Source of the DNA: Balanoglossus misakiensis | Lineage: Eukaryota; Animalia; Hemichordata | Direction: 5' to 3' | Assembly: GCA_040954595.2 (NCBI GenBank) | Contig: CM082583.2 | Coordinates: 8,480,254 to 8,544,253 of the forward strand | Length of the DNA stretch: 64,000 nt | In this document: piece by piece, positions 1-64,000 of the stretch | How positions within the stretch are numbered: the stretch's first letter is position 1 | Layout of the letters: every line of letters starts with the position of its first letter | The notes under the pieces: generated by a model | Told to the model about the DNA's origin: nothing | Database searches by the model: none | What the model saw: the letters and a program-made list of their open reading frames with translations, nothing else | Translations under genes and position numbers: made by a program

Positions 1-2438
1 CGTGTTCGGGGAAAGGGACCTCCACCACCCCCCTCCACACACACACTCCACCCCAGGAAGGGGCAAACCCCCCCCCCCCCTTTTTTTTACTGTGACATCC
101 TGAATGAAACACTTATACACTGTATTCTGCTGTTGATATTTCTTTAGAAATACAGTTCACTACTAAATCATAAATGCACATAAACCTGTTGGTTAGCATT
201 GTACATATAGGGAGGCCATCCTTGGCACAATGTTTAAAATGTCATATGGACCTCTAACACAACCATTACAAATGAAACATAGATTCATATAGACCTATAC
301 AATTGATACACATGGTATGTACAAAGGGAGTACCTGTTATTGCAAATTGATTGTCATGAAACAAACTGCAAAAGTTGAAAGGTGTAACGTTTTTGGGGAT
401 TTGGTGAAATTAATTATTGTACAAAACATATTGTCTATAAACAGGAAAGTCCCAAGACAGTGCCAAAAATGGCCCCTTTTCATTAATGACAGAAAAAAAC
501 CTATTTAAAGCTGTCAAAAGTTCAAAAGTTATTCTTTTATCACACTCTATTTTGATGACAGAGAGACTTCATGAAAATCTTTGGTAAACTCTTTTTTTAC
601 ACATCTATATCTTAAACAAGCAAACATTTATGGTATCCAGAAGACATAAACAATGCTTTTTATCTCTATACAATTCAATGACTTGGAAGAATTTATGATG
701 GGCTACAAACAAACAATAAACAAAGCCTTTACATAATATGTACTGTTTAAGTACGGCCACATTGTACATGCCCATCTTGAAGAGTGATAATGGATTGTTA
801 TGTACATCAGCTGTTACCATATCACATATTTCTGGGGAGAACACTGGATTATAACGTTAGTTGTCACCATTGATTTGATAGTGGTACTGCATATTTTTTG
901 TCAGCACTGCATTGCCAGCAGTAATTACAATACAAAATGTTAACTATAATACAAAACAGTGACAAATTAGTCATGGCAGTGAAGTATTTAGATACCCCCA
1001 AGTATTAACTCCCTCCAATTTTCCCCCTTCCCAAATATTTCACACACAAAAAACCATTAAATACAAAGATTGTGAAAAGGTTGTCTATTTGGAATGTGAC
1101 ATTTAAAAGTTGCATACAAAACCGGCCCATTCGAATTCAGAGAAGTCATGAGTTGAAAACCATACTGACACTGCCATAAAATACCCGAGTCCTCTAACCA
1201 CTTCTAGCCTCATCGAGTCAATACTGCATGATTTAGTAGACCCTCACTTGCTCTGCCTAAACTGGCTTTTCACATTGGCTTGCGATGTCAATGTTTAGGA
1301 ACTGTGAGTCAGTTATTGGATGCAGCACCCCCTAAAGGTCACAAATGAAACCTCTGAATTTGCAGTTCATCCACAGGCACAAAAATTGAAATGTCTGTCA
1401 GTACACAATTACATATAACATGAAATTAAACATTAAGTCTTGGACATAGTACTGCTCTTACTTAGCAGTGATGTGTGGAAGTACTACCAGTCAATGAAAA
1501 TACTTAATGCAAAACTAGAAAAACCATGTACATTTGTGGAAGTTTTCATGCAAACACATAGGTGACCGAACCAGATTCTGGTAAAAAGTACACAATAAAT
1601 ATGTGCATTCTTATGTACACACTAGGTTGTATTGCTGTCACATGACCTCATCAGCAATTCAGCATGTTTTTTTTTTCAGAGAAGACTGCAATAGTCTGTC
1701 TTTTATCAGAGAATGAAGGAGATACAAACTTTCAATGCAAACTGGAGCATATCATTGTGGTTGTCACATATTCAGTGTTGACCAGGAATATTAAAAGACA
1801 CCTGTTATTTACAAATACTGTGTCAGGTGAAATAAAATTTAACTGAAAACGCTCTTTCTTATATAAAATCACTAATGTACCTAACAACAGGATACTGACA
1901 ATTACAAAACCTGTCCAAAATTCTGAGCACTTCATTTTTGCATCTTTTATGTCAGTCTTATTATTATTATGTTTATGGATGAACAATCATATCTTTTTTT
2001 TCATCTAGGTCATGACTTCAATTTTTTTAGTCAAAAATTTACAAATTAATCTCCCATGCCAACAGGAGAAATACTAAGTAATGTTGGCCTATGTCTAGTA
2101 GACCCAAAAATGCTGTGTACATACAATAACAGAATGGCAGTCAAAACAAGTTGTATTTCTGCTAATTCTTGCACAAGCAGTTCGTAAAAAATTGCACTTC
2201 AATAAGATGATATCACAAAAGAATTAAAGGCAAATATCTGTACACACTAACAGAAGGCACATGACAATATACACTTAGTTTTGTTCTCAGTGACACATAT
2301 TTTTGATCAGAAATTGAGTCAAGAACACACCCAGGAAAGTAAATACTTTCATTGATATGAAATTATGAGGAACCCTATTATTTTTAGATGGCATTACAGC
2401 TCTGATAGCTGTTAACCTTTGGTTATATAACTGGCTGC

Positions 2439-2564
2439 TTTCATGACCCCTATGTGACCTTTACATCCTGGCATTTTGTCGGTACCAGCTTACCAGTCTG
2501 TTACAAAACGGTGGATATTGTCAAATTATGTCACAGGATGCAAGGTCACCAAGGGGTCATGGAA
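2439..2564. mobile_element. MITE-like inverted-repeat element downstream of the EDC3 stop
   Basis: ~31-bp imperfect inverted arms: TTCATGACCCCTATGTGACCTTTACATCCTG and CAGGATGCAAGGTCACCAAGGGGTCATGGAA. Confidence 0.6.
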
Positions 2565-4991
2565 ATTGCCTATAGAAGAGTCGTATACTGTGTATGTGAA
2601 GACTGAATCTCAAAACTTTTGGATTACCCGAGCCATTTTTTGACAAATTGAAAGACATTTTTCCAATAAAATAAATCAAATAAACGTACACTGAATTTCA
2701 TCAGGGCAATTTCATTTTACAAAACAAAATAATGACATGAAATAAAACGATGCTGGAATATCAACACTTTACAAGTCAAACTTGACAAAAAGATTGAAAA
2801 CTACGGTACTTAAAACGATTCCCCCAAAATCTGTAGTACTGTTCGCTAAAAAAGTAACACAAACCCACTTTTTGTATAAGAGACTATGCCGATGTAAATG
2901 TCCAACTTGAAAGAACTCCAGGCAAAATTCACTTCACACTACCAATTCCATATCTCCCTCCCCCCCCCCCCCCCCAAAGAATAGAAACGAAGCCTACATG
3001 AAACCCCATAACCCCATTCCCTCCTAAACTGAACAACCTCCACTAACCTAATTTTTTTTACCTTCAAAAATAACTATGTTGACGGATTTATTTCTCCCAG
3101 TCAAGCATTTTTTTATTGCAAGCTGATCACTTGTCAGCCATACTGCCCAACAGAGTGTTTCCATCATTCTTCTACTTGGTGAAACTTGGCAATATTTTTA
3201 CCCAACTCCTAACATGTACAATTTTCATCTTTCATTTTTTCAAATAATGACAAACGATAGAAACACTGTGATTTTCAGTGAAGAACTGAAATTAATCAAA
3301 TTATGATGATGATATCTTTCTGCCTTTTTCTTTGTATGGAGTTTTTTATCTTGCTCTTTTTACATGTCGAATTGTCTGGCCTCAGAGCGGTAATCTCAGA
3401 TTTATCAATTGCATAATTCAACATGGTTCTTACCATCAGAGTATTTTCCATGCATGCACTGCTTTGAACTGACAACTAGACACGTTGCAGTCATTGGAAA
3501 AAGACTGAATAACAAAGGACAGCAATGTTTTGTTCTATGCATATACCTGAAATAAAGGCAAAGGTGTGAAAACCTCTGAATTATTTTTTTTAAAAGGTTC
3601 ACCGCGTGTCTCTACATAAACTCAGACCTACCACGACTTTAAATAGCTAGCACTCGAAATGTTTAAACTTCATGTACACGTAATAGCATCTCCTGAAATG
3701 CATATGAAACTGATTCATGGGATAAACAAGACACCAGCTCTCCACTTGTAGAACCTAGAATGCTCTAAACTTTTTGCTATTTAAATGAGGCAATATAATG
3801 GCATTATTAAAATGCAAACAAAAGAATGGACCATTAGCTATATTGTGTAAAAGTAAAAAAAAAAGCCATATCCTCATTTTCAATATTCCCCTACCACTAA
3901 TGGTCAGTCCTAAAGTATTTCTTCTGCACCAGGTGTCAGTTCATTTGCCTGAAGGCAAAGTCCGAACTCATTCTCTGATACAGCATAGATGAAGGAAACC
4001 AAATTAAAATGATTGCTTCATTTGACAGTCATAAAAACGTATACATGTATGATTCTAATTTAGCCTACACTCCTATTTAAAATTCCCTTGCACAAAGCAT
4101 TCTCGGAAAGACTTTCTGAAATATTTAAAAACAAAACCCTTATAATATATACTACATCTTTCTCAATATAAATCGATAAAAAAAATACTTGCTTTTTTAT
4201 GAAGAGAAAATATAATAGATTTTAAGTAAATAATGTTTTTGTGAATGTTTGTTGTATGTATAGCAGCCAATGTATAGAATTTGGTGATATGGGGAAATGA
4301 CCATCCGGGTTTGATTTGCCCTTGTTAACACACGGTAAGTGATTACTGAAAGCAATGTGGAATTTTTTTCACACTCCCTTATTTGTGCAAATCTTGGCGT
4401 GGCATAGCATGTGACGTACTTCATTGCACTATTTTTAGTGGCCTGCTACAGGCTGCATGTTATAATTTTCAAACATTTAAACCCTTCACCACCATGGTTT
4501 GTTCCAAAACCCATTGTTTTCCATGGCGATGTTGGACCTCTATACAGGGAAATGGGGTTGAAAGGGTTCAACAGAATGTGCTGATTTCAAGTCAACAGTT
4601 ACACATGTTGTATTGCCCAGACACAAGCTTGTGAATATTTGCTGATGAACTGGCACGCACTGTATGCAGTGTGTAACTGTGCTCGCGGATATGTTGATTC
4701 TGAAAATCTTCAAAATGCATTCTTCTATTCCCTATCAATCAGCTTTCAATTTGTCAATCAGACATCTTTTTTGCACCACACTGCTCGCTAACACACCAAT
4801 ACGCTCCAACAAAATTTCGTCAAATCTATGCATCTTTGGTCAGTCTGATACCAGAGCTGCTGATGCCTTATCAGCTGCCCGCAACTTTCACAAATCATTC
4901 ATTCACTTCAAGGTGCCAATCTGCACAAAAACAGATTATCCTGCATAAAGAGCATAACGTCCCCACACACACACACGCCTGAAAAAAAAAA

Positions 4992-7738
4992 TCACACTGT
5001 CTCACTGAGCTGTACATAAAGTTTACTCCCAAATGGAGATATATACTGAATCCCTGCCTCGGTAAATACTTTCTTCGGAATGCCAACATCGCATATGTAC
5101 AGAGTGCCAATGTTGTGGGAGATGGGCAGCGGCAGGCAAACTGACAGAGTATACCTCGTCTCGATTTCCTGCTCGCAGGGCGGATCCAAACTAAGTACTG
5201 GCGCTTTGTTCTTGTTGGCCCACTGGATGACATCGCGGTACCACTGTTGGTCGTTCAGGAAAGAGTTCTCTCTGCAGTCCATGGCATTTATGATGAGATC
5301 CGCTGGAGAGTTTGACAGATCTGAGACAAAATATGAAAGAGTTTTTTTATTCAGACAATTGTCCTCATATAAATCAGCAGATCACTGTCCAGTTTTCACA
5401 TAGACTATGATGGTGACCGTGAGATGGGGCCTACATGTACATGACAGAAATGGAAGTAGCAGTAACACAGCATATATCCTAGCATACAGAACTTGTGACT
5501 TGTCACATGACAAGAATCTGCATTCAAACAACCCTCTTCAACTGACCTTTGACAGACTGAGTCAGTACACCATCTGTCTGCCTGTAAATTTCCACTTCAG
5601 TGGTTAAGCACTCCACCATTTTGACAAAACTCGGCAGGAAAACTGTGACGTCAACATCTTGGTTGGCCAAATGCCTGGCACAGCTGACCCCCTGGGCACC
5701 AAAGAAATGGGGTCCGCACAGCACAATGATAGATGGCCTTTGTTGAACATTGTGAGGAGTGAGTCTGCAAGACAGCACACAAACATACAATTAACTTTTA
5801 AGCTGCTCCTCCATAGGGGTGCTTGTACACTAGTGAGATTAAATTTCAAAAGACCTATCTCAAAGATAACAGCATTATAAGGAACCTGTTGAGCCCAGTT
5901 TGTAGTCAGTTCACAAAGAAACTCAGTCACTGTCACATATTTGTTTTATTTATGGAAGGCCAAATAAATTTTGAGCAAAGTGATTGCAATAGTACTTATG
6001 CAATAGTAGGGGAGGCAACACTCATACCTGCTTGTCCCCCCGAGGTTCGCTATGGCAACATGGCACCCTGCCAGTCCAACCAGTTCTATCCTTTTAGCAG
6101 CACTCAGCCCCCACTTTTCTGCAGATTGAAAGAGCTTCTCTCGCAGTTCATTAGATACGGCAGGGACACGAACTCCGTGGGCTGAAAAATATATCAATGT
6201 AGCTGAGGTAAGACCAAATTTCTCCACTTTCAATGGAAAAAAAGACAAAGAAAATGTTAACCACATAATTTTAAGAAACTTCTATAATACTCACTTGAGT
6301 TGTAAGTCTTGAGACCAACACTTTGAGTTTGAGGTACAACAATATCTTTCACCAAAAGTGACTGGTTTAACACATTCTCATCGTGCCTGTAATTCTTCTT
6401 TTTCTTGTTGATCTCCTCCAGAGTCAACTCGTCGTTGCTCTGGGTTTTGTTGATCTCTTCAAATATCGCCGCTTTGTCAAACAGAGCCAAATTCTTCTCA
6501 AAGTCAAACTCCATCATGTATGTATCGTCGATGGGGGCGCTGAAACACGCAGCATCCCTTGCCTTCATTTTCTGACCGCTTTTCCCGCCTTCTATGGCTC
6601 TAGGTGCGCTGCTTGAAGCCTTCTTCCGCACATCCATCGAACTTACTGCAATGGATACATCAGAAAACATGGTCAGCTATATCCCCCGGGGGCCTGGGGT
6701 CAGGCAAGACATTTATCATCATTCACAAGACCCAATTTAACTTACTGAGTTCAAACTTACCCGAATTATTCCTTCTCCTCCCAAATGAGCTGCTCTTCCC
6801 AGTTCCCAAATAATCATCAGTCGTTGCATAAGTGGGATTTCTCTGGTTCCCCTTCACCTCCCCATTGTCCTGCGTCCGGACGCTGAAAGTTACCCCACCC
6901 GCGTTCAGCGGTGATGTACTGTCCGACTTCTTCAGTATTGTCTGCAGCTGTGACGTGTCGCCATTCACTCTCAAATTGTGCACCGGCACACCACTGCCAT
7001 TCATTCTGGAAGCACTCTCGGGGCAGGAAGAGGACAGATTACTAGGAGCAGTGTCCGCCCTTCTTATGCCCTCTGACCTTTTACCTTTGCCTGGGGTGTG
7101 TTTCTGGGCTTTCTCTCCCCTGAGTCCAGCGGTCGACGTTTGAAAAGTATTGTTTGCCACTTTTTTTGGGTAGACATCAATACCGTTGTGCAGCAACGTA
7201 TTGTTATTCTCATTCTGGCCTTTCCCAACATTTTCAAAAATGGTGTTCTTTGTGTCTGGCAGGTCAGCACTCTTGGCTTTCTTTGGCGTCGACCTCACAC
7301 TATACTGCTTTTTCTGTTTCTCTTTTTCGAGTTTTTCTTTTTCCACATCTTCAGCAGTCTTCAGGATTTTCAAGTCTTTGATGTCGCCAGCACTGTCAAT
7401 AGATAGATTGGTTAATGTTGCATTGAAACATGTACAGTCCTAAACCTTTTGTGTATGTGCTAGTTGAAAAAGCATACAGTTCAAGAAGAATCCTCAATCA
7501 AGAACAAGTTGAAGGACTTACAACATGATTTTAATGATCAGGATGGTGGAATCGGTTGTCGAAGTAACTCTCACCTTATTGTTAGTTCCGGCACAATACA
7601 CTTGATCCCATTTCTGTATGCTTGGACAAGTGAGATGGTTTGCAGGCTCTTGTCGACCATAGACACATGGCCTTGGTAGACGCCCAGCGAATCTCCGCAA
7701 TGGAGTGACACCATACAACCCAAGAACTCTTCCGACAT
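4992..7738 (-). CDS. EDC3: Enhancer of mRNA-decapping protein 3 (Lsm + FDF + YjeF-N domains), ~615 aa, 6 coding exons
   Basis: Exons 7738-7575, 7392-6761, 6645-6295, 6181-6028, 5764-5547, 5320-4992; all GT-AG and frame-consistent (1848 nt). N-terminal Lsm MSEEFLGCMVSLHCGDSLGVYQG...SAGDIKDLKIL, FDF motif EFDFEKNLALFDKAAIFEEI..YRHDENVL, YjeF-N region CGPHFFGAQGVSCARHLAN and LYICDVGIPKKVF..PFGSK. Confidence 0.95.
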
Positions 7739-8064
7739 TATGATGCACTGGAATAACCACTATGGTCTATGGAGGAAATCAAGAGATTGTATGTCAATCA
7801 AAATGGGAAATGGAGACCAAATGATATCAAAAGCTCTGATACTGTTTCAGCAAATACTACAGCCACTGTACTTAGTTCACGTAGACTGGGTGGGTGGTTG
7901 GGACTCATTGTTGCTACCTACTGGATAATTCTTTTAATAAACAGTTGAGTGTGATTTTACACCATTGTGAAATAGATACTAGTGTATGATGAGTCACTCA
8001 ACAGGTCGCATGTGTCACTGAGTCGCAGTTTGGAGGTACAGTTTCCGGGACGGCAAGGACATAC

Positions 8065-8755
8065 CTTGTTTAGGATAATTAATACTTAGTTCACATAAAT
8101 ATTTGACGTAAATTGAACAAACAGAATGAAGAGTGGCAGTGAAAGCTCGGGAAATTGTGTTACTCGAACCGCGCGATTATATAATCGCACGCACCTCTAC
8201 AAGTTGTACAACAACAATAACACTGACTCAGTGACTGGCTGGGCTGACATGACAGTGACAGGTTTCATTTCAAATTTGCAATGTTCAGTGGTAAATTGTT
8301 ATCGATTTTGCCAGAAAATGGTCTCGTAATAGAGCGATATGAGGGCAATAAACGATATCTTAACAAAAAATTAAACGATACGTCAGAAACGAAGCTAAAT
8401 CATGAGAAATGCGAACGAGTTTTGCATTGCCGATGACGTAAAAGGGGGCAGCCATGTTGGATCTAAACAAAGACGCACGGGAAATTTGTCGTCGGAAAGG
8501 CCAAACACGCTAGTCTCTTTCAGCTGATTCTCCTTCATTCTCAGACATTTGAGTCCCCTAATCTGTACCGAATGCGTTATACTTACCGGTAATGAAAAAT
8601 ATAAAGCGAACAAACTACAGCTTCCTTCTAAATCAACACAACCGACGAAACAAACCACGACGTCTTGTGTCTGTTACAGTACGTGTTGCTGCTGACCAAA
8701 ATAGATGCGCGTTACAGTGCATGCTGGGTAATTGACTTCACATCATTTCCGGTTT
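8065..8755 (-). promoter_or_regulatory. EDC3 promoter and non-coding 5' exon region
   Basis: Minus-strand donors AAG|GTATGT (~8064) and CCG|GTAAGT (~8586); acceptor just upstream of the ATG exon (~7767). ZNF143/Staf-like motif TACCCAGCATGCAC at 8717-8730 and ETS-like CCGGAA at ~8747-8752. CpG-enriched relative to flanks. Confidence 0.5.
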
Positions 8756-10208
8756 AATAGTTTGTGTAGGTGATGCGGGCACAGGCTGCCAGATCGATTC
8801 GTGTCTTTTTTTCAAAATTGAAAGACTATAAACTAACCAAATATAACACATTGAAGTAAATGTACTTCAGTGAGACACTGCATCTACATTTTTCATTCCA
8901 ATGTTTCTCAGTTTTAATGCCATGGTTATCACAAGACATGTACAGATACTAAAATAAGAGTCACAGATACGATGATGTGCTTTTTATTAAATATTCCATC
9001 TGTCAATATACAGCATGTATTACTTTAAAAACATAAAAGACAATACTAAAGGTGCTAAGAGTACATGCTCATCAATGTCGACGTGTGCGGCAACTTCAGA
9101 GACCAATGAAGCCAATCAAAGTTCGAGAAATGCATCCTTAGCGGTAATCTCCTAGGAGTCCGTCATTCAGAACAAAAACAAACAAAGCCCCACACTCAGT
9201 AATTAGCTTAACCTCCTTTGCTTGTTGTTTGGAGTATAACAACATGTCGTTGTCAAGGTTGTGTGCGTATAAGGGAAAAGCTGAAGCTGCCAGAAACTGA
9301 TTAGAATCGGAAATAGATACTTTCCATACCACTAATGAAGAAACTAATGGAATCTACATGAGGGCGCATTGTATGCCTAATGGGAAATTGAAGTATACTG
9401 TCGCAAAATTGAAGAATGCTCTTGCACGGTATTGGTCGCAATTATCATAAATGGGACACGTTCTTTTCTGAGATATCTCCAATATTAGTGGGCGCTCAAT
9501 GAGTCCAAAGGATCACATGTGTTTTCGTGTGTTCGCTGGGAGTTTATCAGTTTATTTACCGTAAGCAAACGGCAACATCCTACCGTTAGGCCTGCAGTAT
9601 CGGCGTATAAATATTGGTAGGCTCTTTACAAAAGGCATGTGCGAATGATAATTCTGTTTCTCTCTTTTAGCCTACACGATAGTGATTACCGGAATAGCGT
9701 GGTGAATAGACTATCTTTACCACGACGAAGGCCGTTTTCCTTGACGACAAAGAGTATGGCATGGTGTAGGAGAAGTTGGGGGCCAACAAAGGAGTCATGC
9801 CATTCATTAATATGCAAATACAGAGAAAACAGCGCCAAAATCAAAACAGAGGCTAACCCCACCACGGGGCAAACAATAAACGTATATAAAAACTGTTATG
9901 GCGCAGCGCATTTAGGGGTAAGCATAGCTGTGAACATGTGAAAATGTTGCGGGTGATAGACTGATAGTGTAAAACGGGTAGGAACGTACGACCCCCCCCC
10001 CCCCAACACTTGACCCTGCATCGCCCACCCATGCCCCAAACAAAGGAGTCATGTACTCCCGGCCGCGCGCACCAATGTCGGTTTCACATAGCCGTACCAT
10101 ACACTGATATAGACATGGGATAGTATGTAACCACGTCTGTGGTACCAATATTTATGTATTAATGTATCAATTAAAGCGAATAAATCGCTAGTTGGTAGTA
10201 TACGGTAT

Positions 10209-10244
10209 TCTCTTTCGGAGGATGTGGTGGCCCTGAAAAGGGCC
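10209..10244 (-). terminator. Histone 3' stem-loop and histone downstream element (U7-dependent processing signal)
   Basis: Minus strand reads CCAAAC-GGCCCTTTTCAGGGCC-ACCAC (stem-loop 10229-10244), then purine-rich GAAAGAGA (10209-10216). Confidence 0.95.
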
Positions 10245-10278
10245 GTTTGGTTTGGGTTTGGAAAGGTTCGAAGCTAAT

Positions 10279-10833
10279 TTACTTCTTAGCTTTCTTTGCA
10301 GCGGGCTTCTTTGGTTTTGAAGCCTTTTTGGGAGTTTTCTTGGTGGTAGCCTTCTTTACGGGCTTCTTCGGTTTCTTGTCCGCCTTCTTCGGCGACTTGG
10401 CCTTGGGTGCTTTCTTGGCCGCTGCCTTCTTTGGTGACTTCTTGGTCTTCTCAGCCTTCTTTGGTTTCTTGGCCTTGGTGGGTTTCTTGGCTGGCTTCTT
10501 CTTAGGGGTCGCCTTGGGCTTCTTGGCGGGTTTCTTCTTGGGCTTCTCCGGCAACTTACCGACTCGTAGACGACCGGTAACGCCTGAGGCTGTGGAGCCC
10601 TTGGGGCGAACGAGCAGACCAGAATCGAGACCAGATTTCAGAGCGCGGCGGAGACTGGACGTGAGATGAGTTGGGCTGACCGTTGGGTAGTGCGACATGA
10701 TGTAGCCCTTGATGGCCTGCACCGAGCTGCCTTTGGTGTCTTTCAGCGTCTTGATAGCCTCAACAACCATGTCGAGGGTCTTGGGGTGAGTTGCTACGGC
10801 CTTGGCCTTCTTGGCGGGAGCAGATTCAACCAT
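10279..10833 (-). CDS. Linker histone H1, 184 aa, intronless, globular domain of H1.8/B4 type
   Basis: H15 winged-helix domain HPKTLDMVVEAIKTLKDTKGSSVQAIKGYI...GLLVRPKGSTASGVTGRLRV, then a K/A/P-rich tail with SPKK/TPKK motifs. Confidence 0.97.
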   Translation of the reverse strand: MVESAPAKKAKAVATHPKTLDMVVEAIKTLKDTKGSSVQAIKGYIMSHYPTVSPTHLTSSLRRALKSGLDSGLLVRPKGSTASGVTGRLRVGKLPEKPKKKPAKKPKATPKKKPAKKPTKAKKPKKAEKTKKSPKKAAAKKAPKAKSPKKADKKPKKPVKKATTKKTPKKASKPKKPAAKKAKK

Positions 10834-10914
10834 TGTGAGTAGTTAGATAATTAACTGTTCGCGAGTAGAGGATACGAGTCTTTCAGTGGTAATGATAAGC
10901 AACTGGGAGCGCCG

Positions 10915-11011
10915 CTTATTTAAGCACCCCTCGCGAACGTCTGAGAAAACACTAGTGTGAAAAGTTCGCCCCCTGCGCGCACTGGTCCCTTTTGCCAGTC
11001 ACTGTGTGTTT
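10915..11011 (-). promoter_or_regulatory. Histone H1 promoter: TATA-like box, GC box and H1/AC box
   Basis: Minus strand: TTAAATAAG ~10915-10923, GGGGCG ~10967-10972, AAACACA 11005-11011. Order and spacing fit animal H1 promoters. Confidence 0.7.
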
Positions 11012-12880
11012 TCTATCCCCCACTTTTCACAGACTTTGGCGTCATTCTACTCGGAGAAATCGATTTTATTCAACACAAAGTTACAGTAATAGTGGTCTAC
11101 TAAATCGTGACACGAATACAAGGGCAGTTTCTCGGTCGTTTTGCGAGAATTCGATCATTAGATTGTGTGACCATGATTAAAACGGTTGCACACTGAAGCT
11201 GATTTGTGCTTGAAGGTTTTACAATCGGCATTATTAATAAATTATGAAATTCGTGTCGCAGGTTTTGCACGTGGATTTAATAAGACCAGCTATTCGACAA
11301 TGTTTTGAAATATTAACATTTAAAGTAACTTTCATGGAAGTATTCTTTTATAGAAGTTTAATACACGCTCGACCCTGGAAACAGGCACCCAGCGCCGCCA
11401 TCTTGACTTGTGTTTCAATCACTCGATTGGCCGAATATCTTGTCCGTCTTTTTATTGGTTCTGTCAAACAGATGGTTTAGAAGACCCAAGAAATTAAAAG
11501 GCAGACTAATATATTAGGTTGCCACTGAAAATAAATCTACATTGATGTGTGTGACCGAGTTGTTTAAACCACGGCTGATTGATCGTATCCCATTGTGATC
11601 CATGGCGCAGACAACTACGGTCAACGGTGACGGTGACCATGTTTAGAAGTGAATATTTGGCCATGGTTATTATCGAACAGAGAACAAGATGATCACATAG
11701 ATATTTCATAGTCTGTAGTCGCAAAAGACGCAAACGATTTAAGAATTGGGAATAAACTTATCAATATTTTTTTTTTCAATTTGATATCAACTTACTACAT
11801 TCATAAAATTTAGAGGGACAGATAATTGGCACCCTCAGAAACCCTTGTCATTTTATACTAGTACAAAATGCTCCTTTGCCTATTGGTGGGTAATAAAACG
11901 TTTATAAGCTGTGTGATTTTTTGCGTATTTTTTTACACTAGTGACATGCATAGCTAGTATTCATACATCTGCAAATGCCGTAGATTCGATTTCAGTATGC
12001 ATAATTAGTTTTCCGGGCCTAGTGGACCGAGTGCGACCAGCAGGTCGTTCTGAACTTTCATGGTTGCCTATGTGTGATTTCCGTTATTGCAGATACAGAT
12101 AATTGGTGATGGAAAAACTGTGGTGATAGGTAGGCTATCTTCTGTGCATTTTGTTGATTGTCGACAAAAACATGTAGTCTAACATCGCATTGACAAATCG
12201 TGGTCGGTAACGACCTGCTCTTCGCCCTAACCCTGTTGCCGATAGTCTTGAAATTTCTCATTGGTCGTAGGTGGCGCTACAAAAGTCAGTCGACCAGTGT
12301 TTGCTACCGTACGGCATGTTTCACAGCAAGGGCAGGCGTTGCTCCAGGACGCCATGGACAGGGGAATTAGGTCAAGGAATCAGGAGGGATAGACGGAAAG
12401 GCGAGATCAAACGGGCGTCGCGTCGTCAGCTGATCATGATCGATCGTTATGTTTCATTGACTGTAGACCAAAAAAATACGGAACATTCCTTATTTTGAAA
12501 TGAGTGACAGTGGAACTTTATTTTTGACAAGGTCATTGACATGGTAGAAATAATCTGCCAGCGACCAGAATGACTCGTACATTGGTGCCATAGAACTTGC
12601 AATTGCATATTCAGATCGGCAAATGATAATGTGTTGAACAGCTTGTCATTGGAATGCGGATAAGCGGCTTTCACGTATTCCTCGTAACTCTAAATGCAAA
12701 CTGTCAGGGAACCATGCAACTCGCGTTGCAAGACTGAACGAGCATTGCCTATCTTTTGACGGTATAAATCGAATTTGATAAACTGTATGGCTATGTAGGC
12801 AGGTCTGATATCACATTTATAGACCAGCAGTCACTTGCAAAGACAAACGCAAAGATCACAACACAGCATAAACAGCGAAC

Positions 12881-12881
12881 A

Positions 12882-12915
<34 letters not shown>
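12881..12915 (+). repeat. (AAAG)n microsatellite
   Basis: Direct tandem AAAG/GAAA units. Confidence 0.9.
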
Positions 12916-12917
<2 letters not shown>

Positions 12918-13286
12918 CCACGGTCTCTCCGTGCAGACGAATGGACGTCCGACCAAAAGACCGAAAAGTAATGTCAGGTGTTTCGAAAATAGTAATCACA
13001 CCCGACTGACACGTGGCACGCCCCATCGAGTCCTCGCACCGACATAATCTTCAGCAAACGTTATGACTAGATAGCGAACTGAAATGGGGTTGTACTAGTA
13101 TTAAAGTAGGTAAATACAAGTAATCTTGAATTTGTATGAATGCCATCTTGAAATCAGTGGTCGAGAGACCTGAAGAGTTCCCCAAGTCTCATATCACACT
13201 TGTGTGATTATCGGTAGTTTAGGTTAGGTAACGGGTGGTTCAACGACATGTTCCTCAGAGGGGTGCCACTTTTGGTTCACTTACAC

Positions 13287-13322
13287 CATAGACCCTGGTG
13301 AAATATTTCTCCAGGGTCTATG
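13287..13322. mobile_element. 36-bp palindromic mini-insertion with 7-bp target-site duplication
   Basis: CATAGACCCTGG-TGAAATATTTCT-CCAGGGTCTATG, flanked on both sides by CTTACAC (13280-13286 and 13323-13329). Confidence 0.75.
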
Positions 13323-15264
13323 CTTACACCAAAAGATTATCTCTCTGTCTATATACGCTTCCCCCGGGGACGGTTCCACAGTCCTGTACCCTGAGTCTGG
13401 TCATATATCTTATCCCGCACGACAGACCTACGTGAAGTGATGAGAGTCTTCCTGGTCAACTCAATTATCATATAAAGACCTTCTGGTACGATTTCACATC
13501 ATATATACCAACCTACGCAATTAAAACATGTTGTGGGGATGCTGTTATATAGAGAGCAACGCGTGATGAAACAGTGGCATCATTTTGCTGCAACATAGAT
13601 GAAAACTAAGCTTAGCACAATAGAAAAGCATGCATGGAATATTTTAATACATTTACCGTTTCTGCATATCGTAACACTGAAATGAACGGTTGCATTGTCG
13701 CTGTACAAAGCAAAACAGTGACACATGTTACTGAAGATGGCACACGAACAGATGTCCATTTGCATTGACAATTTATGCAGCGTAACACAGTTCGACAAAG
13801 ACAGAAAGTCCAAATATGGAGACGCGATGTGACAATGGGATTATTGCATTCACGAAAACGTATATATGGTATATGTGCATGAAATGGCCGACCATTCAAT
13901 ACATCCGTGGGAAACTTTCTTTAGACTATTATTTAAATTACACGGGGTTATGTACATATCATTATGAAACATCAAAGACCTTAGAAATGAACACGTGGAA
14001 ACGGACTTGTGTACCAGACAGTCAGAGCGACCGATTGAGGCGATCAGAGCGCCTCGCTCTTCATAAAATAGCGCATTTTTTGTCTCAGAACCCGGTTTCA
14101 TCAGAATGATGTCTTGGAATAATTTTGGGGAAAATAACGTTCGTTCCCCATCAAAAGAGCTGGTATCAATGAAAGGGGAAAACTTAATTCTGTGTGACCG
14201 AATGGCATTTTTTATCAGTGGTCGTGTAAAATCACCAAAAAGTCAGATTTTTAATTTTTTTGTCCAAAACATTTCGATCGCATAGTGTCAAGATATCTTT
14301 GCACAGAAACACTGACCCCCCAATCTTGCACATAATTTATGTGACGCTCCACTGAACAAGGCAGTTACCCCTCTGAATCACACAAGCCTCCTATGTTTCC
14401 ACGCCCTAAAGTCATGCAAGGAGAAACAGCAACAGTAGGCTTACTCACTGCGTTTTTTGACCACCGCATACACGTACGACGTTAATAATTAATTTACCTA
14501 ATGAGTGACGACTGTTATTGCAAAAATTAGAGTTGGACAAGCCTCCTGTCTACTAGTATCACCATGTTACCTCCATGTTCATATACGAAGTCGTCAAAAA
14601 GCTGGATTTGGTTTCGGTCAATGGTACTCTATGGCATAGTTGTTTCATCATAATGTATTTTGTAAATATGAGAATCTTAGATGTTTGCATAATTATGCAG
14701 AATGCTAGCGCTCAATTTATAACCGCTAATCGCCCTGAAAATGACTGTTTAATGTTTTACATCTTTGCTGTGGATTTGCTCTATCTGGTGCATGAAGTGT
14801 CAACGATTTATCATGTCACGACCTTTCAGCGCAATGAATGGAGTCCTTATTAGCATAAGAAAGCTTTGTACAAAAGCTTATGTTATTTGATTGCTTTGTA
14901 TTTACTTCGCTAGGCGCAACCATTTTGGGGAGGATAGTCCAATTTTTTTCGAAAATGACTTGTCAACGTCGTGGATACAGTTGCATCCACTAGTACAATA
15001 ACCCTTCTGCATTCAAAGTAAAGAATTGACTTTCCAACGTGATTTGCCTCAAACACCCAAAGTGAACCCCCATGATACATTAAGTTTTTAATCCAACCCC
15101 CTCTGGTGGATTTTAGAACTGGGTATATATGCAGCAGGAAGACCTCTGACTTTTAAAACTACACTATGGGATGGCACACGACCAGCTGACCGATTGTATG
15201 TTGCTCTTTTAATTTAACATAAGCAACACATTGCAGCACTGCAGTACTTTGGATCAATAGCAAA

Positions 15265-18026
15265 ATGGAGATACTACTAGAGGCCACGGTTCGGCTGACG
15301 ACACCGGTCATGTTGCAGACGTACGCCGGCGCGGGTTTCACGACGAACGGTTCTATGTCGGGGAACGACACGGGCAACTCCACGGACGACGATGAGTTAT
15401 CCCGCGCCCGTGGCACGAACCCAAGGATCGAGGCCCTCAAGAAAGGGAACGATATCATGATAACATGTGTACTTGTTTTTATCATGGTGGGAATGGGCTG
15501 CTCCATCGTGCCGAAGGATCTGCTGAAACCAATACGCCGCCCGGCAGCTCTGTTTATGTGCCTTTTTGCGCAGTTCGCCGTGATGCCTTTGGTGGCTTTC
15601 GCTATGTGTCATGCGCTGCAGATGGCCTCCAACCAGGCCATAGGAACATTGGTCATCGCTTCTTCGCCAGGTGGACCCGCAGCTAATTTATTCACCCTTA
15701 TCATGCAAGGGGACATTCCGCTCAGGTGAGATCTGGGTTGTGTTTTACGGTCTGCGATTTAGGCCTATTGTGTATTGTGTATTGGGCGGCATACACCACT
15801 ACCCATGTACATTGCACTATCCACAGAAAGAATATTCACTACCCATGTACATTGCACTATCCACAGAAAGAATAGGCTTATCGATTCGATCGGTCCTTCG
15901 GTATTCGCATGGAGCAGGAGCACATACTGTTCCCGTTTTTTTCAATGAATTATCAGTATTTTATAATATACATGTACTTAATGATATATGAGCGTTTGCA
16001 ATAGCGTATACATTGTGAAGAACAAGTTGACCTTGAGCATTATGAGCGCGGTCAGGCTTATGCGCGTCGTATTGTTGTTGTTTTGAGGTATGTTTTTCAC
16101 GCATTTACCACACGACACCACGTACATATTGTTTCTTTTATGTGGTATTGACCGACGGTATATGGTATACATGTATTGTTCGAATCTGCCACCTTGACAG
16201 CACCGTGGAGGTAGGAGCCCGCGGACCGTGGGGTTTATCAAAAGGATTTGGGTCGGTTGACTTTGAAAGGGTCCTTTCAAACCTACCCTAACCCTAAACC
16301 CCACGGCGGCTTCCTACAATTATTGCAGCAAGGGTATGGTGGGGTATGGTCCCTAGAGAAACTGGGGTGTATGGTATGGCGAACCATCCGCTCTTTACTA
16401 GTATTTTCGATCTCACGCATAGCACCACTCAAGAATTTAGTATTTCTGTTGTTCGTGTCATTGTTACTGGTTCCATGATATCGGTGCCAACTGAAATAGA
16501 CAACACTGTTTTATTGTTCAGCTGCGTTACGGGTAGGTTTTCTAGGGAAGATGTAAAACAACGTCAGTGCTGTTACCAAAAACCGTTGTCGTCGTCGTCG
16601 TGTAGATACAAGAACAAGACAGCTATATAAATTCAAATTCCTGAACTTTGCCCCTAAGGGATAACGACGACTGTCACACTGGGGGATTCATTTGTCACCC
16701 GCCTTGTCAGTGATAACTCTGCCTGCCCTGAAGTGGCCTTGTGGCATAAATATTGCATACTTGTCGCCCTCTCCGACACTTCACTTGTCTAAACTACGAG
16801 GGGACAAAGTTCACCCATGCAGCCAGACACAACCGACTGCGGAATGTGCGAGTCATCGCTTGTCTTCATAGAAACTGGTAGGCTATACATGCCTCGGCCG
16901 CGTGGGCTATTGAAAAAATTACCACAAGCACAACATAATTCTCATCCCCACAGGGATACGCATTGTAAAAAACACGCAGAGATTTTGCTACCAGCAAATA
17001 ATATTTCCATGATCCATGGAATGGAAATCATGTCGACCGGTTTTCCCTCTTGAAAATGATGATTGCCCCCCCCCCCCCCCGCGCTGTATGCACTATGGTC
17101 AGACGCCCTTCCATGAGACATTCACGGTGCTCGAGAAAGAATGTACTAACTTAGAAATAAAAATCATTGAACTGACATCGATGTGTCATGTCTTCCCACA
17201 GTTTATGCCTGACAACAATATCCACGATTCTATCCATGGGGTTGATGCCCCTCTGCCTATTCGTCTACTGCCGGAGTTGGACGGACGTTGGAGTGGTCAT
17301 TCCCTTCGTCAACATCGCCATAGCCCTGGCGCTGGTCATGTTGCCGCCCATTCTTGGAATGGCGTTGCGATGGAAACTGCCGAAAGTTTCCGTCGTAGTT
17401 GGTAAGGTGAGGAGACTACATATTGCATTGTTGGACGGTATTGAAATGGCGATATGCCATGATTCATTTGTATTCTGCTATCTGAAAAACAGAAATACTA
17501 GTAGGGCAACTACAAAACTTATGAAATGTGCTCTCATCGATTTCCATTGTTCATATAGGTTGCTGGGATTATCGGCATGATTGGCATCGTGGTAAACCTC
17601 GGACTCTTGTGTTTCATCAGCCCGGACGTGCTGGTCAGCTCATGGCAAGGCTATATTCTGGCCGTCCTCATCCCCGTCATCGGATTCGTCACCGGTTACG
17701 TCATCTGCGCCATATTCAAGCGCACCTACAAAGTCTGCCACACCGTCGGCTTCAACTGCTGCATGAAGAACGTGCCGGTCGCCATCACCCTGATATCGTT
17801 CTCCTACTCGGCCACGGAATTCGGCGAGCTGAGCATGGTGCCCTTGCTCTACGGAATTTTCAGTCTCGTCGACGGCATCGTCATCTGCATCGTCCTCAAG
17901 CGGCTGTGCAGATCTCGGGCCGCGGCCGAGGAGGGCGCACTCAAGAAAGCGCCCCCAGGCGACGAAGGTGACTACGACACTGATGTGGAGATTGAGTACG
18001 TATATGAGTACATCACCGTTATGTAA
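15265..18026 (+). CDS. SLC10 family sodium/bile-acid symporter-like transporter, ~377 aa, 3 exons
   Basis: Exons 15265-15725, 17202-17406, 17559-18026 (1134 nt, frame-consistent). Family motifs MVGMGC, AQFAVMPL, SSPGGPAANLFT..GDIPLSLCLTT, multiple TM helices, N-terminal N-glycosylation sequons. Confidence 0.92.
15797..15874 (+). repeat. Tandem duplication, 38-bp unit twice with 40-bp period
   Basis: CACTACCCATGTACATTGCACTATCCACAGAAAGAATA at 15797 and 15837, in SLC10 intron 1. Confidence 0.9.
16642..16813. mobile_element. MITE-like element in SLC10 intron 1
   Basis: Terminal inverted repeats TGAACTTTGCCCCT and AGGGGACAAAGTTCA, with internal repeated TTGTC subterminal motifs. Confidence 0.5.
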
Positions 18027-21000
18027 TTTAACTTAGCAAGAAGAGGAGGGCGGGGTGCATACAATGATGAGATGATTTGAAGACCCAGAAACTGTGAAGG
18101 CGAAGCAGTTTTGAGGTCACGAGTGAAGATTTGCCTCCGTTGTGATGTTACATATCCCTAGTGACATTGTGTGAAAATGCGTGGTCATTGGCCGAGAAGA
18201 TCAGACGAGGACCAATCAGGAAGTTGGGTGTCATGTAAACCATCCATGTCTGACTGATGAGCGCATTTACGTCATACATAATGACATGGTTATTCAGGAA
18301 ACTCTCCAAACCTCGCCCAGGTGCTCATGGTAGAAGTTCATCAGTACATTTTGTATGTATTTCAAACAATATAAATTCCTAACGTATGGTTACAAAACAA
18401 CCACTGGACATTCCAACCGTCTTACATTAACACGCGTAGATTCTAGGGGTGGCCCGTTACATTCGACGTCGTCTTGGCTGTTTATGCTGGCACTGGCGGA
18501 TCTTTTGGTTTACCTGTTGGGGAAATTCGTTCCTCAGCCCGACTCCATTAATAACCACCCAGTATACAATTTCAGAAATAATACATCTATGATGATTGTA
18601 TTATGCTAAATGAACGTTCAACTTACCTTATTTTCGAGTTCATTGAACGTAAGATCACAGTACAAGTAGAAGTTTCATACGCTGGACGTTTTATAACATA
18701 ACCTTGCCTTGTTGTAAACTGTTATACGGTGCTACCATTAAAATGTCATTTTTACTAACAAAGTCATTCGTAACTTTAATTTCCGTTTTCGTGACCGCAA
18801 AAACAAGTATCAGTATCACGTGATGTGCGTGTGTGTGTGCACTGTGATTGGCTGTTTCGGTGGTAAGACGAGAAAACTGTGAACTTGTACGGTATATCCA
18901 AGTAAACCGAATTACGGATTCATTGCATGATTGCGTCCTTTGGCAAAGTACTAAGGACCGTGAGGCTGTCAGAGAAATGTGTGTTATCTCTGGCGAGTGT
19001 GAAGAAAATGCATTTGGTGTCAGTGGGATGCGTAGTGAAATACCTGCCATTTTGCTAAATCTGGGTTTTTATAAGCTAATTCTCAAATGGCTGAAAACAA
19101 ACTTAACGACCCAAGCTTGAACGCAACCCAATTTTTTGTGGTCCAGTCTTCACATGTAAATAGGTCATGTAAGCAATGTCCTCAAGCGCGCATGGAATGG
19201 GCAATACAAAGGAACCAGACGGAAAGTGAGTTCACCGAAATGGGTTAAGGCCTTTGAATCGTGCATGGGTAGATAACGCTGAACAATGGTTGCTATCATG
19301 GTCTGAGAAAGCTTGTGAAATAACAAAAAATTATGTGACGCATTTGTCCTGGGTATCATCGATTTCAAGTCGGACTCTTGGGGGCGCTATCGAAGAGACA
19401 ACTGTGTCAGCATGCAGCAGATTTAGGACGTCTGCAACAGGAACTCAGTAACACCCAGCTAACAAGAAACCCACCTGTTGATCGCCTACACATCAAAATA
19501 ACGCAAAGTAAATATCTTGTCATTTTTCATGAAATGTTTAACCCTCACCTCACCTCACATCACCAAGTCGACCTTTTCAGTTCAATCGCATGAAGATTGA
19601 CCGAAAATACAAGGGTACATGACGCACGGTACAAGAAAGGGCCCGGATCAAGGCCGCGGAATGCTGTCTTTTGTTAAAGTAGGCCATGCATTCTACCCAC
19701 ATACCGATTTAACGAGGCTTCCCGGAATGCTAGGAATGAATCAACACATTTTTACATTAAAATTGACGCGAAAAATATTAATTACTCTATTAACTTTCAG
19801 ACGAATTTCACGTATTATAGTTTTACACAGGGACAAAGCAATGCCAGACAGTGACAAGATCGCTCATTTATATCATAGATCACTGAAATATCTCACTGCC
19901 ATAATTCATATCATTATTTGGATATAAGACATGAGTAGTTCGAGCAAAGCCAGACTGCTCGTTTTTTTCTGATTGCCCACCGACAGGTCAACGCCCAAAC
20001 AGTTTTCATAAATTTTAAATGTTCATATGCAAACATATTATATAGGAGTATGACAAGTCCACGCGTTAATTGTGGCAGTAACAGACGCTTGACATTTAAT
20101 TATTTATACATCATTTGGATTTCCGAGCATAAGGTTCTTATATGTTGTCAAATTTCATAACAGCCTATTAGCCGGTAATTCTTTAGTCCTAGTTATCCTA
20201 CGCGTGACTCATTCTGTCCTTTTTTTTTCTTCGAACGAAGCGGCTGCCGTCGACCGGCTAATGCCTCGCATCATATGCGCATCACACACCGACAGGTGCA
20301 TCCGATTTTTTTCTCTTCTGCCGACTCTTCCATATTGAATGCTGTACGGTTATATCATAAGGCTGAACGTTCTTTTCTATGGTCGCCGAGCGTAATAATT
20401 CGTGGAATGAAGGATTAGTCATGAAAAGGATTGCGCGGACAATTGTGAATGAACGGTGTCTATTTTTATCAATTATCATACCTATTGTGATATGGTAGAA
20501 TGGATTGTGACGAGTAATTAAAGGCATAAAAGGCGCCCGTGATGTAAGAACCTATGCCATCTCGCTGTGGCGAAACGAACCCCACAAAAATACATACAGA
20601 GATTCATCGTGGAGGACTTATTGAGCGCTTCAAATATCCCTATATATAAGGAACATGGAACATATGTTGACGATTTTGCGCATGAATAGTTTTTAGCTAC
20701 GATATGACGAACAGTGTGTTACTATAGAAAGTAACTCCGCTATACGTGGTTTGAGTTCAGAAATTAAAACTCACATCACGCATGCGTATTGGTCTCCACT
20801 TTCAATGACGGGGTTAAATATATACGCATTCATATTCAAAACTGATGGTCTATTTACTAACAGCCCCAATTTGCATCACAGAATACGTCATTTCAGGCGA
20901 ACGGAGAGGGTAGTGGACACCAACCATTATAACAGAGCGGTTACAGAGTACACTTCTACTGTAATTGTATCGTTTTTACGTGTCAGAATGAATTAACCAG

Positions 21001-24000
21001 TCCAATATTGGTCACTGTCGACGGCAGGTGCGAGAGTATGTCGGAATCGTAGATGGCTTTATCACCGTACGCAGACTGTAGGACTGCTCGTCGACACATA
21101 TCGTAAGACCGGCGCACGCACGGTCGTGGTTAATTGTCAACATGGACGGGGAAGAGGACGAGAATGAAATACGTGAGTCTTTAAAATGTTCTGTTCATAC
21201 TTCAACTGTCGGACAATGTCTGTATGGCAAAATATCCCCCTCCCCACCGTCCCCACGGGGTCAGGTCATAATGAGGTTTACCTGCGCGCTTTGAAACTAT
21301 CGATCGGGCTACCGAATTACCCCGATACGCGCGTCAAACGCAATGGCACAGTTCGATCACTCCCGCGGTAGATGCAGCTTTATAGCCCAGTCTTTCACAA
21401 CCGACCACAGTGCTTACAACTTGCCGGGAAGTGTTTTTTTTTCACACACCGTATATACAATACATTGTCGTCTGCTCGAAGAGCGAAAGAGTGTTGATCA
21501 ATGTCTGTAAGCATACCTTGTTCATCAGTTGAAAATCGCCCGTGAGCGTAGGCCTAAACCGAACGATTTTTAATTTTCCGTATTTTAGTGCCGGAAAATA
21601 TAGCACCTGTACACATATGAACCATCATATTGAATTATAGAACGGTAATAATTATTACCATAACAAAAAAGTAGTCATGTCGTATCAGTTCAGGATCCAC
21701 CGATTCTATGGTACCGTAGTATGACTCACATCGAAGGCGAATCCGAGTAGCGGAAGAGTAATTAATTTTGACCGACTTGATTTACGATTGAAGTTTCACA
21801 ATCAAAATTAAGCCTGGAGAAATTCAGTTGTATACCCACGGTTGCAGACAAACAGCCGTATATAAATCCTACAATCTGTACAAGGTCGACAGTATGCCCG
21901 TTGGGAAAGCGCTCCCGTAATTTCTGGGTCGATGTACCTGTCATCAACGTGTCAGATTCTGGTCCCGGGGATCTGTCGGGTACTACTGTCAGATGTGTTC
22001 TTGTGTCGTTCCCCTAAATCATGATATATGTATATAGCTCCTGTCGAAGACACTACTCTACTATTTTAATATATTTGACCTGCGCCTAGCTATAGTCGTG
22101 CATATAGATGAAGCTGGGCATAAATTGACTAGATACACGGTATATACACAAGGTAGTTCTCAACGCCAAAATCACTTCCGAAATAGATCACAATGGAAAT
22201 CGCTGCCCCCACCCCACTCAGCATATACCCGCATAACGTCTTTCATATCACCCTTTCTTCCTGTACCCGGGTCACTGTGATAAATTTCACGACCAGCACA
22301 TCAGACCAACGTCATTACCACATGGCAACCAACGCGTCAATTATTAAACTCTTCAACAAGACGCAGGTAAGAATGGCGGGTACCAAACAATCCTATACGT
22401 CAGTTTGATGAAACACTTCGGGGAGAGGTGACACCTTCAACAGCCGCTTCTCTGGCAATGATTCATCGCCTGGCCCTTTTGTGCAACTAACACCCCGCTA
22501 AATCAAGACGGGAAAATTACTATTAAAATTTGATAACATCTTAATGGCTCCTTGCGTTTTTGACAACAGTGTAATTTTTTGCGCACAATGCCGGTCATTA
22601 TAACTCATGTCAATCAACGTTGGAAGTCCGCCATATTTTTACGTCGCGTGAATGCATCACTATTAAAATCATAAGTCGTACAAAACTGAAACGCGCAGAA
22701 ATCGCGTGAGTCTTGTCAAGACATGTTTCTAAACCAATTTCAATTTTGCACAAATACAAAAGCTTCACACGCATCTTATATATTTCATTCATGGCAATGA
22801 AAAACCCCGAGATATTTAAAAATCTAAATTACTAGTAATTACAAATATAAAAGGGGTGATATTGGTATGAATTTGAAAGTAAGGGACGCCTCCCCAGGAG
22901 CACATTCAAATACCTGGTCTTATTTCCTATTGCTCGAGCGAAATAAAATCATGGGTAATTATGAAACACAATTCCAACGAACGGAATATAAAACACGCCT
23001 AAATCATCATGGCGTTGTGTCTGAATATTTTACTCATAAAATCAATGAATCTGCGAAACGGAGATAATCCTTTTATGACGGATAACAGGTCTGTTGGACC
23101 ATGTTCTCAGTATACCATTAGTGTGGGTCTCGAAAAAGATATCCTTATTTCCGACATCATCTCTTCCGGAAATACGAAAGGTGCGGGGCAGGTTTGGGGG
23201 GGGGGGGCGATTGACGGGAAATAGTTTTCATTTTGCCTCCATTTTACAAGCCATTGCATAATTATAGAAAATCAGGTTCCGCGGGTTTGATAAAATGGAG
23301 ATGTTCAAGATTTGTTTTTAAAGCGTTTCTGCCTTACATTACAAAGCGACATATGCACATGCGCCACGCCCCACGGTACGCGTTTCAGATAAGACACTAC
23401 CCTCTGTATATATATGCTGGTATACTGAGTAGATCTTGCATTACATAAGCTTAGACTCTAACAAGAATACAACACGTACGCCTTATTTTTTACTTGTCTG
23501 AATGCTATCATCGCGTTCAGAAAAGTTGCCCATCTGTGAAAACGACGATAAACCGATACGAAACTGAAAGGGAAAAAGAAACAAATGTTTATGCCTCTTT
23601 GTCTGCAATGCTTATTTATAATTTCTGATGCTGTGGATATGACACCGGTCAACAAATCAAAGTCACTTTTACCACCTGCGACACAATTTATTGTTTATGG
23701 CTAAAATATTGATGCTGTGCAACGGTAAGACAAAACAACGCAGTCCTTGGTTGTTACACCAACTGCGACAAGAATTATTGTTTACGACTTCAAATGTTCT
23801 AAAATTAACGCTGAATCGCGGTGAATAAAAGTGTTTTTATCAGTTTGTTCTGACAACCGTGGTAAGATATATAGTATACGTCTTCTAATAGCGCAAATGT
23901 GACACCGCAAGAGTAAATCACAGCGTGGCTTGTGTGCAAGGATGTTCCGCCAGATCGATCAGAGCAATAACAAATGATCATTTTCAAAAACGTTCGTACT

Positions 24001-26673
24001 CAAACATCCATCAGCACGCCCAATTATCTATCCAATCCACCCACGTGTCTTTATAGCCAACACCTCACTGCAGTTTTCACGTTTTTGCCAAAAAGTCTCA
24101 GTTCAATAGGCAAATCGGCAAAAAGTAGACAATGTAGGATTCCAGGTTTAGAAACTATTGGTCGACAGCTGCTGCAGCTGACGTATGTTGTGACATTAAG
24201 TGTGTGCCTCATGTATGCGATGACGAAAGCTTGCTGCATGGCCGCATCTGCTAACGTTTGTTCACTTAACACATTTTTCAAACTGAATAAGTATTTGTCT
24301 GTCCCAGAGTAAAGTATATTTAGTGGCGTTTCTGCTCTGAGAAAAAGAGACAAGACAAAGATATATTTGGAGAGCCAAGTCTTCCGCATTGTGCCGATAA
24401 CAACGTATCCGTTTTGTATGTAAAGGTGGCCTGTTGTTTGGACCACGGCCGCAACGGCGAGAAGATACCGATACAATGTGTGACGTCACCTGGATGACCA
24501 ACGCATGAATGTGACGTCACGTGCATGGTTTACACCATGCCAGCTGACAAACTCGCTAAATATATACATAGAGGTAGAGATGAGGGTTGTCGATTCACGC
24601 CGCACCAATCAAACATTTATCACTAGTAATACCAGCACTCGATACCAATTGACAAACGGAACACTGCATATTAATCATCATGGTGCCAAACGACAAAATT
24701 GCTATTTCTTTGTAGAGACATCACACTTTTCTGAGATCTCGCATAAATCATCCACAAAACTGCTGCAACGGCAAATTAACCCTACCCATGAATTCGGCCG
24801 AGTCAGTTCACCCTATAGGCCTAACAGACGGAGAATGCTTACGGGTGGGAAATTAATTATACACCTTTGTTTAACTCTAAAGTCATTCCGAAATATGTTA
24901 TTTTTATGTAACCCCCACACTTTCAAAGCAAGTGCAATTTAACATAAAAATTCACTGAAAGGTAACAATTGCATCGAAGTTAACGGGCAAGTCTGGTCGC
25001 GTACAAGAACATGTTTAATCTTTGCAAATTTGTGGCCGGGTGGCTTTTATGTTAATTTACATTCCAATAAAATAGCAAGAATAGTTTTGCTGATGAGTTT
25101 TTCTTTACTTAGATGTATTTGTTCATATGCCCTGTCATTATCAATCAACTATCCACCTACAGTGGCGTAACATGTAAATCGGCACATATTCTTCGGTATG
25201 GTAGTCGGTTACACTATAATCATCGATCGCACGACCCGGCGAAGGGCTTTGCAGCGATAATAGACGCACCTGGATCTGGTTTTTAAATATTATATGACTC
25301 GCGACGTGTAACAAGGCTTTGGAAAACGAACAATGCGTTTGCATTTGCCCCAAGACACATATTTGTGAGAATGCGTGTCCTGATGTAGACTTTCCATGAA
25401 CTCATAGCAAAGTACACGAAGCAGCTGCTTAAAGTTCTGTCGCAAACGGGAAGGCGACTTATTGTATCAGTGATAAAGGAACGTATGTATTTTTGTATCG
25501 CTCCACCTGTTACGGAAGATCGATTGTTGCGAAGATGTATATGGGACTGTTCATCGCGATTGCAAGATAAATCTTCCCTTGTCGGTCGGGTGTAAATTTG
25601 TTTTCCATGTACCAGTCGCCTTCGATCACTCATGCCGACTTTGCGTGATTGCAATCGCACGCCGGGATGCGACCAATCAGTCGGAACAGACGCGCGCGTT
25701 CATAGGTCCCTTTGCAACGTAAAGATCGTGACATAATCAGAACGGATTTGTCGCATGATATATGGACTACTTTAAAACCATTAGCGATGGCCAGTGCAGA
25801 CAATTACTCTTTGTGCGCAAACAGAACGCGGAATGTCGAGGTTTGCCTTCTATTATCCCATAAATCAAACCGCCGTAGTTCTAGTACCTTTTGAAATATG
25901 CATTATAGTGTTATAATAAACTGTCTACTTGTAGAAGTATACATTAATTTGACTCTTCCCATGTTTTCTTTCTGTATCAAACTATATTCACCATAATATA
26001 CGTTCTTCGGCAAGAATAACATGTGCGCCCTCTACAGTTCAATCCTAGCGGTCCTGGCGGATGACATGGCCAACTCATTGCATCCACGGTATGCCATACA
26101 CACGTTGAATTACCTCAAAAGACAACGCAGAGCCAAAATGGCTGTAAGATGAAGCAGCAGTCTCTGTTGGACTGGCAAACACAAAACAGCAGCAATAGAA
26201 TATTTTTGATTTTAATTATAATCATTTTGATATGTATGGTGTTAGAAGATTACCACAAAACTGATTTGTTTGAAAGTATCTAAAAGTAAAAGTTAATATT
26301 GTATGTGTCATCCACATAATATCAGATGATCATAACATTTCATTCTTAAAAACACGCCTTCTTAAAGTATACCAAGCTAAGTAAAGTCCTAGCTAACAAC
26401 AGTGGCGCTCAGGTGCTTGTTCCACAACCGCGCAGCTGAAATAGCAAAGGATCTATAGCCATAGAAAGTGGTTTCACCAATTGGCTGGTGCAAACTGACA
26501 TGTACTCTTGCAAGTACACTCGACTGCTCTATAAGTTTTCTCTGACGACTCCCAATTTGATAATTGGAATAAAAATATAAGGAGTATATTCAAGATATGG
26601 ACACAGTCTCCATGTTAGCCAGAAATCTTGATCTCGTCTCAGTCCGGTCAGTCTCAATCCTTCGAGGAAAATA

Positions 26674-29600
26674 TTAACACTTCTGAGAGAGTTTAATGGT
26701 TACCTGCAATAGACACACAGACATGCAGTCAGATAAACCTGAAGCAAATTAAGTGCTGAAGATAACAGCTTTAATTTTCCAGGCACATGCTACCTTAATT
26801 ACAGATTAATGAATTACAGAATGTTATACTTACTGTCTTCACTTCCGTATACTCCTGCATAGCATATTCCCCACTGCAAAATGAATGCATATCAACATGT
26901 TAATTTTCAAGTATAATTCCTCCCTGTCCAAAATACAGGAAAATTTCGTATCCATACACAGCAAGTTTTAAAGGGACTGTGCTATTACTTTCGAGAACTT
27001 CTGACCATTTTTGTTGTCCGAAACACATCTTTTTCAATTCTTGCAGCCCATTGCAACACCAGCATAGTCTGCACACATGTGGTTTTAAGGGATGGGAGAA
27101 AATTCTCCTATGATGCACCACCCATTCACTCTCATTAACATGTCACTGTGAGCATTCTGTGCTACTTACAGCTCTCTCCCGTGACCAGACATCTTATAAC
27201 CCCCAAAAGGAGAACCGGTTCCACAGATATTGTAGGTGTTCACCCTTAAAATAAATCAGAACACATCATCAATAAAATAAAGATCCATCAGTTTTGTGTT
27301 GAGCTAGAGTATGATATTGACATGACACCCTTCACAAAGCTAAGAGCATTTTAGCACTAAATGTTTACGTTACTTCGGTAACATATTCACTTTGCTCATC
27401 GCTGTGTAATATTGCACAGTACCAACTTTAAAGGTTGGTGTGACGTAATTGATGTCTGACACAAACTCACCACACAGTTCCTGCCTGCAAGGCGTTGGAG
27501 ATGGTCAGAGCCTTGTCGATGTCTTTAGTGAAGACTGCAGCAGCCAGACCGTAGTGAGTGTCGTTGGCTCTCTCGATGACCTCCTCCACAGTCTTGAATT
27601 TCAAAATGCTCTGCACTGGACCAAAAATCTTTTGCAAATGAACAAGGAAGTTTAATAAGTGTGGTTAAAAGTTGATGTTTTGTGATCTAATTTGTAATCT
27701 CAATTTATTAAAGTACAAGTAAAATCGTAGGCAACAAGATTAATCGACCAGGATGATTTAGTCATGCCCTGTTTTTCACAAAGCCTATATGAACAAGAAG
27801 GTTCGAAAACAAAGAATTTAATTACTTTAGCCTTATTCATTATTTTCTCTGACACTTTCTCACCTCCTCTCTTGCAATTCTCATTTCATCTTTTACATCA
27901 TAGAAGACGGTCGGTTGGACGAAAAAACCCTTATCACCATGACGATTGCCTCCACATCCAAGCACAGCACCTTCCTTTGATCCACTTTCAATGAGATCCA
28001 TTATCTTATCAAACTGTTTCTGATTGATCTGGGAAGGGAAATATCTAACATTGATGATGTTGATTTTAACAAAAACAAATTAAAAGGTTTACATTTTTCT
28101 TAAAGTTCTAGAGGACGCCCAGAATATGGCAGCCATTTTGAATTTCAGTGAACAGGTTCATTTATAAAAGAAATCACTAGAATTATTCACAAGAAATAAT
28201 TTATTTTTAAGATAAAAACAGAAAATCTGAATTGTTTGGCTAACCTGGGGTCCGGATTCGACATTCTTGTTGACCAGAGGATTATCAACAGTCCGATTCT
28301 TGGCTCGTTCGACGCTGCGTTTGACAAACTCGTCATAAATCTCCTCTTGCACAAAGGTACGGGAACCAGCACAACAGCACTGGCCCATGTTAAAGAACAG
28401 AGCCTCGTGACTGACTAAGACTGCCTCATCCACTGCAAAATAGAGAGAGACAGAGAAATTATCAACTTCTAGTATAAAAGAAGTCATTGTGGATGAAACG
28501 TCCCCGCTGCAGAATTTGTAGTGTCAGAGTTTGTGGGCTATTGGGAATCTGTTTTCGCCCCTTCTAAACGCTGAATATACATGTGTATGCATATATACTT
28601 ACAGTCTTCTGTGTCAGCGAATACAATGTTAGGACTCTTGCCTCCAAGTTCCAACATCACACGTTTCAAATTGCTCTGTGCAGATGCCATCTTCACTATC
28701 TTGCCAACCTAAAACATAGTTTGATGACAAACAGTGTACTGGGTGACTAGTAGGTCTTTACCTGATTACGACATCAAATGCTAAATGACAATTGTGAAAA
28801 TTTCATGAAAGGTGTACAGTTGTTAATGCTGATTGCTCTAGCTCTTCACAAGAAGTGTCTTAATTCCCAATATGTAGTATTTCCACACACACACACAGTG
28901 AATGCAGACATACCTCTACAGATCCAGTGAAGGACACTTTATCCACATCCATGTGCTCTGAAATGGCAGCCCCAGCTGTTGGGCCGTATCCTGGCAACAC
29001 GCTGAGAACTCCTGGTGGGAAGCCAGCCTAGGGTAAAAAGATAAGCAGGATGTGGGATAAAACTTACATACTCCATTCCACCAATGGTTGCATACATTGT
29101 ATGGCCCAGAGACTGACTGAATTATTCACTGTATGGATAAGCTAGGCAAGATTGATGAAAGGAATTAAACCATTTTTTTGACCAGCTGAAGATTTGTCTG
29201 CTTTGGATAGCTGAAATCTAGCTGCCAAACTGTTACACGCCAAGTTAATAGTCTGAACAATGGAAGATATTCATACCTCAACAACAAGAGATGAAATATA
29301 CAGTGCAGTAAGAGGTGTTTCTTCTGATGGTTTTAGAACCAGAGTATTACCACAGGCCAAAGCTGGACCTAATTTCCATCCGAATGTTTCCATCGGGAAG
29401 TTCCACGGAATTATCGCACCACATACTCCGATGGGTTCATGGCGAGTGTAACAGAAAAAGTTTCCATCTGTTGAGAGAATGAATCAAGAATCAATACACA
29501 GACAGTCATGGTGTGGGTGTGCTGTTATATTGATACCTATTGTATTATCACTAAATATAGACAGGGTTAGTACACTATACAAGTGTATTATTGCTAAATA

Positions 29601-31180
29601 AGGATGTGGCGATGTATAATTTCAAATTGATAGATTGTACAGAAAACTTGGACATCATAGTTTAAGCCTGATATAAAATTTGCCGTTTCCTTGCTTACCT
29701 ACTGGAATGGTTTTGCCATGGATTTTGTCGGCAAAGCCGGCAAAATAGCGCAAACATCCCACCAGTCCCGCTGCTTCCCCCACCGCGTCAGAATAAGGCA
29801 TTCCATTATCAAGACTCTCAAGGGTCTGTAAGGGAGTCGTTTTAAAAAAAGATGAGTTACAGTTTTCCACTGCAAATTTACATTATACCATAGCAGTTTA
29901 CTTTCCTTGAATGTGATTTGCCATTCACTGGGTACATCGTTTCAGATTTTCGCTTAATAGGAAATTATGTACATGCTTTTTCACATCATTAGAGAACTTT
30001 TCTCCCATCCCTTAAAACCCCATGTTGTTTTTATAGTGGATGTAGATATACCGGTACTCACAGCCAAGTACTGTGCGTCCCGCTCAACCAGATCAGCCAG
30101 TTTGTTCAGCAGCTTGCCCCTAGCCGATGCGTCCATACTGCGCCATGGTGATCCCAACTGAAAAGCCTTTCTGGCTGCTTTCACAGCCACATCAACATCG
30201 GCCTGAAAAAAGTGACAGATATTATTGAAACTAGTATGTCACACATGTATGCAACATATGTGCCCGACTTGAGGCAGACAGCAAGAAAACCTCCTTGAGT
30301 AACGCCAAGACCCATGTTCAAGTTCAACTGCAATGACATTGAAAACAACATGAAGGTCACTCTTACCTTGTCAGCTTCTTGTATGTCACAGATTTTTTCT
30401 CCCGTCGATGGGTTGATGGTGGGATATGTCTTCCCACTGACTGAATTTACAAATTCATTGTTGATGAAGAGCTTAAGTAATCAACAAAAAAGATTGCTTA
30501 TATAAGTAAGAAAAAATAGTAAATCATGTATGAGATGTACATCACTGGGATAAGCACACACAAGGCATGAACACAAGTAACTACTGCCCACAACAGAGAG
30601 GGCGCCTCAACACAACTGAGGTCAAAGGTCAGGTCATTTCAACAAGTCCATGTTCACAATCGTACACTTTAGGCTTATCACTGGGTCTGAGAAATTTAGG
30701 GAAGTATCATTGGCCCTTTTTATTTGTAAAAAGGGTTTCATCCCCAGTGAAAGTTTCAGTACAATTTGACCATAGTCGGCAATAACTACAAGCAAGTGCA
30801 TTGACCTTGTTTATCCACCCATTTTCCCCCAAAGAATTGTTTCTAGTAAGACAAGTAGCCCAAATTTTTCGTCAAATTGACTGCTACCATATGTTCAGTT
30901 AGTTTGCTAAATATAGCTAGAGCGATATTATTAAGCATACGTGTACCAGCTCGCTAGCTGGTGTAATTTGTATGAGGATTTGCCGTCCAACATTAACAAC
31001 ATCATGAACATGTCCGTGTCCAACCTTGCAACCAACCCCGCCCACTTCAATCCCAACTCCTGCCCTGATTTAGCCTTAGCCTTAGGGATTACTCTCACCA
31101 CCAAAAAGTGACGGGAATATGCCTAAATGAAGACTTACCTGCGTATACTTAATATCAGGCGTTGCCAGCGATTCCGACAT
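26674..31180 (-). CDS. Cytosolic aldehyde dehydrogenase, ALDH1A/retinal dehydrogenase-like, ~493 aa, 13 exons
   Basis: Exons 31180-31139, 30471-30367, 30202-30062, 29825-29699, 29467-29277, 29027-28914, 28708-28603, 28432-28245, 28028-27864, 27628-27471, 27244-27170, 26873-26834, 26703-26674 (1482 nt). Motifs [17 protein letters not shown] (catalytic Glu), [12 protein letters not shown] (catalytic Cys), [15 protein letters not shown]. No mitochondrial leader (starts [18 protein letters not shown]). Confidence 0.95.
27075..27117. repeat. ~40-bp intronic repeat, inverted copy of 29983-30025
   Basis: Reverse complement CATCATAGGAGAATTTTCTCCCATCCCTTAAAACCACATGT matches CATCATTAGAGAACTTTTCTCCCATCCCTTAAAACCCCATGT at ~29984-30025. 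Confidence 0.8.
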
Positions 31181-31705
31181 GGCGCAGCGCTATATGGTGC
31201 TCAATTGCAAAATCTGCTGCAGCTGACACCAAGCTTTTTCCTGGGGTCACCTGTGGAGCTCTACGGGTCACCCGTCCCACCACTCACGACGGCAATCCAC
31301 AGTCACGTGTAAACGGGTGTATCAAAACAAATGAATTATCTCCCACACAACGGACTCAATGAATCCTAACGGGACCAAAATACCTTAGATAATTGTGTCT
31401 GATACCCGACCGGGTCCAAACGGGACCAAAAATCAACTACTATAAAGGGCAAAACTGCCACAGATCCAACGCCAGACACACAGTGACCTCTGCAGTGACC
31501 TGTAACCATTCGAGTGTCTCCGTTGAGGGCGTTATTCAACATGATTTTATTTCAAGTTTTTTTAATAAATGCACCGCAAATCGATTTTGACGTAAAAATG
31601 ATAGCATTAGCAGGTATAAATATCAACACGGAATGGGGGACAATGATTTGATGGGTTGAAATTGAATAAATTTCGTCTTTTTGTGAGCGAAAACCATCTT
31701 TAAAC

Positions 31706-32958
31706 GCGCTTTTAATTGCTAGGTTCATAAGGGAAGTAATTACGATGCTATAAATTCATCATAATTCTCTCATGTATTTGCATGACATTGGTTATTCATC
31801 AACAGTCAGCGTTCGTCATAGTATCGATGAAGTATATGTAACCGATCATATTTTCAAACGTGAAAAACGTCTCAGGATAATTGTACTTAGCACAGTCTGT
31901 CAATTTGACAAGTTTTCACCGCGCCATGAAACATTCTCCCGAAGAAAAATCGTAAAGCTTAAAACATGACGTATTGTCATAACCCAACATGTTATTTTCA
32001 TCTTAACTGTCCAATGAATTATTCAGGGGACTGGTCGCCTTCACATCTGCATTATTAACCAGTTGGCTTAGACATACACTGTGGAAGTTTGACATCATAA
32101 AACGTTCACTTTTAGCGCGAAATAATGAACAAATGCAGATACAGCGCCAAGGGTTTAAAAGTGGCTTTGATCAAAACTGACAGTCAAGCGACTTTACTTC
32201 AACAATATGGACAGTCAGAAAATTATGTCATTATAATGTTATTTGTGAGTTGAACCGAGACGCTGAGAATACATTCGTCTGGATTTAGAGATCAGGTTAA
32301 GCGTCCTCGGCTTGGCGTACTTGTTATTCCTGACAGAGCCTGTCGACGATAACGTCCGACGACGATCTTACCTGTGACAGCCCCCACTCACTCCCGTCTG
32401 TACATTGTTATCCCTCCGGCGATTCGTCTGTTCGTGGGACTGCTCGCTTCCCAACGGGCTTGCTGTGCTGTCGGTGGACGCGTTGGTTGGTTTAATACCG
32501 GGCTCACATCACCGCGTTTCGTCGGAATTACAGGCCCTGTAGTATTTCGGTGGCCTAATTATGTCCGCATAATTAATTAGCTTTGCGCATTTTCGCAGCA
32601 AAGAAAAACTTCAAGCGTGTCGGTTTCCATGGCAAGCGATTAATTATGGCGTGTAGGAAAATGATCGAACTGTGCAACTGCATCATCAAATCCGCCATTT
32701 TTACCAAGATGTCGGACTCGGATGAGTACGGGGAGGACGACGTGTCGGTGACGGAGGTCGCGACGGGTTTAGCCGATAAAACCCTTCACGTGTTGGGCCT
32801 CTGCCACGGCGAGGAGACAAGTTAGTAGCCTCACACACTTGCGCTTTTAATTGCTAGGTTCATAAGGGAAGTAATTACCATGCTAATTCATCATAATTCT
32901 CTCACATGCATTTGCTTGACATTGGTTCTTCGTCACCAATCAGCGTTCTTCGTAGTAT
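31706..32958 (+). repeat. Pair of ~120-bp direct repeats (31706-31823 and 32841-32958)
   Basis: Both begin GCGCTTTTAATTGCTAGGTTCATAAGGGAAGTAATTAC and stay similar through CATCATAATTCTCTCA...GACATTGGTT...TCAGCGTTC...TAGTAT. Confidence 0.85.
32623..32636 (+). promoter_or_regulatory. RFX X-box-like motif upstream of the ANKDD1-like first exon
   Basis: GTTTCCATGGCAAG, one mismatch to the X-box consensus GTNRCCATGGYAAC-type palindrome, ~75 bp upstream of ATG 32709. Confidence 0.45.
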
Positions 32959-35900
32959 TTGCCAGCAATACACGAATGTTATGTTGGGAATTGATGAGTT
33001 GGCTCAGTATTCGCCAACGTGCATTCCCATACTTAACGCTCTTTCCTGACATGGTGGCGACAAAAATGATGCGAAACCGTGTTTCTGTGACTTTAGTCCT
33101 CAGCCAACAGCCAGAGTTCAGATTTACTCTGTAGTTTAGCCGAAACGCCCCCGCTCCTTTTTGTCGTCTGTCACATCATGTCGTGTATGACGGCAGCGCG
33201 GGCATGTCTATCGAACAGGACTTCGAAAAGAGGGACGATGATGATTGACAGAGGGGAACTTTTGTTTTCTGCAGTGCTCAAGACCGAGATGGAGCTGCAC
33301 GAGGCAGCTAGGAAGGGTGACCTTGCCCTTGTGGAGAGTCTGGTCGACCAAGGGGTCAACGTCAACGCCATGAACGAGGTATGTCAAATTTTACTCGCCC
33401 GGTTTAATTTCTAGCACGCAGTCAAGAAGCTGACTTGCATGTACTGTGCATATTATCAAAGGGGCGCAGGTGTTCTGCGGACCGTCGGCATCTGCGCATT
33501 AATTATCGCACGAAGTTATCTCATTTATATTAATCAAAATAATTGCAAACGCAGCAGGCATGTGTAATCCTGGCGGGACAAATTTCCTTGTGTCATAGTT
33601 TGTTTTCAACACTCACATTGTCCAACTTACTCATTTGAGAGTTAAATCACATAAATGTCGGTGTCACCAGCCCACGATTACACTTACCAACGATGTGTTT
33701 CACAGAAGCAGGGAAAACAATTTAACGAAACCTTACCGAAATGAAGACATCGTTGTATTCTCAATTATAAAATAATTTAGTTTTCCATCAGATTCACATA
33801 ACACTTTTATACAAGATCAGTCAGGTTTGCAAAAATTATCGATCCTTCAAAACGTATGAATTATTTACTAAGTTCGTAAACCAGTGCGACTGGGACCCCA
33901 TCCCGTGTAATTGATGTAAGTTCGACGCGCATGTATGACGCGTGACTTGATTAACACAGAAACGAGCGTTTCATACTAATATATCGCCAGAGTATTTCGA
34001 GCTGTCTTCAGTGATGATGTCATCACATTAATTTCTCGGATATGAGCGTTGCACGTGACATGCAAAAGGCGAACAGCCACCATATGAAGTGGAAACTGTT
34101 AAAAATAAACGAAACTTTGATAGGCTAGTTATTATTTTTTTCTCCTAATCATGACATTTTAACTCTCTTTTTTATACTTCCACACTTTTTGATGCACAGA
34201 AAGATCGAACGGCTCTCCAACTTGCTTCTGGACAAGGTCACGTGGAGATCGTGAAAACTTTACTGGACGCCGATGCAAAAGTGGACGCAGAAGACAAGGT
34301 TAATTAAAATCAATCTTTTCTTATAATACAATCGATTCATTCTGACTCGTCTACGTGGTATAAATCCCAATAAATTTCAGAACGCAAAATCCTTACAAAA
34401 TTCATCATTTGCCCCCCCCCCTCATAAAGTTCATTATTGTGTCTTATATATGTTCGTTTGAATTAACCCAATAGTTCGGGATGAATGCCCTCTTGTGGGC
34501 AGCATGGTTTGGCAAACAGGAAGCTTTACATGCCCTGATCGTCGGAGGTGCCCGGATCAAGTGCGAAAACAAGGTAAGATCTCGGTAAAGCAGGGTACAC
34601 AAAAGTGACATCACAGCACGGACTTCTCACTACTAATTTTCGTCGCAGTGGACATCCTGCGAGAATTAACTTCATCGTTCACACACGCTTTCTGTGGATT
34701 CATATCAACAAAAGTCAAGCTTAAGAAATCTAAAATGAATGTTTGTACCACCACCACAACCACCTGTTCACCACCATGTCAGTCGTCAGCTTACGCCAAA
34801 ACAAAGTCTTCAATTGAAAATTTATATTTTTCGCCAGGGAGTAGTTGAGTAGTTGTTGCAAGCACAAAACAAACATTCGTCTATGTTTAATGGATTGTGC
34901 TCGCAGAGAGAATATTACTCATCATGCTTTCGTGTTTTATTTCCCACAGCAAGGCCTTAGTTTACTTCACTGTGCGGCCCTGCGCGGCCATCTCAACGTC
35001 GTCAAATACGTGGTCGAGCAGCTCATGCAAGACGAACCTATGAATCCAGATAAAATACTGACACTTGACGACAAGGAAGAAAAGGTGGGTGTTTCCCGCA
35101 TGCGCATACATTTATCTTCCTATCGGTTCTATCATTTTTATCATTTCTTGGGAATTCAAAACATACACACAAATTTTGACGTCATAGAGTGTTATCTTTG
35201 TAGGCCTCGTTAAACCAGCCAGAAAGATAGTAGTTGTTCTGATCGTAAAAGGCTCGACGCCATATTGAAAGCCTTCAACCTGCCGAACTGAATCTTGAAA
35301 AATTGTTTTTAATTGATTTTGGCTTATTATACAGCATAATTAATTCTGGACACTATTCTTTTGCAACATTAGACTATTGTCATTGTATAATATACTACCT
35401 TCAGCAGACATTATTAGAATGTCATTGAAATCGGGACAGTCGATTCTCGACGGAGTGACATTCGTAATTTTAAGTTTATAGATGTAACATACCCATGAGA
35501 AAACCATATCATGTTTAATTTATCTTGATAAGTCGATTTAAAATTGGCATTGCATAGTTTCGGTCCCAGTTCGTCTAGAATCAAAAATATGTCATTATGG
35601 ACAAAAGAAGCGGGTTGATTTGCTTATAATACATGAAGTTGAATTTTTGGACACATTGGCATTCACCAAACTCACATGTAGCACCGTGTGACTGTTCTGA
35701 GATGGCGACGTCTTTTGGACATCTAACTACATGTACAATGAAACGACAATCAATGTTGCTTTTCAATGATTATATTCGTCTTTATACAAGTACAGTACGG
35801 GGTTAACGGTCACTGAGACCTTTCGCGTTTGCGGGGATATTCACAACTCACCCGTCAACATTTTCTTTCCGTTTCAAGCTCACGCCCTACTAATAACACG

Positions 35901-38900
35901 CATCCTCTGACGTCACTGATATCGGCAGGTGTCGTCGCCGCCCGTTTATCGGCGTCGACAAGCTCCCGCCAAAAAGAAGGGTAAATGGCGTGGACTGGAT
36001 CAGTCCGAAAAGTTAGAAAGGTCTCACTTAAACTTGCCAGCTAATGATAACCAGGTATATAGGCTGGTCTTGCGGTTGATTTTCTGGCGACCAGTGCATT
36101 TTGCGATTTCCTAGAGTGTTCTATCTCTCCTCGCATACTCACTCTGTATTGCATTTAACTGGATGTTTTTGATAACACTCTTCGTGGGCACTAACCAGCA
36201 CTAACCACTATATACTGACAGTACTGTGAACACCCGAACCTGACTTCTTCATACAATCACCAGACACGTGACGAGTCACTACTGTAAAAGCATTAATATT
36301 TCACTGGGTTTTAATGTCGCTATTTCCGTTAATTGACAAAATCTGCTAAAATTAAAATACCAGCGAAGATGTAAATAAGATGTAAATAAGAATTCGTTGG
36401 TTCATAACCAAAAAAACACAAGTGTACCCTACGGCCAAACGCCGAAACAGTGAAATTAGATGCCAGTGAAAATTAAACCTTTACAATGTTTATATCTATT
36501 GCTTGATATCTGCGTAATTATTAATCCTTGTCATTTGATATTGATCAGCTGGAGCTAGACTTGGGCCAACCACCGCAAAGAATAATAAATCCACACCGAG
36601 AGATATATCGCGGCGATATGTTATATCTGATGCAATTATCAAATACTGCAATCAAAAATTAATGCCGCAACTGGCGTCACTGTTGCTGTGTATAGCTAGA
36701 TTCATAAAAGATTAGAACTGGTTCATGATGGATTTTTAAATTGGCAGTTTTGCATTGATTAATAATATGAATACAAACATAATATCACTTCATGTCTGTT
36801 CTGTCACCATACACGATCTTTCTCATTTCTGTTGCTTGTCGTTCACATGAATTTAATGCGATATGGTTTGGTGTGATCTGATCTGATATGGTTTGGAGTT
36901 GAACGTTATAACAGTTGAACTAACAGAAATTTCAATTACTTATTCATAGCTATATCTTGTCCGTCCGGCTTTGCCTGTTAAAATGTCACACAATTGAAGG
37001 TTGTTAGTGTTCTCACTGCCAACAACAGTACCCAAAATTTGGCGACTTCTCATGAAATTCAATTCCGGGAAACTATACTCCCACTCCAGGGAGATGACGA
37101 AATGTTATACATATGATTTCTTTACACCCTTTGTCATCGACAGGGAGGGCGGACGCCTGTGCATCTAGCAGCGGAATATGGAAGAGTTGGTGTGGTTGAC
37201 TACTTGATTAACGCTGGTGCACAGAAAATGGCCCATTCTCGGGTAAGGAATATCGCGTATTTCGCGAAAATTTATCGCTCGCGAAAATAACCCGTTTTAC
37301 ACTGCAGTTATAGTACTTCATCGGTGAAACCGCGGCGATGGTATGCATATTCCGTTACCCTGACAGCGGGTAGACCGGCGCAATCTCACATGTTTTGTTC
37401 TTTTCATTTTGTAGCTGGGCATGGCCAGTCTTCACTTCGCTGCCAGAGGAGGTCACCAAGGTGTCGTCATCCTATTGATAAAAGCCGGTGTGGATATAGA
37501 TGCGCGCGATAATGTAAGTACACGCAATTAGATGATTTTCTTCCACCCATTGCGAGATCTACCGTAGCAAGTAATACAAATCCAGCTTGGTATAAACTAG
37601 AATAGCTGCAGTGTTTATCTTTTGAGAGAAAATTGTAACTTTTGAGCCGTATAACACGATGGGAGCAGACATGTTTGTCCTGTTTCACATGAGAATGTCG
37701 TCCCATATAAATGAGTAGAGTCCAAGAAATGATCTATTCACAGTCCCTCCACACAGTGGAACTGTGGTCCATTGATGATTAATATGCGTGTGAGATGAGA
37801 CCCGTGAGGGCACCTGCAGGTACATTTGTTTGGCGTGTGTATAATGCATAATTCCTAACATCCAATCTACAGGACGGAAAAACCCCACTCCACTATGCTG
37901 CCGAGGAGGGACATGCGCACACCGTCGAAACATTGATTCAGAGCGGCGCGGACATCAATGCTGAAACTTATGTAAGTGCCAATATGTCGCTCATCTTCTT
38001 GTAGCTTGTTCCTGGATTCTTGATGGTGTGAAGGTTCAATTTGTGCGAAGACGCACGCGCTTTCTCGTTTTTTTTTAAATTTAAGCTAATAAATGCTTCA
38101 TGTTTTCTTTGGATAAATTGTGTTTTCCAGCGTGTGTTTATTGAGGATGTCCCTGTTATAGAGGATGAGGTATTTAAGATTCCGTGTATATGATGTCAGG
38201 GTGTATATCTCTCGTTTATCGTTGGTGGCGGTGTATAGTGTATGGGATATGATATACACTGTACGGTTCGCTAGCAAAGTGGGGTTGATGTTATATACAT
38301 TAGAAGCACCTGGTGTATTGGTTGTTCGAGGTGTACAAATGAATTAGTCTAGACTTCTGCATGAAGGGTGGATTGGTTTGGAACGATACTTTCCTCTTCA
38401 GTCTTTGTTGGAACACCACAACTTTGTCAAAATCACCGACCAAGGTGTTTTAAAAGTTACGTTAATTTTTGAGATTTTGAGCACTTGGTGAATTGTAATC
38501 AGATGTCTGACCACTTGTATAATCCAACCGCGTATTGTTAACATAATTCGCGGTAGGTGTAAATTGTAAGGCGTATTCGCACAGTACAGTACAGTGCAGT
38601 CGGTCATTTTTATGATAGCTACAAAGGGTTGGGTTGGTGATATACTTTTTTCAGTTTGCACATGTGACATTTGAAATGCAGACGAGTGCATTTGCGTACA
38701 TGCTATTTTCGTCAGCACCAGGGGACGATTTGATGGTCTGACAATCAGGGGCTCTGATGTTTATAATATGGTCAAACCGTTAGAAATACTGCCGTGTTTA
38801 CTTCAAACGAATTTTTCTGTTTAATGTTGGGTTTATGCATTTTTCATTTTTTTATCGCTCATATGGCGAAAAACAGGAGGCAACCGTAAGTGCAGGCGCA

Positions 38901-41119
38901 TTGAAATGAAAATCCTCTCTTTTTCTCGTTTTATATTCTGGGTACTTTATAAAGTGTGGCCTTCTTTTTAAAAAAATGACATTCCATAATCTATTATGCT
39001 AACGTAAAACCACACTATTTGAATATTCACATTTCTTCTGCACGTTTTTCATGATTTCAACTAACACGACGTCACCGACGTTAAATCTGGATAATTGTCT
39101 TCCATCTGATTAATCTTCAGCCTTTTACTAATATTCTCACTTGTGACGTCACGTGGCAGTGAGAAGTGACCTTACTGAACAGTCATGCAAGTCTACTTTC
39201 CGCTTACGACCATTTCTCTGTTTCTTGTCGATCAAAGCTGTCAAATTTTAAGTTTTTGAACACGTGCATTGGATTACCAAATGCACGTTTTCTAGAAAGG
39301 ATGCATGCATTATGACTGGTTTCTAATCTGCACATCATTCATGGTTATCACTCTAGCTACCAAACTAACCCCCTTTTTATCTGTACACATTTTGGATAGT
39401 TCAGCTTAATTGACGATTCAAACTATCGTGCACATGTGCTAAATCACAGCCTTAGGCTAAGTGGGTTTTTTTTTTTTGCTAAATTGTTACTTTAGAATGC
39501 ACTAATAACACTCGTTGTATGTTGTTTCGATGCAGAAAGAGATGAACGCACTTCATTTCGCCGCCATGAATGGACATACAGCGGTGGTCAAAGTTTTATT
39601 GATGCATGGATGCGACATGGACGCATCAAACAACGTAAGTGCACCATCGTCGTTCGCTCTTGGCGTTTTCATTCAGGGCGCCATGTTCGGTGTCATGATT
39701 ATTAAGAAATACATGCATTGCTGGTAGTCGAGCAAATACAATAAACACTAGTTCGTGTTGTTAATTGCACAAAACTGGTCATTTTCTACTCCACAGCAAA
39801 ACAACACAGCACTGCACTTGGCTGCGACTGGGAACCGACCGGAAGTTGTACACCAGCTTGTCAATGCCGGATGTGACGTCAACGTCGTCAATGCTGTACG
39901 TAAAATAGTGCCATCTTCGATCGATATGTTCAGATATTGCTTTCAGAGTTCAAGTGTCTTTGGCTGATTGTTACATTGGTACATGAAGAAGTGACTTGAT
40001 TTTTCTCTCCTTTCTTTCTAGAGAAACCAAACAGCCTTACACGTTGCGACAGAGAACGCACTCACAAACGTGGTTGAAACGTTACTTATTGGCGGTATCA
40101 ATGTCCACATCAAAGATAAGGTATATAAGGGAACATACGTTTTAACAATCTAAATTTTATATTTGGTTGGTTTCATAATTGGGGAGATTACGTTATATCG
40201 CTAGATCAGCATTATCGTATTTGTATGCCGGACAACAAATAAATTCGCCCCCCCCCCATGACACTTGCTATTATACTTTACTCTTATTCTTCGTGTGTTG
40301 TTGCTGACGACAGTCTGGAAGAACCGCACTACAAATGGCTGCCAGAGCCGAACATATCACTATTACAGATATGATCATCAAGGCCGACAAATATTTTATG
40401 AGGAAGGTAGGTCGAGTTCCGATGGACATCTGTCATCGAAGTTGCATTCCTTTTTAATATACGTGAAAAGCAAAACGTAGATGTAACACTCGGCAGTTGT
40501 TGTTGTTGGGATACATTGATAATTGGAGATAGGAGAGAGAGAAAGAGAGAGCAGACAGGTCAGAACTAATTTCGACCCTGTTGTCCCTTAAAGGAAATGA
40601 AAAACGAGGAGTTTCGTCGGGGCGAGGAGAAAATCCAATTTCGCAAAGACCAGAGCGAAGAGGCGGCTCAAATGCGACCGATTATCTGGAAGTTGGGTAC
40701 GCGACAGTTGCGAAAGGACGAGTGGAAGAAACTAGCCTTTGTTTGGGGGTTCACTGACGCCCATATCAAAGCCATCGAACATCAATTTACAGGCGAAAAA
40801 AGTTGGAAAGAACACAGCTACAGACTTCTACTGATATGGCTACATGGGTGTGACGAGAACCCGGTAAAGGGACTGTATGAAGGACTTGTTGGGATTGGTC
40901 GAAAAGATCTTGCCGGTAAGCCAGCTGCATAATACTAGTATACCACTTTCAGAGTCCCACGAGGCTTGGTTTATATGGGAGAACTATTTTCTAGGTTTCC
41001 TAGAGTATTTTGCGAATTTATTATTAATCGTGCTGTATTTCCGTTATTTTGCAGACCAAATACGCAGGAGGATAAATGCGCGCGCAGACGGTAATGGTGG
41101 TCGATGCTGCGTCTCCTAG
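32709..41119 (+). CDS. ANKDD1: Ankyrin repeat and death domain-containing protein (ANKDD1A/B-like), ~540 aa
   Basis: First exon 32709-32820 (or -32766; uncertain), then 33275-33378, 34200-34298, 34475-34573, 34950-35084, 37144-37242, 37415-37513, 37873-37971, 39536-39634, 39797-39895, 40022-40120, 40314-40406, 40594-40915, 41055-41119. Eight 99-nt phase-0 exons each encode one ankyrin repeat (TALH/TPLH). Death domain WKKLAFVWGFTDAHIKAIEHQFTG..SWKEHSYRLLLIWLHG. Ends RCCVS-stop. Confidence 0.88.
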
Positions 41120-44100
41120 CAACACGTATAGTCCAATGGGTGACTTGGGGGTGTATATACACACCATGAAATTTCTTATTGTCCGGTGGTCAACTTCGTG
41201 GACACTAGGAAGTAGTAGTTTTTGTCTGACGGAGTTCCATCTAATCGTGTTAAAGATCGGGTTCGCTTCAGTGGACGGTAGCGAGTCCGGTCTTGGGAAA
41301 AGTGTAACATATCTTCATCGCGATGTTGATGAATCTTTACTGCGCTGTACATGCAATCAGCTTCTCGGCTCGCAATCAATCGTGTATCATTCAAAGGTAA
41401 TTCTGTCGGCGTTTTAAAGAGGCAGCTGTTCAAGAAAATCTGCTTACCACAAAGTCCAATAGTGGACACAGTGTGAAAGGGAAAGTTGGCGTTCTCTTTG
41501 ATACGGAGGGACGAGAAATATTTAACAGTGAGACCTATTTCGATTTGCACAGGGAGTAAAGGCCTTACACGTGTACATGTACTTAAGGTCGCATGCCGTG
41601 AAACGTTTCTCGGCCTTTGGCGTTTTTGTACATACAATAATACATGTCCTGCAATACTGTTTATACTGCCAGTTTGAAGACAGAACTTCCTGCCGTGGGC
41701 GACATGTTTTATCTGTGTATGTCGCTGCCTCTGGGATATAAGTAATCACGTAGACATTGTTGCGAGCAGTCCGGCATTTTAATTACATACAAGACTTGGT
41801 CTTAGCTAGATTATTACTCAAACAATCTGAATCTTAAATGGTGGTTGTAAAACTGGTTCTTTCGTCGTGTTGGTATAGGAGAAAACTCTACTTCCACGAT
41901 TCACTAGACGTTTTACCTTTTGTTAGCTTTTTCTTATTTAATCTTCATTTTTCTTGTATTTCTACCTTTGATATTTGTATCAGTATATTTGATAGTCAAG
42001 GTCACAGTAATTTCATTGTCGACATTGCGTTAGCAATTTTACACATTTGCCTGGTTTTGTTAACACCGTACTTAAAATTCTTTTCAGATGCTATTTTTTA
42101 TATTCCGATTCGATGATTCGTCAAATGGTTTTATTAACAGCACATAACAAGTCGTGTTATTCTTACTGCGACGTCATTATGTTAATGATGTATTTTCATT
42201 GTCGGATCTGATCAAGATTGATTTATGTACTTACCGATTTTTGTACATCAAGATCATTCACTATGATATCCGATATTAACAGACGTGTTTTGAGAAATTT
42301 GTACCAGCATTTTATTTTTTAGCATTTGGGGCATTTTTTTTTTCAATTTTGTGATTAGCTTTGATATTTATTATCTAATAAAGAAGTAACGTAATTCACA
42401 TTGTCATGTCGTGTGTGTTTTGTGTTGAAGGGGAATAAGTAGAATGCCCAATTCTCATGACGTAAAGACACAACATATTTTGGTTGTGTGAAGGCTTGCT
42501 ATATCGCCATCTTGGAAATCGCATGGGGTTGTGGGATACATCCTGCCTTTTCGGCACACGGTTTCGCCTGAAAACTTCATTTTTCGGCGTCCCTCAACTT
42601 CCTTGAAGCATCATTACTTACAATCGAAAATTCATAGTCAAATAGAATAACTTAAAATTGATATGTTTCGGGGGGAAATGACAGAAAGCTGTTACTTACA
42701 GTAGAGGGTTTGCGCGATGAGAGCTGCAAGCCAGGAGAAAGGGCAGGCCTCGACTTTCCGTTTCCATAAGCAATGGTTTATGTACATTATCTCGAGTGAG
42801 GCTACCAAAATCTTGGAAAATCAAGTCCGTATCGTCACAGTCATGACCTTCACTTTCACTTAGTTGTCAGAAATTGCACTGGGTAACGAATAGGTCGCAT
42901 GATGTTTGCCCGTCAAAGACTGAGTTTCGAATGATGGAATGGCATGGCACCTCACCGACCGACCATCTGACAAATGCGCTGGCTGACAACTATCCAATCG
43001 AAATGCGTAATTCACCAGGTGCATTTTGTAAAGCTTGTGATTGGTTGCTGTGAATGAGAAGATTTTTAGCATACTAAGATAACAGATGTCGTAAGCCTGG
43101 TATACAATGACGAGGGACCTTCCTCTAGACTAGAGACAACAATATTCTTCTCATTGTCCCTGTGATTCATCCGCAAAATGGCCTTAGCGGTTGAACACAA
43201 TACCTTCTGTTGTGATGAACAATAACTGACATTTTTTAGGAAACTTTCGCCGGAGGGCGTTGATTCATTCACAAGATACAATTTCCACTGTGTCCTTAAG
43301 TTCTTCAGGCAAGAATTTGGAGCAAGGCTATTTTAGAATGTTCATCAATTCACCACTCCCATTGCTGTCCCTGGCGAGTATCCAACATTTCACTTTCCTA
43401 TTACCCATTAGACGTCGCAACGAACTTAACAATTTGAGGAACAAGGGGTGGTAAAAACGATCAGTGGGTAATTTCTCTGAAAAATGTATATTTTCCTCAA
43501 GATAAGCTTACATTTTATGATAGTAAACTGTGTACAAGAAGTTTCGCGTTGTGTTCAGAAAGGTTTGTGGGCACAAATTGGCCACGGTGCCGTGATCTCT
43601 CTGTTGGCCTATGGTCGAATTAGCTAAGTGGATCACGAACACGATGAGCTCTTGTATCCCCTTTCGGTTGCAAATGTTTCTCGCGAGACTTGCCTTCGGG
43701 GTATGGACATCAAGCCTTGGTCTAAAGAAGGCTTTGAATTCTAAGTCGACCACAAACAGCGTAACATGGTACAGTTACGTCGCTAATTACACCAATCACC
43801 ATTCCTTTTAGGAAACAATTGAGTCCTCTTTCATTGTTCGTGTACTCTTCAAAAAAACACCTGTTTGTGCTGACAATGTCAACAGCATTCTTGTCAAGAC
43901 TATACTCGCGGACACATCATGTTTTGACAATGGACGCCGCGGCCAAAAATACCGCGTAACCGTTGCCACCGACAACCGTGGTTTGCTTACGCCTTGGGGT
44001 TTTACGCGACATATAACAACTTCGGCGGTCCGTCATGGTTATGACACTTGTGCTTTTTTGTCTCAGTCGCTAAGTTCGCCCCGTTGGATTTCTCTTGAAG

Positions 44101-47100
44101 ATGTGGTGTTCAAGATTCACCGTTGTTGTCGCCTATGTTCTCCTGACTGCAGGTAACGAGTTATGACATAATTATATTTCTTTTGTTTCCGAGGTGGGGT
44201 GTTTTTCTTCGAGATTTGCGACGGGTGTACGTGATTCGCACTTATACGTGAGCAGGTGCTCAGCGTGCCAAATAACAGGTGTACACCACGGTTGACACAT
44301 TCTTTCGCTTTCTCTAAATTAACAGCGAACTTTGATCAGTGAAAATCATCACGCTTTGCCTCTGTCAGTCGTTGATCTTTACTCAGAACAGAAATTCACA
44401 AATAAGAATATTACACACCATGTGATCAACTTTAAACTACCGCTTTGTTTGATACTGCTGTATCATCGCTAACGAGCCACTTTCAACATAAAGATTTTTC
44501 TTCGATGTCACCTTTTGGTGTGATGGTGGTGCCAAACACAATGGAATAACATCTAGTCACACGCCATTTTTACAGTAGGACGTCAAACGTAAGCTCAGCA
44601 CAGTCCTTCGGTCTCAAATTTAAGATCATGTGACTAAAAAGAGTCGTTATAATGTTATCTGCTGTGGATATCGTGAATGGAGCAGGCAATAGTTCTGTTT
44701 CAATTGATTTTAGCAATGTACGATGTTTAAGTTCAACATCCAGTCTGAATTGGACTACACACCGCGATTGTTGACATCTTTTATTCTTTTTGCACAAAAT
44801 GATGGAGTGTTTACCCGACTGTAATCTTCTCCCGGCCTTTGTATGCCAAGTGTGTGTACAATATGGTCTCGGGCATAGTCGGTCTCGGGCAGTGTGCCAG
44901 TTCCACAGAACGTGTATATAGACCCTAACATGTATAGTGCAGCGGCCAATATTATCACAAAATAGAAACAAGATAAGAACACTTCGATGAAATATATGGA
45001 ATATTTCGCAGCTAAAACATACTGGTACGTATACTTCACCGTATTTCAATATCCATAAGTTGACTACATGTATATGTTTTAATTGTCACCTCCATTCTTT
45101 TTAAGAACCCACAGTCAGTACATACGAAGACATGAAGTTCGTCTTTGATGGAACTGGCTACTCGTCGCTGTCATCCCAGATAACCATACCGACCTTCGAC
45201 GCAATGTCGGTGTGTTTCTGGATGCAAACTACCGGTACCAACCTGGGCACCCCGTTCTCTTACTACGACTCCGTCAACGACGAGTTGGCCGTCTACGTCT
45301 TCAGCCACGGGGGTGCCTTGGGCATATACAGCTGCGGCACGCTGATCACGGGAGTCACTGGTAACGATGGCAACTGGAATCACGTGTGTCTGACGTGGGA
45401 GGACAGCGGACAAGTCTACTTCTACTGGAACGGCGAACAGACAGCCGAGAAGACTGGATGCATGACAAATGGGAACATCACGGGGGGCGGCTGTTTCCTG
45501 ATCGGCCAGTGGCAGACGAGTTGTACATCAAACTCGTTCCAGGCGACGGGAAGTTATTCGGGCAGTGTAGCCTTTTTCAACATATACAGCAGGGTGTTGA
45601 ACGAAACTGAGGTGGCCACATTGGCCTCTAACTGTACGGAGAACGGAAACGGCGACGTCTTGGCTTGGTCCGATATCAGTAACTCAACGCTGACAGCGGT
45701 CACCGTTGAAGATGCTGATGTTTGTCGTAAGTATTTGTATGTTTGTTTGTTTGTTTTTGTCGATTGATTGATTGATTACTTGACTGACTGACTGACTGAT
45801 TGATCGATTGATTGATTTATTCACCAGCTTGTAACGAGACAACCGCCCCCGTCGACGGCACAGTTGCAGTGACGGGCACCGGGATCAGCAGAGGTGACCA
45901 GGCAGTCTATGATTGTGATGCCGGCTACGATTTGGTCGGTGCTGATAACGCCACGTGTACGAACACCGGTTGGTCGTATGACGTACCCCAGTGTTCAGGT
46001 AAGCAATGAAGTGGTTTGAAGAAGACGCTCTGCATTTATGTCACCGGATTCTTTTCTATTGGAATTGTTGGTGAACACATGTATTTTCCTTTTATTGGTG
46101 TCAAACATTAAGGCTTATCAATTGCGGGAACGATTTTTGACAGTCACTCTTGCTCCATAACTTCAGACACCAACGAATGTTCTTCTAACAATGGTGGCTG
46201 CAACCAAACATGTGTCAACATCGACGGTTCTTATTACTGCAACTGTACAGATGGCTACGAACTGGATGCTGATGACGTTTCGTGTAATGGTAAGTCTTCT
46301 TTGGCCAATCAAGTGTTTTTCATTGATTATGTTGTGCCAAGCTGTCGTTTATTCTTTGCTCATGTTCAATTTTGCTCCAAATCTTCAGTATTGTCTCATT
46401 TTCAGACATTGAATTGTATCTAAATTATGTCTGGTTAAACGTTCGTTAAGGTTGGCCGACGTCTCCATTAAGGTTGGTCGACCTCTCTCAATCCACTCTT
46501 AGCTGCTGCATTACATGTACATATACGGCAAAGCGACATGCATTATACGGTATATGTACTATTGTTATGATTTGTTGTGTCTTAGATGTAGATGAATGCT
46601 CTGCGAACAACGGTGGCTGTGGTCAAACCTGCGTCAACACCGACGGCTCATATTCCTGCAGCTGTACAGCCGGATACGAACTGGATAACGACACCGTAAC
46701 ATGTAATGGTGAGTCTTCTCTGCAGGCCAAGCGATCTGCTACTCACACGACGAGGTCTGGCTAATGATAATTCCTAGCTTATTCAAAAGACGCCTTTCGG
46801 AAAATGTCGTTCTTCTTCGTCTGGTGTCATGGTGACAGGAGCTCATTTGAAATGAAGTGTTGTTACTTTTCAGATATAGACGACTGCTCCGATAACAACG
46901 CAGGCTGCTACCACACCTGTGTCGATGTCGGCGGGTCTTTTGAATGCGGTTGCAATGCGGGCTACGTATTGGATGACGACGGTGTCATGTGTAACCGTAA
47001 GTAACTCTTGACATTCTCTATGATAACCAAACCATCTCTACAGCATTGCCTGATAACGTAGTCTTCTGAATTATCATGTTTATCAAAAAGAGTCGGCTGC

Positions 47101-48197
47101 GAATGTAGAAAAGGGGTTTGGTATCCCAAATCGACTGATGGTGAAGACGACGATGATGATGTACATTTTTATTCCGGCCTGCCGACTTACAAAACATTGA
47201 CTGTCACAGATTGTCTATGTGTCTTTTTATGACATCGTGCAATACATGTACTTATTTCTATACTTTTTATTTTTTCCAGTTATGTCAGGATTAGGTGAGT
47301 GGCTCTTGTTTAAGGATCCAAACAAACACGATCACATCCTATTTTTTCGCGCTTCCCGGGAAAAAAAACCCTCAATATTTCCAGATGTTCCTCACGCAAA
47401 CAATTGACCTCCTTGATAAAGAATGATTGCGATTTTCCACCATGTCCACTTTTGGTTACCAGAGGGAAAGCTAACAACTGGAACAATTTTATTGCAGATT
47501 TGACAATTTCGGACGTAAATGTGACCTCTCCTGCCGATCTGGTCTATACAGCGGATCTGGATTCCTTCGTCACCTTTTACCTCGTCATAGACAACATCGG
47601 GGACACTGCCCTGGCGGCAAATGGTGCTGGAGAGAGCAATTACAACATATCCTTCTACTTCAGCCAACTGGATGACCTGGACGCCACTGGCGTGAACCAA
47701 ACTACCGAGTCGTTCCCTGTCGACCTGAACAGCGCCACCAACTTAGCCATGGGTGTAGCCGGGTCCTCGTCCCTGACGATCACCGACGTGCAAGTTCTCG
47801 TCAATGTCCCCGTCGAGAATTGCGACAGCTACAATTACGCATGCTTTCTGGTGGCGCTGTCCAGCACTCTCAGCGACACGGAGTCTGACACTACAAACAA
47901 CGATTTATGTGTCCCTTTTACCGACGGGTCTGTTGGACAGTTAACTTGCTCGGGTAAGTGGAGGAGTAGAAAAAAGAAAGTTGCACGTACATGCACTGTG
48001 GTAACTTCTGGGAAAGATGCACACACTGTTACGATAGAGTGCCTTAGAAGAGCACACCACTGATTGAATTGTCTGTGATCTCATGAGGTGTCTTGTGGTT
48101 TTGTTTTGCAGGGTCAACTCTCAGGCTGGATTGGCTTCTTGCAACTGTGTTGGCATCATTCCTAGTGTTGCACGCGCACAGAAGTTTCATGCTATGA
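44101..48197 (+). CDS. Secreted or GPI-anchored pentraxin(LamG)-sushi-3x EGF_CA protein with an uncharacterised C-terminal beta-rich domain, ~589 aa
   Basis: Exons 44101-44152 (signal peptide [17 protein letters not shown]), 45106-45726 (pentraxin: [25 protein letters not shown]), 45828-45998 (CCP), 46167-46289, 46586-46708, 46874-46996 (123-nt Ca-EGF exons), 47280-47294 (microexon), 47498-47953, 48112-48197 (hydrophobic tail). All introns phase 1; 1770 nt. AATAAA at 48323. Confidence 0.82.
45762..45817 (+). repeat. (GATT)n/(GACT)n compound microsatellite in intron
   Basis: Visible tandem 4-mers. Confidence 0.85.
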
Positions 48198-49022
48198 TTT
48201 CTACACAGATGCGCACTATATCGACGAGAACACCTGGTTACTTGAAAAGTAAAACCAGTGTGAAATAATTAACCCGAACCTATAAAAATAGGCAATATTA
48301 AATTCTTCTTCACTTTCCCTCTAATAAACAATCTTTCAAATCACAGTTTCAAGTTTAAAATTTTACAACAGTCTCCCAGTATATTTAGTGGCGCAATCAT
48401 GATGAACATATTTTTTATCGGAAAAGGTACACGACTGGGAGGAACGATTGTCATGTCGATACATTTTCATTAAATATCACTAGCGACTGAGGTTTCTGCA
48501 ATATAACATGTGCCAAAGTTTGGTGAAATTTTAACTTAGTTTCAGACTTAGAACATTATATATGTAAAAACTTGTTAACAGAATCGCTTTGAGAAAATTA
48601 AACTTTGTTTATTACTATTTTAAATGTTTGTTTCCTGGTGATAGCTGGTCTGTGGTGTACTGTTTTGAGTGGATGATGGATGTTTTGGAATATGGATGGG
48701 TGTGATGATACATGTGTTGTTGGTTGTGAACTTTGACCTCAGGGAGATCTGGTAAAGGATAATGTTAATGTCATGTACACTGTAAAATTAGCCCGTTAAA
48801 AGGGGGATGGTAAAAAATCGGTCAAATCCGGCGCAGTCTCACTCGTTCAGACCCCCCCCCCCCCTCCGGATATTATTTGGTGCACCATACAGACCAAACA
48901 AAAGAGAAATACTTTTATTGTGTGGTGGCGCTGTTCAATTGACCTTTATGCCGTGACCTTAGTGACGCTGACATTCGCCATCTTGCCGGCTGCTGTGGGC
49001 ACGTTCACAAGAATTTATCAAA

Positions 49023-49629
49023 ATGGCCCTTATTCAAAAGCTTATCGGACCTAGATATATCGAACTTGCAAGAAATTGGTAAGTTGCCATCGCAGCCTAT
49101 CTCGTAAGAGTGAAAATATGAGATTATTTGTGACATTTCCGCAAAGCAGGTCAACCGGCGTTTTCACTAGCGCCTGGCCTTCCTAACGACGCAGGCGACA
49201 CTTGCCGTCCACACAAAAATACCAGACAAAACCTCGAGCAACGGATCTCAGCTAAGGTGAATCCTGATCATGGTCCTGATTTTTTCTAGTGTTGGGGCAA
49301 ACAACATTCATTATTCGTCCATGGTGGGGGTTGTCCAAAACCCAAATTGGTTAACCACTGGCACATTACATTGCCAGGCAGAACATGGTCATGGGTATGG
49401 CACCGTGGCTGAAACCATGATGCCCCTGTGAGGTTGTACTGGCCTGTATTTGCTCATTGCTCGAGATCAACAGTAACATTGTTGTGTGATATGCTCTGTC
49501 TACAGGAGGAAGACTGGTGTGACGTGGCTGTCAATTGGTGCACTGGGAGGAGTTTGGCTCTGTGACTGGAAAGCAGTCTTAGGTTACGTGCCATTCATCA
49601 AAGACAAATACCAAAGCGATGAGGAATAG
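49023..49629 (+). CDS. UQCR11: Cytochrome b-c1 complex subunit 10 (6.4 kDa), 59 aa, 2 coding exons
   Basis: Exons 49023-49078 and 49506-49629 give MALIQKLIGPRYIELARNWEKTGVTWLSIGALGGVWLCDWKAVLGYVPFIKDKYQSDEE, matching the UQCR11 pattern GPRY.EL..NW...DW..L..VP. Absent from the ORF track because it is spliced and short. Confidence 0.93.
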
Positions 49630-50702
49630 AAAGTGGACTGTGTCTTCTCAGTATTTTTAGGTAGAAATGTATATACAAATAGGTGTGGTAATTACAACTG
49701 TCAGATCAGACTCAAAGAAACACTCACTACTAATAAATGTGGACTTATCAAACCTTTGTATACATATGCATATTTGTTTTCTAACTGACCATCCCTTATC
49801 ACTGCCAGGGGTGGGGATTATTTGATGTTGCATATGCTTCTGAAATGTTCACTAACTCTTTGATTTTTGTTTTTGTTCTTCAGCAGGGTCTGGTAGTGGT
49901 CAAATCTGGATCTAGTTCCATCAACCCGTAATAGTGGTACTTTCAAGATGCCTTCTTCAGTTGAGACTGAGAAGATTTCATCAGCATTGTCTACTAATTT
50001 GTTTTCAAACTTTGCTGCAATTGAGTGTTTTTCCCTGCGTGTTGGTACTCTTGTACAAATTGATCTGTCTGTCGAGCAATGTCAACTTCTCAATAAAGAG
50101 AAAACACAACCGTACATTGACTTGTTGTTTGAACTTAAAGAAAACAATATTTAATAAATTTGTTTTGTTTCAAAGTACACTGTTGTCTATGTCTGAGACT
50201 TCTGTAATACCATATTCCTTATAAGTGTCTCCAGGATTTCAGTGACACACCAGAAATCCAATATTCGGGTCAGAGGACAAAGTTATTATCACACATTATA
50301 CAAGTATGACTATGATGCACATTAATCAGATTTGACTAATTGAAGTCTTTGGGCCACGAATTTAGCATTATTCCATCATGATTCAATCCCATCCAAGTCT
50401 CTTGGCAGTAGCCAGTCCATCTGAGCTTATTAGTCCACCTTCGATTTAATACTGATGCCAACGTAATTTCCATCCAACAATGATGTGCTGATTCCAGATG
50501 GTCAACAGTTCACGTTTCTTTCAAAATCCCATCACCAAGCAGGTTGACTTGCACGGGGTTGACAGTTGAAACATCTCCTGAGTCGAGTGTTGTCATGGTT
50601 ACTGAACTGACATCCCCATCCATCCACAACAATCTGGTTTAAAATTCCAATTAACTGCTGGCTTACATTAACTCAACATTATCTCCAACCATCCTAGTAT
50701 TC

Positions 50703-50870
50703 TCACGACTCTGAAGACACACGTTTGTGTTCCTCTTGTTCCTGCAACTTTTTCTCCCTCGTCTCTTTGGAATACTGCACAAATATTGGTCTATAGATGT
50801 ACACACCACCAGCCACTCCAATGGCAGTCATGACGACCATTTGCATAAATGTCAGCCTTTTCCTTATCAT
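50703..50870 (-). CDS. PIGBOS1: PIGB opposite strand 1 microprotein (mitochondrial outer membrane), 55 aa
   Basis: MIRKRLTFMQMVVMTAIGVAGGVYIYRPIFVQYSKETREKKLQEQEEHKRVSSES resembles human PIGBOS1 as recalled (RRLTF.Q.....G.AGGVYI..P.F.QY.K). Lies head-to-head with PIGB. Confidence 0.9.
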   Translation of the reverse strand: MIRKRLTFMQMVVMTAIGVAGGVYIYRPIFVQYSKETREKKLQEQEEHKRVSSES

Positions 50871-50949
50871 TGTCACTTTTGTGGATGACTGCACTAATGT
50901 GCTACGCCAAGGTCACTTCGCACGGACTGTGACTGCTCAGACACCGGAA

Positions 50950-51426
50950 TTACCTTAGTTTTCTTGCAGAGCTGGGCCCCTTTCGAGCTTTCTCTACACA
51001 CGCCGGACCAGCTGACTAAGGTTTGACAATCTTGAATTTATACTCAGATTCGGTTTCGGGTTCGAGAGAAGCCAATAAATGTATAGTCGTGCACCACTGA
51101 GCCATGCATGCCGAATAATATTCACGGGATCCAAAGGTGTCCAAAGAGAAAAAGGTACTGGTAACTACTATACAGACTACAAACCGCGACGGTCGCCTAA
51201 AAATGCTAACTCTTTTCAGTCTCTCGAACCTGAACCAAAATCCAAATCCGATTCTAACTTCAGGTTCGTAATTTCAATATGGCGGCGCCCTTGATAAACT
51301 TGAATTTCGAGTCGTAGCCTGATCCTGTCTGGCTGTTTGCTGCAGTTTTCAGAAGACTAGAACCAAACAGTGTTACCGGGCATTGTTTACGAAAAAAATC
51401 AACAGTGTCGGTTTAAAATTTGCAAG
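50950..51426. promoter_or_regulatory. Bidirectional PIGBOS1/PIGB promoter with PIGB non-coding exon
   Basis: YY1-like AATATGGCGGC ~51276-51286; plus-strand donor AAG|GTAAGT at 51426; minus-strand donor AAG|GTAATT ~50953; CCAAT ~51072; CpG-rich. Confidence 0.6.
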
Positions 51427-51809
51427 GTAAGTACTGTATATTTGATGTAATCTCCCCATCATCGATCAATACGAGCATTGCAAATTTGATTTATTGACAT
51501 ATACATCAATTTCCAGTGGTGACGCTAAATGTCTTGCAGAACACATATTGCACCATATTCCCAAAGAAAGTGAAAGCGAAAATGTAGTTATTTTGTGCCT
51601 ATCTTCATGTTAATTCTCGGCTCAAGCTTATGTGTTGCACGATACAATTTACCACAATAACACAAGACGAAACAGAGACTGCGAATATTAACACTCTTTG
51701 TTCTTTGTCTTGTGTATTATGCCAGCTTGCTCGACGACGAGTGACAGCGCTTCTCATAAAACACTTACAGTAATCGACAGAGAAAGAAGCCGACCAAGCA
51801 GCATTAACA

Positions 51810-54800
51810 ATGTCGCTGGAAACGGAACTCAGACAGAGATCGCAGGTCAAAAAGCCCGAAGATGAGGCTCCAGGCTCCAATGATGAAGATGACGAGATGA
51901 TGGAAGATGAAGATTCCAGGACAACAGAACAACTCCTCAGGGAAGCAGTCAGCGAAGGGGAACTGGATGATTACGAAAGCATCAGGCGGCAAAAGGAGTA
52001 CTTGGAGAGATTGATTGCCGAGGAACGATTGAAACAGAGGAACCAGTTTTTCCTTGAAAGCGTCAAGTTTTCTCCACTCCGCCTTTTCGGTGTTCTGCTC
52101 CTGGTCAGATTTTTGAATGTGTTCCTGGTACAGACATTCTATGTCCCTGACGAATATTGGCAATCCCTGGAAGTTGCTCACCATATGGTCTATGGATATC
52201 CTTTAAATACTTATTAGTAAATCAATTCATCCCGATGATATTGTTTCAAAAAGGACATTTTGTAATTTAACATCAGGGGTAATCTTGTATTGTATAACCT
52301 TAACATTAAATACATACGGGCACTTGACCTGGGAGTGGAAGGCTGGAATCAGGGGGTACACTCACCCGTTGATGTTTGCCGGTTTATTCAAGTTTCTGAA
52401 GTGGCTGAATATCGATCATGCAATGGTTCTGGTAAGGATAAAACATGTGAATGATTTCCCCATTCTCCCTTTCATCACAACTCTAGGGTGACTTCTAGAA
52501 AGTTTGGTAGCCTTTGAAGTTGCTCAATCCATAATGGAAGCCTGTAACACCAGATAGCTAAGCATCTTCTGTTAGTCGGATTTCAATATCCAGAAATCGA
52601 ATCTGTCCTGTAATATCTGACTCCTGCATTCACAGATTCTGATGCCAAGGCTCCTCCAAGGCTTCATTGCTGCCGTCGGAGATGTGTATCTCTACAAACT
52701 GGGTCAGAGGCTGTTTGGATCAGAAATGGCGTACTGGGTGGTATCCTTTGAAAGAATACAGTGAATATGGCAGGTGTTTCTGGTGACTCTGTTGTGAATA
52801 CAAAGGGCAGTGCAAGAAGGAAGCAAACAAAGAAACAAATCACTAGTAACATCAGATCTCTTGTGCAATATGGACTTTTCCTTGACAGACGCATCAGTTG
52901 CTATGCTACCTGACATCGTGGTTTGTATGTTACATAGCAACGCGGACATTGTCCAACTCAACTGAGATGATACTGTTGATCGTTGCCTTCTACTACTATC
53001 CGTGGCCTGAGGAGTATTTGGATGACAAAAAGAAAAAGTAGGGTAGATTTTCTGCGACTGGAGTCAGTCTGATCAGCTACTTTCAGCACAGAACCAAAAG
53101 TGGAATTTGGAGAGTTTTTCTTCCCCAAGCTGCGTGTGTATTCTTTTTTGGTTGTATTGTTTGCCCAAATCATAATTTGTGGCTAGTCATGTCCATTCAT
53201 ACTACTCCACAGGTTTCCAAACTGGATATATCTGTCCATAGCTGCTCTTGCCTGCATCATACGACCCACGGCTGCTATTGTGTGGTTTCCTCTGTGCGCC
53301 TGGCACTTTGTCAGGGCTGAAAGTAAACTCAGATTAATCTTTCTGGGTATTTTACCTGTCGGGTAAGTTTTACTCAGTTTTCCTTCAGTGGATACTTGAT
53401 GTTAAGATATTCTTAGTGCATATAAAACACTTATACATCTTAGGCCTTGCCGGTTGTGGTAATGACTTTACTTATGATTTAAAAATGATTCTTTATATAT
53501 TTTTTTGTTCAGAATGTGTGCTGCGGCATGGTCAGCTTGGATTGATAAGATTTTTTATGGCCAGGTGAGTTTTTCACTTGGAACTAATTTTTTGCTGTTT
53601 TCATCAAAATAACTGTCCCACTGGACTAAAATATAATCCCATTGCAAATTCTTACTTCAGTGTTAGATCCATCATCTGAACTTTGTGAGAAAATGAAGAT
53701 TATTTTTATTACATTTCAGTGGATCTTTGTGCAATACAACTTCTTCAAGTTGAACTTTTTTGAAGACATCGGTGCCAACTATGGCTCTCACCCGTTCTAC
53801 TGGTATTTCATCACTGGGGTGCCTATCATTCTGGGAACACACATTGTTCCATTCTACTTTGGAGTCCAACAATGCTGGAAAGATTCCAAGTACAAAGAGT
53901 TGATCTATCTGATGCTATGGACTGTTATAGTCTACAGGTAAGGCAATACCGTTATCCTGGTGCCAACATCTTGGGATTTTTTTGTAGATTTCAAAACTTG
54001 CTCCCCTATTTCACATCTTTCATTCCTCCCAATGAAACTATAACCACATTTGTTTACAAGTAAAGGAGGGTTTTCCTGACAAGTCTCATGTTAATTTATT
54101 CAAGCTGTTTTCTTTTGTATTTTTTTTGTCAGTGTCCTTAGCCACAAGGAATTCCGCTTTCTATCAGCCGTATTACCAATAGCCATGCTGTTCTGTGGTA
54201 GGTGTCCATGTGTAGTCTAATCATAACACTACTGAAAGTGTTAATTAAGTACAATAAATAAAGTGACTGACACAGTGCCGTCATAAAGCTGTGGTATTAA
54301 CTGACAAAAAAGGATAATTTTGACTTGTGTGAACTGTGAACATGTTCAAACACACCTCAAGTTCCCTGCTTGTCTTTATGTAGGACATATCCCTGTTAAA
54401 ATCCTGAAAACTTTCAAAAGTAAAGTGGCCGACCTCTCACACATGGCATCTTCCTTTCACAGGTATGGCAATGCACAACTACAGCAAAAAGGTCTCCTGG
54501 GGTTCCTTCCTCATTCTGAGCCTGCTCGTCACCAACCTTCCGGTAGCGCTCTACTTCGGCATGTTGCACCAGCGCGGAGTCATGGATGTGATGCCCTACC
54601 TGCAGAATCTCTGCCAGAATGCCAAGGACACCAAGAGTATGCCCTCGGTGACTTTTCTGATGCCCTGTCATTCTATGCCTTACTACAGGTAATGTTTGGC
54701 AAAGTCAGAAATGGGAAATTTGGAGCAAACTATGGTGATGGATGGGAGTTTGGATTGGTGACATACCAGTGTATGTTACACATATACATTTGTATCATGC

Positions 54801-55640
54801 GCTGGGAACTTGCAACAACGATGCCCTTTTTTGTAAATTTCAATTTATACCGAAGAAGAACCACATTTTTTTCTCTTACAGTCACGTACATTACAAGATA
54901 AACATGAAGTTCTTGGACTGTTCACCAAACTGGAAAAACAGAACCCTGTACGTGGAGGAAGCTGAAAGGTTTTACAAGAACCCCCAGAAGTGGTTGACGA
55001 CCAGATATGGCCGAGAGGAAAAACAGCCCACCCTGTTGATCTTCTTTAGTAGTCTGAAAAGTGTAAGTAAATAATAACACTCCCATTTCAGGAATAGAAT
55101 CTGTCTGACAACATTAATATTCTAAAGGAGGCATACACACCCAGGTTTAGTGACTGGGAAACGACTCGCACTTAAGTTTTGATTTGAACATTTTCTTCTT
55201 TCTTCAGAGAATCAAGGCATTTCTCAAGGAGCATCACTACAAAAAGGTATGTGTTGCGTCTCCGATAGCATGGTCAGCTGACGATATGGTGTTTGTGTTC
55301 ACCACCTGCAATCGGCAACAATCAGTTCGCAGTATATGTGTGGCTTGCTCTTTGTGATTAATCTTTGTAGGTCAAAGTTCACGAGTTGGTATCAGAGTAG
55401 GGTCCCGGTCGTAGTTCACAAGTTGCTGCTTTAGGTGTAATACTAGGGCAGCACTGAAAAATTCCTGAACAACCCTGCATTCACATTAAATACAGTAACC
55501 TTTTTATTTGCTTCCAGGTGACTTCTTACTTCCACACTCATTTTCCCGAAGGAAGAATTGGAAAGAAGGTTCTTGTGTATCGGAAATCGCCAGATATGCC
55601 TCCCGACTTTGGTGATGATTTTAAGAATATAAGAACTTAA
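51810..55640 (+). CDS. PIGB: GPI mannosyltransferase 3, ~600 aa, 12 coding exons
   Basis: Exons 51810-52195, 52314-52431, 52636-52740, 52898-53037, 53213-53362, 53513-53564, 53720-53937, 54133-54197, 54463-54688, 54882-55062, 55208-55246, 55518-55640 (1803 nt). Motifs [73 protein letters not shown]. Confidence 0.96.
52196..52313 (+). other. U12-type AT-AC intron in PIGB
   Basis: 5' site ATATCCTTT, branch CCTTAAC at 52298-52304, terminal AC at 52312-52313. Removal restores VYG|YGHLTWEW. Confidence 0.92.
52741..52897 (+). other. U12-type GT-AG intron in PIGB
   Basis: 5' site GTATCCTTT, branch TTCCTTGAC ~52878-52886 close to the AG at 52896-52897, no polypyrimidine tract. Frame is preserved. 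Confidence 0.85.
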
Positions 55641-57979
55641 AATCAGACAAGACACAAGTCCAATAAGAGATAAATGTGGCTTTCTACAAACTCATTACTT
55701 AATATGATAGACAGATGAACTGAATATAATGAAGCCAAAAATCTCTGAGTTCATATAATTTCGTGATAATTATGTAGGTAGCACAGACTGATAATTGTTA
55801 AACTTTTTGCTCAAGAATATTTGCTGGTCATCAGAATAACATTTTGATAGTTTCATTTCTTCCCTTAGAAAATGTGTAATACTGTTATACTGTAACAAGA
55901 TTGAAATATTTGTTTTTCAATAGCTGTAGAAGTCACAAATTTTATTTTTTATTTATTTATTTATTGAGTCAAATTTGACTTTTTTTTACTCTGTCTGAAT
56001 GAGAGATTTCAGTAGGTAGAATTTGATGTGGCTACTTCTGCAAATAATTGATAGAGTGTGCAATAGACTAGTTACTAACAACTGTTGAGTGCTTATTTCT
56101 ATTTTTAGTCAAGAGAAATGCCACTAGTAAATTACATTTTTGTGATGTTGACATTTTGCCTAATATCTCCATTGCAAACATAGTACATAGTGAGAAGTTA
56201 CGAATGTATTTTCCTTCTAGTACTCAGTTGTTAGAACTGTATTCACAATCATGTACCAGCAGATTTTGTCGGAACACTGAACAGATGTTTTCTTTCTCCA
56301 GTTCTGTTCTGTATTTAACTCCCAGTGCTTCCATGATGAACATGTGTTTACAGGCGTATGAAACCAACAACAAATAATACTGGTATGTTTCTTCCCATTC
56401 ACTTATAAGAGATGACAGAACTTTTCATTGAAATGGGACACAATGACTTACTGAAAGACAATGTCTTTGTCACTCAATTTTCAAAACCATTGCATCTTGA
56501 TTGCCACCGAAGAAGGTCATGATGTATGAACTGTTTACAATACACGCTTGCTTCCAACATTTATGAGTTTTGTAATTTTAACGCAGTTACTTTTTTTCAT
56601 TTCTACTGTATTCTAACTTGTGGTAGATTAAAATCTTTTCAAAGGAAAGTTGAGATGTTTATTGTTTATTGCAATCGAGCTGTGCAGATACAACAATGAT
56701 GGCATTCCTTAGATCCACACGTACAAAGAACATTGCTGGTCTTAAAATAAAATGCATCAAATATGTGATACCACAAAGAGCGAGTGTCTATAATCAGTTG
56801 TACATTTACAGCAGAGGAAGGCAGCGTATACCCTATACACAACACCTGATGCTTTAAACATCACAAAATAAAAATCAGCCTTAAATTAATCTTCTTAAAT
56901 ACAAATCATAGTGTGGGATTGCTAACAGTCCCTGGTATAATTGCAGTATTATTTTTATGCAAAGATTTCAACCCTTTGTCAGCACTGATACTGAATGTAC
57001 TATGCCCCCCTCCAAAATTATACACCTTACACTGAAGGAAATGTAAACCTAAAATCAGGAGAATTTCCACCGCCAAAATCATAAACTATAGATTAACATC
57101 AAACTGACGATTATGTAAATAACTGCTACACATTACGAAGAAAGCAGCACATTGTATGAGTATTATGAGAATAATTGCACAAGTGATGTGAATCACACGA
57201 ATGGACTACTGCTCAGCAAAATTATGCCTGACTATTTAAACAAGGAACGGATGATCTCTGAGGTTCGTTTCAAAGCCTACACAAACATTAAGCGTCTCAC
57301 TCCCAGACCTAAAACATTTTCAGGAACAATTTCCACGATATTAAACAGATAAAATTAAATACGCCTGAATGAAACATGACAAACGTGGATATTTGGTATA
57401 ATTTGGAATTACTTCTTCTTTAATTCTTCTAGAAATTTAAAAGTGCATTCTATAGATATTATCTTATACTGCCTTTGATGACTCATAAATTAAATCTTCC
57501 TACATATACTGCAGGATCTAGTATTTTGCACTATAACATTACCACATGGTATGCCGGAAAGGGGTCTGTATGGTGTACCTTTAAACCTCACCAGGGTCCA
57601 TACACTTCCTTGGAAAGTCAGGACTTCCTGATAGTCAGCCAGAATTTTCACCCAGCATTTGAGTTGGAAAACCCCAATTCCTCAATCCATTTTTCTGTGG
57701 CCATTTCTGATTATCCAGCAAACTTCCCTCGATCATGTACAGCTACATCAATTTTCCCTTTTCCCGGGAGTGTAAATGTGATTTCCCCCATTCTTTTTCA
57801 AATGCAATTTTCCCTGGACTTTCCAGGCGTGTATGAACTCTGCCAAACACTGTCTGAATGAATAACAATCTGTGGAATCTGTGCAATTAATAAGTAAGAA
57901 ATTATTCAGTATTATAATTTTTTTTATCCATGATAATGCTGGCATCAAATATCTGCACAGTTCTACGGTAATGGAAGCT

Positions 57980-60900
57980 TCAGGGTCTACGGAGGAACCA
58001 GTTGGACTGGTCGTCCATCTGGTAACTTCTCCACTCCTCACGATGCTCGTACCGTTCCAAGAACCAATTGTACATGTCCCACATGGTGATGCCCGTTCTG
58101 TCATCACTGCGAGCCTGGGCTCGATGAAAGAACCAATTGTCAACGGGGTCCGTGTCGTCCTGCCACTTGGGCTGCTGCCCCCTCTGCTCTTCCCGGTCTT
58201 CCGCCCGTCTGAAGAACCAATCGGCGTCCGCGTCTTTTTCTCTAGTACTGTCGGGCTGTTTCTCTTGATTTTCACCTTGTGCTGCCCTTTCATAGGAAGG
58301 ATCATTGAAAGCTGGTTGTACAACAACAGTCTCTTGATGGAATTCTCGTCTCTTGGTTCGCGCACGGCCCTTTGCCTCCCCTTTCTTCTTGTGTCCGAAA
58401 CCTTGCTTTTTTTCGTCCTTCACTTCCTCTTCTTCCTCCATCGATTCCTTCTTCAGTTCCTTGTCCGGCTTCTGTCGTGCGTCTTCCAGTTCCTTCTCCT
58501 GCTGTTCCCGTGCCTTCTGCTGCCTCCTGTTGTGTTTCTTGGCCCGCTTTTCCATGTCTTCCAGCACTTCCTCGAAGTCTTCCTGCAGTTCTTCCAGGTC
58601 CTTGTCGTCCGGGTGCGGGTCGTCCATGAACTCTTCCAAGTCGCTGAGGAACTCCTCCAGTTCCCTCATGTCCTTCTTGTAATGGCGGTCTTTCAACCAC
58701 TGCCGGTAATGCAACAGCTCCACATAAAGCTTTCGGGCGTCTTCTATCTGTTTGCTGATGCACTGCTTGTTGCCGTGGCACTGAATGTCGTAGTCCTCCT
58801 CAAATGTTTCCCAGTTCCCGATGTTCTCTTCTTTCCGGATCCTTTCTTTACTATTCTTTTTACAGTCTTTCTGTTTGTTGCAACCCAACTTACGTCTGTC
58901 TTGTTTCTGTTTGTTCTGTTCCTGCCTCGCCGTTCTCTTTTTCTCTTCAAAGCTACCATCCTCATCCTCGTTACCCCAGAAACCAAACCACGACTCCTCA
59001 TCTCTCTCCTCACCGGGTAACCTGATCTTTTTGAGAAACTTGCGGTTCTTCACCCTGCCTGGTCTGTACTCTCCATCAACGACAGCTGGGCCTTCCTGGC
59101 GCGCCTTCTTCATTTTTTCCCTCCAAATCTTTTGCGATTTCTTGTAACGGAAATCGCCCGTCTCTTTGTCGTATATCTTGTCCTCCAAAGAAACTCGTTC
59201 TTCCCCGGGTAGTCTGATGAAACTTCTTGGTCTCTTCTTTGCCTTGTTGTTTTTGTCTTCTTTTTGCGAACCCTGGCCATGATATCTCTGTCTTTTCTTT
59301 CCCTTCTGTAGAACTTGTCCCACAGTATCCTTGACACCTTGCCAGGTTGAATCCACCGTTCTTTTGATCGTATCCGTCACAGACTCCAGGGTTGAGCTCG
59401 TGTCCTCACCGTGAAGGATCTTATTGGAGTAGTTCTGCACCGACTGCCAAGTCTTCTGGATGCTCTCCCCGACCTGCGTCACTTTCGACTTGAAATCGTC
59501 CGAGGTGGTGTACGTCTTCAACTCCTGCCACTTGGAGGACACCGTCTCCGAAACCCTCGACCAGGCGGACCGGGTCTTCTTGGCGAAATCGGCAAACTCT
59601 TCCGACTTTGTGAAATTCTTCACCTTGTCCAGGTGTTCCTTCAGCTGGTCGTTCAACGATGTCACCGCCTCCTTGCTGGCGTTGACGTACGTGTTGAACT
59701 GTTCCGACTGGACGAAATCGTTCACCTTGCCCCACTGGTCCCTGATGGTCTCCGAGAGATTACTGATGGCGTCCTCACTGTCGGAGTACAGCTTGGATAC
59801 TGTCTCGCTGAAGTTTGCCAGAGGTGTGTGCCGCAGAGACCTCATGGCTTCCGAGATGTTGACCCGGGGCACAAACATGTTAACGCAGGTAAAGAAGCTC
59901 AGGGCTGGGTCGTCGTCGTCGCTACATGACTTGGATTTGCCGTCGTCGTGGTCATTCACAAACAAGCTCTTCCACATTTCAGCTCTACCTTGGGAGAATT
60001 TCAGCTCCTCCGACAACTTCTGAACTCTCTCCTGGCACGAGACTACAAGGCTGATGTTAACTTCACTTTCCTCCTCAGCAGTGTCCAGATCTTCTGTCCC
60101 TTCACCGTTCGCCCCGACTGTGGCATCAGCTGTTGTGTCATCACTCGCAGCGTCCGAATGCACCTGTTCATCGGCGGTGTATTCCTCATCTCCAATGTCG
60201 TCTTCCAGCATGGTGAGGGCTTGCTCAGTTTCATCAGCGATCCAATCATCCACACGATCTGAAGCCAGGAGCTCTTCCGTTTCTTCCGGTCCATCACCAG
60301 TGTCGAGATCAGATTCATCAGGTTGATCAACCCAGGTGTCTTCTGAGACCATCTCATTCTCTTCAGGCACTTGGGAGTCAGTCACTTGCATTTCATCTGC
60401 TGCATTCACGTCACCACTCGATGACTCGTCTGACTTATGAGTTGTAGCATGCTGATCAGTTTGACCCGACGTCTCGGCACTGATATCATCCTTCACCGGA
60501 TCAGATACCAGATGATCAGGGTTCAAGGTCTCCGTTTCACCACTGACGACTTCCGACTCATCAGATTCAATCATGGTGTCAGTTTGGTCCTCTGGTGAGC
60601 CTGGTTCCACATCCACTGGAGAACACTCTTCAGAATTCTCACTTTCATAGTCATTGGGACTTTCTTGTGCTACAGGTTGTTCGGATGGTGACTCTCGCCT
60701 CTCTTGCCCCACAGGTGACACAGTGTCCTGGCTTCCCGCACTGCACACTGACTGATCAAAATCGGATAAATCCACGCCATCAAACACCATTTCCAGTACT
60801 TCTTCCTTCTCCAAACAACTCAGAAGCTCGTTCTGAAGCGACTTCAGTCTCTGAATCTGTCCCTCCTGAATTTTCTTCTTGTGGTGGTATTCATTGTTTG

Positions 60901-63523
60901 ACCCTGCAATGGAAGTTGAAAAACTTTAAGTACAGGCTAAACAAGTTCAAATCAAAACACCATAACACTGGCATTTGAACTGTACTTACCAATAAAGTGG
61001 CCAATCCCCAGAGCGATCCCTGCAGTCACAACTAATATCAGGACCCAGTTCAGTTTATTATTCAGTCCATCATCTCTGTAGTGGCGATAGCGACGGACAG
61101 CGGGTTTGGTGGCTCCGGGCGTAAGCTCATCCAACGCCGTTTGAGAGTCGTAATCCTCGATGACAGACAGGTCACTGTCCGTGTCATAGTCGTTCAAACT
61201 ATCAGGGCTGTCTGGTCGGTCGCACGGATCGTCGCCACCTTCAACGGCAACTGCAGAGAGAGAACAGGCTTGGTTTGTGATCCCTTTCAGTGCAGACTGA
61301 CAAGAGTACGTGGCAAACTATGCAAATTCAAACACATTTGCTGTGGAAAGTGGAGATCTGACAAATCACAGATTGTCCACATGTGGTCTTGTAAAATAAG
61401 GGGGGTTGCTACCACAGAGCAGAACGAGGTGCTGTATTGGCTAAAGAGGACATCAATAAATATTCAAGAAATTATCATTTGTTTTCAGCTAAAGCCCCTC
61501 TATAGCTAAGCTACAGGCACCACAACCAACGGCTTGTAATGAGGTCTCCCACCATCGAGTCAATCATTCAATTAACTGATGACAATTATTTGTTGTTGTT
61601 ATTTATTGTTGTTATTTGCATAGTTTTTTTGCAAAACACTTCTCATGTGTGTTTCTCATGTCCACAGTGCTGACAGTGTTAATGGTCAAGCCAGTTGGGG
61701 ATATGGAATGCACGCAAGAACCTTCTGCATGCCAAGCTACTACACTGATGCAACTAGAAACTTTAGCTAATTCCATGCTGTGACTTCAAGCTATACAGCA
61801 ACATAGTTAGTGCCATATTTCTTTTCACAATGTCAAGCTGCAGCTGAGATGCATGAGTTTGCGGGAAATGTATTGAAAGCAGGTTAAAAACTGCAGTTAC
61901 GCCAGCAACACATTAATGTAGATCACACTGGAGAAAAACATATCTGGATACACTGGCATGATGCACCTGAGGGACAGAATGGGTTGTTAATGTTGATGTG
62001 AAATTATAAAGTCGTGTACATGGAATGATGAAACACACAAGGTTTTGGTCCCCTGACATGCAGCGGCCAGAAATATACATCTGCATATCATCTTTTTTTG
62101 TGTTTTGATAATTTTTTACGGTCTCATGTGGAGGTCTCACTACTACCTTTAGGCGTCTTACGTGGTAAGAAACTGAAGTTTGAGAGAGAGGACGCTGGAG
62201 ACACACTGGTGCAGGTCGCGCAGGATGATGACAGTTGACCCGTTGCTTGGCAACCTACGCATCCCAGCCCGTCAGGAAAACTAGACGGCTCAATCCGCAC
62301 AAAGTCAGAGTCTGAACTGCTGCTGTCCTCGCTGAGGTGCTTGGGAATCAGGGTGAGGGGTAGTCTGTATGTCATGCCAACAGCACCTGAAGAAAATATT
62401 TTTAAAAGTTAGTAATTTCCAGAGTTGCTAAAAATGACACTAAATTGTACACAGCTTCTTAAAGAATACATAACTGGAACTGCTTTGGCAAGCGGCCTCA
62501 AATTTTATTTGCACTGCAGATGAGACATGATAATCACATGACAGAGTTTTGTATGATTTACCTTCCAGGGTTTCGTCGAAGTGGTTTGCCTCTTCACTCA
62601 ACATGCACGGCGGAACTTCTTCAACATGTCTGAGGTCACCATTACCATCGACTTCATCATCGCCAATAATCACTGTTTCAGTCGATTCCGCTATTTCTCT
62701 GCATTCAATGCGGTCTTTGTCTCCCTCGGCAACCGTGGTTTCATCCTCCTCCTCCTCCTCCTCTTCCCCCACAGTGAGAACCTCTACCTCCTCTTCAGGG
62801 ACTTCCACATCAATGGTTTTCGACTCCACGTAATCCACAGTAGCGGTCTCCTCGGCCGGCATTTCAAAATATTTGATGGGCTGCTTCACAGCGGTCACTT
62901 CAGAATCATCAGCACGCGCGACTTCAGTCCCAGTGTCCAGAGTTGAGATTCCATCACCTGTCGACTGCGACGTTTGTTCGAGGTGTGAAGTGTTTGAATG
63001 CTCTTCAAGACTGTCGATGTCATCATCGTCATGATCTTTACTGTGCTTGCGGTATTCTACGGCGCCGGTCTCCGCCTCCAGAGTGACAAAATCTGAGGAT
63101 GCAGAGTCACTGTCAACACCCTGTAAATACAAAACAGTGCATGTGGTTATCACTTTGCAAACCTAACACAAATGATACAATTGATATTTGTAAACTGCAG
63201 GAGTGTTTTCCTGAAATTTTCTAGGAAAAAAATTGTGACAAATAAAGACAAAAATTGCCTGGAAGAGAACAATTCTGCTATTTTTGTCATAATTTCTTGC
63301 CATGAAATGTCCAGAATTTGTGTGATGCAATCATGATCATAAGTGTTAATGCAAATGGGACAGTGACACTTCACTGTCCACATGGCAACACTGACAAGAG
63401 GCCACGTGGCAACACTGGAGCAAGACCAAACACCATCTAATTCCTTACCTGAATCTTGCCATCTTCATCCACCAAAGTCCAATCGGTTAGTGACTGCTCA
63501 CTATCACTGGAATTTGCTGACAT
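57980..63523 (-). CDS. CCPG1: Cell cycle progression protein 1-like ER-phagy receptor (type II ER membrane protein), ~1350 aa
   Basis: Exons 63523-63449, 63120-62562, 62386-62147, 61250-60990, 60903-57980 (4059 nt, frame-consistent). N-terminus MSANSSDSEQSLTDWTLV (LIR), FIR-like SDFVTLE, TM LNWVLILVVTAGIALGIGHFIG, long lumenal region. Tail-to-tail with PIGB. Confidence 0.85.
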
Positions 63524-64000
63524 GATGGGTCATTGGAATAATCTTCCACTCAAAAACTGTTTACCTGTACAACACAAACAAGGCTAGTACAGTGAAACCT
63601 AGGTACAAATGAACGATTGGATGTTGGCTGCTCTATAATTGTCTAGAGTGAAAAAAACAATATAATTTGTATAATTTAGTACAAAAACAATAGATCATAC
63701 TCAAACCTCTTTTAAACGGTTTTAGGGGGATATCTATTTACAAGGCCTGCTACAAGAGTTTACCGATCTTTGGTTGAGTGGGATATAAAGGAAATGTTTT
63801 CTGTTGTTATCTCACTGTGTTCGGATTAAAATTGAGGTCATAGGTTGACTGTTCTCCTTTTTGGATTAAAGTGAGGTCAAGGGTTGACCATTCTGTTAAT
63901 TTGGTCAACCGATACTGGGCAGAAAATAACTGAACTGAAATATGCCCCTGAAAAGATCAATGCCATTGTTTACCTCATAAAATTCTTTCTGTTGTCACCA

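Follow-up and report, generated by a model that had tools for sequence, protein, structure and literature searches.

A five-exon acorn-worm gene beside PIGB-type and PIGBOS1 genes is a likely invertebrate orthologue of the ER-phagy receptor CCPG1

We identified a five-exon gene in the acorn worm Balanoglossus misakiensis that is likely an invertebrate orthologue of CCPG1, probably a co-orthologue of CCPG1 and PBXIP1, and that is predicted from its sequence to encode an ER-phagy receptor. Homology to CCPG1 is supported because the gene lies next to PIGBOS1 and a PIGB-type gene in the same order and orientation as in human, because it belongs to a pan-bilaterian family bearing an N-terminal LIR, and because it gives ungapped matches to the vertebrate alignment (TM helix, a luminal Cys and the CIR1 helix). 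CCPG1 has been called vertebrate-specific in four papers, its discovery paper and later papers and reviews among them, and a PSI-BLAST search using the CCPG1 luminal regions retrieved no other proteins. The initial annotation had given this label together with the human CCPG1 motifs, and both were confirmed in print. Its naming of the gene as a CCPG1 orthologue stands as to homology, with the refinement that the gene is probably a co-orthologue of CCPG1 and PBXIP1 together. No invertebrate CCPG1 appeared in the titles, abstract openings and passages of the literature that were covered. The finding extends a known system, and the mechanism itself is not new; newer family databases may already include some of these invertebrate proteins.

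Inspection of the window (the whole 64-kb stretch of DNA analysed) gave five coding exons on the minus strand between 63523 and 57980, all with GT-AG borders; together they form one open frame of 4044 nt (1347 aa plus stop; Table 1). For exon 3, two donors are available, at 62162 (1347 aa) and, 15 nt further on, at 62147 (1352 aa), and both are paralleled in Ptychodera flava, by isoforms X2 and X1, respectively. Three RefSeq acorn-worm homologues are collinear with all five exons; the NCBI name of the Ptychodera protein, 'uro-adherence factor A-like', was dismissed as a low-complexity label. Exon 1 is 76–84% identical to these proteins. The identity of exon 2 among acorn worms is just 19–45%, its linker being poorly conserved apart from a short IK[YH]FE[MI]P block, while the SSLSNFSFLP block of exon 3 is conserved and the EGGDDPCDRPDSPD block of exon 4 is invariant. 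The predicted splicing of the five-exon model is supported by the splice signals, the open frame and the RefSeq homologues. The five-exon structure and its acidic motifs were found where the initial annotation had placed them, and its 75-nt first coding exon is indeed absent from the stop-to-stop frames of at least 50 aa. Its reading of the exon 1 peptide was right in location and sequence, and lacked the last 3 of the 25 residues (KIQ).

Table 1 Features of the CCPG1-like locus (positions in the window).
Feature	Position	Strand	Description
Coding exon 1	63449..63523	-	aa 1-25, 75 nt; phase-0 donor GTAAGG; LIR-like D-W15-T-L-V18
Coding exon 2	62562..63120	-	aa 26-211; FIR/LIR-like site 1 S34-D-F-V-T-L-E40, then acidic linker
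Coding exon 3	62147..62386	-	aa 212-286; FIR/LIR-like site 2 S238-D-F-V-R-I-E244; SSLSNFSFLP block
Coding exon 4	60990..61250	-	aa 287-374; EGGDDPCDRPDSPD block; weaker FIR-like site 3; RRYRHYR; TM helix
Coding exon 5	57980..60903	-	aa 374-1347; predicted ER-luminal
Site 1, SDFVTLE	63096-63076	-	SSDFVTLE invariant in 4/4 acorn worms
Site 2, SDFVRIE	62309-62289	-	SD[FY]VRI[DE]P in 4/4 acorn worms
Site 3, DSDLSVIE	61185-61156 (DLSVIE 61173-61156)	-	3/4 acorn worms; not in Saccoglossus
PIGB-type GT22 mannosyltransferase gene	51810..55640	+	~600 aa; about 12 coding exons, some borders approximate
PIGBOS1 microprotein ORF	50703..50870	-	55 aa; Pfam PF23670 E 1.2e-16, 61 bits vs cut-off 27

Like human CCPG1, the predicted protein has an N-terminal tail, a single TM helix and a long C-terminal part. 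Only one hydrophobic helix is present (aa 356-374, Kyte-Doolittle 2.26, with the next-best window at 0.97), and it ends in GIGHFIG, as the initial annotation had described, with intron 4 splitting the last Gly; the human helix shares the ending G-x-G-H-F-x-G. Human CCPG1 probably also has a phase-0 intron right behind the LIR and a phase-1 intron within the final TM Gly, matching the acorn-worm gene. The layout appears to be type II, with insertion into the ER membrane suggested, by analogy to human CCPG1, because a signal peptide is absent and basic residues (the stop-transfer segment RRYRHYR) lie directly ahead of the helix. Comparisons with vertebrates were hand counts on a published alignment of five vertebrate rows, made by eye and without E-values. 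By this count the TM helix is identical at 10 of 22 positions, ungapped, and Cys403 lies exactly 29 residues past the last TM Gly, a spacing shared with human, Xenopus and 38/57 invertebrate rows; in the same vertebrate alignment the Cys is shifted in chicken and zebrafish and missing in mouse. A homodimer prediction for the TM and post-TM helix, run without an alignment, scored 0.02.

The N-terminal LIR core recurs across the family. W-T-[LV]-V is present in 4/4 acorn worms, corresponding to the W-T-x-[VI] LIR of human CCPG1 (Trp at position 15 and 14, respectively). A profile search found 67 matches at E<=0.001, 64 of them new, after P0052, a false match with an N-terminal TM and without the family motif, had been removed before all counts. 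Among the 47 long members (17 matches shorter than 390 aa were omitted from the LIR and FIR counts), 36 have a W-x-x-[LIV] core within the first 65 residues, against 3.4 in shuffles (maximum 12 in 1000 shuffles), and yet the search profile had excluded the N-terminus. Shuffling the acorn-worm protein's own tail places such a core in this region in 3% of shuffles. The canonical core is missing from the other 11/47, several of which look N-terminally incomplete, and amphioxus has W-S-L-M. The acorn-worm protein has a Trp LIR core at the N-terminus, a feature of the CCPG1/PBXIP1 family. Of 20 new matches that were looked up, 14 are named and come from echinoderms, amphioxus, molluscs, annelids, a nemertean and arthropods, so that at least six invertebrate phyla and subphyla besides the acorn worms are represented; all are invertebrate bilaterians, none is annotated as CCPG1, and their database labels read 'uncharacterized', 'girdin-like' or 'golgin-like'. 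A tree of the TM region comprised 56 invertebrate rows and 80 columns.

An unrelated membrane protein could in principle have converged on LIR and FIR motifs, as yeast Atg39 has, with the likeness to CCPG1 arising by chance in low-complexity sequence. The searches did give no direct link to vertebrates: no recognisable vertebrate protein was among the 20 of 64 profile matches looked up or among word-based hits, the word-based searches matched the three acorn worms only, and a search with the 49-row alignment A2 returned three proteins, just one of them a known member and none from a vertebrate. The Pfam copy used gave no family above cut-off, and no CCPG1 model (CCPG1_N, PF27636; CCPG1_C, PF27631), for any of the five exon frames or for the RefSeq homologues. 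Acidic tails and coiled coils also draw chance matches, such as P0052 and the generic coiled coils that were all a PDB sequence search with A2 returned; PDB searches with exon 2 and with the first exon of the PIGB-type gene gave nothing relevant. However, clusters with Pfam CCPG1_C/CCPG1_N stand at ranks 2, 3 and 9 in the ESM Atlas for the N-terminal part (0.77–0.79, lead level, below 0.9; the luminal part had no usable match there), and the LIR, FIR, TM end, Cys at +29 and CIR1 blocks are collinear with those of CCPG1. Convergence is made very improbable by the three-gene order and orientation, which the locus has in common with human 15q21.3.

The neighbours are PIGBOS1 (-) and a PIGB-type gene (+), with PIGBOS1 head-to-head with the PIGB-type gene and the latter tail-to-tail with the five-exon gene (-). 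The human order is RAB27A, PIGBOS1, PIGB, CCPG1 (PMC11972509), with PIGBOS1 on the opposite strand and head-to-head to PIGB (PMC6814811) and with CCPG1 and PIGBOS1 on the same strand as read-through partners (PMC9315513). Glyco_transf_22 was above the Pfam cut-off in 5/6 exon frames tested of the PIGB-type gene, for which automatic exon fitting left many alternative borders. It also contains an AT-AC minor-type intron (52196-52317), along with U12-type donors and branch sites, and human PIGB is named in the literature as an AT-AC minor-intron gene. Its identity as PIGB rather than ALG9, ALG12 or PIGZ is inferred from position, minor introns and sequence motifs, and on that identity the locus position fits CCPG1 as against PBXIP1. 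None of 283 pattern matches on metagenome contigs was confirmed.

PBXIP1 (HPIP) we take to be the vertebrate paralogue of CCPG1, at another locus. The Atlas clusters that rank beside the acorn-worm N-terminal part are named PBXIP1-like and carry CCPG1_N/CCPG1_C; the synteny, in contrast, matches the CCPG1 locus. The gene is probably a pre-duplication orthologue of both. No tie of PBXIP1 to ER-phagy was found in the parts of the literature covered.

The initial annotation had counted up to three FIR-like sites; sites 1 and 2 persist in 4/4 acorn worms, and site 3 is gone in Saccoglossus. Site 1 shares 6/7 residues with human FIR2 (S104-E110), the exception being Phe in place of Ile, and the structure paper expects the FIR pocket to accept Phe in this place. 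The 352-aa tail contains six FIR cores of the published type (psi-theta-x-x-gamma) against 0.70 in shuffles (0/5000 reach six), and across the family 64 were observed against 14.6 (maximum 27, 300 shuffles), statistics for which one pattern was picked after data inspection and related species are not independent. The enrichment is also partly circular because profile A1 included site 2. The tail has an acidic FIR-type core, a further feature of the CCPG1/PBXIP1 family.

Sites 1 and 2 have aromatic cores (F-x-x-L/I) and are therefore also canonical LIR cores, so that by sequence their partner may be FIP200, ATG8 or both. A true CCPG1/PBXIP1 homologue might act via ATG8 alone, through several LIRs like receptors of the RTN3L/TEX264 type, with direct FIP200 binding a vertebrate refinement. 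This would agree with the overlap of the FIR and LIR consensus and the binding of GABARAP, too, to FIR2, both described in the structure paper, and with the lack of a strict S-[DE]-[IFY] pattern in 16/47 long members. We consider it unlikely, as the Claw-contacting S, D, V, T, L and E are all retained in site 1, and many arthropod-type members have non-aromatic S-D-I-[DE]-x-[IL] sites, which are of the human FIR1/FIR2 type and do not suit a LIR.

The predicted luminal part begins with a post-TM helix carrying Cys403, followed by an acidic linker. A CIR1-like helix (aa 663-689) is identical to vertebrate CIR1 at 10/27 positions, ungapped, again by eye and without an E-value, and recurs in 7/64 other family matches. 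Long amphipathic helices at aa ~735-915 are CIR2-like and lead into a basic region; such helices occur in 10/64 matches, with no clear residue correspondence to vertebrate CIR2. A predicted three-helix domain (aa ~1080-1190) opens with C-x-G-x3-C, as does vertebrate CIR3 by eye, and is found in 6/64 matches, only from hemichordates and echinoderms, the likeness being weak apart from the two cysteines. Four [DN]-W-F-[FL]-x-R (Trp-Arg) repeats follow at aa 1268-1347. A structure model of aa 640-920 was helical, with low global confidence (pTM 0.28). The C-terminal structure model had no Foldseek match at E<=0.001, and its best VIA Z of 8.4, to unrelated helical bundles, was discounted as within the chance range of such bundles.

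A scaffolding-type role is known for PBXIP1. Roles outside ER-phagy have also been reported for CCPG1, and the acorn-worm protein could be a true homologue that mainly scaffolds or chaperones in the lumen, its motifs serving only its own turnover. Its luminal part, nearly double the length of the luminal part of vertebrate CCPG1 and equipped with Trp-Arg repeats and basic regions, would fit such a role, and no functional data on invertebrate members were found in the parts of the literature covered. However, from phylum to phylum the LIR stays at a constant place near the N-terminus as the tail around it drifts, and the same layout is required for ER-phagy by CCPG1 in human cells, which makes a main role outside ER-phagy improbable.

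The likely orthologue differs from human CCPG1 in several respects. It is larger (1347 vs 757 aa), as is its tail (352 vs about 215 aa). Its FIR-like cores are aromatic and placed differently, site 1 lying 19 residues after the Trp, and it is without an SDIE-type FIR1 immediately behind the LIR. An acidic luminal linker of about 250 aa takes the place of vertebrate coiled coil A, and the C-terminal Trp-Arg repeats and basic regions are absent from the five vertebrate CCPG1 rows. Yeast Atg39, a structural analogue of CCPG1 (PMC6971691), is likewise single-pass with a cytosolic N-terminus, a Trp-type AIM and an Atg11-binding motif; it is a functional analogue only, with no sequence relation claimed.

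By analogy with human CCPG1, the protein may bind ATG8 and FIP200 and act in ER-phagy. It would insert into the ER membrane as a type II protein, and its disordered cytosolic tail would bind ATG8/GABARAP via the N-terminal LIR and the FIP200 Claw via sites 1 and 2. Phosphorylation of serines ahead of these sites could strengthen binding, and their aromatic cores could let the same sites pass from FIP200 to ATG8. The CIR1-, CIR2- and CIR3-like blocks and the Trp-Arg repeats would hold luminal cargo, and ER fragments would be enclosed and delivered to the lysosome. More tentatively, it is quite possible, if far from assured, that dual ATG8/FIP200 ER-phagy of the CCPG1 type is ancestral, with the receptor gene beside PIGB and PIGBOS1, a microprotein gene that regulates the UPR, since the bilaterian ancestor and the Trp-Arg repeats an ancestral cargo-binding module lost in vertebrate CCPG1. 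If the orthology is true, the origin of the ATG8 and FIP200 receptor would move before the protostome-deuterostome split, far earlier than vertebrates; the residues kept for more than 500 million years would be the LIR, the acidic FIR-type core, the TM end, one luminal Cys and the CIR1 helix; and ER-phagy genetics would open in sea urchin, amphioxus, annelid and arthropod models.

The locus on the minus strand at 63523-57980 is a real gene. Its five coding exons join, with intron phases 0, 1, 1 and 1, into a predicted protein of 1347 aa, to which an alternative donor at 62147 gives five extra residues. The motif positions in the initial annotation were all confirmed on the minus strand of the window, and the short first exon that it proposed (63523-63449) is likewise supported. 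A search with the luminal region matched three acorn-worm proteins, from Ptychodera flava (75%), Saccoglossus kowalevskii (62%) and Glandiceps talaboti (61%), labeled 'uro-adherence factor A-like' or 'uncharacterized' in RefSeq, and these share the start Met of the window protein and are collinear with it across all five exons. Identity to P. flava over exons 1-5 is 84, 45, 75, 85 and 65%, respectively. An out-of-frame ATG lies 10 nt 5' of the start codon and opens a 9-codon frame overlapping the start (63533-63504, minus strand). A non-coding first exon may lie still farther 5', as suggested by a splice-acceptor-like site near 63565. As the most hydrophobic segment (aa 356-374) scores 2.26 and the runner-up just 0.97, the protein is predicted to have one TM helix, immediately preceded by RRYRHYR, and no signal peptide.

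Candidate CCPG1-like gene and other coding features and introns in the window
Feature	Position	Strand	Details
Predicted CCPG1-like gene, five coding exons	63523-63449, 63120-62562, 62386-62162, 61250-60990, 60903-57980	-	GT-AG borders, open frame
GT22 mannosyltransferase gene, PIGB-type	~51810-55640	+	Glyco_transf_22 above cut-off in 5/6 exon frames tested; adjoins 3' end of CCPG1-like gene
AT-AC intron of PIGB-type gene	52196-52317	+	U12-type ATATCCTTT donor, CCTTAAC branch
GT-AG minor-spliceosome-type intron of PIGB-type gene	52741-52888	+	U12-type GTATCCTTT donor, CCTTGAC branch
PIGBOS1 microprotein ORF, 55 aa	50870-50703	-	Pfam PF23670, E 1.2e-16; head-to-head with mannosyltransferase gene
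Likely EDC3 exons, FDF domain	6257-7439	-	Pfam PF09532
Single-exon linker histone H1/H5 gene	10279-10842	-	Pfam PF00538
Sodium/bile-acid symporter exons, SLC10-type	15223-18026	+	Pfam PF01758
Pentraxin/laminin-G exon and downstream 249-aa frame (probably a secreted multidomain gene)	45105-48063	+	249-aa frame without Pfam match

For relatives, we used a profile (A1) of 180 residues around the TM helix, excluding the N-terminus, against 1.84 billion proteins. This yielded 67 matches at E<=0.001 (22 at 1e-10), three of which were source sequences of the query. Among the 64 new matches, 20 were looked up; 6 were without a name and 14 were named (Apostichopus, Acanthaster, Diadema, Antedon, Branchiostoma, Owenia, Capitella, Tubulanus, Babylonia, Haliotis, Ornithodoros, Halotydeus, Penaeus and Timema). 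P0052 was a false match and was excluded. In seven short database fragments (P0034, P0049, P0058, P0061, P0064, P0065 and P0066), similarity stops directly past the last TM Gly, which would fit if the intron at this place is also present in other invertebrates. In the TM-region tree, the smallest well-supported set around the window protein comprised four rows, which, with the identities above, suggests an acorn worm close to Ptychodera as the source. Judged by these matches, the gene is a member of an unannotated bilaterian family.

Across the tail, the four acorn worms share only isolated blocks, namely SSDFVTLE, IK[YH]FE[MI]P, SD[FY]VRI[DE]P, SSL-x-x-F-x-F and EGGDDPCDRPDSPD, besides the first 25 residues and the TM approach. 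All three FIR-like sites claimed initially are present, but the third (DTDSDLSVIE, 61185-61156) is conserved in just three of the four species. The EGGDDPCDRPDSPD block (aa 291-304; 61238-61197, minus strand), identical in all four and present as a DD-[RP]-[CIV]-[ED]-[SR] version in 14 of the 47 long members (at least 390 aa, window protein included), annelids and molluscs among them, is a putative cytosolic linear motif. IK[YH]FE[MI]P (aa 107-114; ~62877-62854, minus strand) is kept in all four amid unconserved linker and is possibly a further binding motif.

With relatives in these counts being non-independent, W-x-x-[LIV] occurs within the first 65 residues of 36/47 long members, against 3.4 (maximum 12) under the same criterion in 1000 shuffles of the tails. 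Thr directly follows the LIR Trp in 23/37 and Gly stands at +7 in 26/37, a tally one row larger than the 36-member count. A strict FIR-like pattern, picked post hoc with the data already seen, is found in 31/47 (1.2 in shuffles) and is 24 times denser N-terminal of the TM helix than C-terminal of it, and the published FIR consensus preceded by two acidic or S/T residues gave 64 sites (14.6 in shuffles); these FIR counts are partly circular because site 2 (S238-D-F-V-R-I-E244) lay within A1.

No recognizable vertebrate protein was returned by sequence or profile searches with the acorn-worm proteins and the family, and the 20 looked-up A1 matches included no vertebrate or CCPG1-annotated protein. 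The link to vertebrate CCPG1 instead rests on synteny, published motifs and alignment, and ESM Atlas neighbors. In the window, PIGBOS1, likely overlooked by ORF tracks, and the PIGB-type gene are arranged head-to-head, as in human. The mannosyltransferase is probably PIGB, not ALG9, ALG12 or PIGZ, considering its position, its minor introns and its sequence motifs. AT-AC minor-intron genes include human PIGB (bioRxiv 10.64898/2026.10.16.759739). The human order is RAB27A, PIGBOS1, PIGB, CCPG1, PIERCE2, DNAAF4 (PMC11972509), PIGBOS1 and PIGB lie on opposite strands and their first exons overlap (PMC6814811), and CCPG1::PIGBOS1 read-through (PMC9315513) indicates that CCPG1 and PIGBOS1 share a strand. 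By our gene assignments, the PIGBOS1, PIGB-type and CCPG1-like order and orientation in the window is that of human.

The human LIR, WTVI in the initial annotation, is published as CGWTVI (PMC7946963) and W14-x-x-I17 (PMC5791736). In the former paper, human FIR2 contacts the FIP200 Claw through D103, pS104, D105, I106, V107, T108, L109 and E110, and the I106 pocket is expected to accept an aromatic residue; site 1 (S34-E40) is identical to FIR2 at 6/7 positions, with Phe replacing I106. Hand counts on the five-vertebrate alignment (Ishii 2023, Suppl. Fig. 7A) gave 10/22 ungapped identities to human CCPG1 for aa 353-374, 10/27 to the end of human CIR1, a luminal cargo-interacting region, for aa 663-689, and 8/16 over the core for the Babylonia member. 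A Cys exactly 29 residues past the last TM Gly is shared by human CCPG1, Xenopus, the window protein and 38/57 invertebrate rows; in chicken and zebrafish this Cys is shifted, and mouse lacks it. C1082-x-G-x3-C1088 resembles the C-x-G-x3-C at the start of vertebrate CIR3. For Ptychodera aa 1-415, ESM Atlas neighbors were one cluster from arthropods (0.82) and, at 0.79, 0.78 and 0.77, clusters from chordates with Pfam CCPG1_C/CCPG1_N, all lead-level scores; the luminal part as query gave no usable match. Homology to CCPG1 appears nearly certain, and the gene is very likely an invertebrate orthologue of CCPG1(/PBXIP1), where the initial annotation named CCPG1. PBXIP1 is presumably a paralogue of CCPG1, for which Atlas cluster names are the sole computed support, and the gene is most likely older than the duplication yielding both.

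Profiles of luminal blocks were built from the four acorn worms and run on the 64 other A1 matches. At E<0.001, 7 of these matched the profile of the CIR1-like helix, 10 that of the amphipathic region, 12 that of the C-terminal repeats and 6 that of the Cys-opened domain; the four carriers of this domain that have a name are all echinoderms. AlphaFold2 predicts a confident three-helix domain at ~aa 1080-1190 (pLDDT 79-92 over model residues 21-120), with no specific PDB match in fold searches, and long helices of middling confidence at aa 640-920. Four [DN]-W-[FYL]-[FL]-x-R repeats, often followed by A-x-x-R-x-x-x-R, end the window protein and occur in 30/47 long members; none was seen in the five vertebrate rows of the Ishii panel. 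As these repeats are luminal, basic and aromatic, our guess is that they bind cargo or a partner.

By analogy with human CCPG1, the protein would reside in the ER membrane, its cytosolic tail recruiting FIP200 via the acidic sites, aided by serine phosphorylation, and ATG8 via the LIR (W15-T-L-V18), while the luminal blocks would hold cargo. As sites 1 and 2 double as LIR cores, FIP200-to-ATG8 hand-over there is plausible; competition is reported at human FIR2 (PMC7946963). We consider the full dual-binding ER-phagy role of the acorn-worm protein probable. The literature searched, mostly titles and abstracts, held no report of an invertebrate CCPG1 member, and the portions consulted of PMC12992112, PMC3641089, PMC4911550, PMC10480639 and PMC7597553 held nothing to the contrary; newer family databases may already include such members. 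If true, an invertebrate CCPG1(/PBXIP1) orthologue would correct the repeated statement that CCPG1 is vertebrate-specific in the ER-phagy literature.
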